Shown here: positions 1 through 64,000 of the stretch, one piece after another | How positions within the stretch are numbered: the first letter of the stretch is position 1 | Layout of the letters: each line of letters opens with the position of its first letter | Source of the DNA: Vermamoeba vermiformis | Taxonomy: Eukaryota | Assembly (NCBI GenBank): GCA_045837725.1 | Contig: JBEWZL010000079.1 | Location: 1 to 64,000, forward strand | Length of the DNA: 64,000 nucleotides | Reading direction: 5' to 3' | Notes under the pieces: model-generated | Seen by the model: only the letters and a program-made list of their open reading frames with translations | Database searches by the model: none | Told to the model about the DNA's origin: nothing | Made by a program: the position numbers and the translations under genes

Positions 1-341
1 ATGCGTATGTGGTGCGACTGCGTGGACGAGTTGCCCTGCCCAGACTGACAACAATGTTTTTGTTCGCGACTGCTCAACAACAAGGAAACTAACACTCTGA
101 CAACGATAATATTTAACAGTTACAACGAATGATTGATGCTTCGTGCTCAGGTGCAGAAACTTCCTAGTTTACTTAGTGAACGGATGCAGCAACATGAAGT
201 CGTTTGCCAACGCGTTGAATAACTAGATATTTGAATTGCGCCTCGTGGGAATGAGGAATTGAGGTACGGTAACCAAATATCTGACAAAGATCTCTTGCGT
301 GTAAGTTAATTAAAAATATTTTTAATAAATTTATACTAATT

Positions 342-3262
342 CGTAAAATTAGCAGGAACTAGATTGGATTTAGAATATTGAAACGAGTAATTATTGTTGG
401 GCTAAATAATTTTTTTAAATTGGCCCGATCAACTGGTCCGGTGGATTCAGCGCAAAAGGGATATGGAATAGTTGGTACCCTTATTCCAATCAGGCATACG
501 ATTACGTACTCCAAGAAATTATCAAATCTACCGAAGAAGAATTCACTGGGGATAACTACGTGGAGGCGTACATTACAATTGAAAAAAAACAAAACTTTTA
601 CTTCTTCTCATACAATTAGTATTCCAAATCATGATCTTGTTCAGTCAGTTGTTGTGCAGGTAGCCCGTAATTTTTAGCCAACTTATCAATGTCAATGTTG
701 TATCTCTTGGCGTTAAATGTAACCGAATTGTGTTTCTTCGGACACCAATGGCGGTACTTGTGACAAGGCAATTTCGCCTCAAAATCACCACCGCAATAAT
801 GAGTTTCGCATTGCTTGGTTTTAGAGCCATGACTATATTCAGAAAAACCAAGCATTATAATCAGAATGTCACTGAGCGTGTCAAATCCAATCAAATCGAA
901 TTCTTTTGGAATGAGCTGTTGCACATCTTCGGGCATGAATATTTTGTTTGTGCTTGGAATAGCTTCTTCGGCAGAAAAATTGGGAAATTTCGACGCAGGT
1001 GGAAAAATTATCTCGTCCTAAAACAAATTTTTGTCAAGAGAACTTAACATTACGTGCCTTAATATTGAACTCACCGCTGGCTTGATGCTAACGTAACACG
1101 TTGTTTGACCTTCTTTCTCAGCCACTGCTCCGCCATACAAACCGCCATCAATCGCCGAGTTCAAGTAGATCTCGTGCAAATAATTGATCACTAGTTTGTC
1201 TTTCAAGGGCTCGCCTTCATGTCCAATAGCTATTCTAGCACTCTTATAATGCCCAAAGGCAGGTGCACATGAGTCAATACTGAACGTAATCACGTGCAGT
1301 TGCATGTCTAAAATGACACGTGTCAACGAAAATGTCAAACATTCAATCTCATACGTACACAAGAAATTGATCTGCAATGCTAATAATTTGATCTGATTGA
1401 AGTACTCATCTCGCTTATCGCCATCATAGTTGAAAAAGTTTGACCAAGTCGAAGGGTCTCGCTTTTTTGCATCGATGATCTGCTTGCAAGTTATTATCAT
1501 GGTAGTCATTATATAGTGATGATTACCTCGTACAGAATTGTCAAGTGGTCGTATTTATATGAAAGCATTCTAATCGAATGACAGTAGTTTCCTAGGTCCG
1601 TTTCGTCGGTACTAATAATTGGATCTGCCGTACATTGTTATAAATTTGTTACTAACACAGTTGAGCTTACGTGGAATTCTCTCTTTTTTAAGAACAAAAT
1701 CCATATTCGCAAACATCATTATCAGGCAGTAGAGCTTGACCGGATCCAGCTCTGGTTCACCAAGACGTTCCAGTAAAGCCTTGGCGTCCTTCTTATGCAA
1801 CATAACGTGAAATTTTGACGATTCACTACTTTCAAAGGAGGGCACTAATATTGTATTTTTTGGAGGCTCTCCGCGAGGGGGTGCAAGACATGCTATCAAA
1901 CTTTCGTCATTACTGTCTATTAACGTTACATTATGAAATCCTCGGGCATCGTCATGCGATAAGTTCGTATACATTGCATAATTCCAGCACAATTTAATCG
2001 TTTTTGCCTGTTGATCAACGGCTGTAAATTTCAATGCTCCGTTACGAAATGATTTGTCGCCTAAATGTTCGTACGAAAGTTTTTCTAGCTGATGGACTTT
2101 CAATCGCTTGATTAATCGTTCAATAGCATCTGAATCTTTTGTAAGGTCCTTAGCTGGCCGTAAAAACGCTTTATACGTTTTTGTATTCAAATTGTTGAAT
2201 TCGTATTTTTTGAGGTCTTCATAGATCTCGCGCCAGTTCTTCAACAGGTGATTATTAAAATGAGGCTCGGCCAAATCTGAACTTTCTACGATTTTGTGTA
2301 ATATTTCTGCTTTTTCTGGAATCTAAATGAAAGGTGGTTAGCGCAAAACGCGAATGTCTCAGATGCGCACATTTTCAGTTGAAATCTTCTCTAGGATCGC
2401 TTTGTTCTGACTAATACGATATAATACAGCTATAATATACGTCAGTATTATCAATGTAATGCTAGTTAAAAACTCACAGACTTCTGGAAGGCCGTTACTC
2501 CGCAGTATATTCGTGTAAATATTCCAAGCAGCATCAATAGACTTGCAATTTATTCCTAAAAATTAAAATGGTTAGAAAATAACATTAGAAAGATTAAATG
2601 TCAACAAACAACTAAATCCGTTCGAATATTTAAAGGAAAAAATAATTACCAAATTCCACCTCCAAATAATCTCGTATGCTTCGTATTGATAAATCTCGCC
2701 AAGATTTTTGCACCAATATTGTAGTTAAATAAAATCCATCAAGCCATTTAAATACTTCTTGAACGACATCCGTCAAATAAAGCGGATTCAAGACAAGACC
2801 GGTAATAAGAGAATCGTTACTATCATTAATTGGGACTTTTTGTTTTTTTGAGCCTCCTTTAGCAAGCGTTTCGTTGGTTCCTTAAGTGGATGTCAAAACA
2901 AACACCTGATATGATGTAATATAGCTTACGCTTTCTCTTTCGTTCACTCATTGTGGTATTGGCAGTATTAAATAGAAATCTCTTCAGTGCACTTGAAGTT
3001 TTACGCGAATAAAAAGACGCCAAAATCCAATTTCAAAAAGAAACAGGAGTACCTAAAATTTCTGTCGTTTGCAAACGACATTAAAGTATATATTATGACG
3101 TAAAATTAGCAGGAACTAGAATACCTTTAGCATATTGGAACGAGCAATTATTGTTGGGCTAAATAATTATTTTAAATATGATTGGCCGATCAACTGGTCA
3201 GATCGGTTTCTTGGATTTTTTCAGCGCAAAAGAAATGTAATAGTTGATACCCGTAGTCCAAT
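342..3262 (+). repeat. Imperfect ~150-bp direct repeat (342-490 and 3099-3262)
   Basis: Both copies contain cgtaaaattagcaggaactaga...ttattgttgggctaaataatt...ccgatcaactggtc...cagcgcaaaag. Confidence 0.85.
616..2951 (-). CDS. Multi-exon F-box-like protein, copy A of an inverted pair
   Basis: ATG at 2951 (MSERKRK). ORF-track pieces 1612-2274, 1018-1509 and 616-936 join in frame through GT-AG introns. N-terminal LYLTDVVQEVFKWLDGFYLTTILVQKSWRDLS resembles an F-box. C-terminal Cys/His cluster CETHYC...CHKYRHWCPKKH. Confidence 0.7.
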
Positions 3263-3442
3263 GATTATTTCGCTCTGAGCGACCTTGGCCCGCTGTACCA
3301 AGTTTTCTCGCAATGTTGATGTAGAAACAATTTGAGACTCAAATCCAGTCCCAGATCTGTCTGTCATCATCTGTTGAATCAATACAATTGGTTTCGAAGG
3401 AAATTCGAATTTTCCGGTTCTGTTGACTGCCACAATACAACA

Positions 3443-5727
3443 ATGAGTTTACGAAAGAGAAAGCGTAAGCTATTAATTAATCGAGTATTGGATCTTACAT
3501 CCTTTCGAAGGAACCACCGAATCGCTTGTGAAAGAAGCCTCAAAAAAACAAAAAGCCTCAGTTAATGATAGTAGCGATTCGCTTATTGCCGGTCACCCCT
3601 TGAATCCGCTTCATTTTGCAGATGTCGTTAAGGAAGTATTCAAATGGCTTGATGGATTTTATTTAACTACAATATTGGTTCAAAAATCTTGGCGAGATTT
3701 ATCAATACGAAGCATACGAGATTATTTGGAGGTGGAATTTGGTAATTATTTTTCCTCAAATTACGTTAACATTTAATCTTTTCTAATATTATTTTCAAAC
3801 TATTTTAATTATAGGAATAAAATGCACATCTATTGAAGCTGCGTGGGATGTTTACAAGAAGATACTGCGGAATAATGGCCTTCCAGAAGTCGGTGCGTGT
3901 TTTTTTAACTAGCATTTCTATATACATTAATATTATTGTATATTATAGCTATATTATATCGTGTTAGTCAGAACAAAGCGATCCTAGAGAAGATTTCAAC
4001 TGAAAATGTCAGATCTGATTGCGACATCTCATTTTGCGCGCTAACAACCTTTCTTTAGATTCCAGAAAAGGAATATATATTGCAAATAATCATGCAAAGT
4101 TCAGATTTTGCCGAGCCTCAATTTAATAGTCGCCTGTTGAAGAATTGGCGCGAGATCTATGAGGACATCCAAAAATACGAATTCAACAATTTGAATACAA
4201 AAACGTATAAAACGTTTTTGCAGTCAGCTAACGACCTTATAAAAGATTCTGAGGCTATTGAAAGATTAATCAAGCGATTGAAAGTCCGTCAGCAAGACAA
4301 ACACTCGTACGAACATGTAACCGATGAAGCATTTCGTAACGGAGCATTGACATTTGCAGCCGTCGATCAACACGCTGAAACGATTAAATTGTGCTGGAAT
4401 TATGCAATGTATAAGAACTCGCGTGACGAACCCCGAGGATTTCATAATATACAGCTAATCGAAAATGACGACAGTTTCATAGCACGTTGTGCACCTCCTC
4501 GCGGAGAACTCCCCAAAAATACAATATTAGTGCCTTGCTTTGAAAGCCGGGACTCGTTAAATTTTGATGTTATGTTGTTCAAGGAGGATGCTACAGCCTT
4601 ATTAGAGCGTCTTGGTGAACCAGAGCTGGATCCGGTCAAGCTCTACTGCCTGATCATGATTTTTGCGAATATGGATTTTGTTCCTAAAAAAGAGAGAATC
4701 CCTCGTAAGTTCAAATAAGCTACTTACAAACTACTGACAATTTATGGCAGATCCAATTATTAGTACCGACGAAACGGATCTAGGAAACTACTGTCATTCG
4801 ATTAGAGTGCTTTCGTATAAATACGATAAGTTGGCAGTTCTGTACGAGGTAAACATCACTATAATGACTGTCATGATGATAATTACAAATCAGATCGTTG
4901 ATGTAAAAAAGCGAGATCCTTGGACTTGGTCAAACTTTTTCAACTATGATGGCGATAAGCGCGATGAATACTTCAATCAGATCAAACTATTAGCACTTCA
5001 GATCAATTTCTTGTGTACGTATGAGATCAATGTTGACATTTTAGTTGACACGTGTCATCTTAGACATGCAACTGCACGTGACTACGTTCAGTATTGACGC
5101 ATGTCCACCTGTCTTTGTTCATTATACGAGTGCGAGAATAGCTATTGGACATGAAGGCGAGTCCTTGAAAGACAAACTCGTGATCAATTATCAGCACGAG
5201 ATCTACTTGAACTCCGCGATTGATGGCGGAGAAGTGGCTGAGAAAGAGGGCCAAACAACGTGTTACGTTAGCATCAAGCCAGCGGTGAGTTCAGTATTCA
5301 ACACGTAATGTTAAGTTCTCTTGACAAAAAGTTGTCTTAGGACGAGCTAATTTTTCCGCCTGCGTCGAAATTTCCCATCTTTTCTGCCAAAGAAGCTATT
5401 CCAAGCACAAACAAAATATTCATGCCCGAAGATGTGCAACAGCTCATTCCAAAAGAATTCGATTTGATTGGATTTGACACGTTCAGTGACATTCTGATTA
5501 TACTCCTTGGTTTTCCTGAATATAGTCATGGCTCTAAAACCAAGCAATGCGAAACTCATTATTGCGGTGGCAATTTTGAGGCGAAATTGCCTTGTCGCAG
5601 GTACGGCCACTCGTGTCCGAAGAAACACAATTCGATTACATTTAACGCCAAGAAATACAACATTGACATTGATAAGTTGGCTAAAAATTACGGACTACCT
5701 CCTCAACTGACTGAACAAGATCAATGA
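3443..5727 (+). CDS. Multi-exon F-box-like protein, copy B of an inverted pair
   Basis: ATG at 3443 (MSLRKRK). Same intron positions as copy A and highly similar peptides (ORFs 3528, 4080, 4744, 5045, 5422). Confidence 0.7.
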
Positions 5728-5787
5728 TGATTTGGAACACTAACTGTATTTTTGCATTCAACATTAAATTATTTATGATAGATTTAT

Positions 5788-8700
5788 TTACAAGATGTTA
5801 GTTTTGTCGGTCGCGAGTCTCGGCTTCAATTTGCAGCAGAGTCCAATGATCGCTGTGAAACTTTCGCCAGTCATCGATAAGCTGTAAAAAGTTGTCATAG
5901 CGATCGCCAAACAAGTGTATACAAAGTTAATAGGCATTCTAAAGAGGTACAAGCCCAGCTCGAAGAAAAATAATGACGCGAAGAAAAACGTCAAAAAATA
6001 CCTCCAAATGTACTGCTGCAATGATTTTTGGATTTTTTCCGCTGCTGGTTGCTGCGTCAATGGCAATTGAGGTGTGATCATGCAAATCAAGTATAATGGC
6101 ATCAAGAAAAAGAACGCAAACTTGTGAATCGAGAAAAGAATTCCCGCCAAAGTCACGTGCTCGGTGTGATCATGAATGCCCAAAATAAATATCTTCGTGT
6201 CGCCGAGATCGTAGTTGCCACCCGAAATTTCGTGCAGCCAGTACGCTTGATTCATCATCAACAAAAACGCAAATTTCCTCAGATGTGGACCTGCGAACTG
6301 AACGACTTTCGTGTCCATATTCGATGCGTGCACAATCTTGCTGTATGAATTGAGCACTAGTGTACCGAAGACTAGGTAAAGCCTAACAGATTGAACAATA
6401 AGTGACAACGAAAAAATTGACAGGTGTCAAACTCAATCAATTAGACGAAATATGAAGTGCCAAAGTGTCAAAAGTGTCAAAATATGGACTGGCCGTGCTT
6501 ACCTCTCTTCGTCAGTGAACAGCACGAACAACAGCATGGTCATCGGAACAACAGCCAATCGACGCGAGACACCAGGCACGATCAACAAGACGACAGTGTG
6601 CGCGATCAGTGCAGGGTACAAGCCAATGATAATCACGCTGTGATTGGAGTCTATGTCCATGTTGCTCACCTTCCAAGTCCGGCCAATCGATTCAAACGCA
6701 AAGAAGTACGTGAATGCCATGAAGTAGATGACACGTGTCAGCTTGAAGATTGTGCCGTTCATGAACAACTCTCTTTCCGAGTTATTTTGCTGTGCTTCAA
6801 TCGCCTAAAATAGTATCGTTAGTTCCGCAATCTATTATTTCCTTAAACGTACTTGTTGATATTCTTTGAATCGTTGCCACATCCAAATGGCAAAGCCCAA
6901 ATAAAACACCAAATATGTTAATACATGCAGCGCTAACGGCCGGCCAATCTCCTTGCGGACTATAAAAGGAATTAGCCTAATTTGGTAATGAGAGATGCGA
7001 GAGTACGCGCCTTGAATGAACGAATTCGTGTAGATCGCAACAATGACACCGGCAGCTGTGCCGACAAACAGCCAATATCGAATGTTGTGCGAGGGACTCT
7101 TCACTTCATCTTCATCAATGATAGCTTTGCGTTTGATCTTCTCGCTATTACCGGTCTCCATATCATCGTCTTTGGTATTTGGAGATGTTTCTTGGTCCAT
7201 TGACGTGTTGTAAAGTGCACCAGCGACCAACAGCGCGTGAATGAATAAAAAGATTTGTCTGTTCTCGCCCCACCAGAACTCGACATTAAGCTGCTGAATA
7301 AGTTAGCCCATCATACCACGTGATTTTCCAAAATATCCGTAATGAAAAATTGTACGTACCATTGAAAAGACTACTGGGTAACCAAACACGATGAATATTG
7401 GAACGACAATCAGCCAAAATCTCGCTTTCAACATGACGCAGAATTTCTGCAAAGACCCAAACTCTAAGTTCGTGAGCGAGATGAACGTGCCGAGAGCGGC
7501 CAAGAGATAGAACGCGATTGAAAAAACAGGAATTGCGTGGAACTCTTCGAGGGCGTGTTTGAGCTGACCAAGATACTTCTTCCAAGTGCTGTCTTTCGCT
7601 GTCTTTACGTCCAAGTTGTGTTCGTCTTCAGGACCAAATCGACTGACAGTCGAGCCGAGTCTCACGCCTAAATGTTTGGCGTTCTGAATGAGTTGAAATG
7701 ACACGTGTCTGTACAAATTGATGCGCTCTGAAAGTGACTCTGAAGCAGCATAAGCCATGCCGTTAGATTCAGCGGGAATGCTCGCTGCTCGGACGTATTG
7801 CGTCAGCGTGCCAGCGACGTCAACAGTGTCGAGCCAGACCTCTTGAGGGAGAGGTTTCAGCTTCGGGTTGTACATCATCATGAAGGCTTCGTTGCCGTTG
7901 TCCGATGTCCCGTGAGTACTGTCAAAAGCAAGTTAATCGCTGGTTATACGACAACGGCTTATCTTTTGAATGAAATTTTAAAGACATATGGCAAGTTGTT
8001 ACCTTAAAATGTCGTCATCTGGCCACGCGCCACCATGATCGCTCATAACGACCAAAAGGTACTCGGGGTTTTCATCGATCCAGCGCTGCACAATGCGCAT
8101 GTCTTCGTTGAACTGGTTGATAATTTCAACGGTATGCGAATCATATTTGCTATGATTGTATGGGTTAGATTGGGTCCGAAGTCGAATTTCCAAATTAGGA
8201 AATACTTACTCCATCGTCTTGTGGTTAAATTTGTCCACGATTTGGGTCGTGATCAGAGCACTTTTCGAGTCAGATCTGAACTTGTTCAGTTGACTGTAGG
8301 CTGATTCTTTGCTGACAGCAGCACCCTTATTAGGACCAAATAAGGAATAAAACGCTCGTTCATGAACAGTGTCTTCTTCAACACGAGTTATTCCGCTCCA
8401 AAGTTGTGTTCTTTCGCGCATCAAATCGTAGAATGCTTCACCGTCCGTTTGCCCGTAGTAATGAATAGGAACGCCTAATGAAATAGCTTGATTAATATTT
8501 TTACTATATTTGGTAATAATAGTGCGATGTGAACCTGCAGTTTTGAACTGGCTAATGAAGTTGTCGCACTCAACTGGAGCGCCCATGACATTAGTAGCCG
8601 GCTTGCCAGTTAGGTACGAAGTTACGACACCATATGTTGATTGAAAGGGGATATTGTATATATGATACAAGTGCGATGAAGCCTGGTGTAACGAAGATCC

Positions 8701-9442
8701 GTTAGAAAAATTGAAAATTCTGGATCTATCTTTGAAGCTGGATTTAAATTAAAATAATACTATTGAAAATTCTATTGACTTACTTCGAATGTTCTTTGGG
8801 TGGTAGTAGTCCAAAATTGGTCAAACGGAAGCCCATCCATGTAAAATATCAAAATCTTTTGAAATGATAACGAACTTTGACAGTGATCGGGATTTTCTAT
8901 ACAATATGTATTCACAAAATTTTCGCTGCTGTAATTAAGCATTAATTAGTTAATTGTGGTGGCGGATGCCGAGCCAAACAATTCTGGGCTCCAAAAAAAT
9001 GAAAAAATATCGCATTATTAAATATTGTATTCATTTTTTAAATGTAATATGCTGCAGTACCTCCAAATCAAGCAGCGCAAAAATAATTCGAACGAGATCC
9101 AAATAAGTTTTCAAATTGTGTACTGCAACGTTGTTTTTTTTTTTAGTAAGACCGCTATTATTACCAATTATTCTTAGCGAAATTATTAGAAGGGTCTTCC
9201 GCCTAAGCATTTGAGATTTACCTGATCCAAGCAGAGTTCGTTCGGTTGTAGCTGTCCACAATGTTGCTGGAGCAATAGGCTATTACAATAAGCACTATTA
9301 GCGGCTTAAAATTGCTCCAGATGAACGAAAGAGCATTGAACAGCGGAGGTGAGCCGCGCTTTATTCGTTGGATGAACGGATCGCATCCCAGTCGCAGAAC
9401 CTGGAACTGTCCTAGCATTTCATAAGTCTGCTCTGGGTCCAA
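5788..9442 (-). CDS. GPI ethanolamine-phosphate transferase-like (PIG-G/O/N-type) alkaline-phosphatase-superfamily multipass membrane protein; start uncertain
   Basis: Motifs IFYMDGLPFD (~8825-8850) and LLVVMSDHGG, followed by many hydrophobic helices in ORFs 7303, 6835, 6499 and 5788. Confidence 0.6.
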
Positions 9443-9857
9443 TAGCTAATAAAAATGAACTTTGGGGTGAGGATTTACTTTTTCAACGTTGAAAATGCCT
9501 AAAAAGGAAGGTGGAGCGCATGTAAACCGACAAAATCTCGCCGAGAGAGATCCAAAAATGGAAACGGTTGGAAATGTGTTCAGACAGCAATACTAACTAT
9601 TTCGAGACATTACTATGTTACTTAAACGTCAAAGCATCAAAATTGCGTTTTTCGTTTCTAGTCCTTGAGCATCCAGCACCAATGTCGGCAGAGCTCACAA
9701 TCGGGTGGAACATTCAGCTCCGCACTTCCGTACCTTGCACTATGATCTCGTTTAATCACCGAGGAATGAGAAAATCATCACCTGTAATGCTGGCTAGCTA
9801 TCAAACGTGATTTGGGTACCTGCAATAGCAAACTAGATCAGAGGAATTAACAGCGTT

Positions 9858-10870
9858 CTATTGTATAATACAGCGGGATCTCTTAGCTAATTTTGGATTA
9901 AGCATAGCAGGGGTTCGCTTATAAAAGACATTAGCCGCGTGTTCTATGCTCGCATCCAGATCTTTGTCAGCTACCAAAAGCCCATTATCCAAAAAAGGTT
10001 TGATTATTCTTCGCATAACATCCAGCGCTTCTTTAGCTTTGTCGGCGCCATAAGTTTGATAAATTTCGACGCCAATGCTCTTTGCGTATTCTTGCGCTAT
10101 TTCAAACGAAACTTCAATTTCTTCTGGTTTACGATGGTAACGCGTTCCTATTATTACCTAATAACATATAAGCAAGCATAGAAACGATATTATTTCATAG
10201 TATCAATCGTGCCAGCGGAAATGTAAATTTGATCTACGTCTGTTAGTTATTCTTACGATTGGAACAGGTTCTCGGCCCATATCCGAACACATCCGCTTTG
10301 CTTCATCAATTTTTAGCTTAATGTCTTCAAACGAACGCACACTTAGTGCGCTGTAAATCATGACAACGCAAAAAGATTGCGCGTAGCTCATCTGTCTCTC
10401 GGCTGAATTAATTAACCATTAAATATCTATGATTTAATTAATGGGTGATCATTAGGCATCCAAATTACCGACTCTGTCTTCGCGCTGAGAAACATTTGAT
10501 ACAGAAACCCAGATCTTTTTGCCATCAATTTCTATCTGCAAAATAAAAGGATATTAAATATGTGCTATTTAAGTAAATGCTTGACTGCCTAAATTTTTAC
10601 TAAACTGTCACCAAAATCTTGATTTTCTTATTTTTTTCACTTACGTTGGATCGCACCATGTCATTCAAATACGGTGACTGATCCGCTATAATGCTTCGTT
10701 AATTTTTATATATTATGCTTGCACGTACGATCCCATTGTTGCGATTGTAAAAGGCAGATAAAATCATAACCAAGATCGTGCGTGTAATAACCCCAAGTCT
10801 CGGTAGAACCGATTCTTGGAGCGCCGTCTCCAGTTATTAAGCACAATTGTGGTGGATTCTTGGTGGCCAT
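9858..10870 (-). CDS. Divergent Ras-superfamily-like protein, possibly degenerate
   Basis: IEIDGKKIWVSV and CVVMIYSALSVRSFEDIKLKIDEAKRM...VPIV resemble the small-GTPase beta2-beta5 region. No canonical GxxxxGK[ST]; exon joins not fully resolved. Confidence 0.4.
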
Positions 10871-10988
10871 AATTTAAACAACGCGTTTTTGATGTGACGA
10901 AAAAAGTAAGAAGGTACCTTTAATCCGGCAGCAATGCGACGAATTGTCTAATTGAGTTTATTTACAAAAGAAATAAAATTGAATAAAA

Positions 10989-12895
10989 CTAATCATCCTC
11001 GTTCAAAATTTCGTCCAGAAGTTCATCGTCGTTCGGATCGGGGACTACACCCTTTGTAAAAACGTAGGTAGAAATACCACTCGATTTGGCTTGATATTTC
11101 TTATAAGCCCAGAAAGCGACATATCCTATTAAAGCCAAGCCAACCATTGCGGATGCGCCGATCAGGACGTACTTGAACGGTTTCAGATCGCTGTTGTTAC
11201 CTTCATCGCCAGGCTCACGATCAGAACCTTTAGTAGGTGTAACAACAATGATGTCTTGGGGTGGATTAACGGGTGGATTGCACACCTGATCGTTGGTCAA
11301 GTCCAACAAGTTGTACTTGTTCAAAGGATAGGTCTGCACTTCGAAGCCGTTACACTCGTAGCGCATAGCTAACAAGTTATTTACCTACAGTGTGTTAGTA
11401 TTGCCCCGACACCTGTTATTGAAATACAGTACTTACGACCAAGTTGTTGCTCGAGACAGTGAAGTTTCGTAACATGAAGCAGCTCTGGCACTTAGTGTTT
11501 CCGGGATCCGTTTGGCAACCCAACTCGATCTTATCGTGGTTCTTTAACTGATCAATCGTAAACGCGAGCTCTTTGTTATCTAAAGTTTCAACTCGCTGCA
11601 AGAAACAAAAGTATTAGAACAGATCTTCCAACCAATAGATCTGATCGCTTACGAGGCTACGGCAGTTTTCACCCTTCTTGCTGACAATACAATGACTGAA
11701 GCCACCAGGGCCAGTAATGCAACTTTTATCGGAAGCTAAGGTCTACGTGTTAGTCCTAACAAATAGATTGTCAAAGCTTGTCTACTACGTACTCCACTCG
11801 CAGCCAACACCGTGATAGTTATCTTTGCAGTGACACAGACCAGCAAGCGAGCATTGACCGTGCTGAGAGCAATCAGCGTCACAATCTAAACGAACGGAAT
11901 TATTAGTACTCGAACTCAAAGAGCCAATTACTTGCGACTATAATATTACAAAAAACGAGCACAAATAACACCAATAAAAACACGTTAAGTGTCACTTACT
12001 CAAGAAACAATTGTCAAGTGTCAAGCATCCGAAGTCAACTTGCGACATTACATTTCCAAAGCAATCAACCCTGGAACTGCCACAGACGTTGACTTGATGA
12101 CTAGGCGTCGAGTAGTTTCCGATTGTAACGCACGCATTGCACTGCACTGAAGCTCGTCTGACGAAAAGTGATCAGATCGCGTGTCAGTCAATTGACCGAT
12201 AGGAAACTTACTTGTTCAACGGAACATTGACGGGAATGCACGCTTCAATAGGAAACCTGGGTTGTCCCTAGAAAGTTGTTTTTGAGTACTTGACTGGGAG
12301 TTGGAGTCCGGATTTAGTTTTACTTACGACGCCGAAGTCAACATAGCTTAATGCCTTGACTATCGAAGTTGTCATGGGTTCGAAAATCGGTTTACTTTTG
12401 TAGGTAACAGCCAAGGACTGTTAAAACGAAATAAATAATCGGAAAAATGCAGGAGTGCATCCATTAAGTAGATCAGAAAATTTACGATTGATTTGTTCAT
12501 CAATATGTACATTCTAAATATATTTACCAGCTTAAGACAATCCTGATGCGTGACGGAGAAGCATAGATCTTTCACTGTAGGATTATCGACGCATTTTTGA
12601 AGCAGAACGGCTAAAAAGTATTTAATTATAATTCCGACACTTTGTTATTAGCGATAATGAATGCCTTCGTATTTTTAAAATAAAAGGAAATTTATTTCAA
12701 TTTTTCTAAATTAGTATGTGCCGCTAAGAGGCCATACAATCCATAATTTAGCACCAAATCATCAACAATAAAATTATATGGTAAATTATAAACATTTTGT
12801 CTCGGGAAAGCGAATATAAAAAAGGACTTACAGTCATCCGCTCCGACGGCACTCAAAGTGATGAGTAAAGCTATATAAATACAAACTATACGCAT
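10989..12895 (-). CDS. Type I membrane protein with signal peptide, Cys-rich/EGF-like domain and C-terminal TM helix
   Basis: Signal MRIVCIYIALLITLSAVGA; EGF-like CDADCSQHGQCSLAGLCHCKDNYHGVGCE (~11795-11885); TM YVLIGASAMVGLALIGYVAFWAY. Confidence 0.7.
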
Positions 12896-13072
12896 GTATA
12901 TCTACAAATAACTTATATAAAAAAGAACAAACAAATGATGAGTTGTGTTCGATCTCTCAAACAAAAGTAAAAAATAATAATTTAACGACGCACAGCAGCA
13001 CAGCAGGTCTTTAGATATTTATATTAATATTTGCGTGTACATGCAGAACACATTGGAGGGCTATTTTGGAGA

Positions 13073-13884
13073 ATGGAATCGACAGAAACAACAGCGCTAA
13101 AGTGTGTTTTCGTTGGCGACAGTGCAGTTGGAAAAACAACCCTCCTTCATACATTAGCCTGCGGGAAAATACCAGATTACGACATTCCGTATTACAAAGT
13201 GCAAAATCATAGTAAGTAGCCCACCGATCGCACCTTTATTGCAAAAAAATAAAAATTAAATTTTAAAAAATAGCCGCTGAATTTACGCACCAAGGAAGAA
13301 GCTATAATTTGGGATTAGTTGACACATCGCACGATGAGACGCATGACCGGTAGGTTGAGAGGCTTAAGTTTTATTGTCACAAACGTCTTTTGTTCGTCTT
13401 AGCTTGCTGATCCACCTCTTGTTTGAATTCTATTTCGATAAAATACGATATGCTAATTTACGACGATAGAACTCGCCCTTTGTCGTACCCAGACACGGAT
13501 GTGTTTGTTGTTTGCTTCTCGCCGGTACGCCACACCTCTCTACTAAATGCGGCGCATCGCTGGGCTAAAGAAGTGGCTCATTACTGTCCAGACAAGCCAA
13601 TAATATTACTAGCACTTAGAACAGATCAAAGAACGGATCCAAAAATGATCGAACTGTACGATAGAGCTAGACAAGGCTCTATTGATACGCCTGCCGACGG
13701 AGCTAAAATAGCTGCAGAAATTGGCGCGGAGCGGTATTTGGAGTGTTCAGCAGTGATGGAACAGGGACTGCAAGAGTTGTTAATTTCGTTAGTTGAAGTA
13801 GGACTTAGCGGCAAACAGAATAAATCGAAGACAGATAAGAAAGGTAGCAAACAGAAAGCTAAACAAGAGTGTAATATAACGTGA
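13073..13884 (+). CDS. Rho/Rac-family small GTPase
   Basis: GDSAVGKT P-loop, RPLSYPDTDVFVVCFS, YLECSA, basic tail and CaaX-like CNIT; two introns. Confidence 0.9.
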
Positions 13885-14263
13885 ATAATTAATCCTGCAT
13901 TTTTTACTTGATCTGAACAATTTTTGTTCGTGTATAAATTCATAGATATTATTGGTAATTATAATACATTAGCTATGTAATTTTCGCAATTTTTTGGTTA
14001 TTAGTGCTACCTTGATACGCTAACTTTTTGCGATTAAATTAATTTTTACTAGACAACGGCAACAATAGTTCGAGCCAGCCACATGGATGCTAGTGGAGTT
14101 GTGCTGCTCGTATATCGATTAATACGACAAGGAGAAACGGCGAAATAATGCTCGTAACTTGGTAATTACGCTGCGAAATTCCATAGCGGCCCGCACTTAT
14201 TTAATCGTTTGACGCTCATGCAGTTTATTCATATATTACAATAAGAAACAACAACTGAACGAT

Positions 14264-15663
14264 ATGGAGCTTTGGAACAATTTAGACACGAACGGAAAGA
14301 TCGCATCTGCTGTCGCAGTGGCTGCCCCGCTTCTCTACCTTGGCAGAAAGGTATTTTCAGCGTTTACCGTGCAAATTAATGTACTAACGGTTAGTAGTAC
14401 TTTGCAGGAGGTGTAAATAAGCATCGCGCGGACTTGACAGGAAAGGTAAATTTTTAATTTGCCAAACCACATCCGGAAATTTTTAATTTAAATTGCCATA
14501 GGTTGTTTTAATTACAGGAGCAAACACCGGTATCGGACTAGAAACTGCCAAGTTTTTAGCGCAATTAAATGCTGAAGTTTACGTTAGTAAGTGTGAACCG
14601 CTGACCTTGCCAACTTGACGGTTTGATTCTAAAAGTAATCTTATATTCAGCTGTTCGAGATGACGCGAAGGGTCGCGAAACTGTGGCAAAAATTAAGGAG
14701 GCTAGCAAAAACAATGCAGTAGATTACTTCTGTGTCGAGCTGTCAAGCTTGAAGAGCATTAGAAACTTTGTCCAAGACTACAAAAAGAGAACTAACAACA
14801 AGAAGATTGATATTTTCATTCAGAACGCTGGTGTAATGGTAAGCTAAAGATGCATCGGGATCGCATTGAAAACTCAATTTCTGCCGATTAATTTCTTTGA
14901 ACAAACACTAATCGAAGAATTAATACTTATAGGCACCTCCTTTAACCAGAACGGAAGACGGATTCGAACTCCAATTCGGAGTTAATCACTTGGCGCACTT
15001 TTTGATGACGAATCTGCTTCTCAAGGACAACTTGATCAACGAAAATGGCGGCAGAGTTGTCGTTTTATCGTCGCTTGCCCATACTTACGCTCCTAAGGGT
15101 ATCCACTTTGAGGATCCAAACTTCGAGAAGGGAAGTTACAATCGATGGCACGCGTACGGCCAGAGCAAAATCGCAAACATTATGTTCGCGAAGGAGTTGA
15201 ATAAGAGAATGAAGGAACAAGGCAAGAAAATCGTCGCTGTCGCTGTGCATCCAGGTATTGGTAAGTCACTCTCAAATAACATAATAATCAAGACAAACCT
15301 CTTTAAGTTAGTGATGCTCGACTAACTTCTATATTTAGTTATGACAGATCTGCAACGTCACTTGTTGCCAGCATGGCTCGTCAAGCCAGTTTTCGCCCTC
15401 CAAGGCTACTTCTTGAAGACCCCTGTCCAAGGCGCTCAAGTAAGTACCTGAGATATTTTGTAATTTAATTTTCTTATGGATAAACTGACTCTTCGTCTGC
15501 GTAGACTACGCTCCACTGCGCTTTGTCTCCTGACATTGTCAATCAAGGCGGCGAATATTTCAGCGACTGCGCTATTAAGAAGCCCATTCCTATTGCGTCA
15601 GATAGCACACAAGCTGCTCGATTGTGGGACCTAAGTGAGAAACTTGTTGGTCTTCGCTCGTAA
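14264..15663 (+). CDS. Short-chain dehydrogenase/reductase (retinol dehydrogenase RDH11/12-like)
   Basis: ITGANTGIG, NAGVM, EDGFELQFGVNHLAHF, YGQSKIAN, VHPG motifs across exons. Confidence 0.92.
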
Positions 15664-16318
15664 ATAATAAATAGTCCAAACTTAACGAAACGCAAAAATC
15701 CGTACGTTAGATCAAATTTTCGATTTTTGAAGAACAGCACATCTTACTGATGTTGGGACAGCGTTCTTTATTTTGGTAAGTTCTTTGGTGTTGTCTTTGT
15801 AATGAGAAACGCGGATATAATTTTTGATTAGTACCTGATCGGTAATAGTTAATTCTAATCTTGTCATACCGCATTAAAAAAACCAGAAAAAACATAAAAA
15901 ATTTCTTAACACGCACCTAAATATAATTGCTTCCAAATATCATAATCAAACGGTTCTTCTTTGAGATCCGGATAATCGCCTAACTTTAATTTTCCAAAGG
16001 TTATTCATGATTGATTTGCTTATTTTTGGCCCCAAAATCACGTCATAAGCCAAAATTTTCGATGGCAATGCAATAGAACAATTTCCATCGGAGTACGGAT
16101 CTGCTCCGCACTGACTTCTTTCTACTGAGGTCTTATGTTAACTTAGAGAAGGGCCCAACTCTGTTGCCACCACATACATCTGACACTTCTCTTCATTCTG
16201 CAAAGCGTAAAAACTTGGGGACACAACTTTGGTCCGATCAGTCCGAAAGATTCTGTCAGGACGACTTAAAAGCGCAGAATATTAAGGTTGTTTTCCAATT
16301 AATTAACAACTAACAACG

Positions 16319-17764
16319 ATGTCTCTCTCGAGCATTTTGGCGCTTGTTATCTTAACGAGTCTCGCATCTGTTAGCTTTGCTCAAACCAAGCACTACGTCC
16401 TCGCATCTGCTACCGGCAACGGAAATGGAAACGATTGGACCAACGCATATCAAACACTTCCTGCTACTTTAGTTCGTGGAGACATTTACTACGTTGGCTC
16501 CGGTCAATACCCCAGTTTGACGCTAAACGATGCAGAATCTGGTTCAGAGTGGATTACTATTCAAAAAGCTACTGCCAACGACCACGGCACTGATGTTGGA
16601 TGGAGCGATGAATATGGTACTGGCAATGCAAGTTTTCCCACAATCACTGTCGCCTCGTCGTACTACAATTTCAACGGATCTGTTGGCGGCGGTCCTGGAT
16701 CGTGGTTCACGGGCCATGGTTTTGACGTCTATTCAACTGGAAATGTCGGCCAAGCCCTCGTCTTCTTCAATGCTGACGTGCATCACATAATGTTGAGTCA
16801 CACCAGTGTACATGCGGATCGAGACACGCTAACTGCTGCCATGAAACTGACCTTAGGCGGCAATCACGACATTACTGTCAGCTACTGCGCGGGCTACAGC
16901 GTGTTTGGCGTCTTCTTCCACCTCGCTAACGTCTACAACATGGTCGTAGAGTTCTCATACTTCAAAGACAACAAGAGCACAGCAGACTGGCACAGCGAAG
17001 GTATATCGTTCCTAGGCACAGTCACCAACTTGATCGTTCGTCACTGCGTCTGGTGGAAAATTGAAGGCTCGGCGTTCTTGGCAGGTGTCAACAACGGCGA
17101 CGCGTATAACTGGACTGTCCACGGCAACATCTTTTCGAACTCTTGGAGCCCTGCGCTGTATATTGCTGATGACGGAGGGTCCATGAGCGGTCTCCAATAC
17201 TACAACAACTTGATTACCAACGTCAACACTTCATCTGGTGGCATCTACATTTCAAAAGGCTCAGACAACAAAGTCTACAACAACATGTGGTATCATAACG
17301 TAGTCAACTCTTTGTCTATCTGGGCTGACGCAGACTACAACTGGTTCTACGACAACTATCGCATTGACGGTTGTGCTCCCATCTGCGACTTGAACCCTGA
17401 TGCTGTTGCTGCTGAAACGCACGGTGTCGCTGGTACTGGCAATCCGTTCGTGAATTGGGATGGCTTGGCTGATCCTACTACGAGCTCAGTTGACTTTCGT
17501 TTGAAGGAACACACCGCGCCTGGTCTCGACGTAGGCGCTCCGTTCAATGTTGACATGTTTGGCACAGAGCGATTATCAGCACAATGGGATCGTGGTGCCA
17601 CACAATTCACCGTTCCCGTGCCTGTTTCTCCCGTGTCTGCTCCTGCTTCATCACCTCAATCGATGGCACCGAAGACTCTCAGCTCACCAACCGCGAACTT
17701 ATCCAGCAATGGAGTGGCGCTTGGTGCTTCATTGTTTGGTTGGGTACTCGCTTCTCTTATGTAA
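16319..17764 (+). CDS. Intronless secreted, probably GPI-anchored, right-handed beta-helix (pectin-lyase-like) protein
   Basis: 481-aa ORF with signal peptide, Asn-rich beta-helix-like repeats, DFRL...DMFGTER...WDRGA motif, Ser/Pro linker and hydrophobic tail. Confidence 0.75.
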   Translation: MSLSSILALVILTSLASVSFAQTKHYVLASATGNGNGNDWTNAYQTLPATLVRGDIYYVGSGQYPSLTLNDAESGSEWITIQKATANDHGTDVGWSDEYGTGNASFPTITVASSYYNFNGSVGGGPGSWFTGHGFDVYSTGNVGQALVFFNADVHHIMLSHTSVHADRDTLTAAMKLTLGGNHDITVSYCAGYSVFGVFFHLANVYNMVVEFSYFKDNKSTADWHSEGISFLGTVTNLIVRHCVWWKIEGSAFLAGVNNGDAYNWTVHGNIFSNSWSPALYIADDGGSMSGLQYYNNLITNVNTSSGGIYISKGSDNKVYNNMWYHNVVNSLSIWADADYNWFYDNYRIDGCAPICDLNPDAVAAETHGVAGTGNPFVNWDGLADPTTSSVDFRLKEHTAPGLDVGAPFNVDMFGTERLSAQWDRGATQFTVPVPVSPVSAPASSPQSMAPKTLSSPTANLSSNGVALGASLFGWVLASLM

Positions 17765-18239
17765 GAATTGATAAATAAACTTCCTTATTTTAGTGCGTCG
17801 ATTTTTCTGAAGACAACGACACTCTAGTAGACTTGTCAGTATAATATTGAATTTTTTAAGTTAATGTAAGTACTAGAATCGATTAATGATCTCTTCCTAA
17901 TTCCGCGTACGCGTAAGTTAGCGGCGCAAACTTGACGGCGGGTGATTGGCTGTCGGGTGACATTTTGTGACAAGAACATCGGTTATTTTCATAGTTTGAC
18001 ATTATACCTTAACAGTGAACCACGAATGAAGAGTATCACTGTGTTCGTCTTCGTTCTTCTTGCAGCGTCAAGCAGTTGCACAACGCCACCAACATATCCC
18101 TTTTCAGCCGGCCAATGTTTTTAGATAAAAATTATACAAAAATTCAGGACCGTTGATTTTTGGTAATCGCCAGAAGAGACTGTAGTACAAAAAAAGGTAC
18201 AATTTTGTTGGGTGATGTCCATTGACAGTGCGCCACACC

Positions 18240-18700
18240 CCTGAGTAGATCCGGATCGGCCCCAGATCCGATCCACTTCCCCCAGCTCATTTCTTTGTAT
18301 TATTAATAAAAAATGATTAATCACAATACAATACTTGGTTGAGCAAGCACATGTATTCATAGGGAGGAATTTGGCCGGGCCCTAACCCATCCAAGTGTCG
18401 AAGTCACGTTGAGGTGACTGACACGACCAAAACCATGTGATTCATCAATAGAAAGGTCGCAGGCATCAAGGCGACACCCCTCCATAAAGGAGACCGTACA
18501 ACAAAAGAGTGTCCGCTACGGCAAGTGACAAGTCACTTTCTAGCCCATCCAACTCAGTGCCAGTGAGAGTGCTGTTCCGAACCAGTGGTGTTGCCGAGGC
18601 AACACGACCTCCAGACCATACTCTGACCCACATCGTCGAGAATCAGCGCGTAACTTTCTCATTGTAGCGGCGCTAAGGCTTCACCCTTAGACGCCGGATG
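18240..18700. other. Hairpin-dense non-coding tract inside the transposon (candidate structured RNA)
   Basis: At least seven closely spaced stem-loops and no long ORF. Confidence 0.45.
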
Positions 18701-18751
18701 TATTACAAACAGTATTTATTATACTACCTACAGCAAGTTTGTTAACAAATT

Positions 18752-21700
18752 CTATAGTTTAAGCTTACGACAAACGGGTTTGTGTGTGTTCTTACAAGTA
18801 CTGCACAGAAAAATTGGTCTTTTTTTGTCGGAGCTGCATTTCCAACATACTGTGCTAATTTGCTTTCGTTTACGTGGGTTGCACGTTAGGCAAAAACCAT
18901 TGACTCGTCTTTCAAAGACATCTTCGCTCTGAACTCGCACATGAGAAGAGAGACTTTTTGATTTCAGATCTTTTGCGACAATTATTCTTCGGGTTCTGAG
19001 AGATCTGTGTCTAGTTAACGGAGATGCATTTTTCTTGTTGCGTGCAGACTGCTCTTGACTAAGTTCATCCTTTAAAATTTGCAAGAAATCTCGAAATTGA
19101 TCTTCGTCATTGTTCTGAACTTTCTTATAGTAGCGATAGCACTGGTATGAATTCCAAGTGATTATATTTATAATATTTTCCCATACTACTTGTGTCCATT
19201 TTGTTAATCTGAACGGCCAATCAAACGTATGAATTTGTCTTGCCGCCTCGTCGACAAATCCTTTGGTCTTTGTGTATTCTTGGACAATAAGTGGCTTTGT
19301 ACTCTGCATTTACAACTAAATTAGTAACTTAATGACGCAAGCATAAGAAGCTTACTGCAGTCGACGGTACTCCTTGACACAGATCTGTTGCGGCTGATGA
19401 CGCTGCAATGAAATTAGATAAACACTTTGATTAATATTGAACTAACCATCGACGTAATTGGAATAGAGATTCATAATTGCATTGTTATCGCGGAAAGAGT
19501 GAGCAATAATCGGACCAGCAGTGCCTTCTTTTTCAAACGTCAAGTGTTGCCCTGGTTCTTGTAGAGGATTTTGCAAAGTACCAAATATATATGAAGGAGC
19601 ATTTTTCTTTGCCGACAACAAGAATTTAATGCCTTGTTCATCCAAAATAGTAGCCGTCTCTTCCGCACCCCATTTGCTATCTGTTATAATCACGTGGCCA
19701 GGCTTGTGATTGTTCAATTTCTCGGCTAGCTCTAACAGCTGATATTTAGGAGGCAGACATAGACCCAAGAATATATCGAAGTCCCAAATGTAGTAAGATT
19801 CATCGGCGGCCAAGTAGAGTAAGACACCGTTTGGATGTGGCTTGCTTGGAATGAATTGCTGAGTTACGTTAGTTAAAATGTATTATCTAACGATAACAAG
19901 TACTTACTCGGGCATAAAAGCGGCCCAAAAACGGCAAGATGGTTTCATCAAAGGTAATTTTTTGAGATGGAGACCAATTTTTTTGGCATCGTTGAGCTAC
20001 TTCTTGAGTAACTTTGTCAATATCAAAGTGGAAATAATGCATAATCTGTTCGAATCGATCTCGGCCCATTTTTGACGATATCCATTCGTTGCCATACAAG
20101 GGATCTTTGATAGTCCAGTAATCTCTGAGGCGACGACCTTTAACACAACGACTTGCGATCCCAATGGCAATGAATATATCAAATTCTGGCAGCGTAAGTG
20201 GTTTCCAATTTGTTCTTTGCTTTTGAAAAGTAACTTTGTCTTCTTCGGAAGGTTCAAACTCGGTACTAAAATATTCTTCCAAATGCTTTACGTTTGAAAC
20301 CCAACTTGGTACCGTTAGCAATCCTAATTGTGATCAGAATGTTTGTTTTCTCGTTAGCTTATGTAATATTTACCTTTGTATTTTTGTTGCATTTTCTCGG
20401 CCCAAAGTTTGAGCTGTGCAGTTTTGTTCAAACGCCATGTTTTTCGTTCTTGCATAACTTCAGAAAATGAAAGACTGGCATAACGGTTTATATCTTCGAC
20501 CATCTGTAAACGGGTTTGCTCTGCGGTATTCATTAATTCTGAGAATATTCAACGCTCGAATGAATGATACGTACCAGGCAAAAAGCGCGAAAAGATGCTA
20601 GTGTTGGTCATAGGCTGCTTATTGGTGGGCCCGCTATCCAACGTACAAAAGGAGGTACGAACAAAACCTTTACTTGTTTTATCTCGTATTTGCCAACCTT
20701 GATTGGATAGTGCATGCGGAGATTGGAAGTACTTATTCATTATTAATAGTGCATTTGCCCGAATGTCCGACTCGCATATCCAATTTGTTTGCACCTTCTT
20801 ATTTTTCCAATCGATGAGCCATTCCCATAGATCCTAGCCAAAATAAGACAACCATTCGATTATCTCGCATACATACATTATGGAAGCGTACTTTGTAAAT
20901 GCACTTGATTTGCTCAAGAGCTATTTTGCTTCCCGGTGCCACTTTATCCACCATAAGGAGATCGTCGGTTACAGCCTTAACAACAATATGCGAGTCTGGC
21001 AGCTGCCACTCCTTATCTATCGAAGGTGTCTGAAGCTTTGGTTGGCCTTTTTCCAATTGCTTGGGTTCTTAACGGTGCATTAGAATTAAATTAGCCGCGT
21101 TGCACTTACTTTTTTTAGGAGGAGCAATTAAGTTGTCTTCTGTTTCCAACAGGTCGCAAGCGACACTGATTTTACGTTTCCTTGTTTGCATCGTACAGGA
21201 AGCAGGAACGGCAGTCTTCAACGGAAATTGAATGCCGACTTCGGCTTGTTTAATGTAAACCACTGCACTGGCGGAGCGAACACCACCGCTTAACTGCGAA
21301 AGAATAGCAACACGCTCCTACTTGACATTTAGTCCGAGATCGCTTGTTGGAAAAAACATACCCGTGTAACTTTAGCATCATTATAATTGTTCCAATGTAA
21401 AGCACAGCGTTCGTTGACAACAACTCCATAATGTCCATTATTGCGAGTTTTTCCATCGTGCCAAATTACACCATAAAGTAGGTACAAAGTTCCTTCAAAG
21501 TGAACGGATGTTTCGATTGTCAAACGTCGAACTTGCTTGTGTTCATCGAGCTCGGAGAAACGATTGATTCGAATCAATAACAGTTTTGGGTGGTTCAACA
21601 CCTGTTTGCGTAATTGGCAATCCTTTTTATCATTAGATCGAGTACTTCGTTAACAAACATTGATAATAATTACCTTTGCTTGATATTCTACCACTTCCGG

Positions 21701-22628
21701 AGCAAAAAAATCGTCAATTCCTTGTTGAACACTCTGAACGGATGGCTTGAAGTAGATGTCGATCCCTGTACTACATTAGTTATGTGTCGCAAAAACAATA
21801 CGTACAGTTGATCTGCTCCACTCTTCCGTCGTTCACTTGGGTAGAATTTTCATCAAATATCGCCGTACTGAATTGGATAGCTAGTTCTCGCCGCGAATCT
21901 ACCAAATTTAACAAATCTTGTAACAATAGGGTAGCGTCTTGTTGTCCAGCTTGCACAATTGTTCGTACATTAGAATTGATAGCGAGAGTAGTTGCTAGTC
22001 TTTCAAACAGAACTGCAGCATCGACCGGTTGGCTTTGTTCAATGAATTTGAGTAAATACTCGTTGACTAGCATTGCAATCTCGGTAGTTGACTGTTCAAA
22101 CAGTTGCCGTAGACACGGGACCTTTGCAATAAGTACCAAGCATACGTGCAGAAAACAACGAACACTTGGGTTAACAAACCCAAATTTAAACAGCGGAGAC
22201 TATCGCAGAAAATTAGGATTACACTGCACAAGATTATTATTCTTACCTCAAATTCAAATGGATATAATTGTATCTTTCCTATCTTATGCGAAGTAAAATT
22301 GCCTCTATTTTTTGGCTGGCTGTAAATTTGTTAGCACAGAAGACAGATCGACCGTCGAATTTTCTTACTTTAAAATGTTATTAATGATCGCAATAAATTC
22401 ATCTTTTGCTATATTGCCGTGATATGCTTCGTAGACCCAGTGAATGTCGCCCATTGAGAGACCACGCTCATTTGTTTCGTGGAAGTGGATCAACGACTGC
22501 ATGACATTTGGAGAAGCTATAAAACGTTGTAGATCGGTGTCTGAAGATACGACACATTAAAAATAAATTTTTAATAGCGCAAATAACATAGCCTTACCCG
22601 AAAAGACACGAACAAGCGACATCTGCAT
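18752..22628 (-). CDS. USP deubiquitinase - chromodomain - piggyBac transposase fusion (~1,100 aa, 13 predicted introns)
   Basis: USP boxes GFVNPSVRCFLH, GQQDA, HDGKTRNNGHY, WNNYNDAKV. Chromo-like IKCIYKVRFHN/DLWEWLIDWKNKKVQTNWICESDI. Transposase TFDET, QFIPSKPHPNG, ITDSKW, GFVDE and Cys-rich tail. All GT-AG joins checked stay in frame. Confidence 0.8.
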
Positions 22629-22876
22629 CCAAAAAAAATAGTACCTTAGTATTGGCTAAAAAATGTAGTAAATTACTCTAGAACGTCCAAATTTAATTGA
22701 GATTTTCGCCGTTTAGGTAAAATAAAAAATATGAAAATTCGATGACAAATTAGGATCGGGTTCATTTACCCTACTGAAGGCCGGCAATTGGTGGTATCTT
22801 GCAACAACATAAGCATCGAACTGGTTCAAAACAGAAAATGGCGAATTACTGCAGAAAAAGCACGTGAGTATTTATT

Positions 22877-25703
22877 TCAAGGAATTCCATCGAGATCACT
22901 CAGCTGGTTGAAAGCGGCAATGAATGCATTGGGATCGAACTCAGGAACTTCAAAAAGTCCAAGCGAGCAAAGCAACACTTCATAATGGAGCTGTAGGTAC
23001 TGTAGCACCAGATCCAGTGGCTGCTCGCCAAATATTGTCGCCATAGCAAGCCCGCCTGCGTCACTTAACTCTAACTCATCCACGACACCGGCAACTCGTT
23101 GGTACAATTCGCAAACTTGGACCAGCAATGGATCTGCGAAACTCAGTGTCAACAAAGTGCATGATAAAAATGACTCCTCTTACTGATCGTTGGTACTGAA
23201 TGAGCCAAGGGGTGTTCGCGTAGGAATTTATGACGATTGAATAGCTCAAATGTGTAGAACGGCTCGACGGAGAATTCAGTGTATGCATCCAGGTTCACTC
23301 GACGAACAAACCACGTGCCTAATGAATCATTACACAAATTGACACAGTGCGAAAGTTGCTTACCGATGAATTGGAAGACATCTTCTTGATATTCAACCGC
23401 AATTTCGAGAGGAAGACAGTGATAACAATTGAGCCGCACCATGTCATTCCTTGCTGAATCTGCCCCGCGATTGACGACAAATGAGCCATCAATCATCGTG
23501 CCGCCCGCCCCACCAACTGTTATAACCCCCTCGCGCCAATTACTCCAATTATTACCAGGGAAATTTTTCCGAAGTAACATCGACGTACAACCTGGAGTGA
23601 ATTAATCCATCGCGCCGTTTAATTTGCAGAATTGGAATTACCTATTTGACTGAGGCCATTAAAGGAGGAGTCTATTGTTAAGCCACCAGTAAATTCTGCT
23701 TTGGCCAAATCGAACTTGGAATACAGCTCCCCAACCTGAGCTTTCGTTATTTTGATTGAAGTGATTAAACGTCAAGATTGTCACTTACTTTAAGATGTTT
23801 TCTCGGGCCGAAGATACATGATTTACCAACGGCACATTCATGCAACTGCTCGATGAGCAAAACTTTGCAAGACGCACAATACAACAGTTGATTGTTGTGC
23901 AAAAGCAAGTGAGCAAACGCCCAACAACCTCCGGTGGGGAAAAATATATCAATCAAAGGCTTAATAGGTTCCGTATTCCGAGCCAGTCCACTGCGCGAGA
24001 GTTTTCGTTTCTTGGCATTTGTCGAAGGCCGCAGTGCTCGCCTCCACTGCATTAGCTTTTGTTTGTTGGTTGTCCAGGTCGACAAAGAATAACCAAGAGT
24101 TGTATTTGCCTCTATAAAATAATTAGTGGAAGTACAGACCAAATATTAACAGCTTACCACAGTTGCGTTTCTCGGACTCGTAAATGTTTACATCTACATT
24201 ACGAATTGTCGCCACCCAACGTATAAATCTGGAATATACACCGACTACTCGATGTTTCAAGTATGATTGCATTCGTTTTGGTTGTAAAAGCATCATATTG
24301 TCCACGAGCGGAATGTCAACATCCCCTAAGCACAATGCATTAGAAATTAATTGTTGCGTAAACGGTAACGCACTCACGAGTCCCAGTCTGCGAACGCTCC
24401 TGCACCACAAAGCGCCACCCCGGTGGGGCATCACAGTTAGCCACCAATTCATCTGGATCTACGAAACCAGAGACCGTAAACACAACAACGTCTCTTGCAT
24501 TGCCCAAGTACTTGTCATCTAATTGATAAAATAAATACAAATGCAATAACAATAGTTTGTTGCGTACTATCAGCATGCGATCCCATGGCGGGGAATACTT
24601 CTCGGTTATTTGCCCGAGCTAGTTCTATGTCATCCTCCGATAAAGGCGGATAGGCAGTAAACATTACACAAGTTGAGTGACTGCAAAAGTAGCCAAAGTC
24701 GCGTAGTTTTCGGAATAGTAGCTGGATGCACTCGGGTGTTTGATTCGTAGAATCACGGTAGAAATTGCTTCATAGTAGTTGTTAGAATAAATAAAATTGA
24801 TATATTGAATCATACTTATAGGAGATACCGGTGCCTGTATTTCCGTACACTGCATACAGCCGTTTGGTAACTGCAGTCAACCGTTCATTGATCTTGCCCT
24901 CTGGTGAGAACAAAATGTCTTGGAACAGCGAGGATTTAAAGGATGAGTATTCAGACTCGTCAAAAAACTGGTGATAGACCAGAATATCAACGCCGAAAGC
25001 TGAGACCATTTCCGTAGCCCTGTGTCACGAGATCATTATAATTAACCCCACTGACGGTAATCTTACTTACGCAGGTAATTCAGTATGCGTACTCTCCTCA
25101 ATCAATTGTTCAAAGCAAGTAATAGGCTCGGAGTCAATAAAGGCGGTATCATTAAGGGTGTCGTAGATCGGTGAATCTAAAATTGTGACATTAGATTTAA
25201 TTGCTCAATACTATTTATCGATAAATACTTACCAATTTCAATTGGTTTTGTACAAATCAGGCTGCAGTTCCAAGTTAAAGAGTAGAACCGCTCTAAAACG
25301 CCATCTGAATTTTTCACCTTCAAATCGCCAGCAATTATCTGCTTTACGAACTCCTCAAGCTTGCCGTAGGGCATTGTAATATTGGGCTCCTCTGCTAAAA
25401 GGGTCGAGATTACCGCCCTAAAAACTAGCCGTTACTAATTAAGTTAATTTAATTAATTAAAATTTTAATTTACGCAACAAATTCCCAAAACTAATAAGAA
25501 ATAAATACGTACCTTAGAGGAATATTTTTCTTATTTTCTGGATCAATTTTGAATAAACGCCGAAAGGCTGCACCAACGATCTTGTTTTGGCTGGTGGCGG
25601 ACAAGCTAACCACCCTATAGTCATGGCGGACGCTAGACCGGTCAACAGAATTGTCCGGTCCGCATTCCACAACTCTAGTGTGCACATGTGTTGTCGCCTC
25701 CAT
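22877..25703 (-). CDS. Transposon cargo gene with an AlkB-family (ALKBH2/3-like) 2OG-Fe(II) dioxygenase domain plus uncharacterised flanking domains
   Basis: Spliced peptide YHQFFDESE...KRLYAVYGNTG..ISY...MGSHADNDKYLG...IPL...MQSYLKHRV...RWVATIR matches the HxD...H...RxxxxxR signature. Followed by AKKRKL and CASC...HEC. Confidence 0.75.
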
Positions 25704-27545
25704 CCAGAAACAGATAAATGGAAAAATTCGGGACTGTATTTTTGTCTACAAGATTTTACTCATACACACAACGATGGGTATAAATAATTCAACGTTGCGT
25801 ATGCCAAATTATGGAAAACACCATCTTACAACGGCAGATTTAGTGATCCTCACCCGATCTCCGCACCACCCTTCGCCATAAATTACTGTAAGCTTAGAAT
25901 AATTAAAATACCCTACCAAAAAATCAATGTTGCTAATAACCCGCTAAAATAATTGTCCCTTCAATATTTATAAATTTTTTTTCGTGCGCCGGGATCAAAG
26001 GGATATTATCAAGTCAGCCACAGCGCACACACGTTCAACGACACCAATATGCTCTATTATGGCTCATCAAGTGTTACGTCGGAACAATATGTATTAGGAG
26101 TGCCATCAGAGCCGTTCAGTGTTGGATTGGTGCTGCATCCGGAAAAAGTTCCCGCTCATAATGGCTTCTTTCTTCAATTTGACTGGAAACCTTCGAATTG
26201 CGCGCCTGGAAACTCATTTAATACCTCACTAAGAGCTGATGGGTAATTGAAGTTCGATTAGTTCAAAGATCTAATTTTAGTTTTAGATTCGCAATTGTTT
26301 TTCTGAAAGACTTGCCCACGAATGAGCAAGTAGAACAATCTATTGGTACTCTTGGTATTGGAAGAGTACCGAATACATATTCATTCGGCTATGTATCAAC
26401 TTACAATGAGTTTTACGTTTGTCGTTGGTGAGTGTTGTCGGATTCGGTTCGAACAAAAGGCTTATCTTTCTCTGTAATAGGAATGATCCCTTGCCGATAG
26501 TGCAAAAACCGGGAATACTCCGCAAAGTGTGTCAAGTGTTTCCTTATTCTGATTTCCCAATGACTTGTGGCGATGCTTGGCATTTTGACCTTGTTCTCGA
26601 ATACAATCAGCTCTCAGTAAGTGATTATAACTGCCATAAGACTAGTTTATTTAATCGATATTGTTTAGTGGATTGGCGACGGTGGCGTGATATATTCAAT
26701 TCCGTTTGAAATGGATCCCGTTGATTATTTCATTGGACTGAGTTTCGGAAACGATAATTATTACCAACAACAAGAATTAATAGAAGCCATGTATTACCAC
26801 GTTGAGAAGACAACACAATTCGATGTAATTGAATCGAATTTAACCGGAGACTTCAGATTTTGCGGATCTGCCGAACCTCTCGAACAATCGATTAAACTGA
26901 TTAACAATGGAGATAATGAATACGGACTGGCAATCCTCGTATCCGCGTAAGAGTGCTCAACTATTATTTCAGTACCGAACCTAATTTACTAATTTGACAC
27001 GTGTCACTCAGATTCTCTTTCTTCTTTTCTTCTCGTGACATGCCAGATTGTGTCCCGCACGACAACTTAAGACTTGATGGCACCGGGTTCCCCCGCATTG
27101 ATGCTTTTGCTTATTCCGCGTACGATCAAAAGTTCTACATTTGCGATTGGTTAGTAGCGCCATCGACAACAACATGATATTCAACTTAGTTTAATAGGAA
27201 CGGACCCAATCAGACCACTCCTTGTACGCCTGTTCTGGCTGTGAGCAGAGGGTTCATTCATTGCGAATCAACTTACAACTTCATTTTATACTTTCAAAAC
27301 GGCGTACTCAACGTAAGTACTGTTTCTTCAGAATAGTAGCGATCTTGTGCAAGCTAATCTTACTGACCGTTTAGGTGTACCTCAACGACGCTCCGTTTTT
27401 TACTGCCAATCTCAACTTTGAAGAGGAAGCTTATTACGCTGGATTCGCGGCCAGCTCTGGCAACATTGATCGCCATTGCCGCCAGGTCATCTCCAATTGG
27501 ACGATGAACACTGACTTGAGTTCAGTGAATCTCACCGAGTATCTC

Positions 27546-27626
27546 CCGCCTGTCAGTCCGCCCGTCACTCCGCCAACCGATGCACCTGTCACTCCGCCAG
27601 TCACACCCCCTGTCACGCCTGCACCA
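27546..27626 (+). repeat. Pro/Thr linker repeat (PPVT)n in the lectin gene
   Basis: PPVSPPVTPPTDAPVTPPVTPPVTPAP. Confidence 0.8.
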
Positions 27627-28530
27627 AAGTTTGTGTTCTTGAATAGTGCAAGACTGGTCAACCAAACTTTCAGAATAATGTTCGGATCTGGCATGATGTA
27701 TCACTCTGAGCCGTTGAACGCGCTGGACCAAGTCGCTTTTGCATCAAGTTTTACTTGGACTCCAACGAACTGCGATTCAGTCTATAATGGTGCTGATGGG
27801 TGGGCCTTACATTTTTTTGTGACACGTGTCAGTGAACTAACGGATCTGTCGTCTTAGATGGGCGTTTTTCCTGACGAAGAACATTCCGACATTAGAACAA
27901 GTGCAAAGTTCAGGTGGTGGTCAGCTTGGAATTCAACAGGTTCCAAATGTAACAATGGTTGCTTACAGCGCTACTTTCAATGAGTTCTGGTTCGCGAACT
28001 GGTATGAAATTTCACGCTTCTTGAACTTTCACGAACTTAAATAGTCATTAATGAATATATAATAGGACAACGCCCCTTCTTGATCTTCATTGGCAGTCAG
28101 TTCGTACACCTGTCAATGGTCCGAAATACACTTGCGGAGGCTCATTCAACTTCACGATATCTTACGATCAGCCTACCTTAAAGGTACGTACTTGCATTTG
28201 TATCGTTAAGCGCTTCCGAGAATTGAGAATGATTTTATCTTGTAGATGCGTCTCAACAACGAAGTTGTACTTTCGACAGAATTCATTCTCGACCAATCAA
28301 CACCTTATTACTTAGGTTTATCCGGCGGTACAGGCGGCGGATACTTCGTTCAAGATTTTACGAACTGGTCCATCGCCCGTCCTTCTCCGCTAATTTGAAC
28401 AACGTAGCACTATTTGCCACGAGCAGTTAGAGAATTTTACAGTGTAATATATGATATATTGTCAGTCGCGAAATACAACCGAACTCTTTATATTTTTAAG
28501 TCCGATTTAATAGTCGACCTAAAAATTTGA

Positions 28531-28617
28531 TTGGCTGTCAGTCAACGGTCCGTAAAACACTTGCGGAGGCTCGTTCAACTTCGCTATAACTTGCGATCAG
28601 TCTACATTAAAGGTAAG
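28531..28617 (+). pseudogene. Orphan exon remnant of the lectin family
   Basis: Closely resembles exon 28090-28188 (cacttgcggaggctc.ttcaacttc...cgatcag.ctac.ttaaaggta). Confidence 0.6.
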
Positions 28618-28897
28618 TCTATATACAACCGTATTTACGCGTTTCCGATCAATCAGTCAAGATTTTACAAACTGGTCATTTGTCAGTCCTGCTTTGAGCT
28701 AGATCTGTTAATGTCAAATACGATAACTGGTAAAAGAAGGTTTATCGTTCGATATTGATCAAAAATACGAAGCATAATTCGATATGCAACTTCATCGGGT
28801 TTTTTCTCCGACAAGACTGACAAAAAGTGCACGCAAAACTTTTCGTTCACAACTTTTATCAATAAAGGCCAGCCATACTACCACAACTCTTTATAAA

Positions 28898-31438
28898 ATG
28901 AAGTTGAATAGGTATTTAATTGTATCTCTACTGGCCTTGTTCTCCGCCGTGCTCTGTACGTGGAATTTTGACCCGCAGATCATCCAAACGAGAAATGACG
29001 ACACTTCGCTACTTTACTACGGAGGATCGAGCCCCAATAGCGATTACTTCATAGAAGGCGTACAGCCAGAACCCTATAATACTGGCTTGGTCCTCTATCC
29101 AACAAAGCTGCCAGTAAGAGAAGGATTTTATCTAGAGTTCGATTGGCTTCAGAGGCCCCTTTCTGCAAGAAACTCTTCATTGACGGCATTTGGCGGCAAC
29201 GGGTAATACATATATACATTATTCAATTTTATTGAATTGACCTAATTTTGGCCTGATCAGATTTGCTGCAATTTTTCTTAAAGATCTGCCCACGAATGAG
29301 CAAGTAAAGAGTTCCGTTGGTACTCTCGGAGTAGGCAGAGTGCCTAATGCTTACGTTATGGGGTATTCTGCAACTTACAACGAGTTCTATGTTTGCCACT
29401 GGTATGTGTTGTCGGATTCACTCAGGACAAGCATGATAATAATAATTGTAATAGGACCGAGGCGTTACCGATAGTACAAACACCAGCATTTCTCCGCAGC
29501 TACTGCAACGTCATTCCTTATCAGCACACACTGACATGTAACGTCACTGCTTGCTCGTTTTATGTCAGATCGTATTACGACTACATCGAGGTAAGGTCAC
29601 GGCAAGATAACAATATTATATATGACTATTAATACATTATTTAATAGGTTTCGTTGACAACCATGCAAAACGTGTTGTTTAGAGCTCCTTGGTCGATGGA
29701 TTCGGAGGAGGATTATTACGTGGGCTTCAGCTTTGGAAACGACAATTACTACAACTATCAACAACACGAAGGATTTGTGTACTATTATAGAGAACTCCGA
29801 ACCAACTTTGACTCTTCGCAAGATCTGAACACCCAAATTTTTCAAGTGGAAACTTGCGGCCTTGTATCTCGATTCAATCCTTTTAGACTGACCTCTGGCA
29901 CTGATCAATTTGGCAGCTCTAATCTTATTTATGTGGTTCGTACGCACAACGGCTTTGTTACTAAATATACTTGGACTCCAACGACCTGCGACGAATTCGG
30001 CATTGGCGGAGACGGGTGCGTAAAAAAGTGGAAATTTCGTTGAATATGATACTTATCGCTTTGATTTGTTTAGGTTTTCGTTCTTCTTATCAAAATATGA
30101 TCCCGAGTGCGCTACGGATACTATTGCAAATTTTCCAAATATAACCGCTGTAACTTATTCAGCTGCCAAAGACCTATTTTGGGTTTGTCAATGGTACGGT
30201 TAACTAAATATAATATTATATTAATTATAACTGTTTGTTCTGTAGGGAAAAACCGATTGGTCAGTTCGATGATTCTTCCGCATGTGTTTCTGCTGCCAAT
30301 CCTTTGCCGCGACTCGGCTGTGGCAATTCTTACAACTTTGTCGTTTATTTTGCTAATAATGCTCTGAGCGTAAGTTAACCTCCGTAGTTTCTATACCTAT
30401 ATTTAATTCTAATGAGAATTACGGTTCAGGTTTTTGTTGACAACACGTTGATTTTGACGACGCCGTTCAGCATGGAGGATCGGCCGTACTTCCCTGGCTT
30501 TGCTGGCACCACGGCCTCGCCGTTCTATTTTGAGCAGTACATCACAAATTGGGTCATTGAAACTGATTTGAGCGTGGCGAATCTGTCCGACTATCTTCCT
30601 GCTTCTTTTATCACCCCACCTGTTGCCGATACTCCTTCTTTAGTGACGTTGGGCACCGCACAAAAAATCGGTCAAACGGTTCGATTGACCACTGGCGGCA
30701 GCGAATCAGGACTGGTCTATTTCTCGCAACCGATTGGTGGAAAGGATCTTCAGCCATTTGCGTCGAGCTTCACTTGGACCCCGACCAATTGCGACGCAGA
30801 ATACAACGGTGCTGACGGGTATTTTTTTAAACTCCGATTCGTATAATTTTAGATTTGAGTCTAATAGGATTTTTTTTACCTGCAGTTGGGCGTTCTTTTT
30901 GACGAAAAATGTTCCGACGTTGGAACAAGTCCAATCGTCATCAGGAGGCTTGCTCGGCATTCAAAACGTGCCTAATGTCGTAATGGCTGCTTACAGTGCC
31001 ACATACAACGAGTTCTGGATCTCGAATTGGTATGACAGACAATACTTTCCAAAAAAGATTAAGGTTAATAATATTAATATTTAAGGACCTTACCGTTCCC
31101 AGACAATTTCCATTGGGTCTCAGCGAATGCTCCCGTGTCTGGCCCGAAATACACGTGTGGTGGCATTTATACTTTTACCGTTGTATACTCTGAGCCGAAC
31201 TTGGAGGTACGTTACTCATCTAATACTATTGTTGTATTATACGCCATATATTACCGAAAATTTGATATTAACTCTGTTTTTTTACGGGCAGATCCGCCTC
31301 AATAATCAAGTCATGATTTCAGCCCAAGTTGATATTGACCAATCAACGCCTTATTACTTTGGTTTATCTGGTGGTACAGGCGGTGGATATTTCCAACAAG
31401 ATGTGACGAATTGGATCGTTGGTCGTCCTGTGTTTTAA
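28898..31438 (+). CDS. Secreted protein with three tandem L-type lectin-like domains
   Basis: Signal MKLNRYLIVSLLALFSAVLC; repeated GGNG/GGDG/GADG-F/W and YxGF/LSG motifs; multi-exon paralog of the disrupted gene. Confidence 0.75.
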
Positions 31439-31522
31439 ATTGAAGATCCACATCCGGTGACTTTTTCGTTCATTTTCATGTAGTTGGTTAGGAATGCATT
31501 GTTAGTAGTAGTAAACCAATTG

Positions 31523-33099
31523 TTAATAAGCCTTTATCTTCGGTTTCTTCCTAATGTAATCCCATATCGATTTGAAAAATCCTTTGCGAGATCTTGTTCG
31601 CAGTTTTGACGAGGCACCAAAGATCTCTTCTCTGAAACATTGAAATTTCAATTAGTCATCGTATTTAATATTACATTGATCATGTTATAGTATTATATGT
31701 ATTCACTAATACTTACTTTTTTAAGTATACGACCATAAAGTAAAAAAATACTACGCACACTAATAACATTATCACCAGCACCGTGTAAAGTGTTTTGCTG
31801 CTCTTATTTTTTCTCTAATAAGAATATGATTAATATTGTATAATAATATATGAGTACTTATGCTTACCCTTGCGCTACGATTGATTGCAAATTGATCCGC
31901 GCAATTTAATTTGTTGCAATACTGCTCGGTAAATAATTGCAATAATTCACCAGCGACTGGACTGGAGCCCATTGGAAAGCACGTGGACATGATATTCTAT
32001 TTAAATTCCAAGAAAAATAACGTTAGTACCGCTACAAAAATTTTACGCCAGATCCAACCTCAGATGTGGGTATGGATCAGTTTTTCGATTGGCAAATGAT
32101 AATATGATTGTGACATATATATAGTTTGTCTTATATGTACCTTGCAAACGACAGCTCGCTGAGCCAATGCCGCATCATTGCACCCTTCTCGTGCTTGTTT
32201 TGCGTGCCACGAGTCACAGCCAAGAATATCGCAATATTGACCGAGACATACTCCCTAATTAGGAAATATCGTTAAATTCCTATTATCCAAATAAAGAAAA
32301 GACTGTGCAAACGAGGAATAGGAATGAAAATGTTTTGTTGAAGTGGATCTTGGTGGATCTGGATGTACTTACGCGTGGCTCCAAATTGTCTATATGCTTA
32401 TTAATGAAGTGCTTCTCGAGGTACTGTTGATTTTCAAATACTTTAGGGCACATAGTACACTTGTTGTACACTTGAAGACCTCGACGGATCGTCGCCTTGG
32501 ATTCGAACTAAAAGAATTGTTACATACGCATAATAATTACTTAAAATACTAAAATAACCAATAATACAATTGTATTTACGTGTAATTCTTATTAAAAAGA
32601 AATTTTCAAAATAGGTACGGTAGAAGCGGATCACATCCCGCTGAAAATCGGATAATTTTCTAATTTATCACCAACCAAGTGGATATAATTACCTTCTTAA
32701 ATATATCATTGTCGTAATGGAATGGACAACTTGTTGGAATACTATAGCCATAGTCGTACACTACGTCATGAAATTCCTACGAAAAAACTTTCATTATTAT
32801 CAAGCGCTATTTATGCAATTCCATAATATTATAATTATACCTCTGCTAATATTTCACGTGCTTCTCGGGTCCAAGTTAAATTGCAATTCGGTGCAAGGAC
32901 GGATCTAAATAAAAAAATTATTTAAAATCTAAACGGAAAAGGAGAGTTATGGTATATCGCGGAATGTGCTTTACAATACCCCGAGAATATATTATATTAT
33001 TAATTGGACTTACTTGTCTTGAACAAATTGAGCACTAGATCCGGATGCCAAAAACGCAACCAAGCATAAGACAACCACAAAAATGCTACTGGTGCTCAT
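31523..33099 (-). CDS. Signal-peptide, C2H2-zinc-finger-containing Cys-rich membrane protein
   Basis: MSTSSIFVVVLCLVAFLA signal; CTMCPKVFENQQYLEKHFINKH; CLGQYCDILGC; TM helix near the C-terminus. Confidence 0.65.
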
Positions 33100-33223
33100 G
33101 ATAGCAATAGAAAATTATATAATACCGAGTAATAAACAATAATAAAAGTTGAGTCGTGTTAGTTCATTTGCAAACGTGTTGTAAAACTAAATTTTTTCAG
33201 TCACGCGAACAGATCACTACAAG

Positions 33224-34889
33224 ATGTTACAAAGATCACGAGTACTTACTTCTCTTCTTATAAAGAAAAACCAGTGGTGTCCAACTTGCATATCGAGAGG
33301 ATTATTTACGACAGTTTCGCGAAGTAAATCCGGATCATCCGACAAAACCAAATTATTTGGACTTACCATTGCTTCAAAGAACTACAGTACAAATGTTAAG
33401 GTATTGTAATATTATATCATGATATTATTCCTTTATTTAACGAATTTTAAAATCGAATTTCAAACTGAGTTCAATTCAGATTTGCTTTTAATGCTCAAAA
33501 TGCCATTATCAATACTCCAAATATATTTTATGATAATTTTAATATTTTTAATATTATTTGGGTTGAATAATAAACGATTTATTTTTCTCGATCGCGCGAT
33601 CTGGTGTGCGGTCAGTACTGACACTTAATTATATTTAGAAATTAAATCTAAATATTGAAGAAAGAAAGCTACGTTCATTGGCAGAACAAAGTAGAAAAGA
33701 AGAAATAGATCTCTATTTGAAGATCAGATCGCTAATCCAAAAGAAAAAACTAGACGAAGCTTTGAAAATATTTGACGAGTTCAAGAAAAATCACGACAAA
33801 TGCACTGAAATATTTTACACCAAAATTCTAACAGTAAGAATAATAACAAGCTACAAACATTAATGTTCGATCGCGATCTGAATCTATCGTGTCTGAAAGC
33901 GTTGCTTCCCGATTCAAAATATCGTAACTTCTAAATATTAATTATAATATTGTAGGCATTTTCACGAGGTGGTAGCGTCGAGGGCGTTGAAAAAGTATTC
34001 ACCTATTTCATGCAAGAAAAATACCAACCAAAACAAGAACACTATGACAGAATTATACGAGGTATGGTGTTATTATTCATAGTATATTATTAATAACAAA
34101 AAAACTGAGAGCATAATCTCTTTATAGCTTTTTGAATAGAAGTTGCATAAAATTTTCAAAGTGCACTTTTGACGCGATTGAAATTTTATTAAATAATATA
34201 TTATTATGTTCTGTTTATTACCAATATAGTCTATCCGGCGTTTTAATGTCATATATACAGTATATTGTGCCAATCAAAAGGTAGAAAAGGCGTTACAGTT
34301 AGCCAAACACATGGTCGACGCGGGGTCGCAATTGAGCTCTGAAACATTTGGCTGGGTCATTGAACTCTGCGAAAAGACTGGTACGTAGTTAGTAATAGTA
34401 TACTACATAACTATATGTCTATATCTTACTCACTTTTCCTGACTCATAATTTCAAAAACCGGTTCCGATCCGTCTAACAAATCTTTTCTCATTTAAATAT
34501 GCTTTCTTAGTCCTATATTATTATTTAATGACGAATTTTCCTTTTTAGGCAATAAAGAAAGTGCAGACAACATCTTCAAATTGTTCCGACAAAGCGGACT
34601 GCCACCGAGCGAGTCGTTATTGCGCACAGTGCTGCATCAGCGCAACGAAGCTGAATTTGAATTTAAAGTGCAGCCTAAAATTAGGAGTCATTTTGGCTAC
34701 TTAAAGAACGATAAGAATGGAAAGAGTTCTCTTAGCGCGGGATCAATGCCGAACGTTAATATCGAAAGTAGCTTGAAACGTAATACGAATAGTAATAATA
34801 GCAATTCTAATATTAAAGTTACCACTGACAATAATTCAACGGCGAAAAATGAGAGATCTGAGCGCTTGTCCAAAATAAAGGTGGTTTAA
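33224..34889 (+). CDS. Mitochondrial pentatricopeptide-repeat protein
   Basis: Arg/Ser-rich presequence; PPR-like LDEALKIFDEFKK...FYTKILT/AFSRGGSVEGVEKVFTYFMQ. Confidence 0.65.
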
Positions 34890-35192
34890 AGCAGAGCGAC
34901 TGTTCATTTTGACAAGAAGAAGAATTATAACAAAAATTCGATACCACTAAGCCTAAGAGATCTTGCGTTGTCACTTGTAATAAGCCTAAAAAAGAAAGAA
35001 GACAGACGGTTGATCTGCAACTAAAAGCAAGAATAAGGCCGCAATTCGTCTCAAAATGAGAAATTTTATTTACCAAAGTCAGTTGAACTAGAACACGGCT
35101 CCAAATTTAAACCAACTGAAATTTCGTAATTGTAACAACAAAAAAGAGCGCGGAAATTTTATTTTCGCAGTTTTTTTGAACATAGACCCACA

Positions 35193-36118
35193 AATGAACC
35201 ATAAGACACTTCCAGCGAAGCGTAAAGTTTTTGAATATGTAGAAACCATTAAAGACTTGCCAGCCATATATCTGACTCCTGATTTGCCGACCAATTATGA
35301 AGTTTTGTACGATGAGATCGAAGCCTGCCACACGACGAAGAAATTAAAACGTAAGCGATATCATGTTCACATAAATGTTCTATATAATATTAATATGTAA
35401 ATTTAACATTATCTACGCAGTTAATCATGGATCAGCGGAGATCACGAAGAAGGACGTCGTGGATGCCGTTGTGCGCGAGCGCAAGCTCTTTGACGCCGGT
35501 AAGCTAACGCATTAACTAATTTTTCTTGATATCAATATTAATGGAATTCAAGCGTTTCCGAGTGAACAGCGACCGGCTTGGGCAGACAAGTTCAAGTGCG
35601 AAATCAGGGAGGAAATAAAGAGCCTCAAAAAAGTCCAAGATGAAATTAAAAAAAGCCTCGATGATGAAGTCCGCCGACTAAAGGTGCGCCTCGACAACAT
35701 GGCCGTTCATGAAAAAAACAGAAAAGCTTTTGCCTCCAAAAATCAAGATGAACTCATCTCGATGCCCTTCAATCGCAAAGGTCTGTATAGTGCTTAACAT
35801 AATTCGATCTGGACTAATGAACGAACAGGAAAAAGGCCCGACTTCGAGGTTCCTAAGACTGCCCGCGAAGTCCGTTCTCTGCCCATGAAGACAATTCGTC
35901 AACTTGCAGACTTCTACGGCGCTGACTTCGAATGCCGCGACGTTAAAGGATCGCGTGCGGCGTTGCGCCTCTTTTTGACTCGGGGAAATGTTGAGGAGAG
36001 GTCTGACGAAGATGAGAATGAAGAGAGCGAGGTGCATGGCAGCGAAGAGAGCAGCGCAAAAGAGAAATCTGCCGTCCCCAAAGCAAAGTCGGCACGAAAG
36101 CAAGTCGGCAAAGTGTAA
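35193..36118 (+). CDS. Hypothetical protein with coiled-coil and acidic/basic tail
   Basis: Exon-like segments separated by GT-AG introns; no recognisable domain. Confidence 0.4.
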
Positions 36119-36471
36119 GCAGCTCATCAGCAGTCGGTCATTGGATGTAGTTTGTACATAGCGTGCGAAGATGTAATTAGTGTTAGTTTTTGTATCAATT
36201 TATGTAAGGATAATGTAAATATCGATATATTTGTTATATTAAAGTCGGATTCAAAGTTGAATAGAACTTCATCAAATTTCTTTGCTGCGAATTGTAACGA
36301 AGCTGAAAACCAAAAGAAATGAGATTTGATTCTTTTTAGCGCACAAAATAATTAACACGCGCACAATAGTATCTGAAAAATCAGAACCTGAGGCAGTAGT
36401 AGTATGGTACGTAGGCAACATCTACAAAGTAAAAAACAAAATCTGCGTTCAATTACTGTTAAAATTTGCCA

Positions 36472-38436
36472 AATGGCTTCCTTAACAATAACAAAAGCAT
36501 TTATTACTGAATTACAGCTCGCTGTAATTTTTGGATTTTATTTACAATTTTAAAAATAATTATTTGTTCAGACTTCGGTGTGCAAATCGTATCTCACGTT
36601 CATCGTGTCCGAACGCAAACTAGCAAAGCTATATATCGGTTCATTAATTAGGACGATTGGAAGATCACTTATACGACTATTTTTGCCGATCTACCTTTTG
36701 GACCTCGGATTTACTCTGCCCCAAATCATCGTCTATTATTATATGGTTAAGAGCATAATATGGGCATTGGCAACAATACCAGCAGAATATATTTCAAGGC
36801 GATGGAGTCCCGAGCATTCAATAGTCACTGGCACGTTTTTCTCGATCGCGAACTATTTATTCATAGCCTCAACCAAATCATCTGAAATACCATTTTTATG
36901 TAAGTATATATACTGTCATAACATATTTCGGTTGCGTTTCAGAAAAGATTTGCCGCAACAGCGGGATCCTTTTCCGCAGATCAAAAAATCGCATACACTG
37001 ATTCCATTCTTTTTTAATTTGAATATTATAATTGCAAAAATATTCCAAATTGAATATTTTGGAGATCATATGGAACTAATTGGTTTCATCGTGAAGTAAC
37101 GATTGGCGTACTGAGCGGCACATCCGGAGGACTTTATTGGCTAGGCTATCACTTGGATTTTTCTAAGAACAGTTCGAAAGACTCACGCGGTCAATCTCTG
37201 GCTCTAATGCGCACGACAACCATTCTAGCAAATGCAGCTGGTCCTTTGATAGGTGGCCTGGTCGCTCATTGGTACGTAATTGCTCAAGTTTCGAATAAAT
37301 ATTTCCTTTTTTGGCAAACTTAATTACCACTTACATTAAATTTTCAATTACATGCATGTATGACGCTTAATTACGCTATTTATACTGTTCGATTAATGTT
37401 ACTTTTTCGGATGTAGGCTAGGATTTCAATACATGACAACCATAAGCATGATTTTACTAGCGCTATCATTGGTACCGATGTTACCAAAAGTTTTGTCAAA
37501 ATCACCGGCTGACAGGTCCGAAACACATCCAACCAAAGTTGCTACCACATCCACGAACCAAGACTCAACGATCAATATTCTATTAACTACACTCGATATC
37601 TCGTGGATTAAGGGCGTAGATTTATTGGTACTGTTCACTTACGGCATGGAACAATGTCTTGGATTCAATGCGTGGCCTATTTACACCAGCATGAATTTCT
37701 TCGATCAAAAATTCGAGTTGATTGGATTGAACGCTTCAATGTCCGTATTTTGCTCGTTAATAATCACCCTATTATTCGGAAAACTCATCGATAAGGTACG
37801 TAATCTACGTGGGATCCAACGCATGGATCTGGTCACTTGTAGCCTACAGTGCCAAATATCCTATATTTTAATACAAATACTCATTGATTTTCTATAAATA
37901 GAACAGAGCTACTGCCCTATATATCGGAGTTGTATCAAATACTTCAATTTGGATCGCACGCATGTTCATCACAAGTCGCTGGCAAGCAACACTTTTGGAC
38001 ATGCTGTTCAGTGTGTCTCATAGCTTACTTGGCAATTCCATGTTCGCGTTGAGCTATGATAGAGGTATGAAGATGACTTTAGTAGTATAATTACGGCCAG
38101 CGTGCCAGCCCCGAAAGTTGACACATCTGTCACTTCGAGATCCGGTTTCGTTGTTGCTTGTCTACTCCGACAAATCAATAGCTAACAGTTTTTATAACAG
38201 CAAATGCTACGCACATATACAGCTATTTGATCATCCAAGAAGTATTTCTGGCTTCAGGGCAGGTCTTGGTTTGGATCGTGTGTTTGTATTATCCGTCGCT
38301 GTACCCTGTATTTATATTAGGAGCTATTTTTAGCGTCATACAAGTCTTCGCAACGAAGAATATGGGTCTTAAGAAGGAAAAGACAGACGCTGACAAGGAT
38401 TCAAAATCGGATGTCAGTCAAGATCTTGACGTTTAA
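36472..38436 (+). CDS. MFS-type transporter; start uncertain
   Basis: LYIGSLIRTIGRSLIRLFLPIYLLDLGFTL, YWLGYHLDFSK, GPLIGGL and LFGKLIDK loop motif; many TM segments. Confidence 0.75.
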
Positions 38437-38996
38437 CTAGCAACTTGTAAAATATGAATATATTGATTAATCTATTCACTCTCGCAGTCTCAATTCAATT
38501 TCGCCAGGCCAAGAGAAAAATATTTCAATTCTTTTATTGATCTAAATCCGCCTCCAGGTACACTAACTCCGATCTCGAATCCTCGTTAAGAAATAATGTA
38601 AAGCATCATTATTTCTAATAGTAACCGCGATTTCATTCTTATGCATTGCGGATCTTATTGAATCACGATAGTAAATTGATTGTTTCTACCGGCCGTATAA
38701 TTGTTCCTCGTTAGGTTTCGCCGCAATAATCATATTTAATATAATAGAATCTTCTTTTAACATTAAACTGGTTGATCCAGCGTATCTTTTCATTTTTCAT
38801 TTCCGCAATGTCTGTTGTGAACAAAAACTTTTAATTAAATTAAATATATAAGCTCTGTAATCACTGTTAGCAATTCTGTAAGATAAGATAGGATGGATCG
38901 AGCTTATTTTTAAATTTTTACATTTTTATTAATTTTTTTGGTGTATCAAACAATTATGACATAAAAATTAATACAACAATCCGCAATTAGAGATTA

Positions 38997-39746
38997 TTAT
39001 TTATCCTCGTCATCGTGACCCTCCTCAGCGTCACCTTGCAAGTCGGATGTCCACAAAGTCAAGTTGTCACGCAACAATTGCATAATAACTGTGCTATCCT
39101 TGTAGCTATCTTCGGATAATTTGTCCAATTCGGTAATAGCGTCGTCGAAGGCTTGCTTGGCGAGTTGGCAGGCCTTGTCGGGGCTGTTCAAGATCTCGTA
39201 GTAAAACACAGAGAAGTTCAAGGCCAATCCGAGGCGAATAGGGTGAGTAGAGGCCAAATCCTTGGCGGCAATATCGGCGGCAGACTTGTAGGAGTCGTGG
39301 GAGTGGTCAGCGGATTCCTTGCGAGCATCTCCAGTCTTGAATTCAGCGAGGTATCTCCAGTAGTCACCCTTCATCTTGTAATAGAAGACCTTTGACTCGG
39401 CGCTTTGTGAAGAGGGAATCAAGTGGTTGTCCAACACGTTAAGGATGTCTTGGCAGATCTTGTTGAGCTCTTCTTCAACCTTCTTTCTGTAATCTCGGAT
39501 GCGACGAACATTATTTTCGTTGCCCTTGTTCTCTTCCTTCTGTTCAATCGAGGAAATGATTCTCCATGAAGCTCTGCGCGAACCAACAACGTTCTTGTAG
39601 GCAACAGAGAGCAAATTTCGCTCTTCAACAGTTAATTCGACATTCAGATCGGCAACTTTCTTCATTGCCTCGACCATTTCGTCGTAGCGTTCAGCTTGCT
39701 CAGAGAGCTTAGCCATGTAGACGTTGTCTTCGCGAGATTCAGCCAT
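38997..39746 (-). CDS. 14-3-3 protein (intronless)
   Basis: AEQAERY-type [54 protein letters not shown]. Confidence 0.98.
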
Positions 39747-40465
39747 TGTTGTATTGTGTGTGGGAGGTGATTGAATTAAATTGAAAATAAAATCTTTTGA
39801 CATTTGTAGGTGCCCTGGTTCATCACGTGCTAGATATGATCAAGATACGACGCCGTTTATTATTGATATGCCGTGAGTTAGTGTACAACAGCTGGGCTCT
39901 AAATATGACGCAATCTTCGGATGTCAAATCTCATCGTGTGTTGACAAAAAAGATATTTTTATAAGCTGAAAATCATTGTCCTATAAACACGCCTATCCCA
40001 GTAAGTAATATTTATTCGACAATTATCGATTTAATATTAATTAAATACTAAATTACCTTTACCGCCTTTTCATCTCGATCGAAATTCAAATTCCCTAATC
40101 TTTCATTTCGATAATAAGTAAATTCCTCCATAATTTTTATCCACGTCCATATCGTAGATTATTCACATTCGTCAAGACTAGAACGTGAATTATTCCGAGC
40201 GCAACCTCAGTTTCTCGTGATCTGCTTCTCACGACAGCCCTTTCATTGTAGATTGACTACGTCAGTTGTGTTCATGAACAATAAGGATAAAGAAGTCTGA
40301 GAGTGTGAGTTTCAGCCGGCTTTCCATTTTTTTGATCGGTTTTCATGAACGGTCAGAGAAAAAATCAAAATTGATCGCGTCTTTTGGTCATTTTATAATA
40401 GTTTTGCTACTCTAGCAACACAAAAGACATAGTATTTTATTATATACATTTTTAATTGTTCTACA

Positions 40466-41661
40466 ATGGCCGACAGCGAAGATCAAAACACTGAGCAATG
40501 GCTCAAGAGTACCTTGCTTAGCCACGCGTTGCCCGGCGTATTTCTTAAAGGAAAATCAGTTGTTAGCGTCAGTAGAAACGATCCTATCGCCAAAGCCTTC
40601 AAGCTCATGGTCGAACACAAAATCCACTCAGTAGCCGTCTTCGATCCGACGTCCAAGAAGTATAGAGCATTCCTCGATATTCTTGACATCTTATGTCACG
40701 CTATGAACACCTTCCACTTGGCCGAGCTGGAGAGATCTTTTTCGATGATCTCGGTGCACGACCACTTCAGCAAGCACACGTGCGGCGAGCTCGCTAATAT
40801 CTCTGAACGATCGGCTTATTTGCAAGTTAATGACGACGTGTCTCTTTGGGACATTTTGGAGTTCTTCGTTGTTGCTGATGCAGTTCAAAGGTACCATCCC
40901 GTTTAATGAAACGTTTAGAGGAATACTTTTTCGAGTTTATCATCCTCATGCTACCATACTAATATTGTCTATTGTAGAGTAGCAGTAGTTACTAAAAAAG
41001 AAGAGATTGTTGGCGTCTGCTCTCGTCTGCGCCTGATCCACTTTTTCTCGCCTCATATTCTCAAATTCAGCATTGCTCGTAAATCGATCCAAGACATCAA
41101 GCTCGTAAGTATACCACTAATAGTAATCTTTCATATGAAGAAGTTCAATCAATCAAGATCTCGGAAATTTGACAAATTGACACGATCAAGTTTCGTTCAC
41201 TGAACGCGGTGACAAAGTGTCGGATCACAGTATTAATAATATAATGGTAGGGCATCAAGAAGGTGATTACAGTGAAGGCTAATTCAGCGGTCTCAGAGGC
41301 ATTCAAGCTGATCCGCGATCAAGGTTTGAACAGTGTGGGCGTGGTTCATGAAGACAATGGACAATTGATCGGAAATATCTCCGCGTCGGATCTCAAAGTC
41401 GTAGGTCTTACCGGCGAGCTCTTTGGTAGAATGCTCTTATCTTGCCGTCAATACTTGACCTTGATCCCGTCGAACCCGAACTTCACTTACCCGATCAGCG
41501 TGAATACGTCAACTACCGTTGAAGAATTGATCAAAAAGTTTGATATTGCTCATGTGCATCGCATCTACGTGGTTGATAATCAGCAAATGCCTGTTGGTAT
41601 TGTCAGTGTTTACGACGTGCTGAAGGCTCTCAAGGAAGACGTTGAAACTATGGACAAATAG
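40466..41661 (+). CDS. CBS-domain protein (AMPK-gamma/SDS23-like)
   Basis: Four CBS-like repeats (AFKLMVEHKIHSVAV, GNISASDLK, HVHRIYVVD...GIVSVYDVL). Confidence 0.85.
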
Positions 41662-41923
41662 TGCTGCTAATTACGATGTTTTAGCTGGTGTAGGATATTA
41701 ACGTTGCATGTAAATAATATAAAGACGATTGAGTATTGTCATATCTGGCCATTTACTTCGTTAACTTCAAAGTAGGTCCACAGTGCGATCCAGGCTCTGA
41801 AAGTGTTCAGTCCTCTTTCTTCATTTGGAGCCGTGAAGCGTGCTGGGTTTTACTGGCGATAATTTGGTCGCTGTTGCCAACCTATCATTTAGGGACGGAT
41901 CTCGAGTGTATCAACGTGGTTCC

Positions 41924-43067
41924 TTAATCCAAATACTTCTTTAATATCGAATAGTCCTTTGTATAGTGATAGAATAGTTGATCTTCGTCATATTTATATT
42001 CTTGGCCAATCGCAATGGCGTCTCTGAGCGCGATCCATTTCATGTACGGTTCGTGATCTTAAGTAGGTTCAAATAAGTTACAAAATTGACATATAAGAAT
42101 GTAAATATAGTACCTGATTCATCTTGCGAAGCGTACATTGCCTCCGAGAGCATCTACAATCAAATAATTATTAAAAAATAAATGACAAAAAATAAAATAA
42201 TTGGCAATTTGTATTAATGACGACCGGCGCCAAATTCTAATATGATAAAATATATTGCATAGATTAAAATACCTTTTCTAATAATTCAGTTTGCTGAGCC
42301 ACGGGATCTTGGAGATCAACAAACTCTTCATCTTTTGGCCCATCTGTATCAACTACAACGACAGCTCTGTTCGAAATAGTTAGTTAATGTCTTATAATAT
42401 TAATATTTTATTACCTTAGCGCGAACCACGGTCCATAAACTGGATGAATGCTCAAATGGATCGGATGCAGGTAAGCTAATCCGGAAACATGGCTTATTTT
42501 CTGCATGGAAACTAGTCTACCTAATTAAAAATATTAATTAAGCACGTTCACTATTTAAGCACGTCTATTAAACGTACCTTTTCGAACTTCATTAGCATAG
42601 CGGATGTCATGAACGAGTTTCTCCCGTTCTAATAACGGTTTAAATATTGAGTCGATGGTGTCTTTTGTATATACATCTATAGGATGTGGAGAGTCTTGCA
42701 GTTTCTTATTTGACTTGTATTGAGCGACGAACGGGGTCCAAAAGTGTTTTGTATTTCCGATCAAGATCCCCAATGTGTTGGATCGATTAAAAGTAGGCAG
42801 TTTGTGGTCTACATGGACTGTTTCATTATACCTATGTTGTGACAGAATTTTAGACCGCGTCCTCTGGTAGAACGTAATTTTTGAGATTTGGATTTGCAAT
42901 ACTGGGTGTATTTTAACGATGGAATTAATAAATATTTATTCAAATATATTCGTATATTATTGTGCACGTGTAGAAAGTTTAACTAACCATTTAACTTGAA
43001 AGGGCTTGATGAGATCAAATCCCTTGTCTTTCAACGTGCTCGTAACAGTGCTTAATATCTTGTTCAT
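41924..43067 (-). CDS. MMACHC: Cobalamin-processing CblC/MMACHC-like protein
   Basis: GFDLIKPFQVKWY, LIGNTKHFWTPF, HPID, MQKISHVSGLAY, IHPVYGPWFALRAVV. Confidence 0.8.
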
Positions 43068-43278
43068 ATTTAATATAATATATATTGTACTTTTATGGTA
43101 CTTTGTGCTGGTTACGGAGTCGCACGGACAAAAATAGTTCGTTGAACGTCTGCATTTTCCCAATTTTCGCCCACAATGAACAATATCACGGGTGCTGCTA
43201 ATTTTTTGCGAGGTAAATTCCATCAGACTAAAGAGAATTTGCCTGGCGTTATTCGCGATGTATTCGAGCAAGACTCTT

Positions 43279-46200
43279 ATGAAGGATCTTTTGAAGTCTC
43301 ATTGAAGTTGAGTAAGTACTTAATATTATGACGTTGTTGCAAAAAATAACGACATATCGATTAGAAGTACCTCGAATAATTTAAACAAATTTTAACGAAT
43401 TTTTAAAAATGTTCAAATTTAAATTTCGGCATCCAGACCCAAACCGCTTTGTTTTTTCCACTGATTAATGCTATTATTTAGAAAATGGAGTTCAAACAAA
43501 ATTTACGCTCGATTTTTCGAAGGAGTTGCGAAAGAACGACTACGATTTTTCGGAGCAAGCCCGTCTCGAGTTAGGTTTATCGAGCATTGACGAAATATAT
43601 CTTCAAACCGAAGAATTGGGCATCGCTTCATTGCCTCCACACGATTTGAGACTAAAGTAAGTTATTAAAGTCCTTCTTTGTAACTGAACTTCCTTTTTAG
43701 GAAAATGCCTTCCTTCCTCACAAAAATGACCAATCTTACGTCTCTTCGTTTGGAAAATCATAAACTTGTATCATTGAGCCTTCAGACTCTTCAGCCACTC
43801 CAAAAATTACAAAATTTGGCCTTGATCAACTGCGAGATCCGCGTGCTGTCCGAATTGACGAAGATTAAGCAGCTCAAAGTCCTCGATTTATCTTCTAATT
43901 TATTAGAGGAGCTTATTTCTGACTTTGGTAAGCTTAGCTTTTCCTTTTGCCAACAATTAAAACTAACGGTTCTATTTTTAGGCGAGATGAGCAATCTCGA
44001 AGTGCTAAATTTAGAAGACAACAAGTTGACCTTCGTCTTCAATAATATTAGCAAGGTCAACTTGCCCAACTTACGCGAGATTAATTTATCGAAGAACATG
44101 GTACGCTTTTATTTTTTGTTACCTCGGATCGAGATCTGACTTTGATTTTCAGCTTGGTACGCCATACGGATCGATCCCTGGCTTCTCGGGCAAATCTAAT
44201 CAACTCCCGTCGTTCGAGTCACTGAAGAGCCTAAAGATCGTCGTAAGTTATTATTTTGAAAGTCGATCCGGATCTGGCTATTAATCATGTATTGTAGATG
44301 CTCTCTAAAAATTACTATGAAGAGATTCCATCACAATTGATGCAATTAAGTAAACTCGAAGAAGTTGCCATTGAAGACAACAAAGTTAAAAAACTGCCGA
44401 AAAATCTCGCGGATCTTGCCGCACTCACCAAATTGAACGTGAGCGGCAACAAGTTAAGATCGATCGATGGTACGCATTGAAATTTCACTGAAATTCACAT
44501 GCATAACTAAAATCGTCGTTTCAGAGGCTTGCAACTGTCCCAATTTGATCTTCCTTGCCGCTTCAAATAACGAAATTGAAAAAATTCCCGAAGACATTGC
44601 CAAGTTAAAAGAGCTTCGTACATTGAGTTTGGACAACAACAGAATTTCTGCAATGCCTGATGCTCTGTTCACTTTGGTCTTATTGAACAAGCTTCATTTG
44701 AACGACAACAAAATCGAACAATTGCCGCTGAAAATTCAAAACTTGGTTAATTTGTTAGAATTTAACATTGCCGAAAACAAATTGCAAGATATTCCTACTG
44801 GTAAGGTCCAAAAGATTATAGATTAATTATTGCGTTAACCATTCTTTGCAGAAATTTCCGCGTTGAACAAGTTGCTCAAGTTGGATCTGTCAAATAACTC
44901 GCTCAAAGGCCTTCCTTATGGCATTGGCAGTTTGACTCAGGTAAAACAAGAAAAAAAAAAAAAAGAGATCTCAAAATGAACCGTTAATAATTTTATATTT
45001 TTAGCTTAAAGTTCTCGGCTTGACTGGCAACAAGTTGCAAATTATTCCTGCTACATTCAGCAACATTCGTTTATTGACTGAACTTACTGTCGCAAATATT
45101 ATGGTTTATCACGGTACGAAAAAAAGACGATCTTAATTAATTAGTGATCGTTAATTTATAACCAATCTTTGCAGATGCGTACAGTCAAATTCAAGCTAAG
45201 ACTATCGATGCCACGGCTTCGAAAAAAGATTCAGAAAAGAATATGACGCAATTGGTCGTGTTGAGCAGAATGGCCATTCATCCAATGCTTATTTTTGCCT
45301 TAGCTTATGCTTCAGGAAAAGGTAACAGTTTTTCACGTGCAACCAAAAAACTGCATTTATTCTTATTCTGAGACTAATTGAATTATTCCAGACAGCGAAA
45401 ATTCCTCGGCCTTTGTGCAAGAAGGCGGCATTGACGAGTTGTTGCGCATTATCAAGTCGTCAGCTGACAAGGAGTTGCAGTACACCGCCATCAACTCGTT
45501 GAAACTGATGTCTATGAACGGTACGTGAAACAATTATTGCCTTGTAAAAAAACCGAACTAATTCCTGGCATTTTAGAGGAAATTAGCGATCGTGCCAAGA
45601 CTATTATTCCCGTAAGAAAATTTAATTGTAAAAAAGTACGATGGAAGCTTAATTAATTGTGGAATTTAGAGCTTGTTAGAGGTTCTCGTCAACTTGGTGA
45701 AAACTTCAAAAGACAACGAGATTATTGCCAATGCATTAGACATATTTGGCAATCTCGTGCTGAGTGGTCAGTACAACTTATAATATTATCGATTGTTAGG
45801 CTATCTAAACTCAGCTTTTTTTCTTGCCAGCTGATATTCGAGACGAAGCGCATGCCAAGTACGGTCATGGTTTCATCAGTGATTTGTTGTCATCGGAGGT
45901 TCAATCGGTCCAAGAAGCTGCACGCAAAGCATTGGCTGCTTATGGCATTGTTGCATTCACTACAAAACCTGCGACAGGCAAGCGAGGCATCAGAATTCTC
46001 GGTAAGTTACTTCTTGGAAAAAATTCCTGATTATTTTTCATTTTTTGATTCGTTCGTTAGCTCTCGATGGCGGAGGTACCCGTGCTGTCGCTACCACGGA
46101 GATTTTAAAGGAGATTGAAGAAGCCACTGGCAAAAAGGTAGGACCAATTCTTCGAGCTGAAAAAAAGGTTCGTTTTGACTAGTTTTTCAGATTTACGAAA

Positions 46201-47366
46201 TGTTCGATATGGTTGCTGGTGTATCAACTGGTGCGATTATTAGTCAGTTCTCGGCAATCAGAAAGTTGAACATGGAGCAGATCCAACAGAAATATCGAAC
46301 ACTGTGCACGGCCATCTTTTCAACAAAATCAAAAACTGACAAAGCGACTGATAGCTTTGTCAATAATAACAAGGCTTGGCAGAAATTGGTCGGAATTAAG
46401 AGTTTGTTCAGAGTAAGCAGATTGCCTAATTAGGATGAAATTTCATTTGACACGTGATATTTTTTTCAGACGGGCTCGTTGTACAACAGTCAGAGTTACG
46501 AGAACATTTGTTTGGCTGAGTGTGGTCCTGCGCGTATGATTGACACTGCAGCCACCACAGATGTCAAAGTCTTGTTCATTACAACGTCCGTCAGTTACGT
46601 GCCACTGGAGCCACGTGTCATCAGAAACTACAACTTGCCGCCTGGTGTCACTTCGAAGTACATCGGTGACGCTAACTGGCCTGGATGGTACGTACTATTG
46701 TATACTTTAGTATACCTTGTCGACTTATAATTTTTACTTTAGGCTCGGAGTTCGTGCTTCTAGTGCAGCGCCGCCATACTTTGAAGAGTGCAAGGTCAGC
46801 AACGAGACGTTTGTTGACGGAGGTCTCGTGATCAACAACCCAACGGCAGTGGCCATTCATGAAGCAAAGTTGTTGTGGCCCGACAGACCGATCGACTTGG
46901 TGCTGTCTCTCGGAACAGGTAAACAAATTTGTGCAAAGTTTAGTTAATGTGCTAACATTTCCTTTTTAGGCAAACCACCTCGCACTGAAGTCAAGGACAA
47001 AAACTTCTATCTCACTATGGCTAATGCGCTCGTTGATTCTGCTACTGAAATTGACAAGTAAGATCCAATCCGTGAAAATCGCTTGCCATAAAAGGAAATT
47101 AATCTTTGTTTTTCAGAACGCACCAAATAGTCGAAACATTTATGCCTGCAAACACTTACTTCCGATTCCAATTTGCTAATCCTGCGTTTTCGTGCGATTT
47201 GGTAAGTCCTCGTTAAAAAATACTATTTTTGTACGGTGACTTATTGTCATTGTAGGACGAAACTAATGCAAAGAAATTGGATGCTATGCAAACAGCAGCA
47301 CGAGATTTCTTGGCTGAGAACAAAGCGAGCTTTGACGCTGTCGTGAAAATTTTGTCGCAAGAATAG
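43279..47366 (+). CDS. LRR + armadillo-like + patatin phospholipase (iPLA2-like)
   Basis: Many LxxLxLxxN repeats, then DGGGTR, GVSTG, SAAPPYF and DGG motifs. Confidence 0.9.
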
Positions 47367-47399
47367 AAACAACAGACTTTTTTTACATAATACAATGAG

Positions 47400-49147
47400 T
47401 TAATACTTGGTGTTAATCGATAATTTCTCGAATAAAGACTCGGGTAGTATATCTTGTAGTTCAATTGGGTGCCAGTTATCTTTGTTCTTGCGGATGTGTT
47501 TCAAACAGAGCTCGGTAAGAGTACCAACACCCTTCAGTTTCAATGAAAGTAATTGGCCTAAAGGTTTCTTCTCATCTTCTTCCCTGCGCGACCTTTTATT
47601 ATTAGCCTGCCTAAAATAGCTATTTTTCAACTCTTACCATGACTCAGTAGTGCTAAAAGTCACGTATAAATTGTTGCCGTCAGGTGAAAAGTCAAGTCCT
47701 GTGTTACGAAAAGGTGCTTTGACATTTTCTCGTGGCAACGTGAACTTTTGGACTATTTGAAAGGTCGTATAATCGACAATATAAACGTGACCAACATTAG
47801 CAGCCGCGTAAGCCAAAAGTTTTTGATTTGAATTTGGATGAAATTTCACGTTCTCTATCGCATGAATTCTCCAGTATTCCTCCTCGTCTTCCTTAAGCAC
47901 TTGTGGAACTCCGTAAGTGGCTACTAATTGAATGTCCAAATCGTTGTTTGACTCCACTTTGAACGAGAATAAATAGACTTCCCCGTGCTCGCAAGACACT
48001 GCAAAGCAAGATTCATCGGGGGCCCAGTGAGCTGTGTGACAATTACCTAGATTCGGTGAGTTACTGTTATTACCATATAAGGAAATATCATGACAAAGAC
48101 CTACCTAGCACACCAAAAGTTTTACGTATTTTGTAAACACACCTGCCGTTGTCAGGCACTATTTCATACACATAAATCTGAGCCATTCATGAGTACTATT
48201 TTCCGCGAATAAAATAATTTTATACGTACTTGTTGTTTATCGCCAATCGCAACCATGAATCTGTTCGAAGGAGAAACCTATTGGTTTGAACGATTAATTA
48301 TTCATAATAATAATATTATATTTTAGATCTTACGCCGACGCCTCCTGCACATGTTTTGTAAGCGACAAGTGGCACGGGAATTGCGTGAACGAGTTGTAAA
48401 CTTTCAACTTCGAATGCTAATTTGCGTCGTTAGTAATTAAAGCAATTAAATAATAGCCTCGGTATTACATACTCTTTATGGCGAGGTTCCAAGAATTTAG
48501 AGCGACTACAACGTAATCTTTGCCGTCGTATTCGTAAAAGCTGAATCCGTTCACCATTTCGTACGCCTCTGATTTGCTGATTTGAGATACTCTAATTATG
48601 AGGTCAATATTGTGCCGAAATATATAAGTCTTGAGTTTAAATTAAAACGTATGTACTTACTGCAGGGATCCCAAAGTTAACCTCGATATCGTTCCTTCCA
48701 TATCGCCAAAAAATACATAATTTTTGTGTGCTTTAATGGCTGTTAACGGATTGTAATTAACGGTGTTTGACACATCGCAAAGCACGCGAATCTGAATTAA
48801 TTTGGATCAGAAAAATCTCAGAATAACCAAAATAAATTATCTTAATTTACCTTCTTTTGTTCTCGATTAAATTCTAAAATTTTATCCGTTCCACAAATAA
48901 ATAAGCAGTCAGGATAAAGCGGTGTGCAAGTTATTCGATCTCGCAATTGACTGTGTCCTTGGAGCCCTTCGTAGATATCATAAATATATTCGCACACATT
49001 TGGCTCTTTAAACACTAATGGCTCGAAGAAATCTTGCGGATCTTCCGTTTCAATTTTTCTTTCTTTCGTGATAGGCCTTACATCCACAAGATTTAGCTCT
49101 GCTGGTGGACCTACTGGTTGAACAATCAACGGTGCAGCTTGTTCCAT
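47400..49147 (-). CDS. WD40-repeat protein
   Basis: Beta-propeller segments VSPSNRFMVAIGD, VHWAPDESCFAVSC, VKFHPN, LDFSPDGNNL. Confidence 0.7.
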
Positions 49148-49330
49148 CAAATAATCTTGTCTATGGGTGTGAGTTGTGATTTTTGGCGTAAATGGGACGG
49201 TCTGTGACCCTAGGAAAGAAGTTTGGTCAAAAAAATTGATTCGAGCCACAGGCGTCAACATTGCAACGTAAAATTGACTATAATACCTCACGGAAACATA
49301 AGCAATTGACTTAGTCTAGTGCACGTGCAA

Positions 49331-51520
49331 ATGGAGGAAGACGGAATGTAAGATCTCGATTTTCGGAACGGACTTTAAATAACAATTATATTAGGGCCGG
49401 CATATTGTCACTGCCATATGATGCAATTACTTTAATACTACAGTGGCTCTCTATGAATGACCTGGGCCGCGCTGCATCCGTGAACAAATTATTTGGGACG
49501 CTCAGCAATCAGAATTTGGTTTGGAAGGTAAGGTTTACGTTCTAATTAAATTATTGAATACATAAATAATATTTTAAAAAATTATTTTGCACAACGATAA
49601 GAATTTTTTGAGATCCGGATGTTTACTTCTGGAGCTTTGAACGACATCCAATAACATTATTATAGCACCGATATTTCGTGGACTATAAGGTCAAATCGAT
49701 GAATTATGACGGCAGCTGGAAAGATCTGTACAAGAAAATGCAGCCAATGATCAATTTGAAGAATAAATCGTAAGTAACAGCGTGATTGCATTAATAATTC
49801 AAAATATTAATAAATATATTTAGGTTTGTATATAGAGTGACTAGCAAGTCATTTCGAATGCCTAGACAAAACGCTACAATTATGGCGGATTGGCATAGCA
49901 GTCAAAATGTTGCTGTAGTGCATTGGACGCAATATAATCGAGGGTAAAATACTAATAATATTTTATATTAATAGTATATTAATATTTTTGGGCTTAGATC
50001 TTACGCTGAGAACGATTTATTGTCGACGGAGTTAATGGATCTGAACAATTTATCATACACGCCTATTAAATCCACCTTGCCGCGAATGAGTTATATTCCA
50101 GTAGGCAATTATTTTGCTGGATTTAGGAAGGGCAATAGTGCTGGCACTGGTACAGTTTATATTTTCAAAAGAGAACTGGATTTGCCTGGCACCCCGTTAT
50201 ACGTCCTACGTAAGTTTATTTTTAGCCTATAAATAATTAGCATAATTATTTATATTTTATGCGTATTTAGGTCGCGAAAAAGACGGCAGAAGACCAAATC
50301 TGTCGACCGAAGGAAAATATCTGATGCATTATTCCGTGACGTTGAATCGGTACGCCGAACATTTTATCAATTTTATTTTAATTACTAAATTTGGAAATGT
50401 TTACAGTGCTATGGATATTGGAATCCACGTCTCGGCAAAAATTTATGATTTCGAAGCCTCGGGCGATACTCCGATAGCTACCTTTTCCTTTTATGGCAAT
50501 GTTTGGCAGTTCACGGAAGATTACATCATTCATACGAGAACGGGAGACTATTCTAACGAAGTACGAGTGTTTGAGTGGCGAAAGGTAAACTCTAAAAAAA
50601 AAATTTATTTCTATTATTATTTCCTTATTTATCCTTTTTAGGTCAAAGGTGTCGTCGATGACAAAGACGATATGGTGTTTCTTCATGATCATACAATTAA
50701 GTGTGTAGCGATTCACGATCACAAAGTAAGTTTGACAATTCATCGTTCGATGCATCGGATTAACCACGCTATGCTTAGTTATTGTGCTATAGTGTAGAAG
50801 GACCATGTTATTTGACACTATGGGATATTAAAACACAAAAAAAGATCAAACAATTTGCCACGTTTCCGTTGGTAAAATGTCCGGTAAGTTTATTGCAGTA
50901 AAAGTCGATCAATACTAAGTTTATTGCTATAGGGCGTCTCATTAGCCTATATAAACAGCTTTTGTTATATTGGCTTGAAGAGAACGCAAGACGTTTGGAA
51001 ACATGCTTTTTTCGATCTCGATCGAGAAGATCTGGTCCGAGTGTTCGAGCTTGACGGAGAATTTTCTTCAATATTGCCACTAGAAGACGAGAATAATATA
51101 TTTTCTGGCAAATTTTTGGTTACTACGACCGAGAACGATGGAATTTTGGATCTTTGTCACCCGTTGATGGCTCATACTTTTGACGTCCTGATTATCCCAA
51201 CAACGATAGAAAACATAACGAATCTTGCTGCAGACACGCTAGCTCGGCACTCAGTCACATTTGGACAACTGGTAGCAGCGTTTACTACTATCTGTCAATG
51301 CCCGAATAGCTTGTACTTGGACTCGCATGTGGTATACCTTGAGCCCAAAAAGAAACGGTACGTAGCCGGCAAGTTATTTATTACAATTTATTTGTTCATG
51401 AAATGCAATTTTATTCGAAACGAGTGGCTTGAACGACAATGGATCCATTCGTTCGACTGCGTGAATTTTTTTTCCCGGTATTATCTGCAATCAGTACGGA
51501 CTTCCTGGACGGCGGATTAA
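49331..51520 (+). CDS. F-box protein with putative beta-propeller; 3' end uncertain
   Basis: LLLILQWLSMNDLGRAASVNKLFGTLSNQNLVWK, then SWKDLYK, followed by beta-rich exons. Confidence 0.65.
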
Positions 51521-52019
51521 TGTCACTTATTTAGATATACGCTGATTTTCAATGGTAAACATGCGGGAGAGCCATCGCCTGGTGTCACAAACTGGATTCG
51601 AAAATCATCGATAGAACATTATCGCAACACACCAGTCCAAGGTCTTGAATTCGGTTTGGATCCCGCTAAGAAGCCACAAGCACCTCGGTTTGCGTAAGTA
51701 GTAGTACTACGTTCAAAACGTTTAATTATCAACTTACGTACGTCTCTGCAGCTGGCGCCGAAACAATCCCGATTCTCCTTCTGCAGCAGGACTAACAGTG
51801 TACGGCCCTTGCGTGTTGATGAAAGAAGTGTGGACTGAAGCCCACGGCTTTGTGCCAAAAACGATTGGAAAGAAATTTCGATTTGATGTGTGACACACGT
51901 AAACGATCACATGATTACCAAAAGTGGAATCCGTTTCGTTATGACCTCTGCGTAATGGTAGTTTAATACTTTCTTGGATTGAATAACAACGAACGGCGCG
52001 AACGGGCACAGCGACGAAG

Positions 52020-52340
52020 ACGAGCGCGGGAGAGACACGGCACGAGCGGGGAGAGGGGGGGGAAGCGAAAAGAGGGAAGCGCAGGGAAAGGGGCGAAAAA
52101 GAGAGAGACGGCGGAAAGAGAGGGAGAAAGACACAACGAAACAGGCAACGAACCGCCGCGGAGGAGAAGGACCAAGGAGAAAACGAGGAGAGAGACAGGA
52201 GAGGAGAGGAGGGAAAAGAGGAGGGAGGAAGAGAAGGGGGGAGAACGGAGGAGGAGAGAAGAGAGGGAGAAAAGGGAAGGGAAAGGGAGAAGAGAAGGAA
52301 GGGGAGGAAGAAAGAAGGAAGGAGAAAAGAAGAGAGAGAA
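52020..52340 (+). repeat. Polypurine (GA-rich) low-complexity tract
   Basis: About 320 bp with almost no T, sharply unlike the flanking composition. Confidence 0.9.
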
Positions 52341-52500
52341 GAGTGACGTTGCTGCAAGAAACGTGTTGTTGCATCAAAACGAAGCGAAACTGACAGACTT
52401 TGGCATGTCACGCATTGTGGATGATGACAACAACGAGGCACAAGTTGCAAGTTCCGAGCAAATCATTTCACAACTTGAAGACGTTTTGTCGCGCTTGTAA
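52336..52500 (+). pseudogene. Tyrosine-kinase-like fragment
   Basis: DVAARNVLL...KLTDFGMSR (subdomains VIb-VII), then directly a C-terminal-like EQIISQLE; rest of the kinase domain absent. Confidence 0.6.
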
Positions 52501-52661
52501 AATTTACAATAACACTGATTCTGCTACATTGTGTCTGACAGCAAGACTAGCTTACGAAATTGCAACGTTTTCAAAATTAAAAAATACGATATTAGTATTG
52601 TGTCAAGACTCACCATTAACGTGAATCTAGATCGAAGAAAGAGACTGGGTCAAAGTAAATT

Positions 52662-54266
52662 TTAATTTTCATTCAGCAGTGCTTCGCTTTTGCTCTTCAA
52701 TTCGTCCTCGTTTGTGATTACTGGTGCATCCAAAAGTTTGTCTTGAATGAACTTCATCGGCAAGAAGTTGAAGCCCATTTTTTGATAATTAATTGGGTCT
52801 GCTATAATCCTCGATGCGTTTTGCCATTTTTGAACGTCGATTACATTCGGTCGAACGGGTCCTGAGCTCTCGTACAGATTTCGCAGCAAAAATCCATAAA
52901 GTGCTAAATTAATCCTATTAGAACTATATTACTTAATATAGATAGTATTCGTACGTAAGTAAGGAATAATAGGCGGATATAAGTTTTCTACAAGCTCCAA
53001 ATGTTCGCGACCTTCATTTTCAACGATTTGTTTGTATCGTTTTTCCAGCACTGCGTAATCGACTCTAATATCCTAAAACAAGATTAGTATGTTAATTTGA
53101 AATTTAATGATTAATTTAGGTGCCTACTTTCTCTTTTAACTTCACGAAGGGGTGGATGTACTTTGAAGTTAGTGCATCCATAATTGATTTGAATCCAACA
53201 AAGTTATTGAACTCAAATATTTGTCTCGCTACTTTAATAAACTTCGTCGTGTATTTAAGTCGTTCTTCAGTGGTGTTGCCGTTCAAAATGTATGACACTA
53301 TGACACGTGTCACATGCGTGCAATATTTGTGCCATTCAGCGCACTCCACTTCAAATGTAGATATGCCTAACATTAGTATTTGGTGCGGAGAAACATGTTC
53401 AAAGAAATGTCCGTCCATTAGAGTCATTTGTCGGGCTATTTCCAAGTACGGCAACTCGAACAATTTCTTATTAGCGTGTGTAGCTTCATCGACAAGTACT
53501 GAAGGGAAAGGAATTGATGTTGGAATAAATTTTCTATCTACTTTCTCTACCGCCTAAATTCAAAGATTAAAAAAATTATTATTATCCGAAAAAAATGTCC
53601 GATTCAGATCTGCTCCTGCTACAGCCAAGAACTTTTTACGTACTATTCGAAGAGCTTGCTTTAAGTGATGTATGGCCGAGTCAAATTTATTTATAGGAAT
53701 TGTCCCCAATTCTGCAATTAAATCTTCGAGCTGAATCACCAAAGACGGATCTCGGGATAAATCGTGCCACCCAATCGTTAAAAGCCATCGTCGTAATAAT
53801 GATCCTAATCTATAATTATCCAATAGCGTTAGTTAGTAATTAATAAACGAATATACCGCAGTATACTTGATATAAATCGCCCCGAATTCGAGATCTGACA
53901 GCTCTTGCGCGGCTCTGAACGTATTTCAAATTAAAGAAAACAAATAATAATATTTGAATATATTTATGCTATTTTTTGAAGGATATCTATTGCGGAACTG
54001 TTCCATTAATTCAGATCCGGATGTAAACATTGTGTAGGTCGTTAGGAACCGGTCCACCATATAAACGTCTATAAATAAATTAGTAAAATATTATATTATT
54101 ATCTGTAACGTATTTTATCGAAATTAAGGGAAAAAAAAGTTGGAATGTCAAACAGATCAAAGAAGAAAATCGTAAATTAATTACCCCATCGTGAAGTAAT
54201 CCGCTTTACTAATTGCGGCAGCGTTAGAAATCTATCTTCTTCGGCTAGAACGAACGGTTGTTGCAT
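52662..54266 (-). CDS. RasGEF (REM + CDC25 domain)
   Basis: TLPQLVKRIT, FLTTYTMF, EIARQMTLMD, FIKVARQ..FNNF, PPIIPY. Confidence 0.8.
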
Positions 54267-54407
54267 TGTGGTGAAATTCACTCGAAAAGATTTTGCACTA
54301 ATTTTTTGCAACAACACAGGCGTTTCAATTTCTTCCTTTTTCGGAGTAGCTCCGTAACATACCAAGCTCTTACTATATTGCATACATTCGTATTCTATAA
54401 AGCACTC

Positions 54408-55875
54408 TTAACGTATTGAATTTAACAACCAAGATCCGTGGCTGGATAAGCAATCGGATCCAAACCACAAAATTATCGTATTAACAATATTTTACTCCTA
54501 TTTACAATTATTACAATGCATATTACCCGTAATTGCGTAGTTTTTCGCCTTCAGCCTGCACAAACGCCTCATCAATGTCATCTTGCGAGAATTCTTTTCC
54601 TTTGAATTCTTCCAAGTCAATTTCTCCGTCTTCAAAGCTTTTAATAATTCTAGGAACTTCTTTCTCGATAAAATAGAACGGCAATGACTGGTACATGGAC
54701 GGACAAATCACGGTATAATCCAACACTATCTTGTTAATGTCCTTATATAATATTGCTGCCGTTTTTAATGCGTTTTCCCATAATGCCTCACGTTCTCTTC
54801 GTAAAATTTCTAATTGACGATTGTATTCTGCCTGTAATTGCGCCTGAAAAATAAAAAAAAATTAATAAAAATTCCTCTATGGTTCATGAAACACTAATAT
54901 AACATAAAATAACATAATAGTATTAGTATATTATTTTTTGGACTAATTACCTCAAATTTCTTGCGCTGTTCAGGAAAGAAGTTGTTGAAAATGTAGTTTG
55001 CTATCTTACTCTCAAAGCGATTTGCGTCGCTGAAATCTGGCTTAGGCAATGGCTCGTGAATATCCCTATTTAGTAAAACGGTTAATTATTGCTTTAAAAC
55101 GCGAGATCCAAATCCGATCGAAAAAACTTTCGGACATTTGTTAACTTGGGAATTAAAATATTATTGGCTTACTTTAAGAAGCAAAAATAATATGTTTGCT
55201 TGAGCATGCCACGAGTAATGCGTAATTCAGTTAAAATGTGGTTTTTCATTCGGATCCACATTGGCACGTATCTACAATTAATAAAATTAATACTAGGACT
55301 GTCTTACTATAAATATGATAAGACATACCCTCTACGAGCCATAAAATCCTCTTGAAAGTTTTTTGAGCCCATCCGTTTAGATTTGACGTACGCTGAGCTT
55401 GATGCGCTTGGCTTTCCACTTGGTTTTGTGCCAAGCAATACATAATCATCTTCGTCATCCATATCTTGCAAATATGCTAATTTCTCGCCTATTAATTGCC
55501 ATTAAAATTCAAGAAGGTGACCAGATACAGTTGACAATTTAGAAAAAAACAATAAAAAATTTAAAACAAAAGCCAATAATTATATTGCTCGTGCAAATTT
55601 TTCGCATATCAACGACAGTAATTTTAGTATAATTATTTCTACGAACCTTGCTTTGCTGGCGGATTTCTTTTCAGACCTTCTCGAATAATCAGATCTATTT
55701 GCTTCTGGCGCGTTAAAATAGTCGCAACGCCCATAATATTAATATTATCTACATTATGTACAACTGTTCTTCTTCTGATTGTCGGAAATAACGACGGAGA
55801 TCGCGCCAATGATCCGTTCTTTTGGATTTTGCTTACAAATGAGTTCACGCCACGAAAGACAGCTGTTCTGTTCAT
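54408..55875 (-). CDS. Hypothetical protein with mitochondrial-presequence-like N-terminus
   Basis: Arg/Ser-rich start MNRTAVFRGVNSFVSK; exons joined by GT-AG introns; coiled-coil segment. Confidence 0.5.
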
Positions 55876-56316
55876 TGCAAATACCACGACAATACTGACA
55901 TAAATATTGTTGCTGAAATCATTGTGGTCGCGCAGCCATGACGCACAAAAAAATGGATGTTAATCGCGCGACCTTTTCAAAGAGAGAAATGGAGAGTTAG
56001 CTACCTCGTATAAGTGAGATCAAAATGCAATAGGTAAAGGTACTGTAGGCTCAACCGCTGCTAGAGGTTTAAATCAGTCTACATCCGGTTGATCTCCGAT
56101 CGGCACTGATGATGATTAAGCAACGTAACCGATTTATCGAAGAACAATTTTTTAATGTTGTCGTTAACCTCTAAAGACATACTCATGCCCATACTCAACT
56201 GAATCTCCAACAATCTCGTATGACATCGACGGTCATACTTGACAAAAATAGAAAATATAAAATGATTTCAACGGCTAAACTTTCAATTATACTCAAGAGT
56301 GACAAGTAAACGCAAC

Positions 56317-58107
56317 ATGAAGTTAATTGTTATCTTTTTAGCTGCCGTACTCGCGGCAGTTTCGGCAGTGGATTACGACGGCTATGCTGTTATGCCTTAC
56401 TGCTTTAATGTGACCAACGGCCAATTTAATCTGGATGGTGAGGTGGTTCAATTCGCTGCCTTGCAAATTTGGGGACTCAACAACGCTGTTTTTGTCAACG
56501 GCATGAACCTAGGTAAATATTCTGACTTAACGGATTTACAAATTAAATAAATTTTGCATTTTTTTTAACGACAAAACATATAGGGTTGGATAGCAACGCT
56601 TACTGGGCTCATGACATGCAAAGAAACGCATCGTTTTTGCTAGCGGATGGCACCACTACCAACGGCACTCTCAATCCCTTCCTCTACAAAGCTGCCTACT
56701 GGGACTTTGGCATAGCAGGAGATGTATTCTACACGTACGGACTTGGAGATGGAACTTGGGACACGGTCGATCTGGCCATGGCTTTCGCTTTCAATCAAAC
56801 GAATCTGAAAGTGGACAACACTAGCAACTTGAACATTTACTGCCACCCTAATGGTGTTGAAGTACATAACGACAATACTCTTAACGACCTAGAAGTCGTG
56901 CAGCACTTCTATGCGGCTAAGTGTAAGCATCCAAAAATAGATCGGTATATTGATTGAATTTAACTTACCGAAAATAATAGGGAAATATGACAGTTGGGGA
57001 CGCGTAGTTGCAGTCGTCACTAATCCTACCAACGCTGATATTTCCGTCAAACTCGGTTTCAATAACAACGCTGGTGCGGATGGCGATACCCAGTACCTCG
57101 TTAAGAACTCTCGCTATCTCGTACTGTAAGTATAATACCTAATTATATGACGCTATTATTACTGAAATTAAAGATAATAATCTCGGCTAGTTCCCGAAAA
57201 CAGTGATCCAATTTAATTTCTTTTCTTGGCGGTAAAAAGAACTGTTAGTGATTACTTACGATCGAATTTTATATAGAGCTGATGCTGCGAACGATACTGC
57301 GCTTCAATCATATAACCAAGGCTTTGGCGACAACCCAATCTCGCTGCATTGGCTGAGCAAAGACACCACGTACCCCGCGCCAACATTGGCAGACAAACCT
57401 TTGGGCAGTCTTGAAGATGTGAACGTGTACTGGGACGTGACGATCAAGGCCGGTGAAACGCAGTCGTTCATGATGATCTTGGTCCAAAACAGATTAGTCC
57501 TGCAAGAAACTTTTGACAACGCGACTTACATTGACTCTAACCCAATGAAGATCTACGACAGTAAGTTCCAATACCGATATTACTTAATATGTAAAGTCTA
57601 GCCGTCACTCTCATCGTGATATGCCATATATCAATATATGCAGCGATGATGTATCTCATTGGATCTGACGTAAAGTGCTCGTCAGACCACATTTTTTCAC
57701 GGCTGAATGAATGAGTTCTAACGAACAATTTCTTCGCAGGCTTATCCTCAGATGTGTTATCTACTCTTAAGAACTTCAACGCATGTGCAGCCACAGCACC
57801 AACAGTGACAGTGACCCAGACTTCATCGTGCACCGTTGCAGGAGGCTCAGCATCACTCACCATCACTGACTACGACCTGTCCTTCGGTCTCGTGCTCATT
57901 GATAGCACTGGCGCGCAGCACAATGTTGTCAACAACGTCGTGTCTGCACCTGAAGGCGACTACAGCATTGTCGTGCAGCTCTTCTCGGGCTGTGAACCTG
58001 AGCTTCACTCGGGTTCTGTCTCGTGCCCTGCTAAAACTAGCTCGTCATCTCGTTATGGAGTCGCCGCTATTTTGATGCTGGCGCTTTCGTTTGTCTGGTT
58101 ATTTTAA
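56317..58107 (+). CDS. Secreted or GPI-anchored surface glycoprotein
   Basis: Signal MKLIVIFLAAVLAAVSA, many NxT/S sites, Ser-rich spacer and hydrophobic C-terminus. Confidence 0.75.
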
Positions 58108-59177
58108 TCAATTAAATATAAAAAATAAGGAAATTATTAGAAAAATGAGGATTGTCTGATTAGCCATTACACTTGCCTTGCGCATTATATTTCATCGTTG
58201 ATATAATTAATGGAATACAAATCGTGCTTTGTATCCTTCGTCTCGTGTGTTAGCGAAATGAAACTGAGGGTAAACTAGTCCGGCATTCTTTTCTGCAATA
58301 CTTCAAGTGCACAACACCTAACAGCGTTAATTTGTTTGCAAAGTAGACGAGCGAAATTTATTGCAGGTATGCGTGGATCAATCTCACAAATGGCGCGCAG
58401 TCTCGAAAAGCTTCCGTAAATTGGTTTTTTCCGCAATTCCAGCGTATAAAAATCCGAGATGAATTACAACGGTAGATAGCATTTTTTTTCTAATTTTGTA
58501 TTTGAGATGCGTGTGCACATCTGAAAGCTGAAGCACAAGTTTTGATTTAGCTGCTTACCACTTTGTAATTTTTTTAATAGTGCATCTAATCGTTTTTTCA
58601 ACAGAGCTCTTGAGACGCTTTTCGAGCAGATGCCGTCAAAACATGCTACAGATCATAGGAATTGCAGCCAATTAAGGTATTTTGGTAAATCAACATGGTT
58701 TAACACGATAAATGAAAGATATTGTCATTTAAACGCCTCAGGAATCCTATTCCTTATTTGGCAAAATGCCCGACGTCCGATGATAACGTCTAACGATTTA
58801 AACAACATCAACTGCGTTAGTAGTCTACTTACCCTTATGTTATTATATTAAGAAATGGCTTCCAGTGTACATAGCGTACTCGAGCGAAGAAGAGCGCATA
58901 ACATAATGAAATTCCAAGTTAAATTTCGGAGTAATAACCATAAAAGGTACTTAGCGCAAGCATAAATCGTATCAACTGATAATTTATATATAATTTAGTA
59001 CTGATTGATACCGATAACACCATTTGAAGGAGCTGAAATTCAACGTAAGTTTTAACTTTAAACATTCTGTCGGATCCTGGCAGTTGCCTTATCAAACAGG
59101 ATATTGCCATCTCTTAGTATTTTATATCAAGAAACAGCTACCGCAGAATAATTTAATAATTGCTATCTGATAGTGGA

Positions 59178-61151
59178 ATGGGAGTCGCAGACAAATTAAA
59201 ACAAGTCAAGCCCTGGATGTGGGGAGTTGGCGCAGCAGGAGTAGCCGTCATAGTTATCGTCATCGTAGTTCCTGTCGTAGTCATAGGCCAGCAGCAGCAA
59301 CAAGGCAGTTCTGGCTCTTGGACCGATCCACTGACCAACACCAACGGCGAGATCAATTGGGATTGGTATCGCTACGTAGCCGAAAACTACAACACTAAGA
59401 ACATAACAGACTGGAGGTTTGGTCCAAAATACTCGAACTTTCATTCCGAATCCGAATCCTTTCCGACAGTCTATCAACCTTACCCCGATGGCCTCGTAGC
59501 GGTCAATACGCAACATAATTGGTGCCGCGTTGAGCCCGGCGAGGATGGAGACCCTGGCGCAGGTTGGATAACTTCAGGCCAGATGCTTTTTATTCCCGAC
59601 GAATCTGCGGATGGAGACTTCAAGTACGGCTGTTCGAATATGCGAAACTCCGATGGTGCTATTTCATTCACAGACGACGGCCTTTGCATGAGAATCCGTT
59701 CAGAGTGGCGAGCTGATTGGTGGAATAGAAATGCTATCAGCGTTCCCGGAACACCTGCAGTAGCACAATACGCCAACATCAGCAACGGTCAGTTGGCTAT
59801 TCCACCCGTGGCAATTGCACGTGGTGCCGGAGGTGCCTCCGTGACCGGATTCATCGCATTTAAAAACGGTTTGATTGGCGCTGCTGGTACCGGCAATGAC
59901 GGATATACCGCTGAAGACTTCAATTCTTTGACGGCCCAACTCGATGCGAACAAGTATCCAACAGCCATGGTAGTCACAAACAACAACGAATTTGTCTTTG
60001 TAACCACGTGGGACCCTCAAGAACGCAAGGGACAGATCGCAGTCTTGGCTGTGAAGAACCGACAAAATGCCCAAGAAACTCGATTCTATTGGGGATTTCC
60101 AGGCTGGATTATCATCCGTGGCGTTAAGCTTCTCGGCTACATCGATCTTCCATTCGCTGCGCCGCTCTCTATCGATGTCACGGTCAGTACAGTCCTTGGC
60201 AACACCCGAGGATTCGGCACCAACGTAGATACTGGCGATTTTTCCGTGCAAGCCAACCGGGACTTGTGGTTCAATCGCACGTGGACAGATGTCAATAATG
60301 ACAAGTGGAAGCAAACAGCGCAATCTGGCTACGTTATTGTGGCCTCACGTGCTGAAAACAAAGTCGCGTTTGTGGACCTCAGACCGCTGCTTCAATATTA
60401 CCGCAAGATGTACTTAACTACTCAAGAAAACTACGATCAAACAACAAACGAAGGCTCAGCTGAAAATCAATGGCCGTTCAGTTTCAAATATGCACCGGAA
60501 CAAGTCCCCGTCGTCGTGAAAGTTCTTGACATTGAAGAGCCAACAGCTGTTTCGACGGGCACTTGGTGGAACACGCCGACCGTGCCCCGGTCTGAAAGTA
60601 AGCACGAACAACAGCTGCCGCTAATGACAGCTTATATTGCTTCAATGGACGGCACTGTGCGCATGTACAACGTCACAAGTTTGATCATTCCTGATGCCCC
60701 AGCGGATGTACCCGACGAGCCGTGGAACACATTCCAAGTCGGAAAAAATCCTACGCAGATCTTCCACGGATTTTTCAGCACTGCCAACGATGACTTGCAG
60801 ATTGTGTGTCGTGGCGATCGATCGATCTATTACGTCTTTTACAACGGAACAATTACGGAGGTGCTCCGAGACTCGAGAATTCAAGATCCGGTCAATGTAT
60901 TCGTGTCAATCAATTACGCTGGATACGGCGGTAGAGGTCCAGGCAAAGCTATTTACTCCTTCGTTATGTCCGTGATGGATTTTGAAGGCAAACAAGTGCT
61001 CGCGTACATGGTGAATGATTTGCGAAACAACAATGGCGAGTCGGTTAACTACACTAATCCGAATACTGGCGAAGAATTGAAGTACATGTTCGGCTGGGCT
61101 AATCCAACCAAGGGTTATCCATTTATGGCCAACGCTGATGAGGTCATTTAA
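59178..61151 (+). CDS. Intronless type II membrane protein with a large beta-rich ectodomain
   Basis: ~657-aa uninterrupted ORF with N-terminal TM helix and propeller-like segments (PTAMVVTNNNEFVFVTTWD, VASRAENKVAFVDL, FQVGKNPT). Confidence 0.8.
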   Translation: MGVADKLKQVKPWMWGVGAAGVAVIVIVIVVPVVVIGQQQQQGSSGSWTDPLTNTNGEINWDWYRYVAENYNTKNITDWRFGPKYSNFHSESESFPTVYQPYPDGLVAVNTQHNWCRVEPGEDGDPGAGWITSGQMLFIPDESADGDFKYGCSNMRNSDGAISFTDDGLCMRIRSEWRADWWNRNAISVPGTPAVAQYANISNGQLAIPPVAIARGAGGASVTGFIAFKNGLIGAAGTGNDGYTAEDFNSLTAQLDANKYPTAMVVTNNNEFVFVTTWDPQERKGQIAVLAVKNRQNAQETRFYWGFPGWIIIRGVKLLGYIDLPFAAPLSIDVTVSTVLGNTRGFGTNVDTGDFSVQANRDLWFNRTWTDVNNDKWKQTAQSGYVIVASRAENKVAFVDLRPLLQYYRKMYLTTQENYDQTTNEGSAENQWPFSFKYAPEQVPVVVKVLDIEEPTAVSTGTWWNTPTVPRSESKHEQQLPLMTAYIASMDGTVRMYNVTSLIIPDAPADVPDEPWNTFQVGKNPTQIFHGFFSTANDDLQIVCRGDRSIYYVFYNGTITEVLRDSRIQDPVNVFVSINYAGYGGRGPGKAIYSFVMSVMDFEGKQVLAYMVNDLRNNNGESVNYTNPNTGEELKYMFGWANPTKGYPFMANADEVI

Positions 61152-61248
61152 AAGTTTGTCAAATAAATTAGTAAATTAGAGTTACCCCAAAACGAGCACT
61201 TTTATTCTAACCTAACAATCACTAATCTATCACTAACTAGTAAAAATC

Positions 61249-64000
61249 TTAAAGCAAAGCAAGAGCAATAAACACCAACGTGACAGCACTGATCCAAGTG
61301 ACTTCCGATGCTGCAACTGAGACAGCCAAACTACCATCTTCGTGAGAAGAATTATCGACAATAATATCACCAGTAGCAGATCCAGGCAAGGTCAAAGCAA
61401 TTGGCGTGTTAGAATAACTGGCTGGTGGCAGAGTCAACACGTTAGTGCTCGATGGTTGAACGACATTTGACATTGGTGACATGTTTGACGCGTCATCGAA
61501 CGAGAACAACGCAATGTATGTCGGAGCTGTCGCGTTTGAATCAAAGTAGAAGTATTGATAATTTCCTAATTAAGCCGTTGATTAGATTTAATCTCGAAAA
61601 AACCCTACTTCGTACCGTTGCGATAGAAAGGTCCTTGGCCGAATGGAACTCCGACAGCTGATGCCGCCCACCAGTTGCACACAGATTGATTGAAATTAGC
61701 CTTTGGTACTATCGGACGAGCACAATGGACGGCATGATAACGCACTGAATTACGAAGTTAACACCAAAAGTTCAATCATTAATCAAGTCCTATCGTACCT
61801 GCAGTAGCCACAGGAGTCCATCTAAACACCACTCGTGTATCACCTACTTTGCGATACGCAACGAGATCCGTGACTTTATTGGGCGGTTTTTTGTCGTCAC
61901 GAGTGTGGTTTTTCACGCGAATGAAGAGTCTAGATAATATATATTTAGTTTGCTATATAATGCATTCATAATTATGAATATTACCTATTCTCGAACTGTC
62001 CGGTCCATTTTCTGAATTCTCCCCAAGGTCTATCACCGCCATTCAAACCAGCTCGGACGTACTAATGAAATGTTACCACTATAAGCAGACACAATAGCAC
62101 TATATATACTTACGTTGATGGTATGGTTAATGAACCAGTCGTGGCCAGTGATCAAGTACACGAACATTTCTGGGTCAACCAAAGTCAACGCTGTATTGGC
62201 CGAAGTTGAATTCGGATACTGTCCGCGATTTCTATAATCAGGGAATTGACCGTAATTGTAGTTCCAATCAGCCAAGCCGTACAAATGGTTGAACGCTTCA
62301 GCCATGTATTGAGCGTAGGTGTCATTTGTTGTTGCACCGTACAAAAGCTCTAATTAAAACAAAACGATAAGTCAATATAACATATAATCAAACGGCTATA
62401 GATTGGTACAAAAGGTGTAAATGTCAAAATGTCACTTGTCAAAAGTGTCAAAAGTGTCAATTTTACGGTCATACCGCTCCAATAGTTAGCGTTCCATCGC
62501 ATGAGGTATCCAGTTTGATAACCAGCAGTAGTTGAGTCACCGTAATACGGATTAGTTGTAGGCACGACGTAGTTGCGGAAATAGATCGCCATTTGATTGA
62601 TGATGCGCAAGTCACCTGTTGCTTTGAACGCTGACAACGCATGATTCAAGGCATGACCCATCCCTCGGTGGCTCACTAATGAATAGCGTTAGAAATTGGT
62701 CTATTTTTCATTGCACGTACTGTCAGGAACAGGGTCTTTTTGGTGCAATCTGACTTGTCTGAACTGCGCGACAAATTTCATCCAGTCTTTGTACCACAAG
62801 TTGCCAGTCAGATAGTAGGCCTCGTCAACATGGTAAAACCATGCTGTATAATAAAGTTAGTCTTGTTAGCAAAACTATATAGGCCCTACCATGCTCGTCA
62901 TCTCTCGCGTCATAGATTCGGAGGGTGCCGTTGAAAATGGGTGCTGTCACCACCGGAACTACGTCCGCAGGCTATGAAAAATAAAGATTATCATTTAAGC
63001 TAGGACGTGTTCACACTTACACCGAGAAACTGTCTCCAATTGCCTTCACAGTAGCCATTTTCAGTTAACTTCACTGCAGGAAAATCCTTGAAATAGTCGT
63101 AATGAGCAAGCCTTTAGAATTGTTGGAACAATATACACGGGTGATTTTTTATGACTTACCATTGAGGACGAAGATTCAGCTCACCAATAATGTAATTTCT
63201 TGCCATGAAGTAGTCTGCGGGATCTTCCGAAGCGATCACATTAGCAGCCGCATCGGGCCAACTACCAGGAACGCAGCTGTTAGCACGGTATATACCCTTA
63301 GGGTCTCCAAACGTAGACATGGTATGAAATTGCAAGTCGGGAGCATCCTTTCTCATGCGGATATCTGACATTAATTAGATGGAATTCCTAATTTTTCCGC
63401 GTGTCAAAAGTGTCACTTACTCGTAGGATTAGAAGGAGCGTCAATCGGCACAGCACCGCCCAGGTCCAATGTAGCTTTAGTCTGTGCATACCAGCTCGTG
63501 GGTACAATAGCAACAGGTGGGTTGTGGAACAGTTTGATGACGTTCGTAACGGACTCAGACGACACATTTGCATTGTGGAAGTATAAGAACGACTCCTTGT
63601 AGATGTGAGTCATGTCAGCTACGTAATAAAGACCAGAAGGGTTGAGACCCCATGGCTTGAAAATACTCGTCCACGTGGCTGAGCCCCTCGGGAACAGTTG
63701 CAGTGAAACTTTGTTGCCAGCCGCTTGCATAGCATTAGGCCATCGCTCCCAGAAATGACGGATAGTCGATGTGACGGCAACATTAGAGCTCGTGTCTTGA
63801 AGTGACAGCCAAACAAAGTTGCTTTGATTGTTCACGGACTTGACAACTGATTCGCCGTCGTATAAATCACCTTTCAACAGTCCACTTTGGAACAAGCGAA
63901 CATTAGGATAGCTTCCCACCTTCTCATATACGGATCTTTAAACAATCGTTAATGTAACGCTGGCGAGCACCACGAAATTTCACTACGTACTTGTCAGCCA
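61249..64000 (-). CDS. Multi-exon GPI-anchored protein resembling PcRGLX/YetA-type polysaccharide lyases; 5' end beyond the window
   Basis: IRHFWERWPNAM and VSLQLFP motifs, helical R.GH.L..L..A.KATGD segment, Ser/Thr linker and hydrophobic tail. Confidence 0.5.

What the first reader, a model, noticed from the sequence alone, without database searches (positions are those of the whole stretch)
18098..26002. Cargo-carrying piggyBac element encoding a putative epigenetic counter-silencing toolkit
Seen in sequence: exact boundaries (ATAT TSD, CCCTTT/AAAGGG ends, host ORF restored on excision), a length of 7.9 kb, and two spliced genes plus a structured non-coding tract. Established: canonical piggyBacs are ~2.5 kb with one transposase ORF; AlkB enzymes oxidatively remove N-methyl marks (1mA, 3mC, m6A); USPs remove ubiquitin; chromodomains bind chromatin. 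Inference: the element combines a reader, a deubiquitinase and a demethylase to target chromatin or escape silencing. I know of no described piggyBac with this combination, but I could not search.
Basis: partly seen in the sequence, partly recalled or inferred. Interest (0 to 1): 0.95.

Follow-up and report, generated by a model that had tools for sequence, protein, structure and literature searches.

The report
piggyBac transposon with deubiquitinase-fused transposase
A 7.9-kb jumping gene of the piggyBac type has split a secreted-protein gene; its transposase is fused to a ubiquitin-removing enzyme and it carries a second, expressed gene, but the claimed demethylase identity of that gene could not be confirmed.

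Summary
A 7,905-bp insertion (18098-26002) has CCCTTT/AAAGGG ends and ATAT on both sides. It splits the first exon of a secreted-protein gene, and removing it restores the frame.

On the minus strand lie two intron-rich genes:
- Gene 2 (1,084 aa, model) is one polypeptide: USP deubiquitinase, a chromodomain-like segment, the piggyBac transposase and a Cys-rich tail. Pfam finds PF13843 and PF00443.
- Gene 1 (743 aa) is transcribed and spliced: 9 of its 11 introns appear as joints in contigs of another organism's run.

A metagenome relative at 41-67% protein identity keeps the USP, chromo-like and transposase order and the same exon borders. It also ends in AAGGG followed by ATAT.

Two claims were not confirmed:
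- PF00385 gives no hit at exon level; only a language-model lead supports a chromodomain.
- PF13532 (AlkB) fails in every HMM test, including on the spliced protein. Only a co-linear motif chain with marginal statistics remains.

USP and the chromo-like part belong to the transposase; only gene 1 is cargo. The counter-silencing role is inference. I rate this a new variant of a known kind.

The parts
18094..18097 (.). Left copy of the ATAT target-site duplication
   Evidence: Read directly. The frame is restored only if the element plus one ATAT is removed.
26003..26006 (.). Right copy of the ATAT target-site duplication
   Evidence: Read directly. Relative L001 also shows ...AAGGG followed by ATAT at its contig end.
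18098..18117 (+). Left terminal inverted repeat, beginning CCCTTT
   Evidence: 13 of 20 identical to the reverse complement of the right end. Inverted pair I18.
25983..26002 (-). Right terminal inverted repeat, ending AAAGGG
18153..18165 (+). Left subterminal inverted motif, 55 nt from the end
   Evidence: A related motif lies near the end of L001.
25914..25927 (-). Right subterminal inverted motif, about 75 nt from the end
18098..18751 (-). Non-coding left tract (downstream of gene 2), rich in local hairpins
   Evidence: MFE -193 kcal/mol against shuffles at -168 +/- 5, z = -4.7, 0 of 100 shuffles as good. No Rfam match.
18353..18435 (-). Non-coding block conserved with relative L001
   Evidence: 78% identity over 83 nt, with a nearly invariant core of about 40 nt, although the coding DNA matches at only 69-77%. 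The 20-nt core is unique in the window.
18752..22628 (-). Gene 2: 14-exon model giving a 1,084-aa fusion of USP, chromo-like segment, piggyBac transposase and Cys-rich tail
   Evidence: Model from canonical GT..AG introns of 40-57 nt, with no stop. Exon borders recur in L001. No RNA evidence.
18752..20323 (-). piggyBac transposase core and C-terminal Cys-rich region (exons 11-14)
   Evidence: PF13843 at E 6.1e-17, 5.8e-8 and 2.5e-4. 352 relatives at E<=1e-3 in the representative library. 52-67% identical to L001.
20723..20918 (-). Chromodomain-like segment, split by the intron 20834-20876
   Evidence: No Pfam or PDB hit at exon level. In the Atlas, 26 of 30 named hits are PF00385 clusters; best score 0.93 with 186 of 256 features shared. 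Strongly conserved in L001.
21246..22199 (-). USP (peptidase C19) domain, exons 4-7
   Evidence: PF00443 at 35.3 bits for the His-box exon and 15.4 bits for the Cys-box exon. L001 scores 48.6 bits. 25 of 25 PDB hits are USPs.
22877..25703 (-). Gene 1: 12 exons, 743 aa, transcribed and spliced; function unproven
   Evidence: 9 of 11 introns appear as joints in X6 contigs covering 22872-25697. Intact frame. No Pfam family.
24158..25019 (-). Gene 1 exons 4-7: candidate 2OG/Fe(II) dioxygenase (AlkB-like) region
   Evidence: The motif chain HxD...H...RxxxTxR is present. It occurs in 837 of 200,000 shuffles and in 30 of 31 fetched PF13532 members. hhalign is co-linear at P = 0.049. All HMM tests are negative.
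18026..18097 (+). Host gene, 5' piece of the first exon (start codon and signal peptide)
26007..26243 (+). Host gene, remainder of the split first exon

Best explanation
This is an autonomous, probably recently active cut-and-paste transposon of the piggyBac superfamily. It belongs to a lineage that inserts at ATAT instead of TTAA, and it has landed in the first exon of a secreted-protein gene.

Its transposase (gene 2) is one long protein. An N-terminal USP-type deubiquitinase and a chromodomain-like segment precede the DDD catalytic core and the Cys-rich DNA-binding tail.

Inferred mechanism:
- The Cys-rich tail and core bind the CCCTTT ends and subterminal repeats and carry out excision and insertion at ATAT.
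- The chromodomain-like segment tethers the enzyme to marked chromatin.
- The USP removes ubiquitin from chromatin, repair or transposase substrates.

Gene 1 is a separately transcribed passenger gene between the ends. It carries a nuclear-localisation-like basic patch. It has about an even chance of being a 2OG/Fe(II) dioxygenase of the AlkB type.

Shown here: the ends, the duplication, the split host gene, the transposase and USP domains, conservation of the fusion in a relative, and splicing and expression of gene 1. Inferred: activity, chromatin targeting, the role of the USP, and any demethylase or counter-silencing role.
For: - Ends, ATAT on both sides and the restored host frame.
- A paralogue with an uninterrupted first exon.
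- PF13843 in three exons and PF00443 above its cut-off. All 25 PDB hits of the His-box exon are USPs, with the GHY and ND positions aligned.
- Both gene models are free of stops: 743 and 1,084 codons.
- L001, a 3,989-nt metagenome contig, encodes the same order: USP from residue 143, basic patch, chromo-like segment, transposase, Cys-rich tail. Identity per exon is 41-67% (31% in exon 8), and the same exon borders hold for exons 4-12 and 14. It ends ...AAGGG plus ATAT exactly at the contig end.
- L002 and L003 are decayed relatives that still join the USP tail to the transposase.
- Contigs of metagenome run X5 match the element with 5 differences in 1,690 nt of listed pieces. The one listed flank piece has 10 differences in 275 nt. 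This fits recent spread.
- Gene 1 is spliced in X6.
- A review of 157 piggyBac-like elements records rare ATAT duplications (PMC5381638, passage seen).
- Earlier AI notes report ATAT-inserting piggyBacs in Naegleria. These are leads only.
Against: - Only one copy could be examined. No genome was available, and no empty site or second insertion was seen.
- Gene 2 has no RNA support. X6 covers only gene 1, and two RNA runs labelled with the source species laid no read on any of the 10 kb, so they are no test.
- The Cys-box exon of the USP scores below the Pfam cut-off (15.4 bits).
- The chromodomain has no HMM support, and the fold attempt was useless (pLDDT 51).
- No Pfam hit for the piggyBac zinc finger was reported for the last exon.
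- Gene 1 has no detectable relative and no family.
- Whether relatives carry gene 1 is unknown.
- The differences in X5 and X6 are 4 synonymous and 5 non-synonymous, too few to show selection.
Confidence: 0.75

Rival explanations
1. The element carries a three-part epigenetic toolkit: a chromodomain reader, a USP deubiquitinase and an AlkB demethylase. Together these target chromatin or erase silencing marks on the element.
For: - The USP is real.
- There is a chromodomain lead from the Atlas.
- In gene 1 the residues H, D, H, R, T and R align co-linearly with a PF13532 alignment. That motif chain is rare in shuffles: 837 of 200,000.
- Basic nuclear-localisation-like patches occur in both proteins.
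- Precedent: fungal DNA transposons of several superfamilies carry TET/JBP dioxygenase genes, some upstream of the transposase in the same orientation (PMC12730594, passages seen).
Against: - PF13532 is absent at exon level and in a three-exon read-through.
- An HMM of 81 E. coli-type AlkBs finds nothing.
- An HMM of 31 diverse PF13532 members gives the spliced protein -1.0 bits, against -1.6 for the gene 2 control.
- hhalign gives only a 1.1% probability, and 4 of 150 shuffles score as high.
- The Atlas gives no dioxygenase lead for the exon with the second His and the RxxxTxR motif.
- No functional or methylation data exist.
Confidence: 0.2
2. Gene 1 is a passenger of another kind, either a captured host gene or an accessory DNA-binding or zinc-binding protein, and not a dioxygenase. 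The USP and chromo-like parts serve only transposase stability and target choice.
For: - All HMM, PDB and Atlas tests for AlkB are negative.
- Gene 1 has a Cys/His-rich stretch after the candidate domain and about 340 further residues of no known family.
- In run X6 gene 1 is expressed without any trace of gene 2. That would also fit a free-standing host gene in that organism.
Against: The motif chain and the co-linear hhalign alignment are better than most shuffles. Gene 1 lies between the two ends here.
Confidence: 0.35
3. The 7.9-kb unit is a composite. A standard transposase-only element and a separate insertion carrying gene 1 are nested or adjacent, so the pair does not move as one designed unit.
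For: No relative could be shown to carry gene 1 (the L001 contig is cut). Gene 1 and gene 2 are separate transcription units 248 nt apart.
Against: No internal inverted repeats or duplications frame gene 1. The right end beyond gene 1 pairs with the left end in both the terminal and the subterminal motifs. The host frame is restored only by removing the whole 7.9 kb.
Confidence: 0.1
4. It is not a mobile element now: either an old, fixed insertion or an assembly artefact.
For: A single copy was seen, with no empty site.
Against: - The duplications are identical and the reading frames intact.
- Contigs at 99% identity or more occur in an independent metagenome run and in another organism's run.
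- A relative contig breaks exactly after ATAT, as expected at a repeat border.
Confidence: 0.05

Closest known systems
Canonical piggyBac (Trichoplusia ni) and piggyBac-like elements as surveyed in PMC5381638
   Same: DDE_Tnp_1_7 transposase core. C-terminal Cys-rich region. Short inverted ends beginning with C-rich letters that fit the survey's end motif. A 4-bp palindromic A/T duplication. Subterminal repeats (passage).
   Different: The duplication is ATAT, not TTAA; the survey saw ATAT only rarely, in single sequences. The element is 7.9 kb against about 2.5 kb. The transposase has 13 introns and about 600 extra N-terminal residues with a USP and a chromo-like part. There is a second gene.
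ATAT-inserting piggyBac elements of Naegleria (earlier AI notes e1-632240, e1-632214, e1-674940, e1-676308)
   Same: piggyBac-type transposase with ATAT duplication. One of them also splits a coding sequence so that excision restores the frame.
   Different: Those are elements of about 1.6-2.3 kb, for which only a transposase gene is noted. Kinship with this family was not tested.
Teratorn of medaka (PMC5601938; search listing and abstract only)
   Same: A piggyBac-superfamily element that carries large non-transposase cargo between its ends.
   Different: Its cargo is a whole herpesvirus-like genome of about 180 kb. No USP or chromo fusion is reported in what I saw.
Transposases fused to ubiquitin or SUMO proteases: Ginger1 (OTU or Ulp1), Mutator-like elements (Ulp1), Helitrons (OTU), and a Trichomonas vaginalis protein with transposase_11 plus Peptidase C19 (PMC2836005, passages seen)
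   Same: A DNA-transposon protein joined to a deubiquitinase-type cysteine protease. The T. vaginalis case has the same protease family (C19/USP).
   Different: These belong to other transposon superfamilies, and in Ginger1 the protease is C-terminal. No piggyBac case is mentioned there or in my searches.
Fungal DNA transposons carrying TET/JBP dioxygenase genes (PMC12730594, passages seen)
   Same: A 2OG/Fe(II) dioxygenase gene as a passenger of a cut-and-paste transposon, in some families upstream of the transposase in the same orientation. The proposed role is against silencing.
   Different: The superfamilies are EnSpm, Harbinger, hAT, IS3EU, Kyakuja/Dileera/Zisupton and others; piggyBac and AlkB are not mentioned (0 occurrences each). 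The dioxygenase identity of gene 1 is unproven here.
Chromodomain-bearing integrases of chromoviruses
   Same: A chromodomain attached to a DDE-type integrase or transposase, thought to steer insertion towards marked chromatin.
   Different: Those are LTR retrotransposons with a C-terminal chromodomain. Here the chromo-like part lies N-terminal to a piggyBac core and lacks HMM support.

Membership tests
piggyBac superfamily | Transposase core matching PF13843 (DDE_Tnp_1_7) | tested here: met
   Three exons hit: 62.4, 32.9 and 20.9 bits, covering profile positions 28-349. The same holds in L001.
piggyBac superfamily | Three catalytic aspartates (DDD) | tested here: inconclusive
   Aspartates stand in the expected conserved blocks and are identical in L001. 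I did not align them to a solved piggyBac; their assignment rests on recall.
piggyBac superfamily | C-terminal cysteine-rich domain | tested here: inconclusive
   A Cys/His pattern is visible and conserved in L001. No PF13842 hit was reported for the last exon at E<=0.1.
piggyBac superfamily | Short terminal inverted repeats starting CCC and ending GGG | tested here: met
   Fits the end motif quoted from PMC5381638.
piggyBac superfamily | TTAA target-site duplication | tested here: not met
   ATAT stands at both ends here and after the one visible end of L001. This is a rare variant according to PMC5381638.
USP / peptidase C19 (PF00443) | HMM match above the curated cut-off | tested here: met
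   35.3 bits (cut-off 23.9) for exon 6. 48.6 bits in L001.
USP / peptidase C19 (PF00443) | His box with catalytic His and Asp/Asn | tested here: met
   GHY and ND align with Ubp6 in the printed alignment; all 25 PDB hits are USP-family chains (Ubp6, USP2, USP21, USP25, USP28).
USP / peptidase C19 (PF00443) | Cys box with catalytic Cys | tested here: inconclusive
   The N-terminal exon matches profile positions 2-108 at only 15.4 bits, E 0.015. A Cys stands at the expected place by eye. No PDB USP hit. L001 is cut before this region.
Chromodomain (PF00385) | HMM match | tested here: not met
   No hit at E<=0.1 in the window or E<=1 in L001. A two-sequence profile finds nothing in PDB at E<=10. 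The test is weak, because an intron removes the first strand from the exon tested.
Chromodomain (PF00385) | Chromo-like sequence features or fold | tested here: inconclusive
   In the Atlas, 26 of 30 named hits are PF00385 clusters; best score 0.93 with 186 of 256 features (a lead, and not calibrated for parts of proteins). AlphaFold on the exon gave pLDDT 51 and is unusable.
AlkB-type 2OG/Fe(II) dioxygenase (PF13532) | HMM match | tested here: not met
   No hit at E<=10 for any of 10 exons or for the three-exon read-through. Home-built HMMs on the spliced protein gave nothing (81 sequences) and -1.0 bits (31 sequences).
AlkB-type 2OG/Fe(II) dioxygenase (PF13532) | HxD...H iron triad plus RxxxTxR 2OG-binding motif in order | tested here: met
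   Present at residues 293-384 of the spliced protein. It occurs in 837 of 200,000 shuffles and in 30 of 31 fetched PF13532 members. All align co-linearly in hhalign. The choice of motif was post hoc.
AlkB-type 2OG/Fe(II) dioxygenase (PF13532) | Double-stranded beta-helix fold | not testable with these tools
   The fold tools take only unspliced window translations, and the domain spans four exons in three frames.
TET/JBP dioxygenase (transposon-borne in fungi) | Match to the TET/JBP family | not tested
   No Pfam family of any kind was reported for gene 1 exons. No targeted test was made.

The most novel reading that the evidence does not exclude
A piggyBac lineage has built its own chromatin kit. 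The transposase reads histone marks through a chromodomain and edits ubiquitin marks through a USP. A co-mobilised AlkB-like dioxygenase removes methyl marks from DNA or RNA. Together these would let the element choose its landing sites and resist silencing as it spreads at ATAT sites among aquatic protists.
Probability: 0.2. Interest if true: 0.85.

Novelty: new variant of a known kind. Interest (0 to 1): 0.6.

Why it matters
piggyBac is both a model for cut-and-paste transposition and a genome-engineering tool. Its TTAA specificity and single-gene layout are textbook features. This family differs in three ways:
- it uses ATAT as its target;
- a deubiquitinase and a probable chromatin reader are built into the transposase;
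- it carries an expressed passenger gene.

It therefore offers a natural system for asking how target choice is set, and why ubiquitin or SUMO proteases recur in unrelated transposon superfamilies. If the dioxygenase reading holds, it would also show whether transposons outside fungi carry demethylases against silencing. My searches and the passages I read turned up no piggyBac with a USP fusion. Supplementary tables of those papers were not visible to me and might list one.

Tried and rejected
- Whole genome: none is held. Copy number, empty sites and other duplications could therefore not be checked.
- Word-based protein searches found nothing: transposase exon against longer proteins, gene 1 exon 8 against longer proteins, and the gene 1 ORF with the second His against proteins of similar length. 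Each covered one length class only, so this is weak evidence.
- RNA runs X21 and X23, labelled with the source species, laid 0 reads on all 10 kb including host genes. This is no test.
- Viral contig scans with the transposase alignment and with gene 1 exon 8 found no relatives.
- AlkB tests that gave nothing:
  - E. coli AlkB pairwise by phmmer and blastp;
  - hhalign against E. coli-type AlkBs, which gave a spurious 13-column match;
  - PDB phmmer with single exons and with the read-through;
  - the Atlas on exon 7, best hit 0.87 and unnamed.
- A weak hit of gene 1 exon 5 to PF21789 (16.9 bits, cut-off 24) is judged chance.
- Chromodomain: the PDB profile search was empty. AlphaFold on the exon with a two-row alignment gave pLDDT 51 and an all-helix model, so it was not sent to fold search.
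- The ten longest of the 150 listed transposase relatives carry no UCH or Chromo domain.
- Rfam found nothing in 17500-26500.
- Earlier findings by place and by sequence were empty.
- Differences seen in X5 and X6 (4 synonymous, 5 non-synonymous, 2 intronic) are too few to use.

Full report
**1. What is in the sequence**

The element runs from 18098 to 26002, a length of 7,905 bp. It begins CCCTTT and ends AAAGGG, and ATAT stands directly outside both ends. The first 20 nt of the two ends agree at 13 of 20 in inverted orientation. A 13-14 nt inverted motif lies 55 nt from the left end and 75 nt from the right end. Among 7,555 CCC...GGG pairs 2-9 kb apart in the window, only 2 combine identical 4-nt flanks with that much end similarity. 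One is this element; the other looks like chance.

The stronger argument for the boundaries comes from the host gene. A start codon and signal peptide at 18026-18097 join in frame to the open frame that starts at 26007, once the element and one ATAT are removed. A paralogue 3 kb downstream (28778-29204) is 43% identical over 69 aa. It has the signal peptide and the same domain in one uninterrupted exon. The insertion therefore splits one exon.

ATAT is a palindrome, so sequence alone cannot separate the duplication from the repeat. The reading frame, however, demands removal of the element plus four bases (or plus one or seven).

**2. Gene content**

Both genes lie on the minus strand and have short GT..AG introns of 40-95 nt.

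*Gene 1* (25703 to 22877) has 12 exons and encodes 743 aa without a stop.
- Contigs of run X6 carry a different organism label from the source and are at least 99% identical.
- They cover 22872-25697 and show nine exact joints that equal nine of the eleven introns.
- One of those introns I had not predicted.
- A loose end fits a tenth intron.
- X6 shows nothing on gene 2 or on the flanks.

*Gene 2* (22628 to 18752) is a 14-exon model of 1,084 aa without a stop. It has no RNA support.

Two raw-read RNA runs labelled with the source species laid no read anywhere on the 10 kb, host genes included. They are no test.

**3. Domains of gene 2**

- *Transposase.* PF13843 matches three exons, covering profile positions 28-349.
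- *USP.* PF00443 matches the His-box exon above its cut-off (35.3 bits). The Cys-box exon scores below the cut-off (15.4 bits). All 25 PDB matches of the His-box exon are ubiquitin carboxyl-terminal hydrolases, with the GHY and ND positions aligned.
- *Chromo-like segment.* It lies between the USP and the transposase and is split by an intron.
  - No Pfam hit appears at exon level in the window or in the relative.
  - A two-sequence profile finds nothing in PDB.
  - A fold of the exon was useless (pLDDT 51).
  - The protein-language Atlas places its first 42 residues next to chromodomain clusters: 26 of 30 named hits, best score 0.93, 186 of 256 features shared. This is a lead, and the method is not calibrated for parts of proteins.
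They are not cargo genes.

**4. Relatives**

A full HMMER scan with one transposase exon found 352 proteins at E<=1e-3. The best four are short exon-sized predictions at 43-77% identity. They all run into a conserved intron at the same place.

A metagenome scan returned three loci.

*L001* (3,989 nt) is the informative one.
- It encodes the same order of parts from residue 143 of gene 2 onward: USP, basic patch, chromo-like segment, transposase, Cys-rich tail.
- Identity per exon is 41-67% (31% for exon 8), and the same exon borders hold for exons 4-12 and 14.
- Pfam confirms UCH (48.6 bits) and DDE_Tnp_1_7.
- Downstream of its stop codon there is a non-coding block about 80 nt long that is 78% identical to the window, with a nearly invariant core of about 40 nt.
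- The contig ends ...AAGGG followed by ATAT. This aligns with the window's left terminus. It is what an assembler would produce at the border of a repeat that always sits at ATAT.

*L002 and L003* are decayed, internally deleted copies that still join the USP tail to the transposase.

The ten longest of the 150 listed transposase relatives have neither UCH nor Chromo. The fusion therefore marks a narrow lineage. Because L001 is cut within the USP region, it says nothing about gene 1 in relatives.

**5. Is gene 1 an AlkB demethylase?**

Every profile test was negative.
- No Pfam family was found for any of its exons at E<=10.
- None was found for three same-frame exons read through two introns with X at the stops.
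- PDB gave nothing.
- The Atlas gave nothing for the exon with the second His.

To test the spliced protein I built profiles in the script box.
- E. coli AlkB alone gave nothing.
- A profile of 81 E. coli-type AlkBs gave nothing.
- A profile of 31 diverse PF13532 members fetched from bacterial genomes gave -1.0 bits. The gene 2 control gave -1.6 bits.

Some signal does point the other way.
- hhalign against the diverse alignment gives one co-linear alignment over 193 columns. It pairs the iron-binding H, D and H and the R, T and R of the 2OG motif.
- The statistics are marginal: score 18.6, P = 0.049, probability 1.1%. Four of 150 shuffles score as high.
- The motif chain HxD...H...RxxxTxR occurs in 0.4% of shuffles of gene 1 and in 30 of 31 PF13532 members. 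The motif was chosen after seeing the sequence.

I put the dioxygenase reading at about even odds and do not file gene 1 as an AlkB member. No relative of gene 1 was found.

**6. Signs of recent mobility**

- The duplications are identical, both frames are intact, and the host frame is restorable.
- In water-metagenome run X5, the listed contigs on the element differ at 5 of 1,690 positions. The one listed flank piece differs at 10 of 275. Twenty further pieces were not shown.
- No read or contig bridges an empty site.

**7. Non-coding left tract**

The tract 18098-18751 folds far better than shuffles (z = -4.7) through many local hairpins. It matches no Rfam family, and it contains the block conserved in L001. 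Its place beside the terminus suggests transposase-binding or processing signals. This is inference.

**8. Comparison with what is known**

- A survey of 157 piggyBac-like elements states that TTAA is the rule. Other duplications, ATAT among them, appear rarely and for single sequences (PMC5381638, passage).
- Four earlier AI notes describe short ATAT-inserting piggyBacs in Naegleria. I did not test kinship with them.
- Ubiquitin or SUMO proteases fused to transposases are known in other superfamilies. Ginger1, Mutator and Helitron elements carry OTU or Ulp1 domains. A Trichomonas protein with transposase_11 plus Peptidase C19 has also been noted (PMC2836005, passages).
- Fungal DNA transposons of many superfamilies carry TET/JBP dioxygenase genes. 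piggyBac and AlkB are not mentioned in that paper (PMC12730594).
- Teratorn shows that piggyBac can carry large cargo (listing and abstract).
- My four piggyBac literature searches found no piggyBac with a USP or chromodomain fusion. Supplements were closed.

**9. Verdict**

The element is real and its description is accurate. The transposase and USP identifications hold. The fusion is conserved in a diverged relative, and ATAT looks like the family's target. The chromodomain is probable but unproven. The AlkB identity fails the HMM tests. The counter-silencing story is a hypothesis. I rate this a new variant of known kinds and of moderate to good interest.

Noticed in passing
window 457-467 (minus strand): The 11-mer made of ATAT plus the first seven letters of the element's left end recurs here, where about 0.03 matches are expected by chance. 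A GGCCAAT motif follows nearby, as at the left end. It may be the end of a related non-autonomous element whose body lies at or before the window start. No wider similarity was found.
   Followed up: partly
window 28778-29204 (+): A paralogue of the disrupted host gene lies about 3 kb downstream in the same orientation, with weaker matches at about 27.7 kb and 29.9 kb. The insertion therefore sits in a small tandem family of secreted proteins.
   Followed up: partly
window 18353-18435; L001 3662-3741: A non-coding block is conserved between two elements whose coding DNA matches at only 69-77%. It has a nearly invariant core of about 40 nt containing a GGGCCC palindrome. It could be a binding site or a processing signal.
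   Followed up: partly
window 24569-24766 (minus strand), gene 1 exon 5: A weak sub-threshold match to PF21789, the C-terminal RNase H part of P-element/THAP9-type transposases (16.9 bits, cut-off 24). Probably chance.
   Followed up: no
L002 1597-2441; L003: Decayed copies of a related element with frameshifts. An internal deletion joins the USP tail almost directly to the transposase and removes the chromo-like region. The two contigs, held under differently formatted record names, share 1,992 nt at 99.7% identity.
   Followed up: partly
window 22872-25697 in runs X5 and X6: The water-metagenome run and the run labelled as another organism share the same four variants in gene 1 (23084, 24836, 24848, 24972). 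The same allele therefore circulates in both.
   Followed up: no
window 52001-53000: This 1-kb bin shows a strong strand asymmetry (GC skew 0.30, AT skew 0.27), unlike any other bin of the window.
   Followed up: no

What the first reader, a model, noticed from the sequence alone, without database searches (positions are those of the whole stretch)
18240..18700. Dense run of stem-loops downstream of the transposase: candidate element-encoded structured RNA
Hairpins seen: ggatcgg/ccgatcc (~18253-18273), gtgtc-agtcac/gtgact-gacac (18395-18424), gtcgc/gcgac (18456-18475), ctcc/ggag (18480-18492), ccgta/tacgg (18494-18521), aagtgac/gtcactt (18523-18538), gtgttgcc/ggcaacac (18588-18605), cggcg-ctaagg/ccttag-cgccg (18668-18696). 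CCCATCCAA occurs twice. The tract is more GC-rich than its flanks, has no long ORF, and lies beyond the transposase AATAAA (~18715-18720). It could be an ncRNA partner or substrate of the cargo proteins (inference).
Basis: partly seen in the sequence, partly recalled or inferred. Interest (0 to 1): 0.7.

Follow-up and report, generated by a model that had tools for sequence, protein, structure and literature searches.

The report
Conserved structured RNA in piggyBac end
A family of jumping genes in an amoeba-like host keeps a folded RNA stretch of about 330 letters just behind its transposase gene, framed by signals that could cut it out as a separate RNA; no such RNA is described for this kind of transposon, but it has not yet been seen as a transcript.

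Summary
The hairpins are real (z -4.5). They lie in the right end of a recently mobile 7.9-kb piggyBac-like element (18098-26002, ATAT target duplications). It carries an AlkB-like gene and a deubiquitinase-transposase fusion. Four sister families (40-52% transposase identity) and two gene-less derivatives keep a 298-355-nt GC-rich tract at the same place. Compensatory changes and G-U wobbles put the fold on the minus (transposase) strand. In 6 of 7 ends AATAAA lies 15-23 nt before the first helix (TATAAA in the seventh). All 7 are followed by an A-rich/G-rich signal like that after host U1/U2 genes, and no snRNA promoter was found. Best reading: a non-polyadenylated RNA cut from the read-through transcript, with its 5' end made by poly(A) cleavage and its 3' end by the snRNA-type box, probably acting in cis. 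Rfam has no match. A link to the cargo proteins is untested.

The parts
18094..18097 (.). ATAT target-site duplication, right side
   Evidence: ATAT flanks this end in the window and in the copies on C291, C126, C99 and C238
18098..18245 (-). Right terminus and subterminal DNA (ends ...GGG on the minus strand)
   Evidence: Identity with other copies stops here
18246..18275 (-).
   Evidence: Similar repeats at this place in all families; GATC also follows some host U1/U2 3' flanks
18265..18310 (-). A-rich then G-rich signal resembling host U1/U2 3' flanks (3'-box or terminator-like)
   Evidence: A profile trained on 8 host U1/U2 flanks scores 14.3 here and 10.3-18.5 in all 7 ends, 183-211 nt from the terminus; 18 of 1276 background windows reach 10.3
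18325..18357 (-). Optional 3' hairpin (this family and L068), with G-U pairs on the minus strand
   Evidence: Folded in W, NA200 and L068
18360..18431 (-). 3' domain: P1 (18370-76 with 18425-31) enclosing hairpin P2 (18395-18424) and P3 (18377-79 with 18386-88); the P3 loop (18380-84) can pair with the tail (18360-64) as a pseudoknot
   Evidence: 15 pairs in 4 sequences: 96.7% of cells paired, 3 two-sided changes, 7 of 500 shuffles as high
18432..18667 (-). Variable middle, including a long arm capped by hairpin 18588-18605
   Evidence: Hairpin 18588-18605: 4 of 7 pairs changed on both sides across 3 sequences; hairpins at 18456-18521 are deleted in L068
18668..18696 (-). 5' hairpin, first helix of the predicted RNA
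   Evidence: 11 pairs, 100% paired in 3 sequences, 4 two-sided changes; a hairpin of -9.6 to -18.6 kcal/mol folds in the first 43 nt of all 7 tracts
18715..18720 (-). AATAAA poly(A) signal of the transposase gene
   Evidence: AATAAA at -15 to -23 from the first helix in 6 of 7 ends, TATAAA at -22 in L068
18752..22628 (-). Ubiquitin-specific-protease domain fused to a piggyBac transposase (1090 aa, 13 predicted introns)
   Evidence: Pfam PF00443 and PF13843 exon hits; one open spliced frame with donors chosen by me; intron 19859-19907 matches the loose end of an RNA contig
22877..25703 (-). Multi-exon cargo gene with an AlkB-like 2OG-Fe(II) dioxygenase domain (start codon inferred)
   Evidence: HxD, H and RxxxxxR-type motifs invariant in 4 families; a low-confidence model of homologue P0154 best matches ALKBH3, AlkB and an entry that groups with the ALKBH2 structures, Z 5.4-5.9; Atlas lead PF13532, score 0.75
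25966..26006 (-). Left terminus (ends at 26002) and ATAT duplication 26003-26006

Best explanation
The tract is an RNA of about 300-380 nt on the transposase strand, encoded at the right end of an ATAT-targeting piggyBac clade. It has no promoter of its own. Pol II reads through the transposase gene (or, in gene-less derivatives, a non-coding leader). Cleavage after AAUAAA yields the mRNA and leaves a downstream piece whose 5' end is the first hairpin. The fold resists 5'-to-3' decay, and the host's U1/U2-type signal makes a non-polyadenylated 3' end after the CUCCC tail or the optional hairpin. The RNA most likely helps its own copy in cis, as a nascent scaffold for the element's deubiquitinase-transposase or AlkB-like protein. 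Shown: element anatomy, conserved position, strand, compensatory pairing, both flanking motifs, no snRNA promoter match. Inferred: transcription, both processing steps and stability (about 0.45 together); the cis-scaffold role (about 0.2).
For: Position and length (298-355 nt to CUCCC) are kept in 7 of 7 ends from 5 autonomous families and 2 gene-less families. RNAalifold on W, NA200 and L068 gives -82.6 on minus (covariation -3.17) against -60.2 on plus (+3.36); on C19 and NA83, -63.0 against -53.8. Whole-tract z is lower on minus than on plus in 7 of 7, and below -2.5 in 5 of 7. AATAAA lies at -15 to -23 in 6 of 7; 29 of 209 AT-rich 45-mers hold it anywhere. A U1-trained profile scores held-out U2 flanks 13.6-16.4, the 7 ends 11.1-20.1 and 9 Pol III-type flanks 0.9 or less; 12 of 1276 background windows reach 11.1. 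A U1/U2 promoter profile scores 7.3 or less upstream of the tracts, against 19-40 for its training set. NA200 differs from W at 12 of 339 tract positions against 27 of 263 terminal positions.
Against: No RNA contig or read covered the tract. Three runs gave one contig each at depth 2-6 inside the transposase, and the raw-read run gave 0 reads, so this is no real test. C19 (z -0.9) and NA83 (z -0.2) fold no better than shuffles as whole tracts. The model of the 3' domain finds W, C73, L068 and C3 but not C19, NA83 or C18, so homology of the two groups rests on position and layout. Covariation uses 3-4 related sequences; the two helices were picked after seeing the alignment, and the P1/pseudoknot pairs were drawn from these sequences. 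With U2-only training, W, NA200 and C18 score 8.4-8.9, no better than their reverse strands, and 39 of 1276 background windows match; one left end scores 13.1. The 3' motif sits at a near-fixed distance from the terminus, which also fits a DNA-level or terminator role. A 170-bp derivative with both target duplications lacks the tract.
Confidence: 0.45

Rival explanations
1. Cis element of a long 3' UTR: the hairpin just after AAUAAA weakens that site, so the transposase mRNA sometimes ends at the distal A-rich/G-rich signal, and the fold controls its stability, export or translation.
For: Same strand and same covariation. The distal signal contains AATAAA in C3, C19 and NA83. Structured 3' stability elements are known in transposase mRNAs (PMC7583470, passages).
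Against: Two gene-less families keep the tract and the upstream AATAAA with no ORF to regulate. The distal motif is rare in the background, unlike a generic mRNA end. No conserved U-rich loop.
Confidence: 0.25
2. Termination or pausing device: the fold works only in the nascent RNA after cleavage, with the G-rich box, to stop Pol II before the terminus and the host flank; no stable RNA results.
For: The G-rich box is 183-211 nt from the end in 7 of 7. A cis benefit would explain retention in derivatives. No transcript was seen.
Against: Host U1/U2 genes use the box without a 300-nt multi-branched fold. A conserved junction with a pseudoknot option is more than termination needs (inference).
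Confidence: 0.15
3. A self-cleaving ribozyme of an undescribed class in the 3' domain processes the transcript.
For: Compact junction with a loop-tail pseudoknot and a compensatory A-U to G-C change.
Against: No Rfam ribozyme match down to E 10. No invariant catalytic-looking core is shared by the two groups. Recalled HDV, twister, pistol and hammerhead layouts did not fit on manual mapping.
Confidence: 0.07
4. A plus-strand RNA, antisense to the transposase, started near GGGAG at 18362 from a DUSE-like CCCA element in the terminus.
For: C-rich CCCA words lie upstream on plus. Host U6 genes have TCCC..AA at about -65 and TATA at about -30. The plus strand of this window folds with z -4.5.
Against: By my count the spacing varies from about 41 to 90 nt between families. 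The promoter profile scores 4.2 or less on plus. Wobble and covariation asymmetry favour minus.
Confidence: 0.04
5. Passenger: a host non-coding gene captured with its 3' box, or chance structure kept because it lies near the terminus.
For: The host-type 3' signal; derivatives often keep terminal DNA (general knowledge).
Against: DNA searches found the tract only in element copies. It is better conserved than the DNA nearer the terminus, and changes are compensatory.
Confidence: 0.04

Closest known systems
Fanzor/TnpB omega-RNA loci in eukaryotic DNA transposons
   Same: Structured RNA region at the right end of a DNA transposon that carries extra genes, on the strand of the upstream ORF.
   Different: No TnpB/Fanzor family hit in 20 frames or in P0154. 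The tract ends 217-264 nt inside the element, so no guide runs into the flank. That omega-RNA abuts the end is recalled.
ENE and double-ENE triple-helix elements of transposase mRNAs (PMC7583470, passages)
   Same: Conserved 3' RNA structure in DNA-transposon transcripts.
   Different: An ENE needs a U-rich internal loop upstream of the poly(A) tail. This tract lies downstream of the proximal AATAAA, and the U-rich stretch of L068 is A-rich in C3.
Flavivirus xrRNA/sfRNA (recalled)
   Same: A 300-500-nt structured RNA left after 5'-to-3' decay; a three-way junction whose loop pairs with a downstream tail.
   Different: Here that junction is at the 3' end of the tract, not the 5' end. There is no Rfam match, and nuclease resistance is untested.
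Host Pol II snRNA genes U1/U2
   Same: A CCTCC-like end followed by an A-rich then G-rich flank.
   Different: No CCACAA-type promoter at -60 and no Rfam snRNA match.
Dictyostelid Class I RNAs (PMC7919456, passages)
   Same: Structured ncRNAs of unknown function in amoebozoans; the host has a DUSE-like promoter.
   Different: Those have a DUSE about 60 nt upstream, a terminal stem with an 11-nt motif and often a T-run. This tract is longer, sits in a transposon and lacks the promoter.
piggyBac superfamily (PMC5381638, passages)
   Same: PF13843 transposase, C-terminal Cys-rich region, CCC...GGG termini, 4-nt duplication.
   Different: ATAT rather than TTAA duplication (rare there), very short imperfect inverted repeats, 13 predicted introns, a protease fusion, an AlkB-like cargo and the RNA tract.

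Membership tests
Any Rfam 15 family | Score at or above the gathering threshold | tested here: not met
   0 matches in the window; best E 1.1 in 18050-18800; 0 at E<=1 in 7 loci; none over the L068 tract
Fanzor omega-RNA | TnpB/Fanzor nuclease in the element | tested here: not met
   Pfam on 20 frames and on full-length homologue P0154 gave no such hit; the two genes read as dioxygenase-like and protease-transposase
Fanzor omega-RNA | RNA scaffold abutting the element end with a flank-derived guide | tested here: not met
   The tract ends 217-264 nt inside the element, before a terminator-like motif
ENE stability element | Conserved U-rich internal loop upstream of the poly(A) site | tested here: not met
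   Not conserved among W, L068 and C3, and downstream of AATAAA
xrRNA | Three-way junction with loop-tail pseudoknot | tested here: inconclusive
   Pairing is possible, with one two-sided change in 5 pseudoknot pairs; a competing helix uses the same tail
xrRNA | Blocks Xrn1/Xrn2 | not testable with these tools
   Needs an in-vitro assay
Host Pol II snRNA gene | A-rich/G-rich 3' flank | tested here: met
   7 of 7 ends score like held-out U2 with a U1-trained profile; the result is weaker with U2-only training
Host Pol II snRNA gene | CCACAA promoter about 60 nt upstream | tested here: not met
   Best score 7.3 against 19-40 in the training set
tRNA-derived element | tRNA cloverleaf | tested here: not met
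   ARAGORN found 0 genes in 6 loci
piggyBac superfamily | DDE_Tnp_1_7 transposase | tested here: met
   PF13843 in three exons, E 6e-17, 6e-8 and 3e-4
piggyBac superfamily | TTAA target duplication | tested here: not met
   ATAT at every insertion end with a visible flank; listed as a rare alternative in PMC5381638
AlkB-type 2OG-Fe(II) dioxygenase (cargo) | Double-stranded beta-helix fold with HxD...H and R motifs | tested here: inconclusive
   Motifs invariant; the top three structural matches are AlkB-family at Z 5.4-5.9, rmsd 3.7-3.9 over 129-132 residues, from a model of pLDDT 50; no Pfam or PDB sequence hit

The most novel reading that the evidence does not exclude
A eukaryotic cut-and-paste transposon encodes its own snRNA-like RNA, released between a poly(A) site and an snRNA-type 3' box. 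The RNA scaffolds or targets an element-encoded AlkB-like demethylase and a deubiquitinase-transposase to copies that make it. This would be an RNA-directed anti-silencing and mobilisation module without a Fanzor nuclease, which gene-less derivatives exploit by keeping only the RNA unit.
Probability: 0.15. Interest if true: 0.92.

Novelty: categorically new. Interest (0 to 1): 0.7.

Why it matters
As I recall, the structured RNAs known in eukaryotic DNA transposons are Fanzor guides or mRNA stability elements, and this one fits neither. If it is a discrete RNA, it adds a biogenesis route (poly(A) cleavage at the 5' end, snRNA-type box at the 3' end) and gives a testable case of a piggyBac using RNA together with chromatin- or nucleic-acid-modifying cargo. 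The clade itself (ATAT targets, protease-fused transposase, AlkB-like gene, identical recent copies) did not turn up in my literature searches and may be active.

Tried and rejected
Rfam and tRNA scans: nothing. Telomerase-template idea from CCCTAACCC: present only in W, NA200 and L068, rejected. HDV, twister, pistol and hammerhead layouts were mapped by hand from recalled consensus, and their core residues were absent. An SRA-like C-terminus of the cargo was suggested by eye and in my notes, but the Atlas gave no support, so I dropped it. Coding conservation of a short word shared by C18 and C19 is broken by stops. RNA runs: small-share holders covered only transposase pieces, and the raw-read run did not hold the organism. 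Viral contigs gave 0 for the transposase alignment, for AlkB and for the RNA motif. The protein search for longer relatives of a transposase exon gave 0. The single-sequence fold of P0154 failed (pLDDT 33); Foldseek gave no match at E<=0.001; BLAST against E. coli AlkB was not significant. No whole-tract covariance model was obtained, and the genome was not scanned with the short model, only 17 held sources, so more diverged copies may be missed; a terminal 12-mer search found no new family. The 554-bp C221 copy was left out of all counts: it has many small deletions and shares its flank with the C200 copy. The C215 transposase is more distant, showed no cargo matches and was left out. The C73 difference count was out of register and was ignored. 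Earlier scan notes: none. Literature searches (listings and abstract starts only) showed no report of this RNA or clade. No supplements were read; supplement S2 of PMC5381638 may list ATAT elements.

Full report
Observation. The 461-nt stretch folds better than 100 of 100 shuffles on both strands. Rfam and ARAGORN find nothing.

The element. A DNA search of the host genome gave 10 matches. Comparing fetched stretches with the window defined an element at 18098-26002 with ATAT duplications. Two other copies (C126, C99) are full length and 99.9-100% identical; one (C291) is identical up to its contig end; one (C73) is cut at 18351. Four loci hold a 1.57-kb gene-less family (NA200) that keeps 18097-18699 at 93.5%, stopping 3 nt past the last hairpin, plus about 37 nt of the other end. 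The minus strand carries two intron-rich genes. One has PF00443 and PF13843 exons that join into one 1090-aa frame with donors chosen by me; one intron is matched by the loose end of an RNA contig. The other has invariant HxD, H and RxxxxxR-type motifs. A full-length homologue, P0154, labelled Vermamoeba vermiformis by the database, gave a weak model whose best structural matches are AlkB-family dioxygenases (Z 5.4-5.9). I read it as AlkB-like with moderate confidence. An amoebozoan host is my inference from that label and from the DUSE-like snRNA promoters (DUSE as in PMC7919456, passages).

Relatives. The transposase exon search gave 9 matches: five copies of this family, three sister families (C3, C18, C19; 40-46% identity, same gene order) and one distant element (C215, left out). 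A second gene-less family, NA83, is related to C19. One metagenome contig, L068, gave a fifth family at 52% identity. In all 7 ends a tract of 298-355 nt and 48-54% GC lies between the transposase 3' end (or an unrelated leader) and a point 217-264 nt from the terminus.

Structure and strand. RNAalifold favours the transposase strand for W/NA200/L068 (-82.6, covariation -3.17, against -60.2 and +3.36) and for C19/NA83 (-63.0 against -53.8). The W/L068 pair beats a column-shuffled null at z -5.2 on minus and -3.4 on plus. In L068, 14 pairs are unchanged, 21 are changed (15 kept on minus, 10 on plus, 11 two-sided, 6 broken) and 16 are gapped; in NA200, 4 of 5 changed pairs are kept on minus and 1 on plus. 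The two best helices show 8 two-sided changes in 18 pairs with 0 of 500 shuffles as high, but I chose them after seeing the alignment. At the 3' end W, NA200, L068 and C3 share a closing stem, an inner hairpin and a short stem whose loop can pair with the tail: 3 two-sided changes in 15 pairs, 7 of 500 shuffles. Another helix competes for the same tail. C19, NA83 and C18 end in a similar stem plus CUCCCC by eye but are not found by the model, and C19 and NA83 are not significant as whole tracts (z -0.9 and -0.2; the others -2.8 to -5.8). The middle is variable.

Boundaries. AATAAA stands 15-23 nt before the first helix in 6 of 7 ends, including both gene-less families, and TATAAA in the seventh. 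That is the usual signal-to-cleavage distance (general knowledge). Downstream, host U1 and U2 genes end in CCTCC-like words followed by an A-rich and then a G-rich block. A profile from these 8 flanks scores all 7 ends 10.3-18.5 on the transposase strand, a level reached by 18 of 1276 background windows and by 0 of 9 Pol III-type flanks. Training on U1 alone holds up; training on U2 alone is weak for three ends; one left end also scores 13.1. No U1/U2-type promoter precedes the tract on either strand.

Expression. Of 6 listed runs I laid 4. Three gave a single short contig in the transposase at depth 2-6, one gave nothing, and none touched the tract. This neither shows nor excludes the RNA.

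Mechanism. The simplest account of the strand, the covariation and both flanking signals is a discrete RNA cut from a Pol II read-through transcript (0.45). Two independent gene-less families keep this unit, and NA200 conserves it better than the DNA nearer the terminus (12 of 339 against 27 of 263 differences). That suggests a benefit in cis. A scaffold for the element's proteins is my guess (about 0.2), with no binding evidence. A long-3'-UTR element (0.25) and a termination device (0.15) are the main rivals. That the tract works as RNA on the minus strand in some form I put at about 0.85.

Comparison. It resembles Fanzor omega-RNA in position, transposase-mRNA ENEs in context (PMC7583470, passages), xrRNA/sfRNA in junction topology and proposed origin (recalled), and snRNA genes in its 3' flank. 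It fails a defining test for omega-RNA, ENE and snRNA genes; the xrRNA test is inconclusive. Extra genes in piggyBac elements have precedent (a DEDDh nuclease, PMC3627910, passage), and ATAT sites are rare (PMC5381638, passage). Seven literature searches (listings only) showed no description of this RNA. The library lacks most subscription papers and Repbase, and no supplements were read.

Verdict. A real, conserved RNA structure of no known family in an unusual piggyBac clade; the transcript and the function are unproven. Interest 0.7.

Noticed in passing
window 18752-22628 (-): A deubiquitinase domain with Cys, His and Asn/Asp motifs appears fused in frame to the piggyBac transposase (1090 aa); sister families show the same exon order.
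   Followed up: partly
window 22877-25703 (-); P0154: Transposon-borne AlkB-like dioxygenase with a Cys-rich segment and an unassigned C-terminal region; a homologue is in a transcriptome-derived protein set.
   Followed up: partly
L065-L067 (G000 C202, C49): Divergent U2-like genes with a U6-type promoter (TCCC..AA plus TATA) and a T-run end, beside canonical U2 genes with a different promoter and 3' flank.
   Followed up: no
L060, L061 (G000 C289, C163): Divergent U6-like genes with altered 5' stem and 3' end.
   Followed up: no
L075/L076 (G000 C236 and C163), around L076 7460-7790: A 5.7-kb or longer segment duplicated at 99.97% shares the GGATCTG repeats with the C3 family end and has an 80-nt hairpin containing CCTCCC before an AAATAAAAC word; possibly another element family.
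   Followed up: partly
L018 604-1540; L055 2110-2920: The gene-less families carry 800-950 nt of unique sequence with no match to the autonomous elements and splice-like words; it may be a non-coding leader transcript.
   Followed up: partly
L043 versus L055 tracts: C19 and NA83 are about 97% alike in the 3' domain and terminus but strongly diverged in the 5' half of the tract, suggesting recombination between subfamilies inside the RNA.
   Followed up: partly
L049 1413-1590 (G000 C253): A 170-bp miniature element with C3-type ends and ATAT duplications, without the tract; single copy.
   Followed up: partly
window 610-5750: Large inverted duplication, arms 78-95% alike.
   Followed up: no
window 16307-17764 (+): Intronless 485-aa frame for a secreted-looking beta-helix protein (PF13229) next to the insertion; possibly of bacterial origin.
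   Followed up: no
L040/L042 (G000 C18 about 40460-46280): The C18 transposase gene is interrupted by a roughly 6-kb insertion with inverted ends and internal tandem repeats.
   Followed up: no

Follow-up and report, generated by a model that had tools for sequence, protein, structure and literature searches.

A spliced gene joining a predicted USP deubiquitinase domain, a chromodomain-like stretch and a piggyBac transposase

In the window, by which we mean the whole 64-kb stretch of DNA analysed, one spliced gene on the minus strand joins a USP domain to a piggyBac transposase (Table 1). This fusion is well supported by the architecture of a related locus, by eight intron positions common to both loci, by selection and by spliced sequence records. 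The spliced gene is predicted to encode about 1090 residues, comprising an N-terminal region, the USP domain, a basic linker, a chromodomain-like stretch and a full piggyBac transposase. We favour, with a probability of roughly 0.55, the interpretation that it is an immobile, domesticated piggyBac gene at a fixed locus rather than an active transposon. Host-transposase fusions and domesticated piggyBac genes are already known; what appears novel is the enzyme partner, since a USP deubiquitinase fused to a transposase with a complete catalytic core is a combination (USP/UCH of the C19 type with piggyBac) that we did not find in published full text.

Table 1. Positions in the window of the fusion gene, its exons, verified introns, domains, motifs and flanking signals
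Feature	Position	Strand	Basis or remark
Fusion-gene predicted CDS	18752..22628	-	14 exons, 13 introns, 1089 codons + TAG
Exons 1-4 (high to low)	22628-22598, 22540-22369, 22319-22247, 22199-21806	-	splice search
Exons 5-8 (high to low)	21765-21659, 21622-21362, 21317-21110, 21067-20877	-	splice search
Exons 9-11 (high to low)	20833-20575, 20520-20374, 20323-19908	-	splice search; intron 9 from spliced records
Exons 12-14 (high to low)	19858-19447, 19402-19356, 19303-18752	-	splice search
Intron 2, 49 nt	22320..22368	-	joint 22319>22369; spliced record 4, run X13
Intron 3, 47 nt	22200..22246	-	joint 22199>22247, CT..AC on + strand; same spliced record 4, run X13
Intron 9, 54 nt, between chromo-like module and transposase	20521..20574	-	joint 20520>20575; record 2, run X13
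USP (UCH, peptidase C19-type) domain, residues about 99-370, exons 4-7	21246..22181	-	Pfam
Cys box GFVNPSVRC, Cys107	22157-22155 (Cys107)	-	Pfam match starting at profile position 2
QQDA	from 21944	-	USP domain motif
His box NGHY, His323	21433-21431 (His323)	-	aligned to Ubp6 (1vjv)
YND, Asp341	21379-21377 (Asp341)	-	aligned to Ubp6 (1vjv)
Last USP strand AVVYIKQ	21266-21246	-	
Basic motif QTRKRKIS in linker	21165..21188	-	likely nuclear localisation signal
Chromodomain-like stretch, residues 467-516, split by intron 8 (20834-20876)	20723..20915	-	motif likeness
piggyBac N-terminal region and DDE_Tnp_1_7 core, residues about 566-965, exons 10-14	19127..20575	-	Pfam
Asp740 in FDET	19949-19947	-	aligned to matching-motif Asp of piggyBat 9c0f
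Asp813 in ITDSKW	19681-19679	-	motif and Pfam coverage
Asp924 in GFVD	19252-19250	-	aligned to residue 447 of T. ni piggyBac 6x67
C-terminal Cys-rich domain C-x2-C-x11-C-x2-C-x10-C-x2-C-x3-H-x3-C	18770..18892	-	aligned to 6x67 tail
AATAAA, likely poly(A) signal of fusion gene	18715..18720	-	32 nt past TAG
AATAAA overlapping TGA of upstream ORF 22877-23179	22871..22876	-	suggests the end of a separate upstream gene

A dynamic-programming search allowing GT-AG introns of 30-130 nt independently recovered a chain of 13 introns leading from the ATG at 22628 to the stop at 18752, with exon 1 and the start codon being predicted only. Such frame-chaining is weak evidence, as the same program chained 5 spurious introns across the non-coding 3' flank of the related locus described below. 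The introns have several further properties: 1) the motif CTRAY lies within the last 35-5 nt of 9 of the 13, mostly at -14 to -17, against a background of 0.097 of 20,000 random 30-nt windows; 2) their GC content is 0.33 versus 0.41 in the exons; 3) their retention would introduce an in-frame stop in 11 cases and shift the frame in the remaining two; and 4) three GT-AG joints are present in four spliced 151-nt records of a single public run (X13) that are at least 99% identical to the window, of which record 4 covers exons 2, 3 and 4. The records amount to a depth of 2 in a run only presumed to be RNA. The excess of the branch-site motif, the consequences of retention and the spliced joints together imply that the introns are real, bearing out an earlier claim, in a preliminary description of this DNA, that thirteen short GT-AG introns link the reading frame without a stop. 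Two details of that description have to be corrected: the supposedly weakest join, a 36-nt intron at 20539-20574, is in the spliced record the 54-nt intron 9, whose length is a multiple of 3 and thus still preserves the frame, and the junction accordingly reads RFLP/EQTRL instead of RFLP/ELMNT. The boundaries of intron 5 (about 21623-21673) are ambiguous, with four in-frame options of 36, 51, 57 or 72 nt. In the relatives P0002-P0004 the equivalents of exons 10 and 11 are contiguous within a single ORF. RNA-seq runs X20-X22 contributed no reads anywhere in 17500-24500, neighbouring sequence included, and hence constitute no test of the fusion gene. ORFs at 22877-23601 were considered as extra 5' exons and ruled out, their frame ending in the TGA that overlaps an AATAAA.

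The same order of USP, linker, chromo-like stretch and piggyBac transposase recurs on a metagenome contig (L001), which is collinear with the window gene and 52% identical to it. All nine introns in the shared part of L001 correspond to window introns, eight at identical alignment positions, as is the case for the counterpart of intron 9, and one in an indel. This contig is our only comparison locus and could represent not an orthologue but a paralogue that has diverged, whether within one genome or in a related one; its gene model was closed at 3370, where the last exon with homology has its first stop, the automatic chain having continued into non-coding DNA. Across all modules (940 aligned codons) pN is 0.33 versus a saturated pS of 0.84, and the corresponding values are 0.34 and 0.88 for the USP domain, 0.28 and 0.92 for the chromo-like stretch, and 0.21 and 0.79 for the piggyBac core. 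As pN is far below pS in every module, the fusion gene appears to be under purifying selection. This selection, together with the common module order and the shared intron positions, strongly implies that the USP-piggyBac fusion is real and selected.

Other relatives are sparse. An exhaustive HMMER search with the piggyBac exon recovered, above 40% identity, fragments only (58-221 aa), which form single-member clusters each found on 1-3 contigs. Among the 150 matches listed, the 10 relatives that extend furthest at the N-terminus gave no UCH or Chromo match with Pfam (0 of 10). Word-based homologue searches for longer proteins gave no matches with either the piggyBac exon or the USP His-box exon, and viral contigs yielded no relative. 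A 37-residue, 36% match in prokaryote genome contigs (L004) was dropped as irrelevant.

The transposase half is recognized by the Pfam profile DDE_Tnp_1_7 (PF13843) in 3 of the 10 exon frames (E-values 6e-17, 6e-8 and 2.5e-4), which between them match positions 28-144, 144-282 and 297-349 of the 349 in the profile. Sequence matches in the PDB include piggyBat (9c0f, E 1.2e-6) and the T. ni piggyBac (6x67, E 0.003). Alignments to these two structures uphold the earlier statement that three aspartates and a Cys-rich tail are kept, with Asp813 placed by motif and Pfam coverage only; exon 12, which bears this residue, has no PDB match. All three aspartates of the DDD triad are retained in L001, and in the exon-frame scan the Cys-rich tail did not match the Pfam zf-Tnp_2 profile. 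With a DDD triad and Cys-rich tail like those of active transposases, the enzyme is apparently intact.

This apparent intactness counts against immobility, and it favours the foremost alternative, namely that the gene is an autonomous piggyBac transposon that acquired USP and chromo-like domains and whose ends are undetected or diverged. We regard this as a possible but distinctly less probable reading, and place at the same low level its functional corollary, namely that the chromo-like part would direct where the element integrates and that the USP would have chromatin or the transposase as its target. Such an element might be expected to leave remnants of the kind seen in L002 (= L003), a decayed, frame-shifted partial copy in another metagenome that is without the USP core and the chromo-like part, and which implies that the family duplicated or moved at some time; it would likewise fit a transposon that five diverged relatives, at 43-77% identity, were encountered solely as rare fragments from metagenomes. 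Four observations nevertheless speak against it: 1) There are no convincing inverted repeats in 16000-26000, no TTAA-bounded matching ends (the best inner match is 9/16 among 77 TTAA pairs across the gene), and no second copy of the fusion gene in the window. 2) The upstream region suggests a separate gene with its own stop and AATAAA, the end of which is a mere 245 nt or so from the ATG. 3) Thirteen introns, of which eight have positions common to a locus saturated in synonymous changes, are unusual for a mobile element. 4) At 290-400 nt past the stop, the window and L001 share a structured non-coding element that is 78% identical over 83 nt (E 5e-12). The latter could in principle be a cis-acting part of a transposon; however, with promoter-like boxes and with hairpins of its own that show compensatory changes, it looks like a separate gene. 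Moreover, no inverted counterpart of the conserved block was found in the window when up to 3 mismatches were allowed. The absence of inverted terminal repeats and TTAA ends, combined with the same non-coding neighbour in two loci (a synteny resting on one other locus, L001), thus leads us to prefer an immobile, domesticated gene. The preliminary description had proposed that the protein might deubiquitinate itself, or histones at the integration site, a wording that presumes an active transposon; the missing ends and shared neighbour instead point to an immobile gene.

Far less weight is due to the idea that the USP and the transposase are separate products, arising from alternative transcripts, intron retention or an internal start, with the fusion being at most a minor isoform. 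Retention of intron 7 (21068-21109) would indeed give a USP-only protein ending 13 codons later, and no single read directly links a USP exon to a transposase exon. However, the linker and chromo-like exons that lie between the two enzymes are open in both the window and L001, are in frame on both sides, and are conserved between the loci with pN below pS; one spliced record spans the junction of the chromo-like stretch and the transposase; and even in the decayed L002 the post-USP exon still directly adjoins the piggyBac N-terminus. The basic motif of the linker is conserved as QTRKRKPS in L001 and as QTRKHKIS in L002, and is likely to be a nuclear localisation signal.

The chromo-like stretch reads EQIKCIYKVRFHN / DLWEWLIDWK ... 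TNWI ... NKYFQ and is 56% identical to its counterpart in L001. As intron 8 splits it, this stretch was searched as separate exon peptides: no Chromo match was obtained with Pfam, either at E<=1 on two exon frames or, for the exon-9 peptide of the window and its L001 counterpart, at E<=10; nor was there a PDB sequence match at E<=10, or a match to exon 9 in a word-based homologue search restricted to near lengths. An AF2 model of exon 9 alone predicted helices at a pLDDT of 51 and was unusable. In the ESM Atlas the top 3 named clusters are Chromo (PF00385), with a score of 0.89, under the 0.9 line of the tool, and 141-160 shared features. Thus, from the single-ORF fusion of USP, chromodomain and piggyBac described earlier, the USP and piggyBac parts stand on the architecture of L001, selection and the spliced records, whereas the chromodomain part has no profile match and is a putative assignment based on motif likeness and the sub-threshold ESM Atlas lead.

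About 95 residues precede the USP domain in the fusion protein; lyase-type clusters returned by the ESM Atlas for exon 2 (136-143 shared features) were treated as chance. Among the 10 exon-bearing frames scanned with Pfam, UCH (PF00443) was found in two, each scored exon by exon: the His-box exon (21329-21649) matches profile positions 142-238 of 254 with an E-value of 1.2e-8 and 35.3 bits, above the 23.9-bit cut-off, and the Cys-box exon (21780-22199) matches positions 2-108 with an E-value of 0.015 and 15.4 bits, below it. The two ranges are collinear, so that both the Cys-box and the His-box halves of the domain are represented. NGHY and YND, which L001 retains, align to the corresponding residues of Ubp6 (1vjv, E 0.033). 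Cys107 is found nine residues into the Pfam match, at the position where, from the usual USP consensus, the catalytic Cys is expected. Hence, of the catalytic Cys, His and ND motif claimed previously, the latter two are confirmed by the Ubp6 alignment, and the Cys is present and placed by the Pfam profile only. Exon 4 alone, which carries the Cys box, gave no USP match in the PDB with phmmer, and its AF2 model (pLDDT 45) was too poor for a fold search. Taken together, these motifs describe a compact USP, predicted to be a deubiquitinase, with a probable Cys/His/Asp triad. The view that the gene is a functionless relic, either nearing decay or encoding a protein that has lost both enzyme activities and merely binds DNA or chromatin, seems very improbable: it would account for a Cys box that presumably deviates from the usual USP consensus beside the Cys, for the presence of an aromatic residue at just one of the three positions that we take, by eye, to form the aromatic cage of the chromo-like stretch, and for the low expression (depth 2 in run X13), but it is contradicted by the retention of all six predicted catalytic residues, five of them also found in L001 (the Cys box lies off that contig), by 1089 codons with no stop or frameshift, and by a pN far below pS in both enzyme domains.

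Several known systems offer parallels to this architecture. In the integrases of chromoviruses (Ty3/gypsy) a DDE-type recombinase carries a chromatin reader that presumably helps to select the target; these chromodomain-bearing integrases are reportedly the subject of work by Gao and co-workers in 2008. Unlike these retrotransposon integrases, in which the chromodomain is C-terminal, the putative module here is N-terminal to a cut-and-paste piggyBac transposase. DNA transposons also carry cysteine proteases, Ulp1-like in Mutator-type elements and OTU-like in Helitrons, which resemble the present gene in that a protease for ubiquitin-like modifiers is encoded along with the transposase; however, those are C48 or OTU folds and occur in other superfamilies, in contrast to the USP/UCH (C19) domain joined to piggyBac here. 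CSB-PGBD3 and SETMAR are named as host-transposase fusions (PMC12062965), and 76.5% of the transposon-derived domains are DNA-binding (10.1101/2020.05.07.082677). Like these and the KRAB-transposase fusions, the present gene is a conserved chimera in which in-frame splicing unites a host domain with a transposase. Fusions of this type came about when a transposon landed in a host gene and was captured as an exon, and in most of them the DNA-binding part alone has been retained; here, by contrast, the transposase is complete, DDD triad included, and the host-derived partner is an enzyme, a deubiquitinase, a kind of partner unmentioned in the passages concerned of PMC12062965 and 10.1101/2020.05.07.082677. 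Comparable in logic is the ciliate Tpb2p, whose Cys-rich domain interacts with heterochromatin-specific histone marks and whose endonuclease activity executes DNA elimination (PMC3861120). The domesticated excisases Tpb2p and PiggyMac share with the present gene a piggyBac derivation, an active-type nuclease, a Cys-rich domain and, putatively, recruitment to chromatin, and differ in that no USP or chromo-like module is described there, whereas here any chromatin reader and the ubiquitin protease would be united in one polypeptide. In addition, the source of the fusion gene uses the standard code.

On the interpretation as an immobile, domesticated gene, one might speculate that the chromo-like stretch serves, along with the Cys-rich tail, as a chromatin anchor, that the USP there frees a nucleosomal or repair substrate, or else the fusion protein itself, of ubiquitin, and that the still-intact DDD nuclease binds or cuts DNA in the same place. 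The protein would then be a self-contained chromatin-targeted nuclease-plus-deubiquitinase, with a logic like that of the heterochromatin-guided piggyBac excisases of ciliates. A bolder version, which we consider improbable, is that a non-ciliate eukaryote keeps a live piggyBac nuclease with a chromatin-binding module and a deubiquitinase of its own and employs it in a host process in which DNA is cut at marked chromatin, for example programmed DNA elimination or rearrangement or the excision of other elements, with the USP erasing a histone-ubiquitin mark or shielding the nuclease from degradation at the cut site. Were the protein active, a single chain would couple the removal of ubiquitin with the cleavage or transposition of DNA, which would allow a direct test of how chromatin ubiquitination and cut-and-paste recombination are connected, and the protein might find use as a natural chromatin-tethered transposase. 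If it is merely a transposon with accessory domains, these would represent a new accessory-domain type for the piggyBac superfamily.

Searches of the window, L001 and L002 against Rfam gave no matches at the gathering score, the 3' flanks yielding chance-level rows only at E<=10. The non-coding element downstream of the fusion gene carries CCCTAACCC, and it may be a telomerase RNA.

The coding region on the minus strand is collinear over residues 143-1086 with L001, a related metagenome locus of 3989 nt in which the gene is cut at its 5' end. L001 carries the modules in the same order, from the USP through the linker with its QTRKRK motif and the chromo-like stretch to piggyBac and the Cys-rich tail, and retains, linker included, the architecture that the preliminary description had proposed as a single ORF fusing a USP to a piggyBac transposase. 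Over 940 aligned codons (codons opposite gaps excluded) the two are 52% identical, with pN at 0.33 and pS, which is saturated, at 0.84. The pN/pS values by module are 0.34/0.88 for the USP, 0.51/0.72 for the linker, 0.28/0.92 for the chromo-like stretch, 0.21/0.79 for the piggyBac core and 0.38/0.87 for the Cys-rich tail. As pN lies below pS in each, every module, including the linker, has been kept coding since the two loci split. This retention is the strongest argument that USP, linker, chromo-like stretch and piggyBac form, as judged from sequence, what is probably one translated unit.

The gene model starts from a staircase of open frames in the stop-to-stop ORF list (minus strand, 22628-18752). 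An independent splice search, starting at the ATG at 22628 and allowing GT-AG introns of 30-130 nt, returned the same ends and the same number of introns, 13, as had been described before; an AATAAA lies 32 nt past the stop. In L001 the chaining program also produced 5 false introns where the DNA is non-coding, and a splice chain alone is therefore little proof. We consider the introns real because: 1) a CTRAY motif lies 14-21 nt upstream of the 3' splice site in 9 of 13, versus 0.097 of random 30-nt windows; 2) their GC is 0.33 versus 0.41 in exons; 3) retention of 11 would cause a translation stop and of the other two a frame shift; 4) all 9 introns of L001 correspond to introns here, 8 at identical alignment positions and 1 within an indel, intron 13 being extra in the window; and 5) spliced reads match them. 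The last are four 151-nt records of at least 99% identity to the window from the public run X13, whose RNA status is presumed and whose organism is not that of the best DNA match. One carries the joints 22199>22247 and 22319>22369, exactly predicted introns 3 and 2, and one carries 20520>20575, in the stretch between the chromo-like exon and the transposase; read on the minus strand, each of these joints is GT..AG, and none of the four records joins a USP exon directly to a transposase exon. The third joint keeps the frame across what had been considered the weakest intron, and makes it 54 nt (20521-20574) rather than 36, so that the junction reads RFLP/EQTRL in place of RFLP/ELMNT, with a loss of six residues. 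Intron 5 has four alternatives, all in frame. Three 2026 RNA-seq runs under the species label of the best DNA match gave no reads at 95% identity or better over 17500-24500, neighboring genes included; with the whole 7 kb devoid of reads, they are no test of the fusion gene. Either that label extends to another strain or organism, or the DNA of the window comes from an organism other than the labelled one.

A Pfam scan of the ten open frames of the staircase recovered USP (UCH) and piggyBac (DDE_Tnp_1_7) matches, the latter jointly spanning positions 28-349 of the 349-position profile; the frames between the two sets matched no Pfam family.

Features of the fusion gene and of the non-coding element downstream of it
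Feature	Position	Strand	Details
UCH (PF00443)	21780-22199	-	E 0.015, profile 2-108 of 254
UCH (PF00443)	21329-21649	-	E 1.2e-8, profile 142-238 of 254
DDE_Tnp_1_7 (PF13843)	19887-20333	-	E 6e-17
DDE_Tnp_1_7 (PF13843)	19442-19882	-	E 6e-8
DDE_Tnp_1_7 (PF13843)	18752-19309	-	E 2.5e-4
Non-coding element	18230-18720	+ (likely)	
Non-coding element, L001	3385-3900	-	
A/T-rich box	18299-18318		upstream of element core
Conserved CCCAGATCCG	about 18262-18271		upstream of element core
CCCTAACCC	18380-18388	+	element core

The USP His proposed earlier (NGHY), together with YND, aligns to Ubp6. The Cys box of the USP, GFVNPSVRC, starts where the Pfam match does, at position 2 of the profile, and is placed by profile position, not by residue alignment. 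A QQDA motif follows downstream; such a Cys box and QQDA we take to be USP hallmarks. Among the three transposase Asp residues, that of FDET aligns to piggyBat and that of GFVD to T. ni piggyBac, at residue 447, while that of ITDSKW is assigned by motif and Pfam coverage; the Cys-rich tail aligns to that of T. ni piggyBac. L001 retains all these residues except the Cys box, which is off its contig. Residues 467-516, previously called a chromodomain, resemble one by eye and are among the best-conserved parts of the protein. Searched as separate exon peptides, the domain being split by intron 8, they found no Pfam or PDB sequence match, and an AF2 model of exon 9 alone was too poor to use; the sole tool support comes from three Chromo clusters in the ESM Atlas at 0.89, under the tool's own line. 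Hence we write "chromo-like": the stretch probably has a chromodomain fold, and methyl-lysine binding by it is less probable.

Just past the AATAAA, the likely poly(A) signal of the fusion gene, lies a non-coding element. L001 has it too, equally far from the gene and in the same orientation, with 78% identity over 83 nt (E 5e-12), a conservation that stands out because synonymous sites next to it are saturated. From the two sequences RNAalifold predicted 48 pairs, 15 kept by two-sided and 5 by one-sided changes with none broken, counts biased in favor of a structure derived from the same alignment; the folding z-score is -2.9 on the plus strand. The window holds no inverted copy, and no Rfam family matched. 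The core contains CCCTAACCC, 1.5 repeats complementary to TTAGGG, which occurs once in the window (shuffles: mean 0.05, a match in 5 of 100) and once in L001, at the corresponding place. We regard the element as a candidate for telomerase RNA or for some other RNA gene, the telomerase identity being tentative, at somewhat less than even odds. Taken as an RNA gene in its own right, which is our reading, it points to conserved micro-synteny, and this favors the view that the fusion gene is a fixed, domesticated host gene (probability about 0.55). An active transposable element, to which the intact DDD triad and the existence of a decayed copy (L002, a second metagenome locus) would point, is unlikely given the shared non-coding neighbor and the want of notable inverted repeats or matching TTAA-bounded ends around the gene (best 9/16 among 77 pairs). 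There is no second copy within the 64 kb, and the stop of an upstream ORF (TGA/AATAAA) lies just ~245 nt 5' of the ATG of the presumed host gene. Separate USP and transposase products are improbable with the linker and all modules kept as coding sequence in L001, and an inactive relic is just as improbable.

Word-based protein searches found no relative. When the 138-residue piggyBac exon was searched exhaustively with HMMER, 352 proteins reached E<=1e-3, and just five of these are close: P0001 (77% identity), P0007 (64%) and P0002-P0004 (43-46%), all fragments of 58-221 residues and each a single-member metagenome cluster. In P0002-P0004 the counterparts of exons 10 and 11 lie within one ORF, which independently validates the KYKG/LL junction, earlier given as KYK/GLLTVP. 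Neither UCH nor Chromo was found by Pfam in the ten relatives with the longest N-terminal extensions, chosen from 150 listed matches. A metagenome scan gave three loci, L001, L002 and L003, the last two being the same sequence from two data sets. L002 (positions 1-3467) is frameshifted and truncated; it has the post-USP exon directly 5' of the piggyBac N-terminus, without USP core or chromo-like exon. Its positions 1-393 hold an ORF resembling, by eye, an NDT80/PhoG-type DNA-binding domain.

The basic motif may direct the protein to the nucleus, where the chromo-like stretch and Cys-rich tail would tether it to chromatin, the USP could locally remove ubiquitin from histones, repair factors or the protein itself, and the DDD core might bind or cut DNA. 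A precedent for tethering by the tail is Tpb2p, whose Cys-rich tail, according to PMC3861120, binds heterochromatin marks. Full-text literature searches found no USP-piggyBac fusion, nor is one mentioned in the accessible parts of PMC3597677, PMC12062965 and the preprint 10.1101/2020.05.07.082677, whose supplementary domain-pair tables may bear on it. Host-transposase fusions and domesticated piggyBac being known, we rate the enzyme partner as the novelty.

The window is eukaryotic, with spliceosomal introns, ~40% GC and a 14-3-3 gene. Convergent with the fusion gene is a 485-codon frame (16307-17764, plus strand) that weakly matches a right-handed beta-helix (E 8e-6). A large interrupted palindrome (651-5707) has nested inverted-repeat arms of 54-406 nt with 78-95% complementarity (I1-I11) and encloses mirrored ORFs at 1612-2322 (minus) and 4059-4718 (plus) without Pfam family. 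Clustered diverged direct repeats at 26285-31212 (families D1, D2 and D4, 64-86% identity), some of them with an exon-intron-like GGTAAGT/GGTACGT at the end, look like a tandem paralogous gene family and include an ORF (27375-27857) encoding a Pro/Thr/Val-rich repeat. The 14-3-3 gene (38997-39839, minus strand) encodes a complete domain (E 1e-108) in one 280-codon frame and is apparently intron-free, in contrast to the 13 introns of the 3.9-kb fusion gene.

What the first reader, a model, noticed from the sequence alone, without database searches (positions are those of the whole stretch)
24195..25010. Intron-hidden AlkB-like demethylase inside the transposon
Not visible in the ORF track. Splicing gives KRLYAVYGNTGTGISYNNFYRD...MGSHADNDKYLGNARDVVVFTVS...WRFVV...DIPLVDNMMLLQPKRMQSYLKHRV...RWVATIR, matching the ALKBH2/3 pattern (RLxAWYG, MGxHxD, Q..WxH.V, RxxxTxR) with all Fe/2OG ligands present. 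AlkB domains are known as cargo in plant RNA viruses. Here it may erase methyl marks on element DNA or RNA (inference).
Basis: partly seen in the sequence, partly recalled or inferred. Interest (0 to 1): 0.85.

Follow-up and report, generated by a model that had tools for sequence, protein, structure and literature searches.

The report
AlkB-like dioxygenase gene inside piggyBac transposon
A 7.9-kb piggyBac-type jumping gene that landed in a secreted-protein gene carries, besides its transposase, an expressed intron-split gene for a very divergent relative of the AlkB nucleic-acid demethylases, which standard domain searches miss.

Summary
On the minus strand an 11-exon gene (25703-22877; 10 GT-AG introns of 46-95 nt) encodes 758 aa. 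Seven introns appear as joints in transcript contigs from two studies. The model aligns end to end with a complete Vermamoeba vermiformis transcript ORF (P0123, 33% identity, E 1e-120).

Residues 166-386 (window 25006-24195) form a divergent AlkB-type Fe(II)/2-oxoglutarate dioxygenase domain:
- A six-row family profile matches a bacterial AlkB profile (hhalign 92.8%, E 4e-7, score 51.7). The best of 60 column shuffles scores 21.6, and two other 2OG families score 20.0 and 16.1.
- E. coli H131/D133/H187/R204/R210 align with H293/D295/H367/R378/R384.
- Pfam PF13532 does not hit the homolog or the exon ORFs.

The gene is the first gene of a 7,905-bp piggyBac-like element (18098-26002) with CCC...GGG ends and ATAT on both flanks. 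Removing the element restores a host ORF. The same order of AlkB-like gene, ubiquitin hydrolase and piggyBac transposase, and the same end motif, recur in a metagenome contig. Demethylase activity and substrate remain inference.

The parts
18098..26002 (-). Whole piggyBac-like element, 7,905 bp. All three coding units are on the minus strand.
   Evidence: Terminal inverted motifs and ATAT flanks. Removing the element with one ATAT restores a host ORF. The same gene order and end motif occur in L123/L124.
18094..18097 (.). ATAT flank, putative target-site duplication, left copy.
26003..26006 (.). ATAT flank, putative target-site duplication, right copy.
18098..18113 (+). Left terminal inverted repeat, CCCTTTTCAGCCGGCC.
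   Evidence: 11 of 16 positions match the reverse complement of the right end. Its start fits the piggyBac TIR start C[C/A/T][C/A/T] (PMC5381638, passages).
25987..26002 (-). Right terminal inverted repeat, read on the minus strand as CCCTTTGATCCCGGCG. It lies 299 nt upstream of the ATG of the AlkB-like gene.
   Evidence: L124 has ATAT|CCCTTAGAAGCCG 313 nt upstream of its orthologous ATG.
22877..25703 (-). AlkB-like gene, 11 exons, 758 aa plus stop. Exons: 25703-25513, 25417-25233, 25176-25071, 25019-24816, 24767-24568, 24518-24378, 24325-24158, 24111-23789, 23735-23642, 23591-23184, 23133-22877.
   Evidence: Model and intron ends. Transcript joints for 7 of 10 introns. End-to-end alignment with P0123.
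24195..25006 (-). AlkB-type Fe(II)/2OG dioxygenase domain, residues 166-386, split over exons 4 to 7.
   Evidence: hhalign results. Fold searches on the homolog's model.
24569..24577 (-). H293-A-D295, aligned with E. coli AlkB H131/D133. These are the last codons of exon 5.
24252..24254 (-). H367, aligned with AlkB H187 (third Fe ligand).
24201..24221 (-). R378...R384 (RWVATIR), aligned with AlkB R204...R210 (2OG binding).
23789..23960 (-). Cys/His-rich stretch in the C-terminal half of exon 8 (approximate range). It is conserved in P0123 and matches no known family.
21332..22199 (-). Ubiquitin C-terminal hydrolase (UCH/USP) domain of the next coding unit.
   Evidence: Pfam PF00443: E 1.2e-8 for 21332-21649 and E 0.015 for 21783-22199.
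18752..20333 (-). piggyBac transposase (DDE_Tnp_1_7) in three large exons, including a Cys-rich C-terminus.
   Evidence: Pfam PF13843: E 6.1e-17 (19890-20333) and 5.8e-8 (19445-19882); E 2.5e-4, below the curated cut-off, for 18752-19309.
18026..18097 (+). 5' part of the interrupted host gene: ATG and a signal-peptide-like start.
26007..26243 (+). Continuation of the interrupted host ORF after the element.
   Evidence: No Pfam family matched.

Best explanation
The region encodes a real, transcribed and spliced 758-aa protein. Its central 220 residues form a highly divergent AlkB-type Fe(II)/2-oxoglutarate dioxygenase domain. A Cys/His-rich stretch and a roughly 220-aa C-terminal region of unknown family follow it.

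The gene is the first of the coding units of a 7.9-kb piggyBac-superfamily DNA transposon. The others are a ubiquitin C-terminal hydrolase and the piggyBac transposase, probably one fused gene. The element inserted, with an ATAT duplication, into the first exon of a secreted-protein gene.

Shown:
- the gene model and its expression;
- homology to AlkB at profile level;
- conservation of the metal and 2OG ligands;
- the element's ends and the restored empty site;
- recurrence of the gene trio in a second genome.

Inferred:
- The protein binds Fe(II) through H293/D295/H367 and 2OG through R378/R384/Y268.
- It oxidatively removes N-methyl groups from nucleic-acid bases. These could be ALKBH2/3-type 1mA/3mC lesions, or m6A/6mA marks on the element's own DNA or transcripts.
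- This would help the element escape damage or host methylation-based control.
For: Gene and expression.
- The spliced frame is open.
- 7 of 10 introns are seen as CT..AC joints in contigs of runs X1 and X4, from two studies.
- blastp of the 758-aa model against the transcript ORF P0123 covers 4-753 against 6-728, 32.7% identity, E 1.2e-120.
- Metagenome loci L123/L124 and L125 hold colinear homologs.

AlkB homology.
- The same HMM scores P0123 at 14.6 bits, E 1.2e-6.
- hhalign probability rises as family rows are added: 2.8% for the single sequence, then 80.9%, 87.8%, and 92.8% with E 4e-7, score 51.7 and 184 columns for the domain alone.
- Controls: reversed query 13.6; 60 column shuffles, maximum 21.6.
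- Rival profiles: PF13640-type 1.3% (score 20.0); PF03171-type 0.3% (score 16.1).
- Register with E. coli AlkB: H131>H293, D133>D295, H187>H367, R204>R378, R210>R384, Y122>Y268, D135>D297, T208>T382.

Fold.
- The AF2 model of the P0123 domain was built from family rows only: pLDDT 56, pTM 0.55.
- Nearly all of the 50 rows carry 2OG-oxygenase-type titles.
- In Foldseek every row shown is a 2OG oxygenase, and ABH2 has the best TM-score (0.58 by target).

Transposon.
- piggyBac DDE domain.
- Ends and ATAT flanks.
- Restored host ORF.
- Conserved gene order and end motif in L123/L124.
Against: - Pfam finds no 2OG family in 0 of 4 exon-bearing ORFs (E up to 10).
- Pfam finds none in the full-length homolog P0123 (E up to 1). 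NCBIfam finds none either.
- PDB sequence searches with exon 7, exon 5, profile A4 and P0123 find no AlkB.
- The structural evidence is weak. The first AF2 run failed (pLDDT 38).
- The second model is low-confidence and is of the homolog, not of the window protein.
- No Foldseek match reaches E 1e-3.
- AlkB N120, N206, W69 and Y76 are not conserved (T266, V380, V218, I226).
- A 16-residue insertion precedes the HxD motif.
- One family member (L123) has His in place of the second Arg.
- The exon 5|6 junction has no direct RNA support, and the only contig over intron 9 retains it.
- The terminal repeat is short and imperfect (11 of 16). One search found three 10-nt inverted matches between the two end zones, about what chance gives.
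- The flank is ATAT, not the TTAA that defines piggyBac.
- Copy number could not be checked because no genome is held.
- No activity or substrate was tested.
Confidence: 0.8

Rival explanations
1. The domain is a 2OG-Fe(II) oxygenase of another kind, either a prolyl/lysyl-hydroxylase-like protein hydroxylase or a TET/JBP-like 5mC oxidase. The resemblance to AlkB would then be only superfamily-level.
For: - Foldseek's first hit is a prolyl hydroxylase, and many PHD2 chains rank high.
- Fungal DNA transposons are known to carry TET/JBP dioxygenases (PMC12730594, abstract).
Against: - hhalign is specific for AlkB: 92.8% against 1.3% for a PF13640-type (P4H-like) profile and 0.3% for a PF03171-type profile.
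- The AlkB-specific R-x5-R with Thr at position 5 is aligned and conserved.
- By TM-score ABH2 (0.50-0.58 by target) exceeds PHD2 (0.34-0.44).
- A TET/JBP profile could not be built: 0 of 301 bacterial genomes searched had PF12851.
Confidence: 0.1
2. The AlkB-like gene is an ordinary host gene that merely sits next to a domesticated piggyBac-derived gene. There would be no mobile element and no cargo.
For: - No TTAA-flanked TIR pair was found.
- The terminal inverted match is only 10 nt exact, at chance level on its own.
- Homolog L125 has no hydrolase or transposase downstream.
- The family has conserved intron positions: P0126 and P0124 read into an intron at the same exon 4|5 site.
- Copy number is unknown.
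Against: - The CCC...GGG ends with identical ATAT flanks sit exactly where removing the segment rejoins a signal-peptide exon in frame. The frame then stays open for 80 further codons; the other two frames close sooner.
- The same end motif lies 313 nt upstream of the orthologous ATG in L124, against 299 nt here.
- The gene trio is colinear in L123/L124 at 31-55% amino-acid identity.
Confidence: 0.08
3. The domain has the fold but is catalytically dead or repurposed, for example as a nucleic-acid-binding module for the transposase complex.
For: - AlkB N120 and N206 and the lid residues W69 and Y76 are replaced.
- There is a 16-residue insertion before the HxD motif.
- One member has His for the second Arg.
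Against: - The Fe triad, the first Arg and Y268 are kept in every family row that covers them. That is 5 of 5 rows for HxD and Tyr, and 4 of 4 for the distal His and first Arg.
- This holds despite overall identity of only 33-50%, which argues for selection on catalysis.
Confidence: 0.07
4. The motif match is a chance product of permissive in-silico splicing.
For: With introns of 38-130 nt allowed, open paths through this region are easy to find.
Against: - Transcript joints support the introns.
- A transcript-derived homolog is colinear over 750 residues.
- The shuffled controls score far below the real match.
Confidence: 0.01

Closest known systems
AlkB family dioxygenases (E. coli AlkB, ALKBH2, ALKBH3; Pfam PF13532 2OG-FeII_Oxy_2)
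   Same: - The HxD...H iron triad, R-x5-R, the conserved Tyr and the Asp after HxD are all in register.
- The profile-profile match covers AlkB residues 16-214.
- They are the best structural neighbours of the homolog's model.
   Different: - Identity to the AlkB profile is only about 14-15%.
- The Pfam model does not detect it.
- N120, N206, W69 and Y76 are replaced, and 16 residues are inserted before HxD.
- The domain is embedded in a 758-aa protein with unknown N- and C-terminal regions.
- It is encoded by a transposon.
- No subfamily can be assigned: ALKBH2, ALKBH3, FTO, ALKBH6, ALKBH1 and NMAD-1 are tied within one Z unit.
AlkB (2-ODD) ORF of Phalaenopsis Ty3/Gypsy retrotransposons (PMC9289625; abstract and passages read)
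   Same: A transposable element carrying an AlkB-type dioxygenase as an extra gene, proposed to act on the element's RNA.
   Different: - That element is an LTR retrotransposon in orchids.
- Its domain is closely similar to plant m6A demethylases, and its activity was shown in vitro.
- Here the carrier is a cut-and-paste DNA transposon, the domain is too divergent for Pfam, and activity is untested.
AlkB domains of plant RNA viruses (Alpha- and Betaflexiviridae, Closteroviridae; as cited in PMC9289625)
   Same: A selfish genetic element encoding its own AlkB-type enzyme, thought to protect its nucleic acid.
   Different: Those are domains inside viral replicase polyproteins of RNA viruses. Here it is a stand-alone, intron-bearing nuclear gene within a DNA transposon.
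Fungal DNA transposons encoding TET/JBP dioxygenases (KDZ, hAT, Harbinger, EnSpm, Helitron and others; PMC12730594, abstract read)
   Same: DNA transposons that have captured a 2OG-Fe(II) nucleic-acid-modifying dioxygenase, presumed to counter methylation-based silencing.
   Different: - That is a different dioxygenase family (TET/JBP, 5mC oxidation) in fungi.
- piggyBac is not among the carrier superfamilies named in that abstract.
- TET structures rank below AlkB-family structures for this model.
Canonical piggyBac-like elements (PMC5381638; passages read)
   Same: DDE_Tnp_1_7 transposase with a Cys-rich C-terminus, short TIRs beginning with CCC, and a 4-bp palindromic flank. The superfamily has been reported in Amoebozoa.
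   Different: - The flank is ATAT on both sides here, and on the one end seen in L124, instead of TTAA.
- The element is 7.9 kb.
- It has an extra 758-aa gene and a ubiquitin hydrolase domain upstream of, and probably fused to, the transposase.

Membership tests
AlkB family (Pfam PF13532, 2OG-FeII_Oxy_2) | Match to the curated Pfam HMM above its gathering score. | tested here: not met
   - 0 of 4 exon-bearing ORFs matched.
- The full-length homolog P0123 did not match (E up to 1).
- The spliced window protein could not be submitted to that tool.
- A home-made AlkB HMM gives only 6.4 bits for the window protein and 14.6 bits for P0123.
AlkB family (Pfam PF13532, 2OG-FeII_Oxy_2) | Homology detectable by profile-profile comparison over the whole domain. 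| tested here: met
   hhalign gives 92.8%, E 4e-7, 184 columns. The controls score 13.6-21.6 against 51.7. Two rival 2OG profiles give 1.3% or less.
AlkB family (Pfam PF13532, 2OG-FeII_Oxy_2) | HxD...H facial triad for Fe(II). | tested here: met
   H293/D295/H367 align with AlkB H131/D133/H187. They are conserved in all family rows that cover them.
AlkB family (Pfam PF13532, 2OG-FeII_Oxy_2) | R-x5-R 2OG-binding motif on the last strand. | tested here: met
   R378 and R384 align with R204 and R210. In L123 the second Arg is His.
AlkB family (Pfam PF13532, 2OG-FeII_Oxy_2) | Double-stranded beta-helix fold with AlkB-type additions. | tested here: inconclusive
   - Only a low-confidence model of the 45%-identical homolog domain was available (pLDDT 56).
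- No Foldseek E-value reaches 1e-3.
AlkB family (Pfam PF13532, 2OG-FeII_Oxy_2) | Fe(II)/2OG-dependent oxidative demethylation of nucleic acid. | not testable with these tools
   This needs an enzyme assay.
piggyBac superfamily transposon | DDE_Tnp_1_7 transposase. | tested here: met
   PF13843 E 6.1e-17 and 5.8e-8 on two exons. The C-terminal exon gives 2.5e-4, below the cut-off.
piggyBac superfamily transposon | Short terminal inverted repeats starting with CCC. | tested here: met
   The ends read CCCTTT....CCGGC on both sides, 11 of 16 identical. The same start occurs in L124.
piggyBac superfamily transposon | TTAA target-site duplication. | tested here: not met
   Both flanks are ATAT. PMC5381638 lists ATAT among rare exceptions. 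Its supplementary table could not be read.
piggyBac superfamily transposon | Evidence of insertion (empty site) or of several copies. | tested here: inconclusive
   The in-silico empty site restores a host ORF. No genome is held, so copies and real empty sites could not be sought. There is no second copy within the window.
TET/JBP dioxygenases (PF12851) | Profile or structural similarity better than to other 2OG families. | tested here: inconclusive

The most novel reading that the evidence does not exclude
This is a previously undescribed lineage of piggyBac transposons in amoeba-like protists. It targets ATAT instead of TTAA and travels with its own counter-defence kit. One part is a deeply divergent AlkB-type demethylase that strips methyl lesions or marks from the element's DNA or RNA. 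The other is a deubiquitinase fused to the transposase. The AlkB-like protein would found a new AlkB subfamily that current domain libraries cannot see.
Probability: 0.3. Interest if true: 0.8.

Novelty: new variant of a known kind. Interest (0 to 1): 0.62.

Why it matters
Mobile elements that carry enzymes acting on nucleic-acid modifications show which host controls they have to beat. Two kinds were found in the literature here: TET/JBP dioxygenases in fungal DNA transposons, and AlkB in one orchid retrotransposon lineage and in plant RNA viruses.

An AlkB-type enzyme as an integral, expressed gene of a cut-and-paste piggyBac element would extend this strategy to a new transposon superfamily and probably a new eukaryotic group. 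My paper searches found no report of such a combination. The same element carries a ubiquitin hydrolase.

It also marks a protein family with five relatives recovered here, only one of them a full-length protein. Pfam, NCBIfam and PDB sequence searches all leave that family unnamed, yet it keeps every catalytic ligand of AlkB. That makes it a concrete target for biochemical substrate discovery.

The ATAT flanks bear on how piggyBac transposases choose their target.

Tried and rejected
- Whole-genome search for PF13532: no genome is held.
- Pfam on exon ORFs gave nothing relevant; a weak TNP-like_RNaseH_C hit at E 0.012 was judged noise.
- Word-index protein search with exon 5 found 2 candidates, none scoring.
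- PDB sequence searches with exons 7 and 5, profile A4 and P0123 found no AlkB.
- An enterobacterial AlkB profile, from 120 sequences of 77% identity or more, was too narrow and gave no match. The 80 loci from genome contigs were also 58% identical or more. I used PF13532 matches across one phylum instead.
- ESM Atlas on exon 5 gave only unrelated fragments at 0.86. On P0123 the best scores were 0.76, with a PF13532-bearing cluster at rank 4 (0.75). That is a lead only.
- A permissive splice-path search proved uninformative.
- Searches for TTAA-flanked TIRs and general inverted-repeat scans found nothing convincing.
- The first AF2 run failed (A4, pLDDT 38).
- MAFFT misplaced exon fragments in alignments A2, A3, A6 and A7, so the exon 6 rows were left out of A8, the alignment that was folded.
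- Raw RNA runs X9 and X11 laid 0 reads, which is no test.
- No TET/JBP profile could be built.
- A viral-contig scan with the exon 4 alignment found 42 pattern matches, none a relative.
- Earlier-findings look-ups returned nothing.
- Of the 7 representative-search hits, I dropped P0125 (seven short stretches) and P0128 (a bacterial FIVAR/SLH surface protein) as spurious.
- For the rival profiles, 29 of 30 PF13640 loci and 14 of 21 PF03171 loci gave a usable ORF.
Full report
**1. What is in the sequence**

The window is eukaryotic: about 40% GC, with many short GT-AG introns. Joining 25019-24816, 24767-24568, 24518-24378, 24325-24158 and 24111-23789 gives one open 345-codon frame. The introns are 48, 49, 52 and 46 nt, all GT..AG.

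I extended the model in both directions, guided later by a homolog. The result is an 11-exon gene, 25703-22877, with a 2,277-nt CDS encoding 758 aa. It has ten introns of 46-95 nt, all GT..AG.

**2. Is it transcribed and spliced as modelled?**

I laid four public runs on 18600-26000.
- The two raw RNA runs (X9, X11) gave 0 reads, which is no test.
- Contigs of X4 (RNA library) and X1 (library type not on record) come from two different studies. They are 99% or more identical to the window and carry joints with CT..AC ends on the plus strand.
- Six joints match my introns exactly: 25512-25418, 25070-25020, 24815-24768, 24377-24326, 24157-24112 and 23788-23736.
- One (25232-25177) carries a 3-nt in-frame difference.

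So 7 of 10 introns are seen. Three are not:
- Intron 9 (23641-23592) is retained in the only contig that covers it.
- Intron 10 is not covered.

**3. Relatives**

- Word-index search with exon 5 found nothing.
- A full HMMER scan of 1.84 billion representatives with exon 4 (67 aa) gave 7 hits at E 1e-3 or better.
- I dropped two as spurious: P0125, and P0128, a bacterial surface protein.
- Five are relatives. P0123 is a 728-aa complete ORF from a Trinity transcriptome of Vermamoeba vermiformis in EukProt. P0126, P0122, P0124 and P0127 are exon-sized fragments.
- P0123 aligns with the window model end to end: 4-753 against 6-728, 32.7% identity, E 1.2e-120. It reads straight through the positions of introns 4, 5 and 9. 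This supports those junctions independently of my splice choices.
- P0123 has no other relative of 400-1274 aa in the 5.8-billion-protein collection.
- A metagenome scan with the exon 4 alignment gave three contigs. L123 and L124 are 99.3% identical to each other; L125 is the third. Each holds a colinear, intron-split homolog.

**4. Is the central domain AlkB-like?**

Standard library searches fail.
- Pfam gives no 2OG family for 0 of 4 exon-bearing ORFs.
- Pfam gives none for P0123, and NCBIfam gives none.
- PDB sequence searches find no AlkB.

The spliced protein cannot be sent to the remote tools, so I built profiles in the script box. PF13532 matches in 151 genomes of one bacterial phylum were fetched. 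Together with some AlkB loci they gave 47 distinct AlkB sequences spanning 32 to 211 bits against the Pfam model.

Results against that AlkB profile:
- Its HMM scores the window protein at 6.4 bits, E 3.8e-4 for a single target. That exceeds 3000 of 3000 shuffles, whose maximum was 4.5 bits.
- The same HMM scores P0123 at 14.6 bits, E 1.2e-6.
- hhalign of the single window sequence gives a colinear 199-column alignment but only 2.8% probability.
- Probability rises as family rows are added: 80.9%, then 87.8%.
- For the domain columns alone it reaches 92.8%, E 4e-7, score 51.7, 184 columns.

Controls:
- The reversed query scores 13.6.
- 60 column shuffles score at most 21.6.
- Profiles of two other 2OG-oxygenase families were built the same way. 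PF13640 used 29 of 30 loci; PF03171 used 14 of 21 loci. They give 1.3% and 0.3%.

With an E. coli-type AlkB as template master, the register is H131>H293, D133>D295, H187>H367, R204>R378, R210>R384, Y122>Y268, D135>D297 and T208>T382. Four positions are not kept: N120, N206, W69 and Y76.

Across the family rows that cover them:
- HxD and the Tyr are kept in 5 of 5.
- The distal His and the first Arg are kept in 4 of 4.
- The second Arg is kept in 3 of 4; it is His in L123.

**5. Fold**

I therefore folded the domain of P0123, which is about 45% identical to the window's domain, using family rows only.
- The first alignment gave pLDDT 38, which is unusable.
- A cleaner 12-row alignment gave pLDDT 56 and pTM 0.55.
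- Foldseek against the PDB gives no match at E 1e-3 or better. Every row shown is a 2OG oxygenase. ABH2 has the best TM-scores, up to 0.58 by target, against 0.34-0.44 for PHD2.
- Next come a prolyl hydroxylase (6.6), OGFOD1 (6.5) and E. coli AlkB (6.5). TET2, NgTET1 and CcTet follow at 5.3, 5.0 and 4.5.

**6. The transposon**

Downstream on the same strand lie a ubiquitin C-terminal hydrolase domain (PF00443, E 1.2e-8 and 0.015) and a piggyBac transposase (PF13843, E 6.1e-17, 5.8e-8 and 2.5e-4). Short, good-consensus introns can chain the hydrolase ORFs to the transposase ORFs. The linking ORFs are conserved in L123. A hydrolase-transposase fusion gene is therefore likely but unverified.

TTAA-based and general repeat scans found no ends. 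A zone-restricted scan found three 10-nt inverted matches, about what chance gives. One of them has the piggyBac hallmark:
- ATAT|CCCTTTTCAGCCGGCC at 18094/18098.
- Its partner, read on the minus strand, is ATAT|CCCTTTGATCCCGGCG, ending at 26002/26006. The two match at 11 of 16 positions.

Three further observations lift this pair above chance.
- L124 has ATAT|CCCTTAGAAGCCG 313 nt upstream of its orthologous ATG, against 299 nt here.
- Deleting 18098-26002 plus one ATAT joins a signal-peptide-like start (ATG at 18026) in frame to the ORF at 26007-26243. The joined frame stays open for 80 more codons; the other two frames close sooner.
- L123/L124 keep the same order: AlkB-like gene, hydrolase, linker ORFs, then the start of the transposase, at 31-55% amino-acid identity up to the contig end.

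According to PMC5381638 (passages):
- piggyBac elements duplicate TTAA;
- ATAT is among a few rare exceptions;
- TIRs average 14 +/- 2 bp and begin C[C/A/T][C/A/T];
- the superfamily occurs in Amoebozoa.

The supplementary table listing those exceptions could not be read.

L125 has no hydrolase or transposase downstream. The family therefore also exists outside this element, which fits capture of a host gene.

**7. Mechanism**

Shown: a transcribed transposon gene with all AlkB metal and 2OG ligands conserved under 33-50% overall identity.

Inferred:
- The protein is an active Fe(II)/2OG dioxygenase.
- It removes N-methyl groups from nucleic-acid bases, acting on the element's DNA or transcripts.

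The substrate cannot be told from these data, because the structural neighbours tie across DNA-repair, RNA and 6mA enzymes. The known precedents argue for a role in evading damage or host methylation-based control:
- the orchid Gypsy AlkB with in-vitro m6A demethylase activity (PMC9289625, abstract and passages);
- the AlkB domains of plant RNA viruses cited there;
- the TET/JBP genes of fungal DNA transposons (PMC12730594, abstract).

**8. Novelty**

My literature searches found no piggyBac or other DNA transposon with an AlkB-type gene. The abstract of PMC12730594 does not list piggyBac among the carriers of TET/JBP. I rate the finding a new variant of a known kind: a mobile element carrying a nucleic-acid dioxygenase. 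It comes with a protein family that current libraries leave unnamed.

Noticed in passing
window 18752-22556 (minus strand): The ubiquitin C-terminal hydrolase ORFs and the piggyBac transposase ORFs can be chained into one frame by short introns. The linker ORFs F to I are conserved in L123. This suggests a deubiquitinase-transposase fusion protein of roughly 1,000 aa. There is no RNA evidence beyond one unspliced contig at 19539-19809.
   Followed up: partly
window 18094-18097 and 26003-26006; L124 124-127: The element is flanked by ATAT rather than the TTAA typical of piggyBac. The one end visible in the related contig L124 is also preceded by ATAT. This hints at a family-wide ATAT target (PMC5381638 passages).
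   Followed up: partly
window 18026-18097 + 26007-26243 (plus strand): A host gene with a signal-peptide-like start is split by the insertion. Its exons downstream to about 27857 include a Pro/Val/Thr repeat and match no Pfam family.
   Followed up: partly
window 25171-25233: The X1 transcript contig is 3 nt shorter than the window at the exon 2|3 junction. That is an in-frame loss of one codon. It is either a strain difference or an alternative acceptor.
   Followed up: no
window 23592-23641: Intron 9 is retained in the only transcript contig that covers it. If translated, this gives a 544-aa isoform ending at a TAA near 23622. That isoform keeps the dioxygenase and Cys/His-rich parts but lacks the C-terminal 220 aa.
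   Followed up: partly
P0126, P0124 (relatives): Two genomic ORF fragments from other organisms read into an intron at exactly the exon 4|5 position of the window gene. The intron position is therefore conserved across the family.
   Followed up: no
window 38997-39839 (minus strand): An intronless 14-3-3 gene (PF00244, E 1.2e-108). Its exact 249-aa product is not in the 15-billion-protein collection.
   Followed up: partly
window 16307-17764 (plus strand): A 485-codon open frame with a right-handed beta-helix repeat (PF13229, E 7.9e-6) lies just upstream of the interrupted host gene.
   Followed up: no
window 23789-23960 (minus strand); P0123 about 455-520: A Cys/His-rich stretch follows the dioxygenase domain, with a basic KKRK-type patch before it. 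It is conserved between the window protein and P0123 and matches no library family. It may be a zinc-binding or nucleic-acid-binding module.
   Followed up: no
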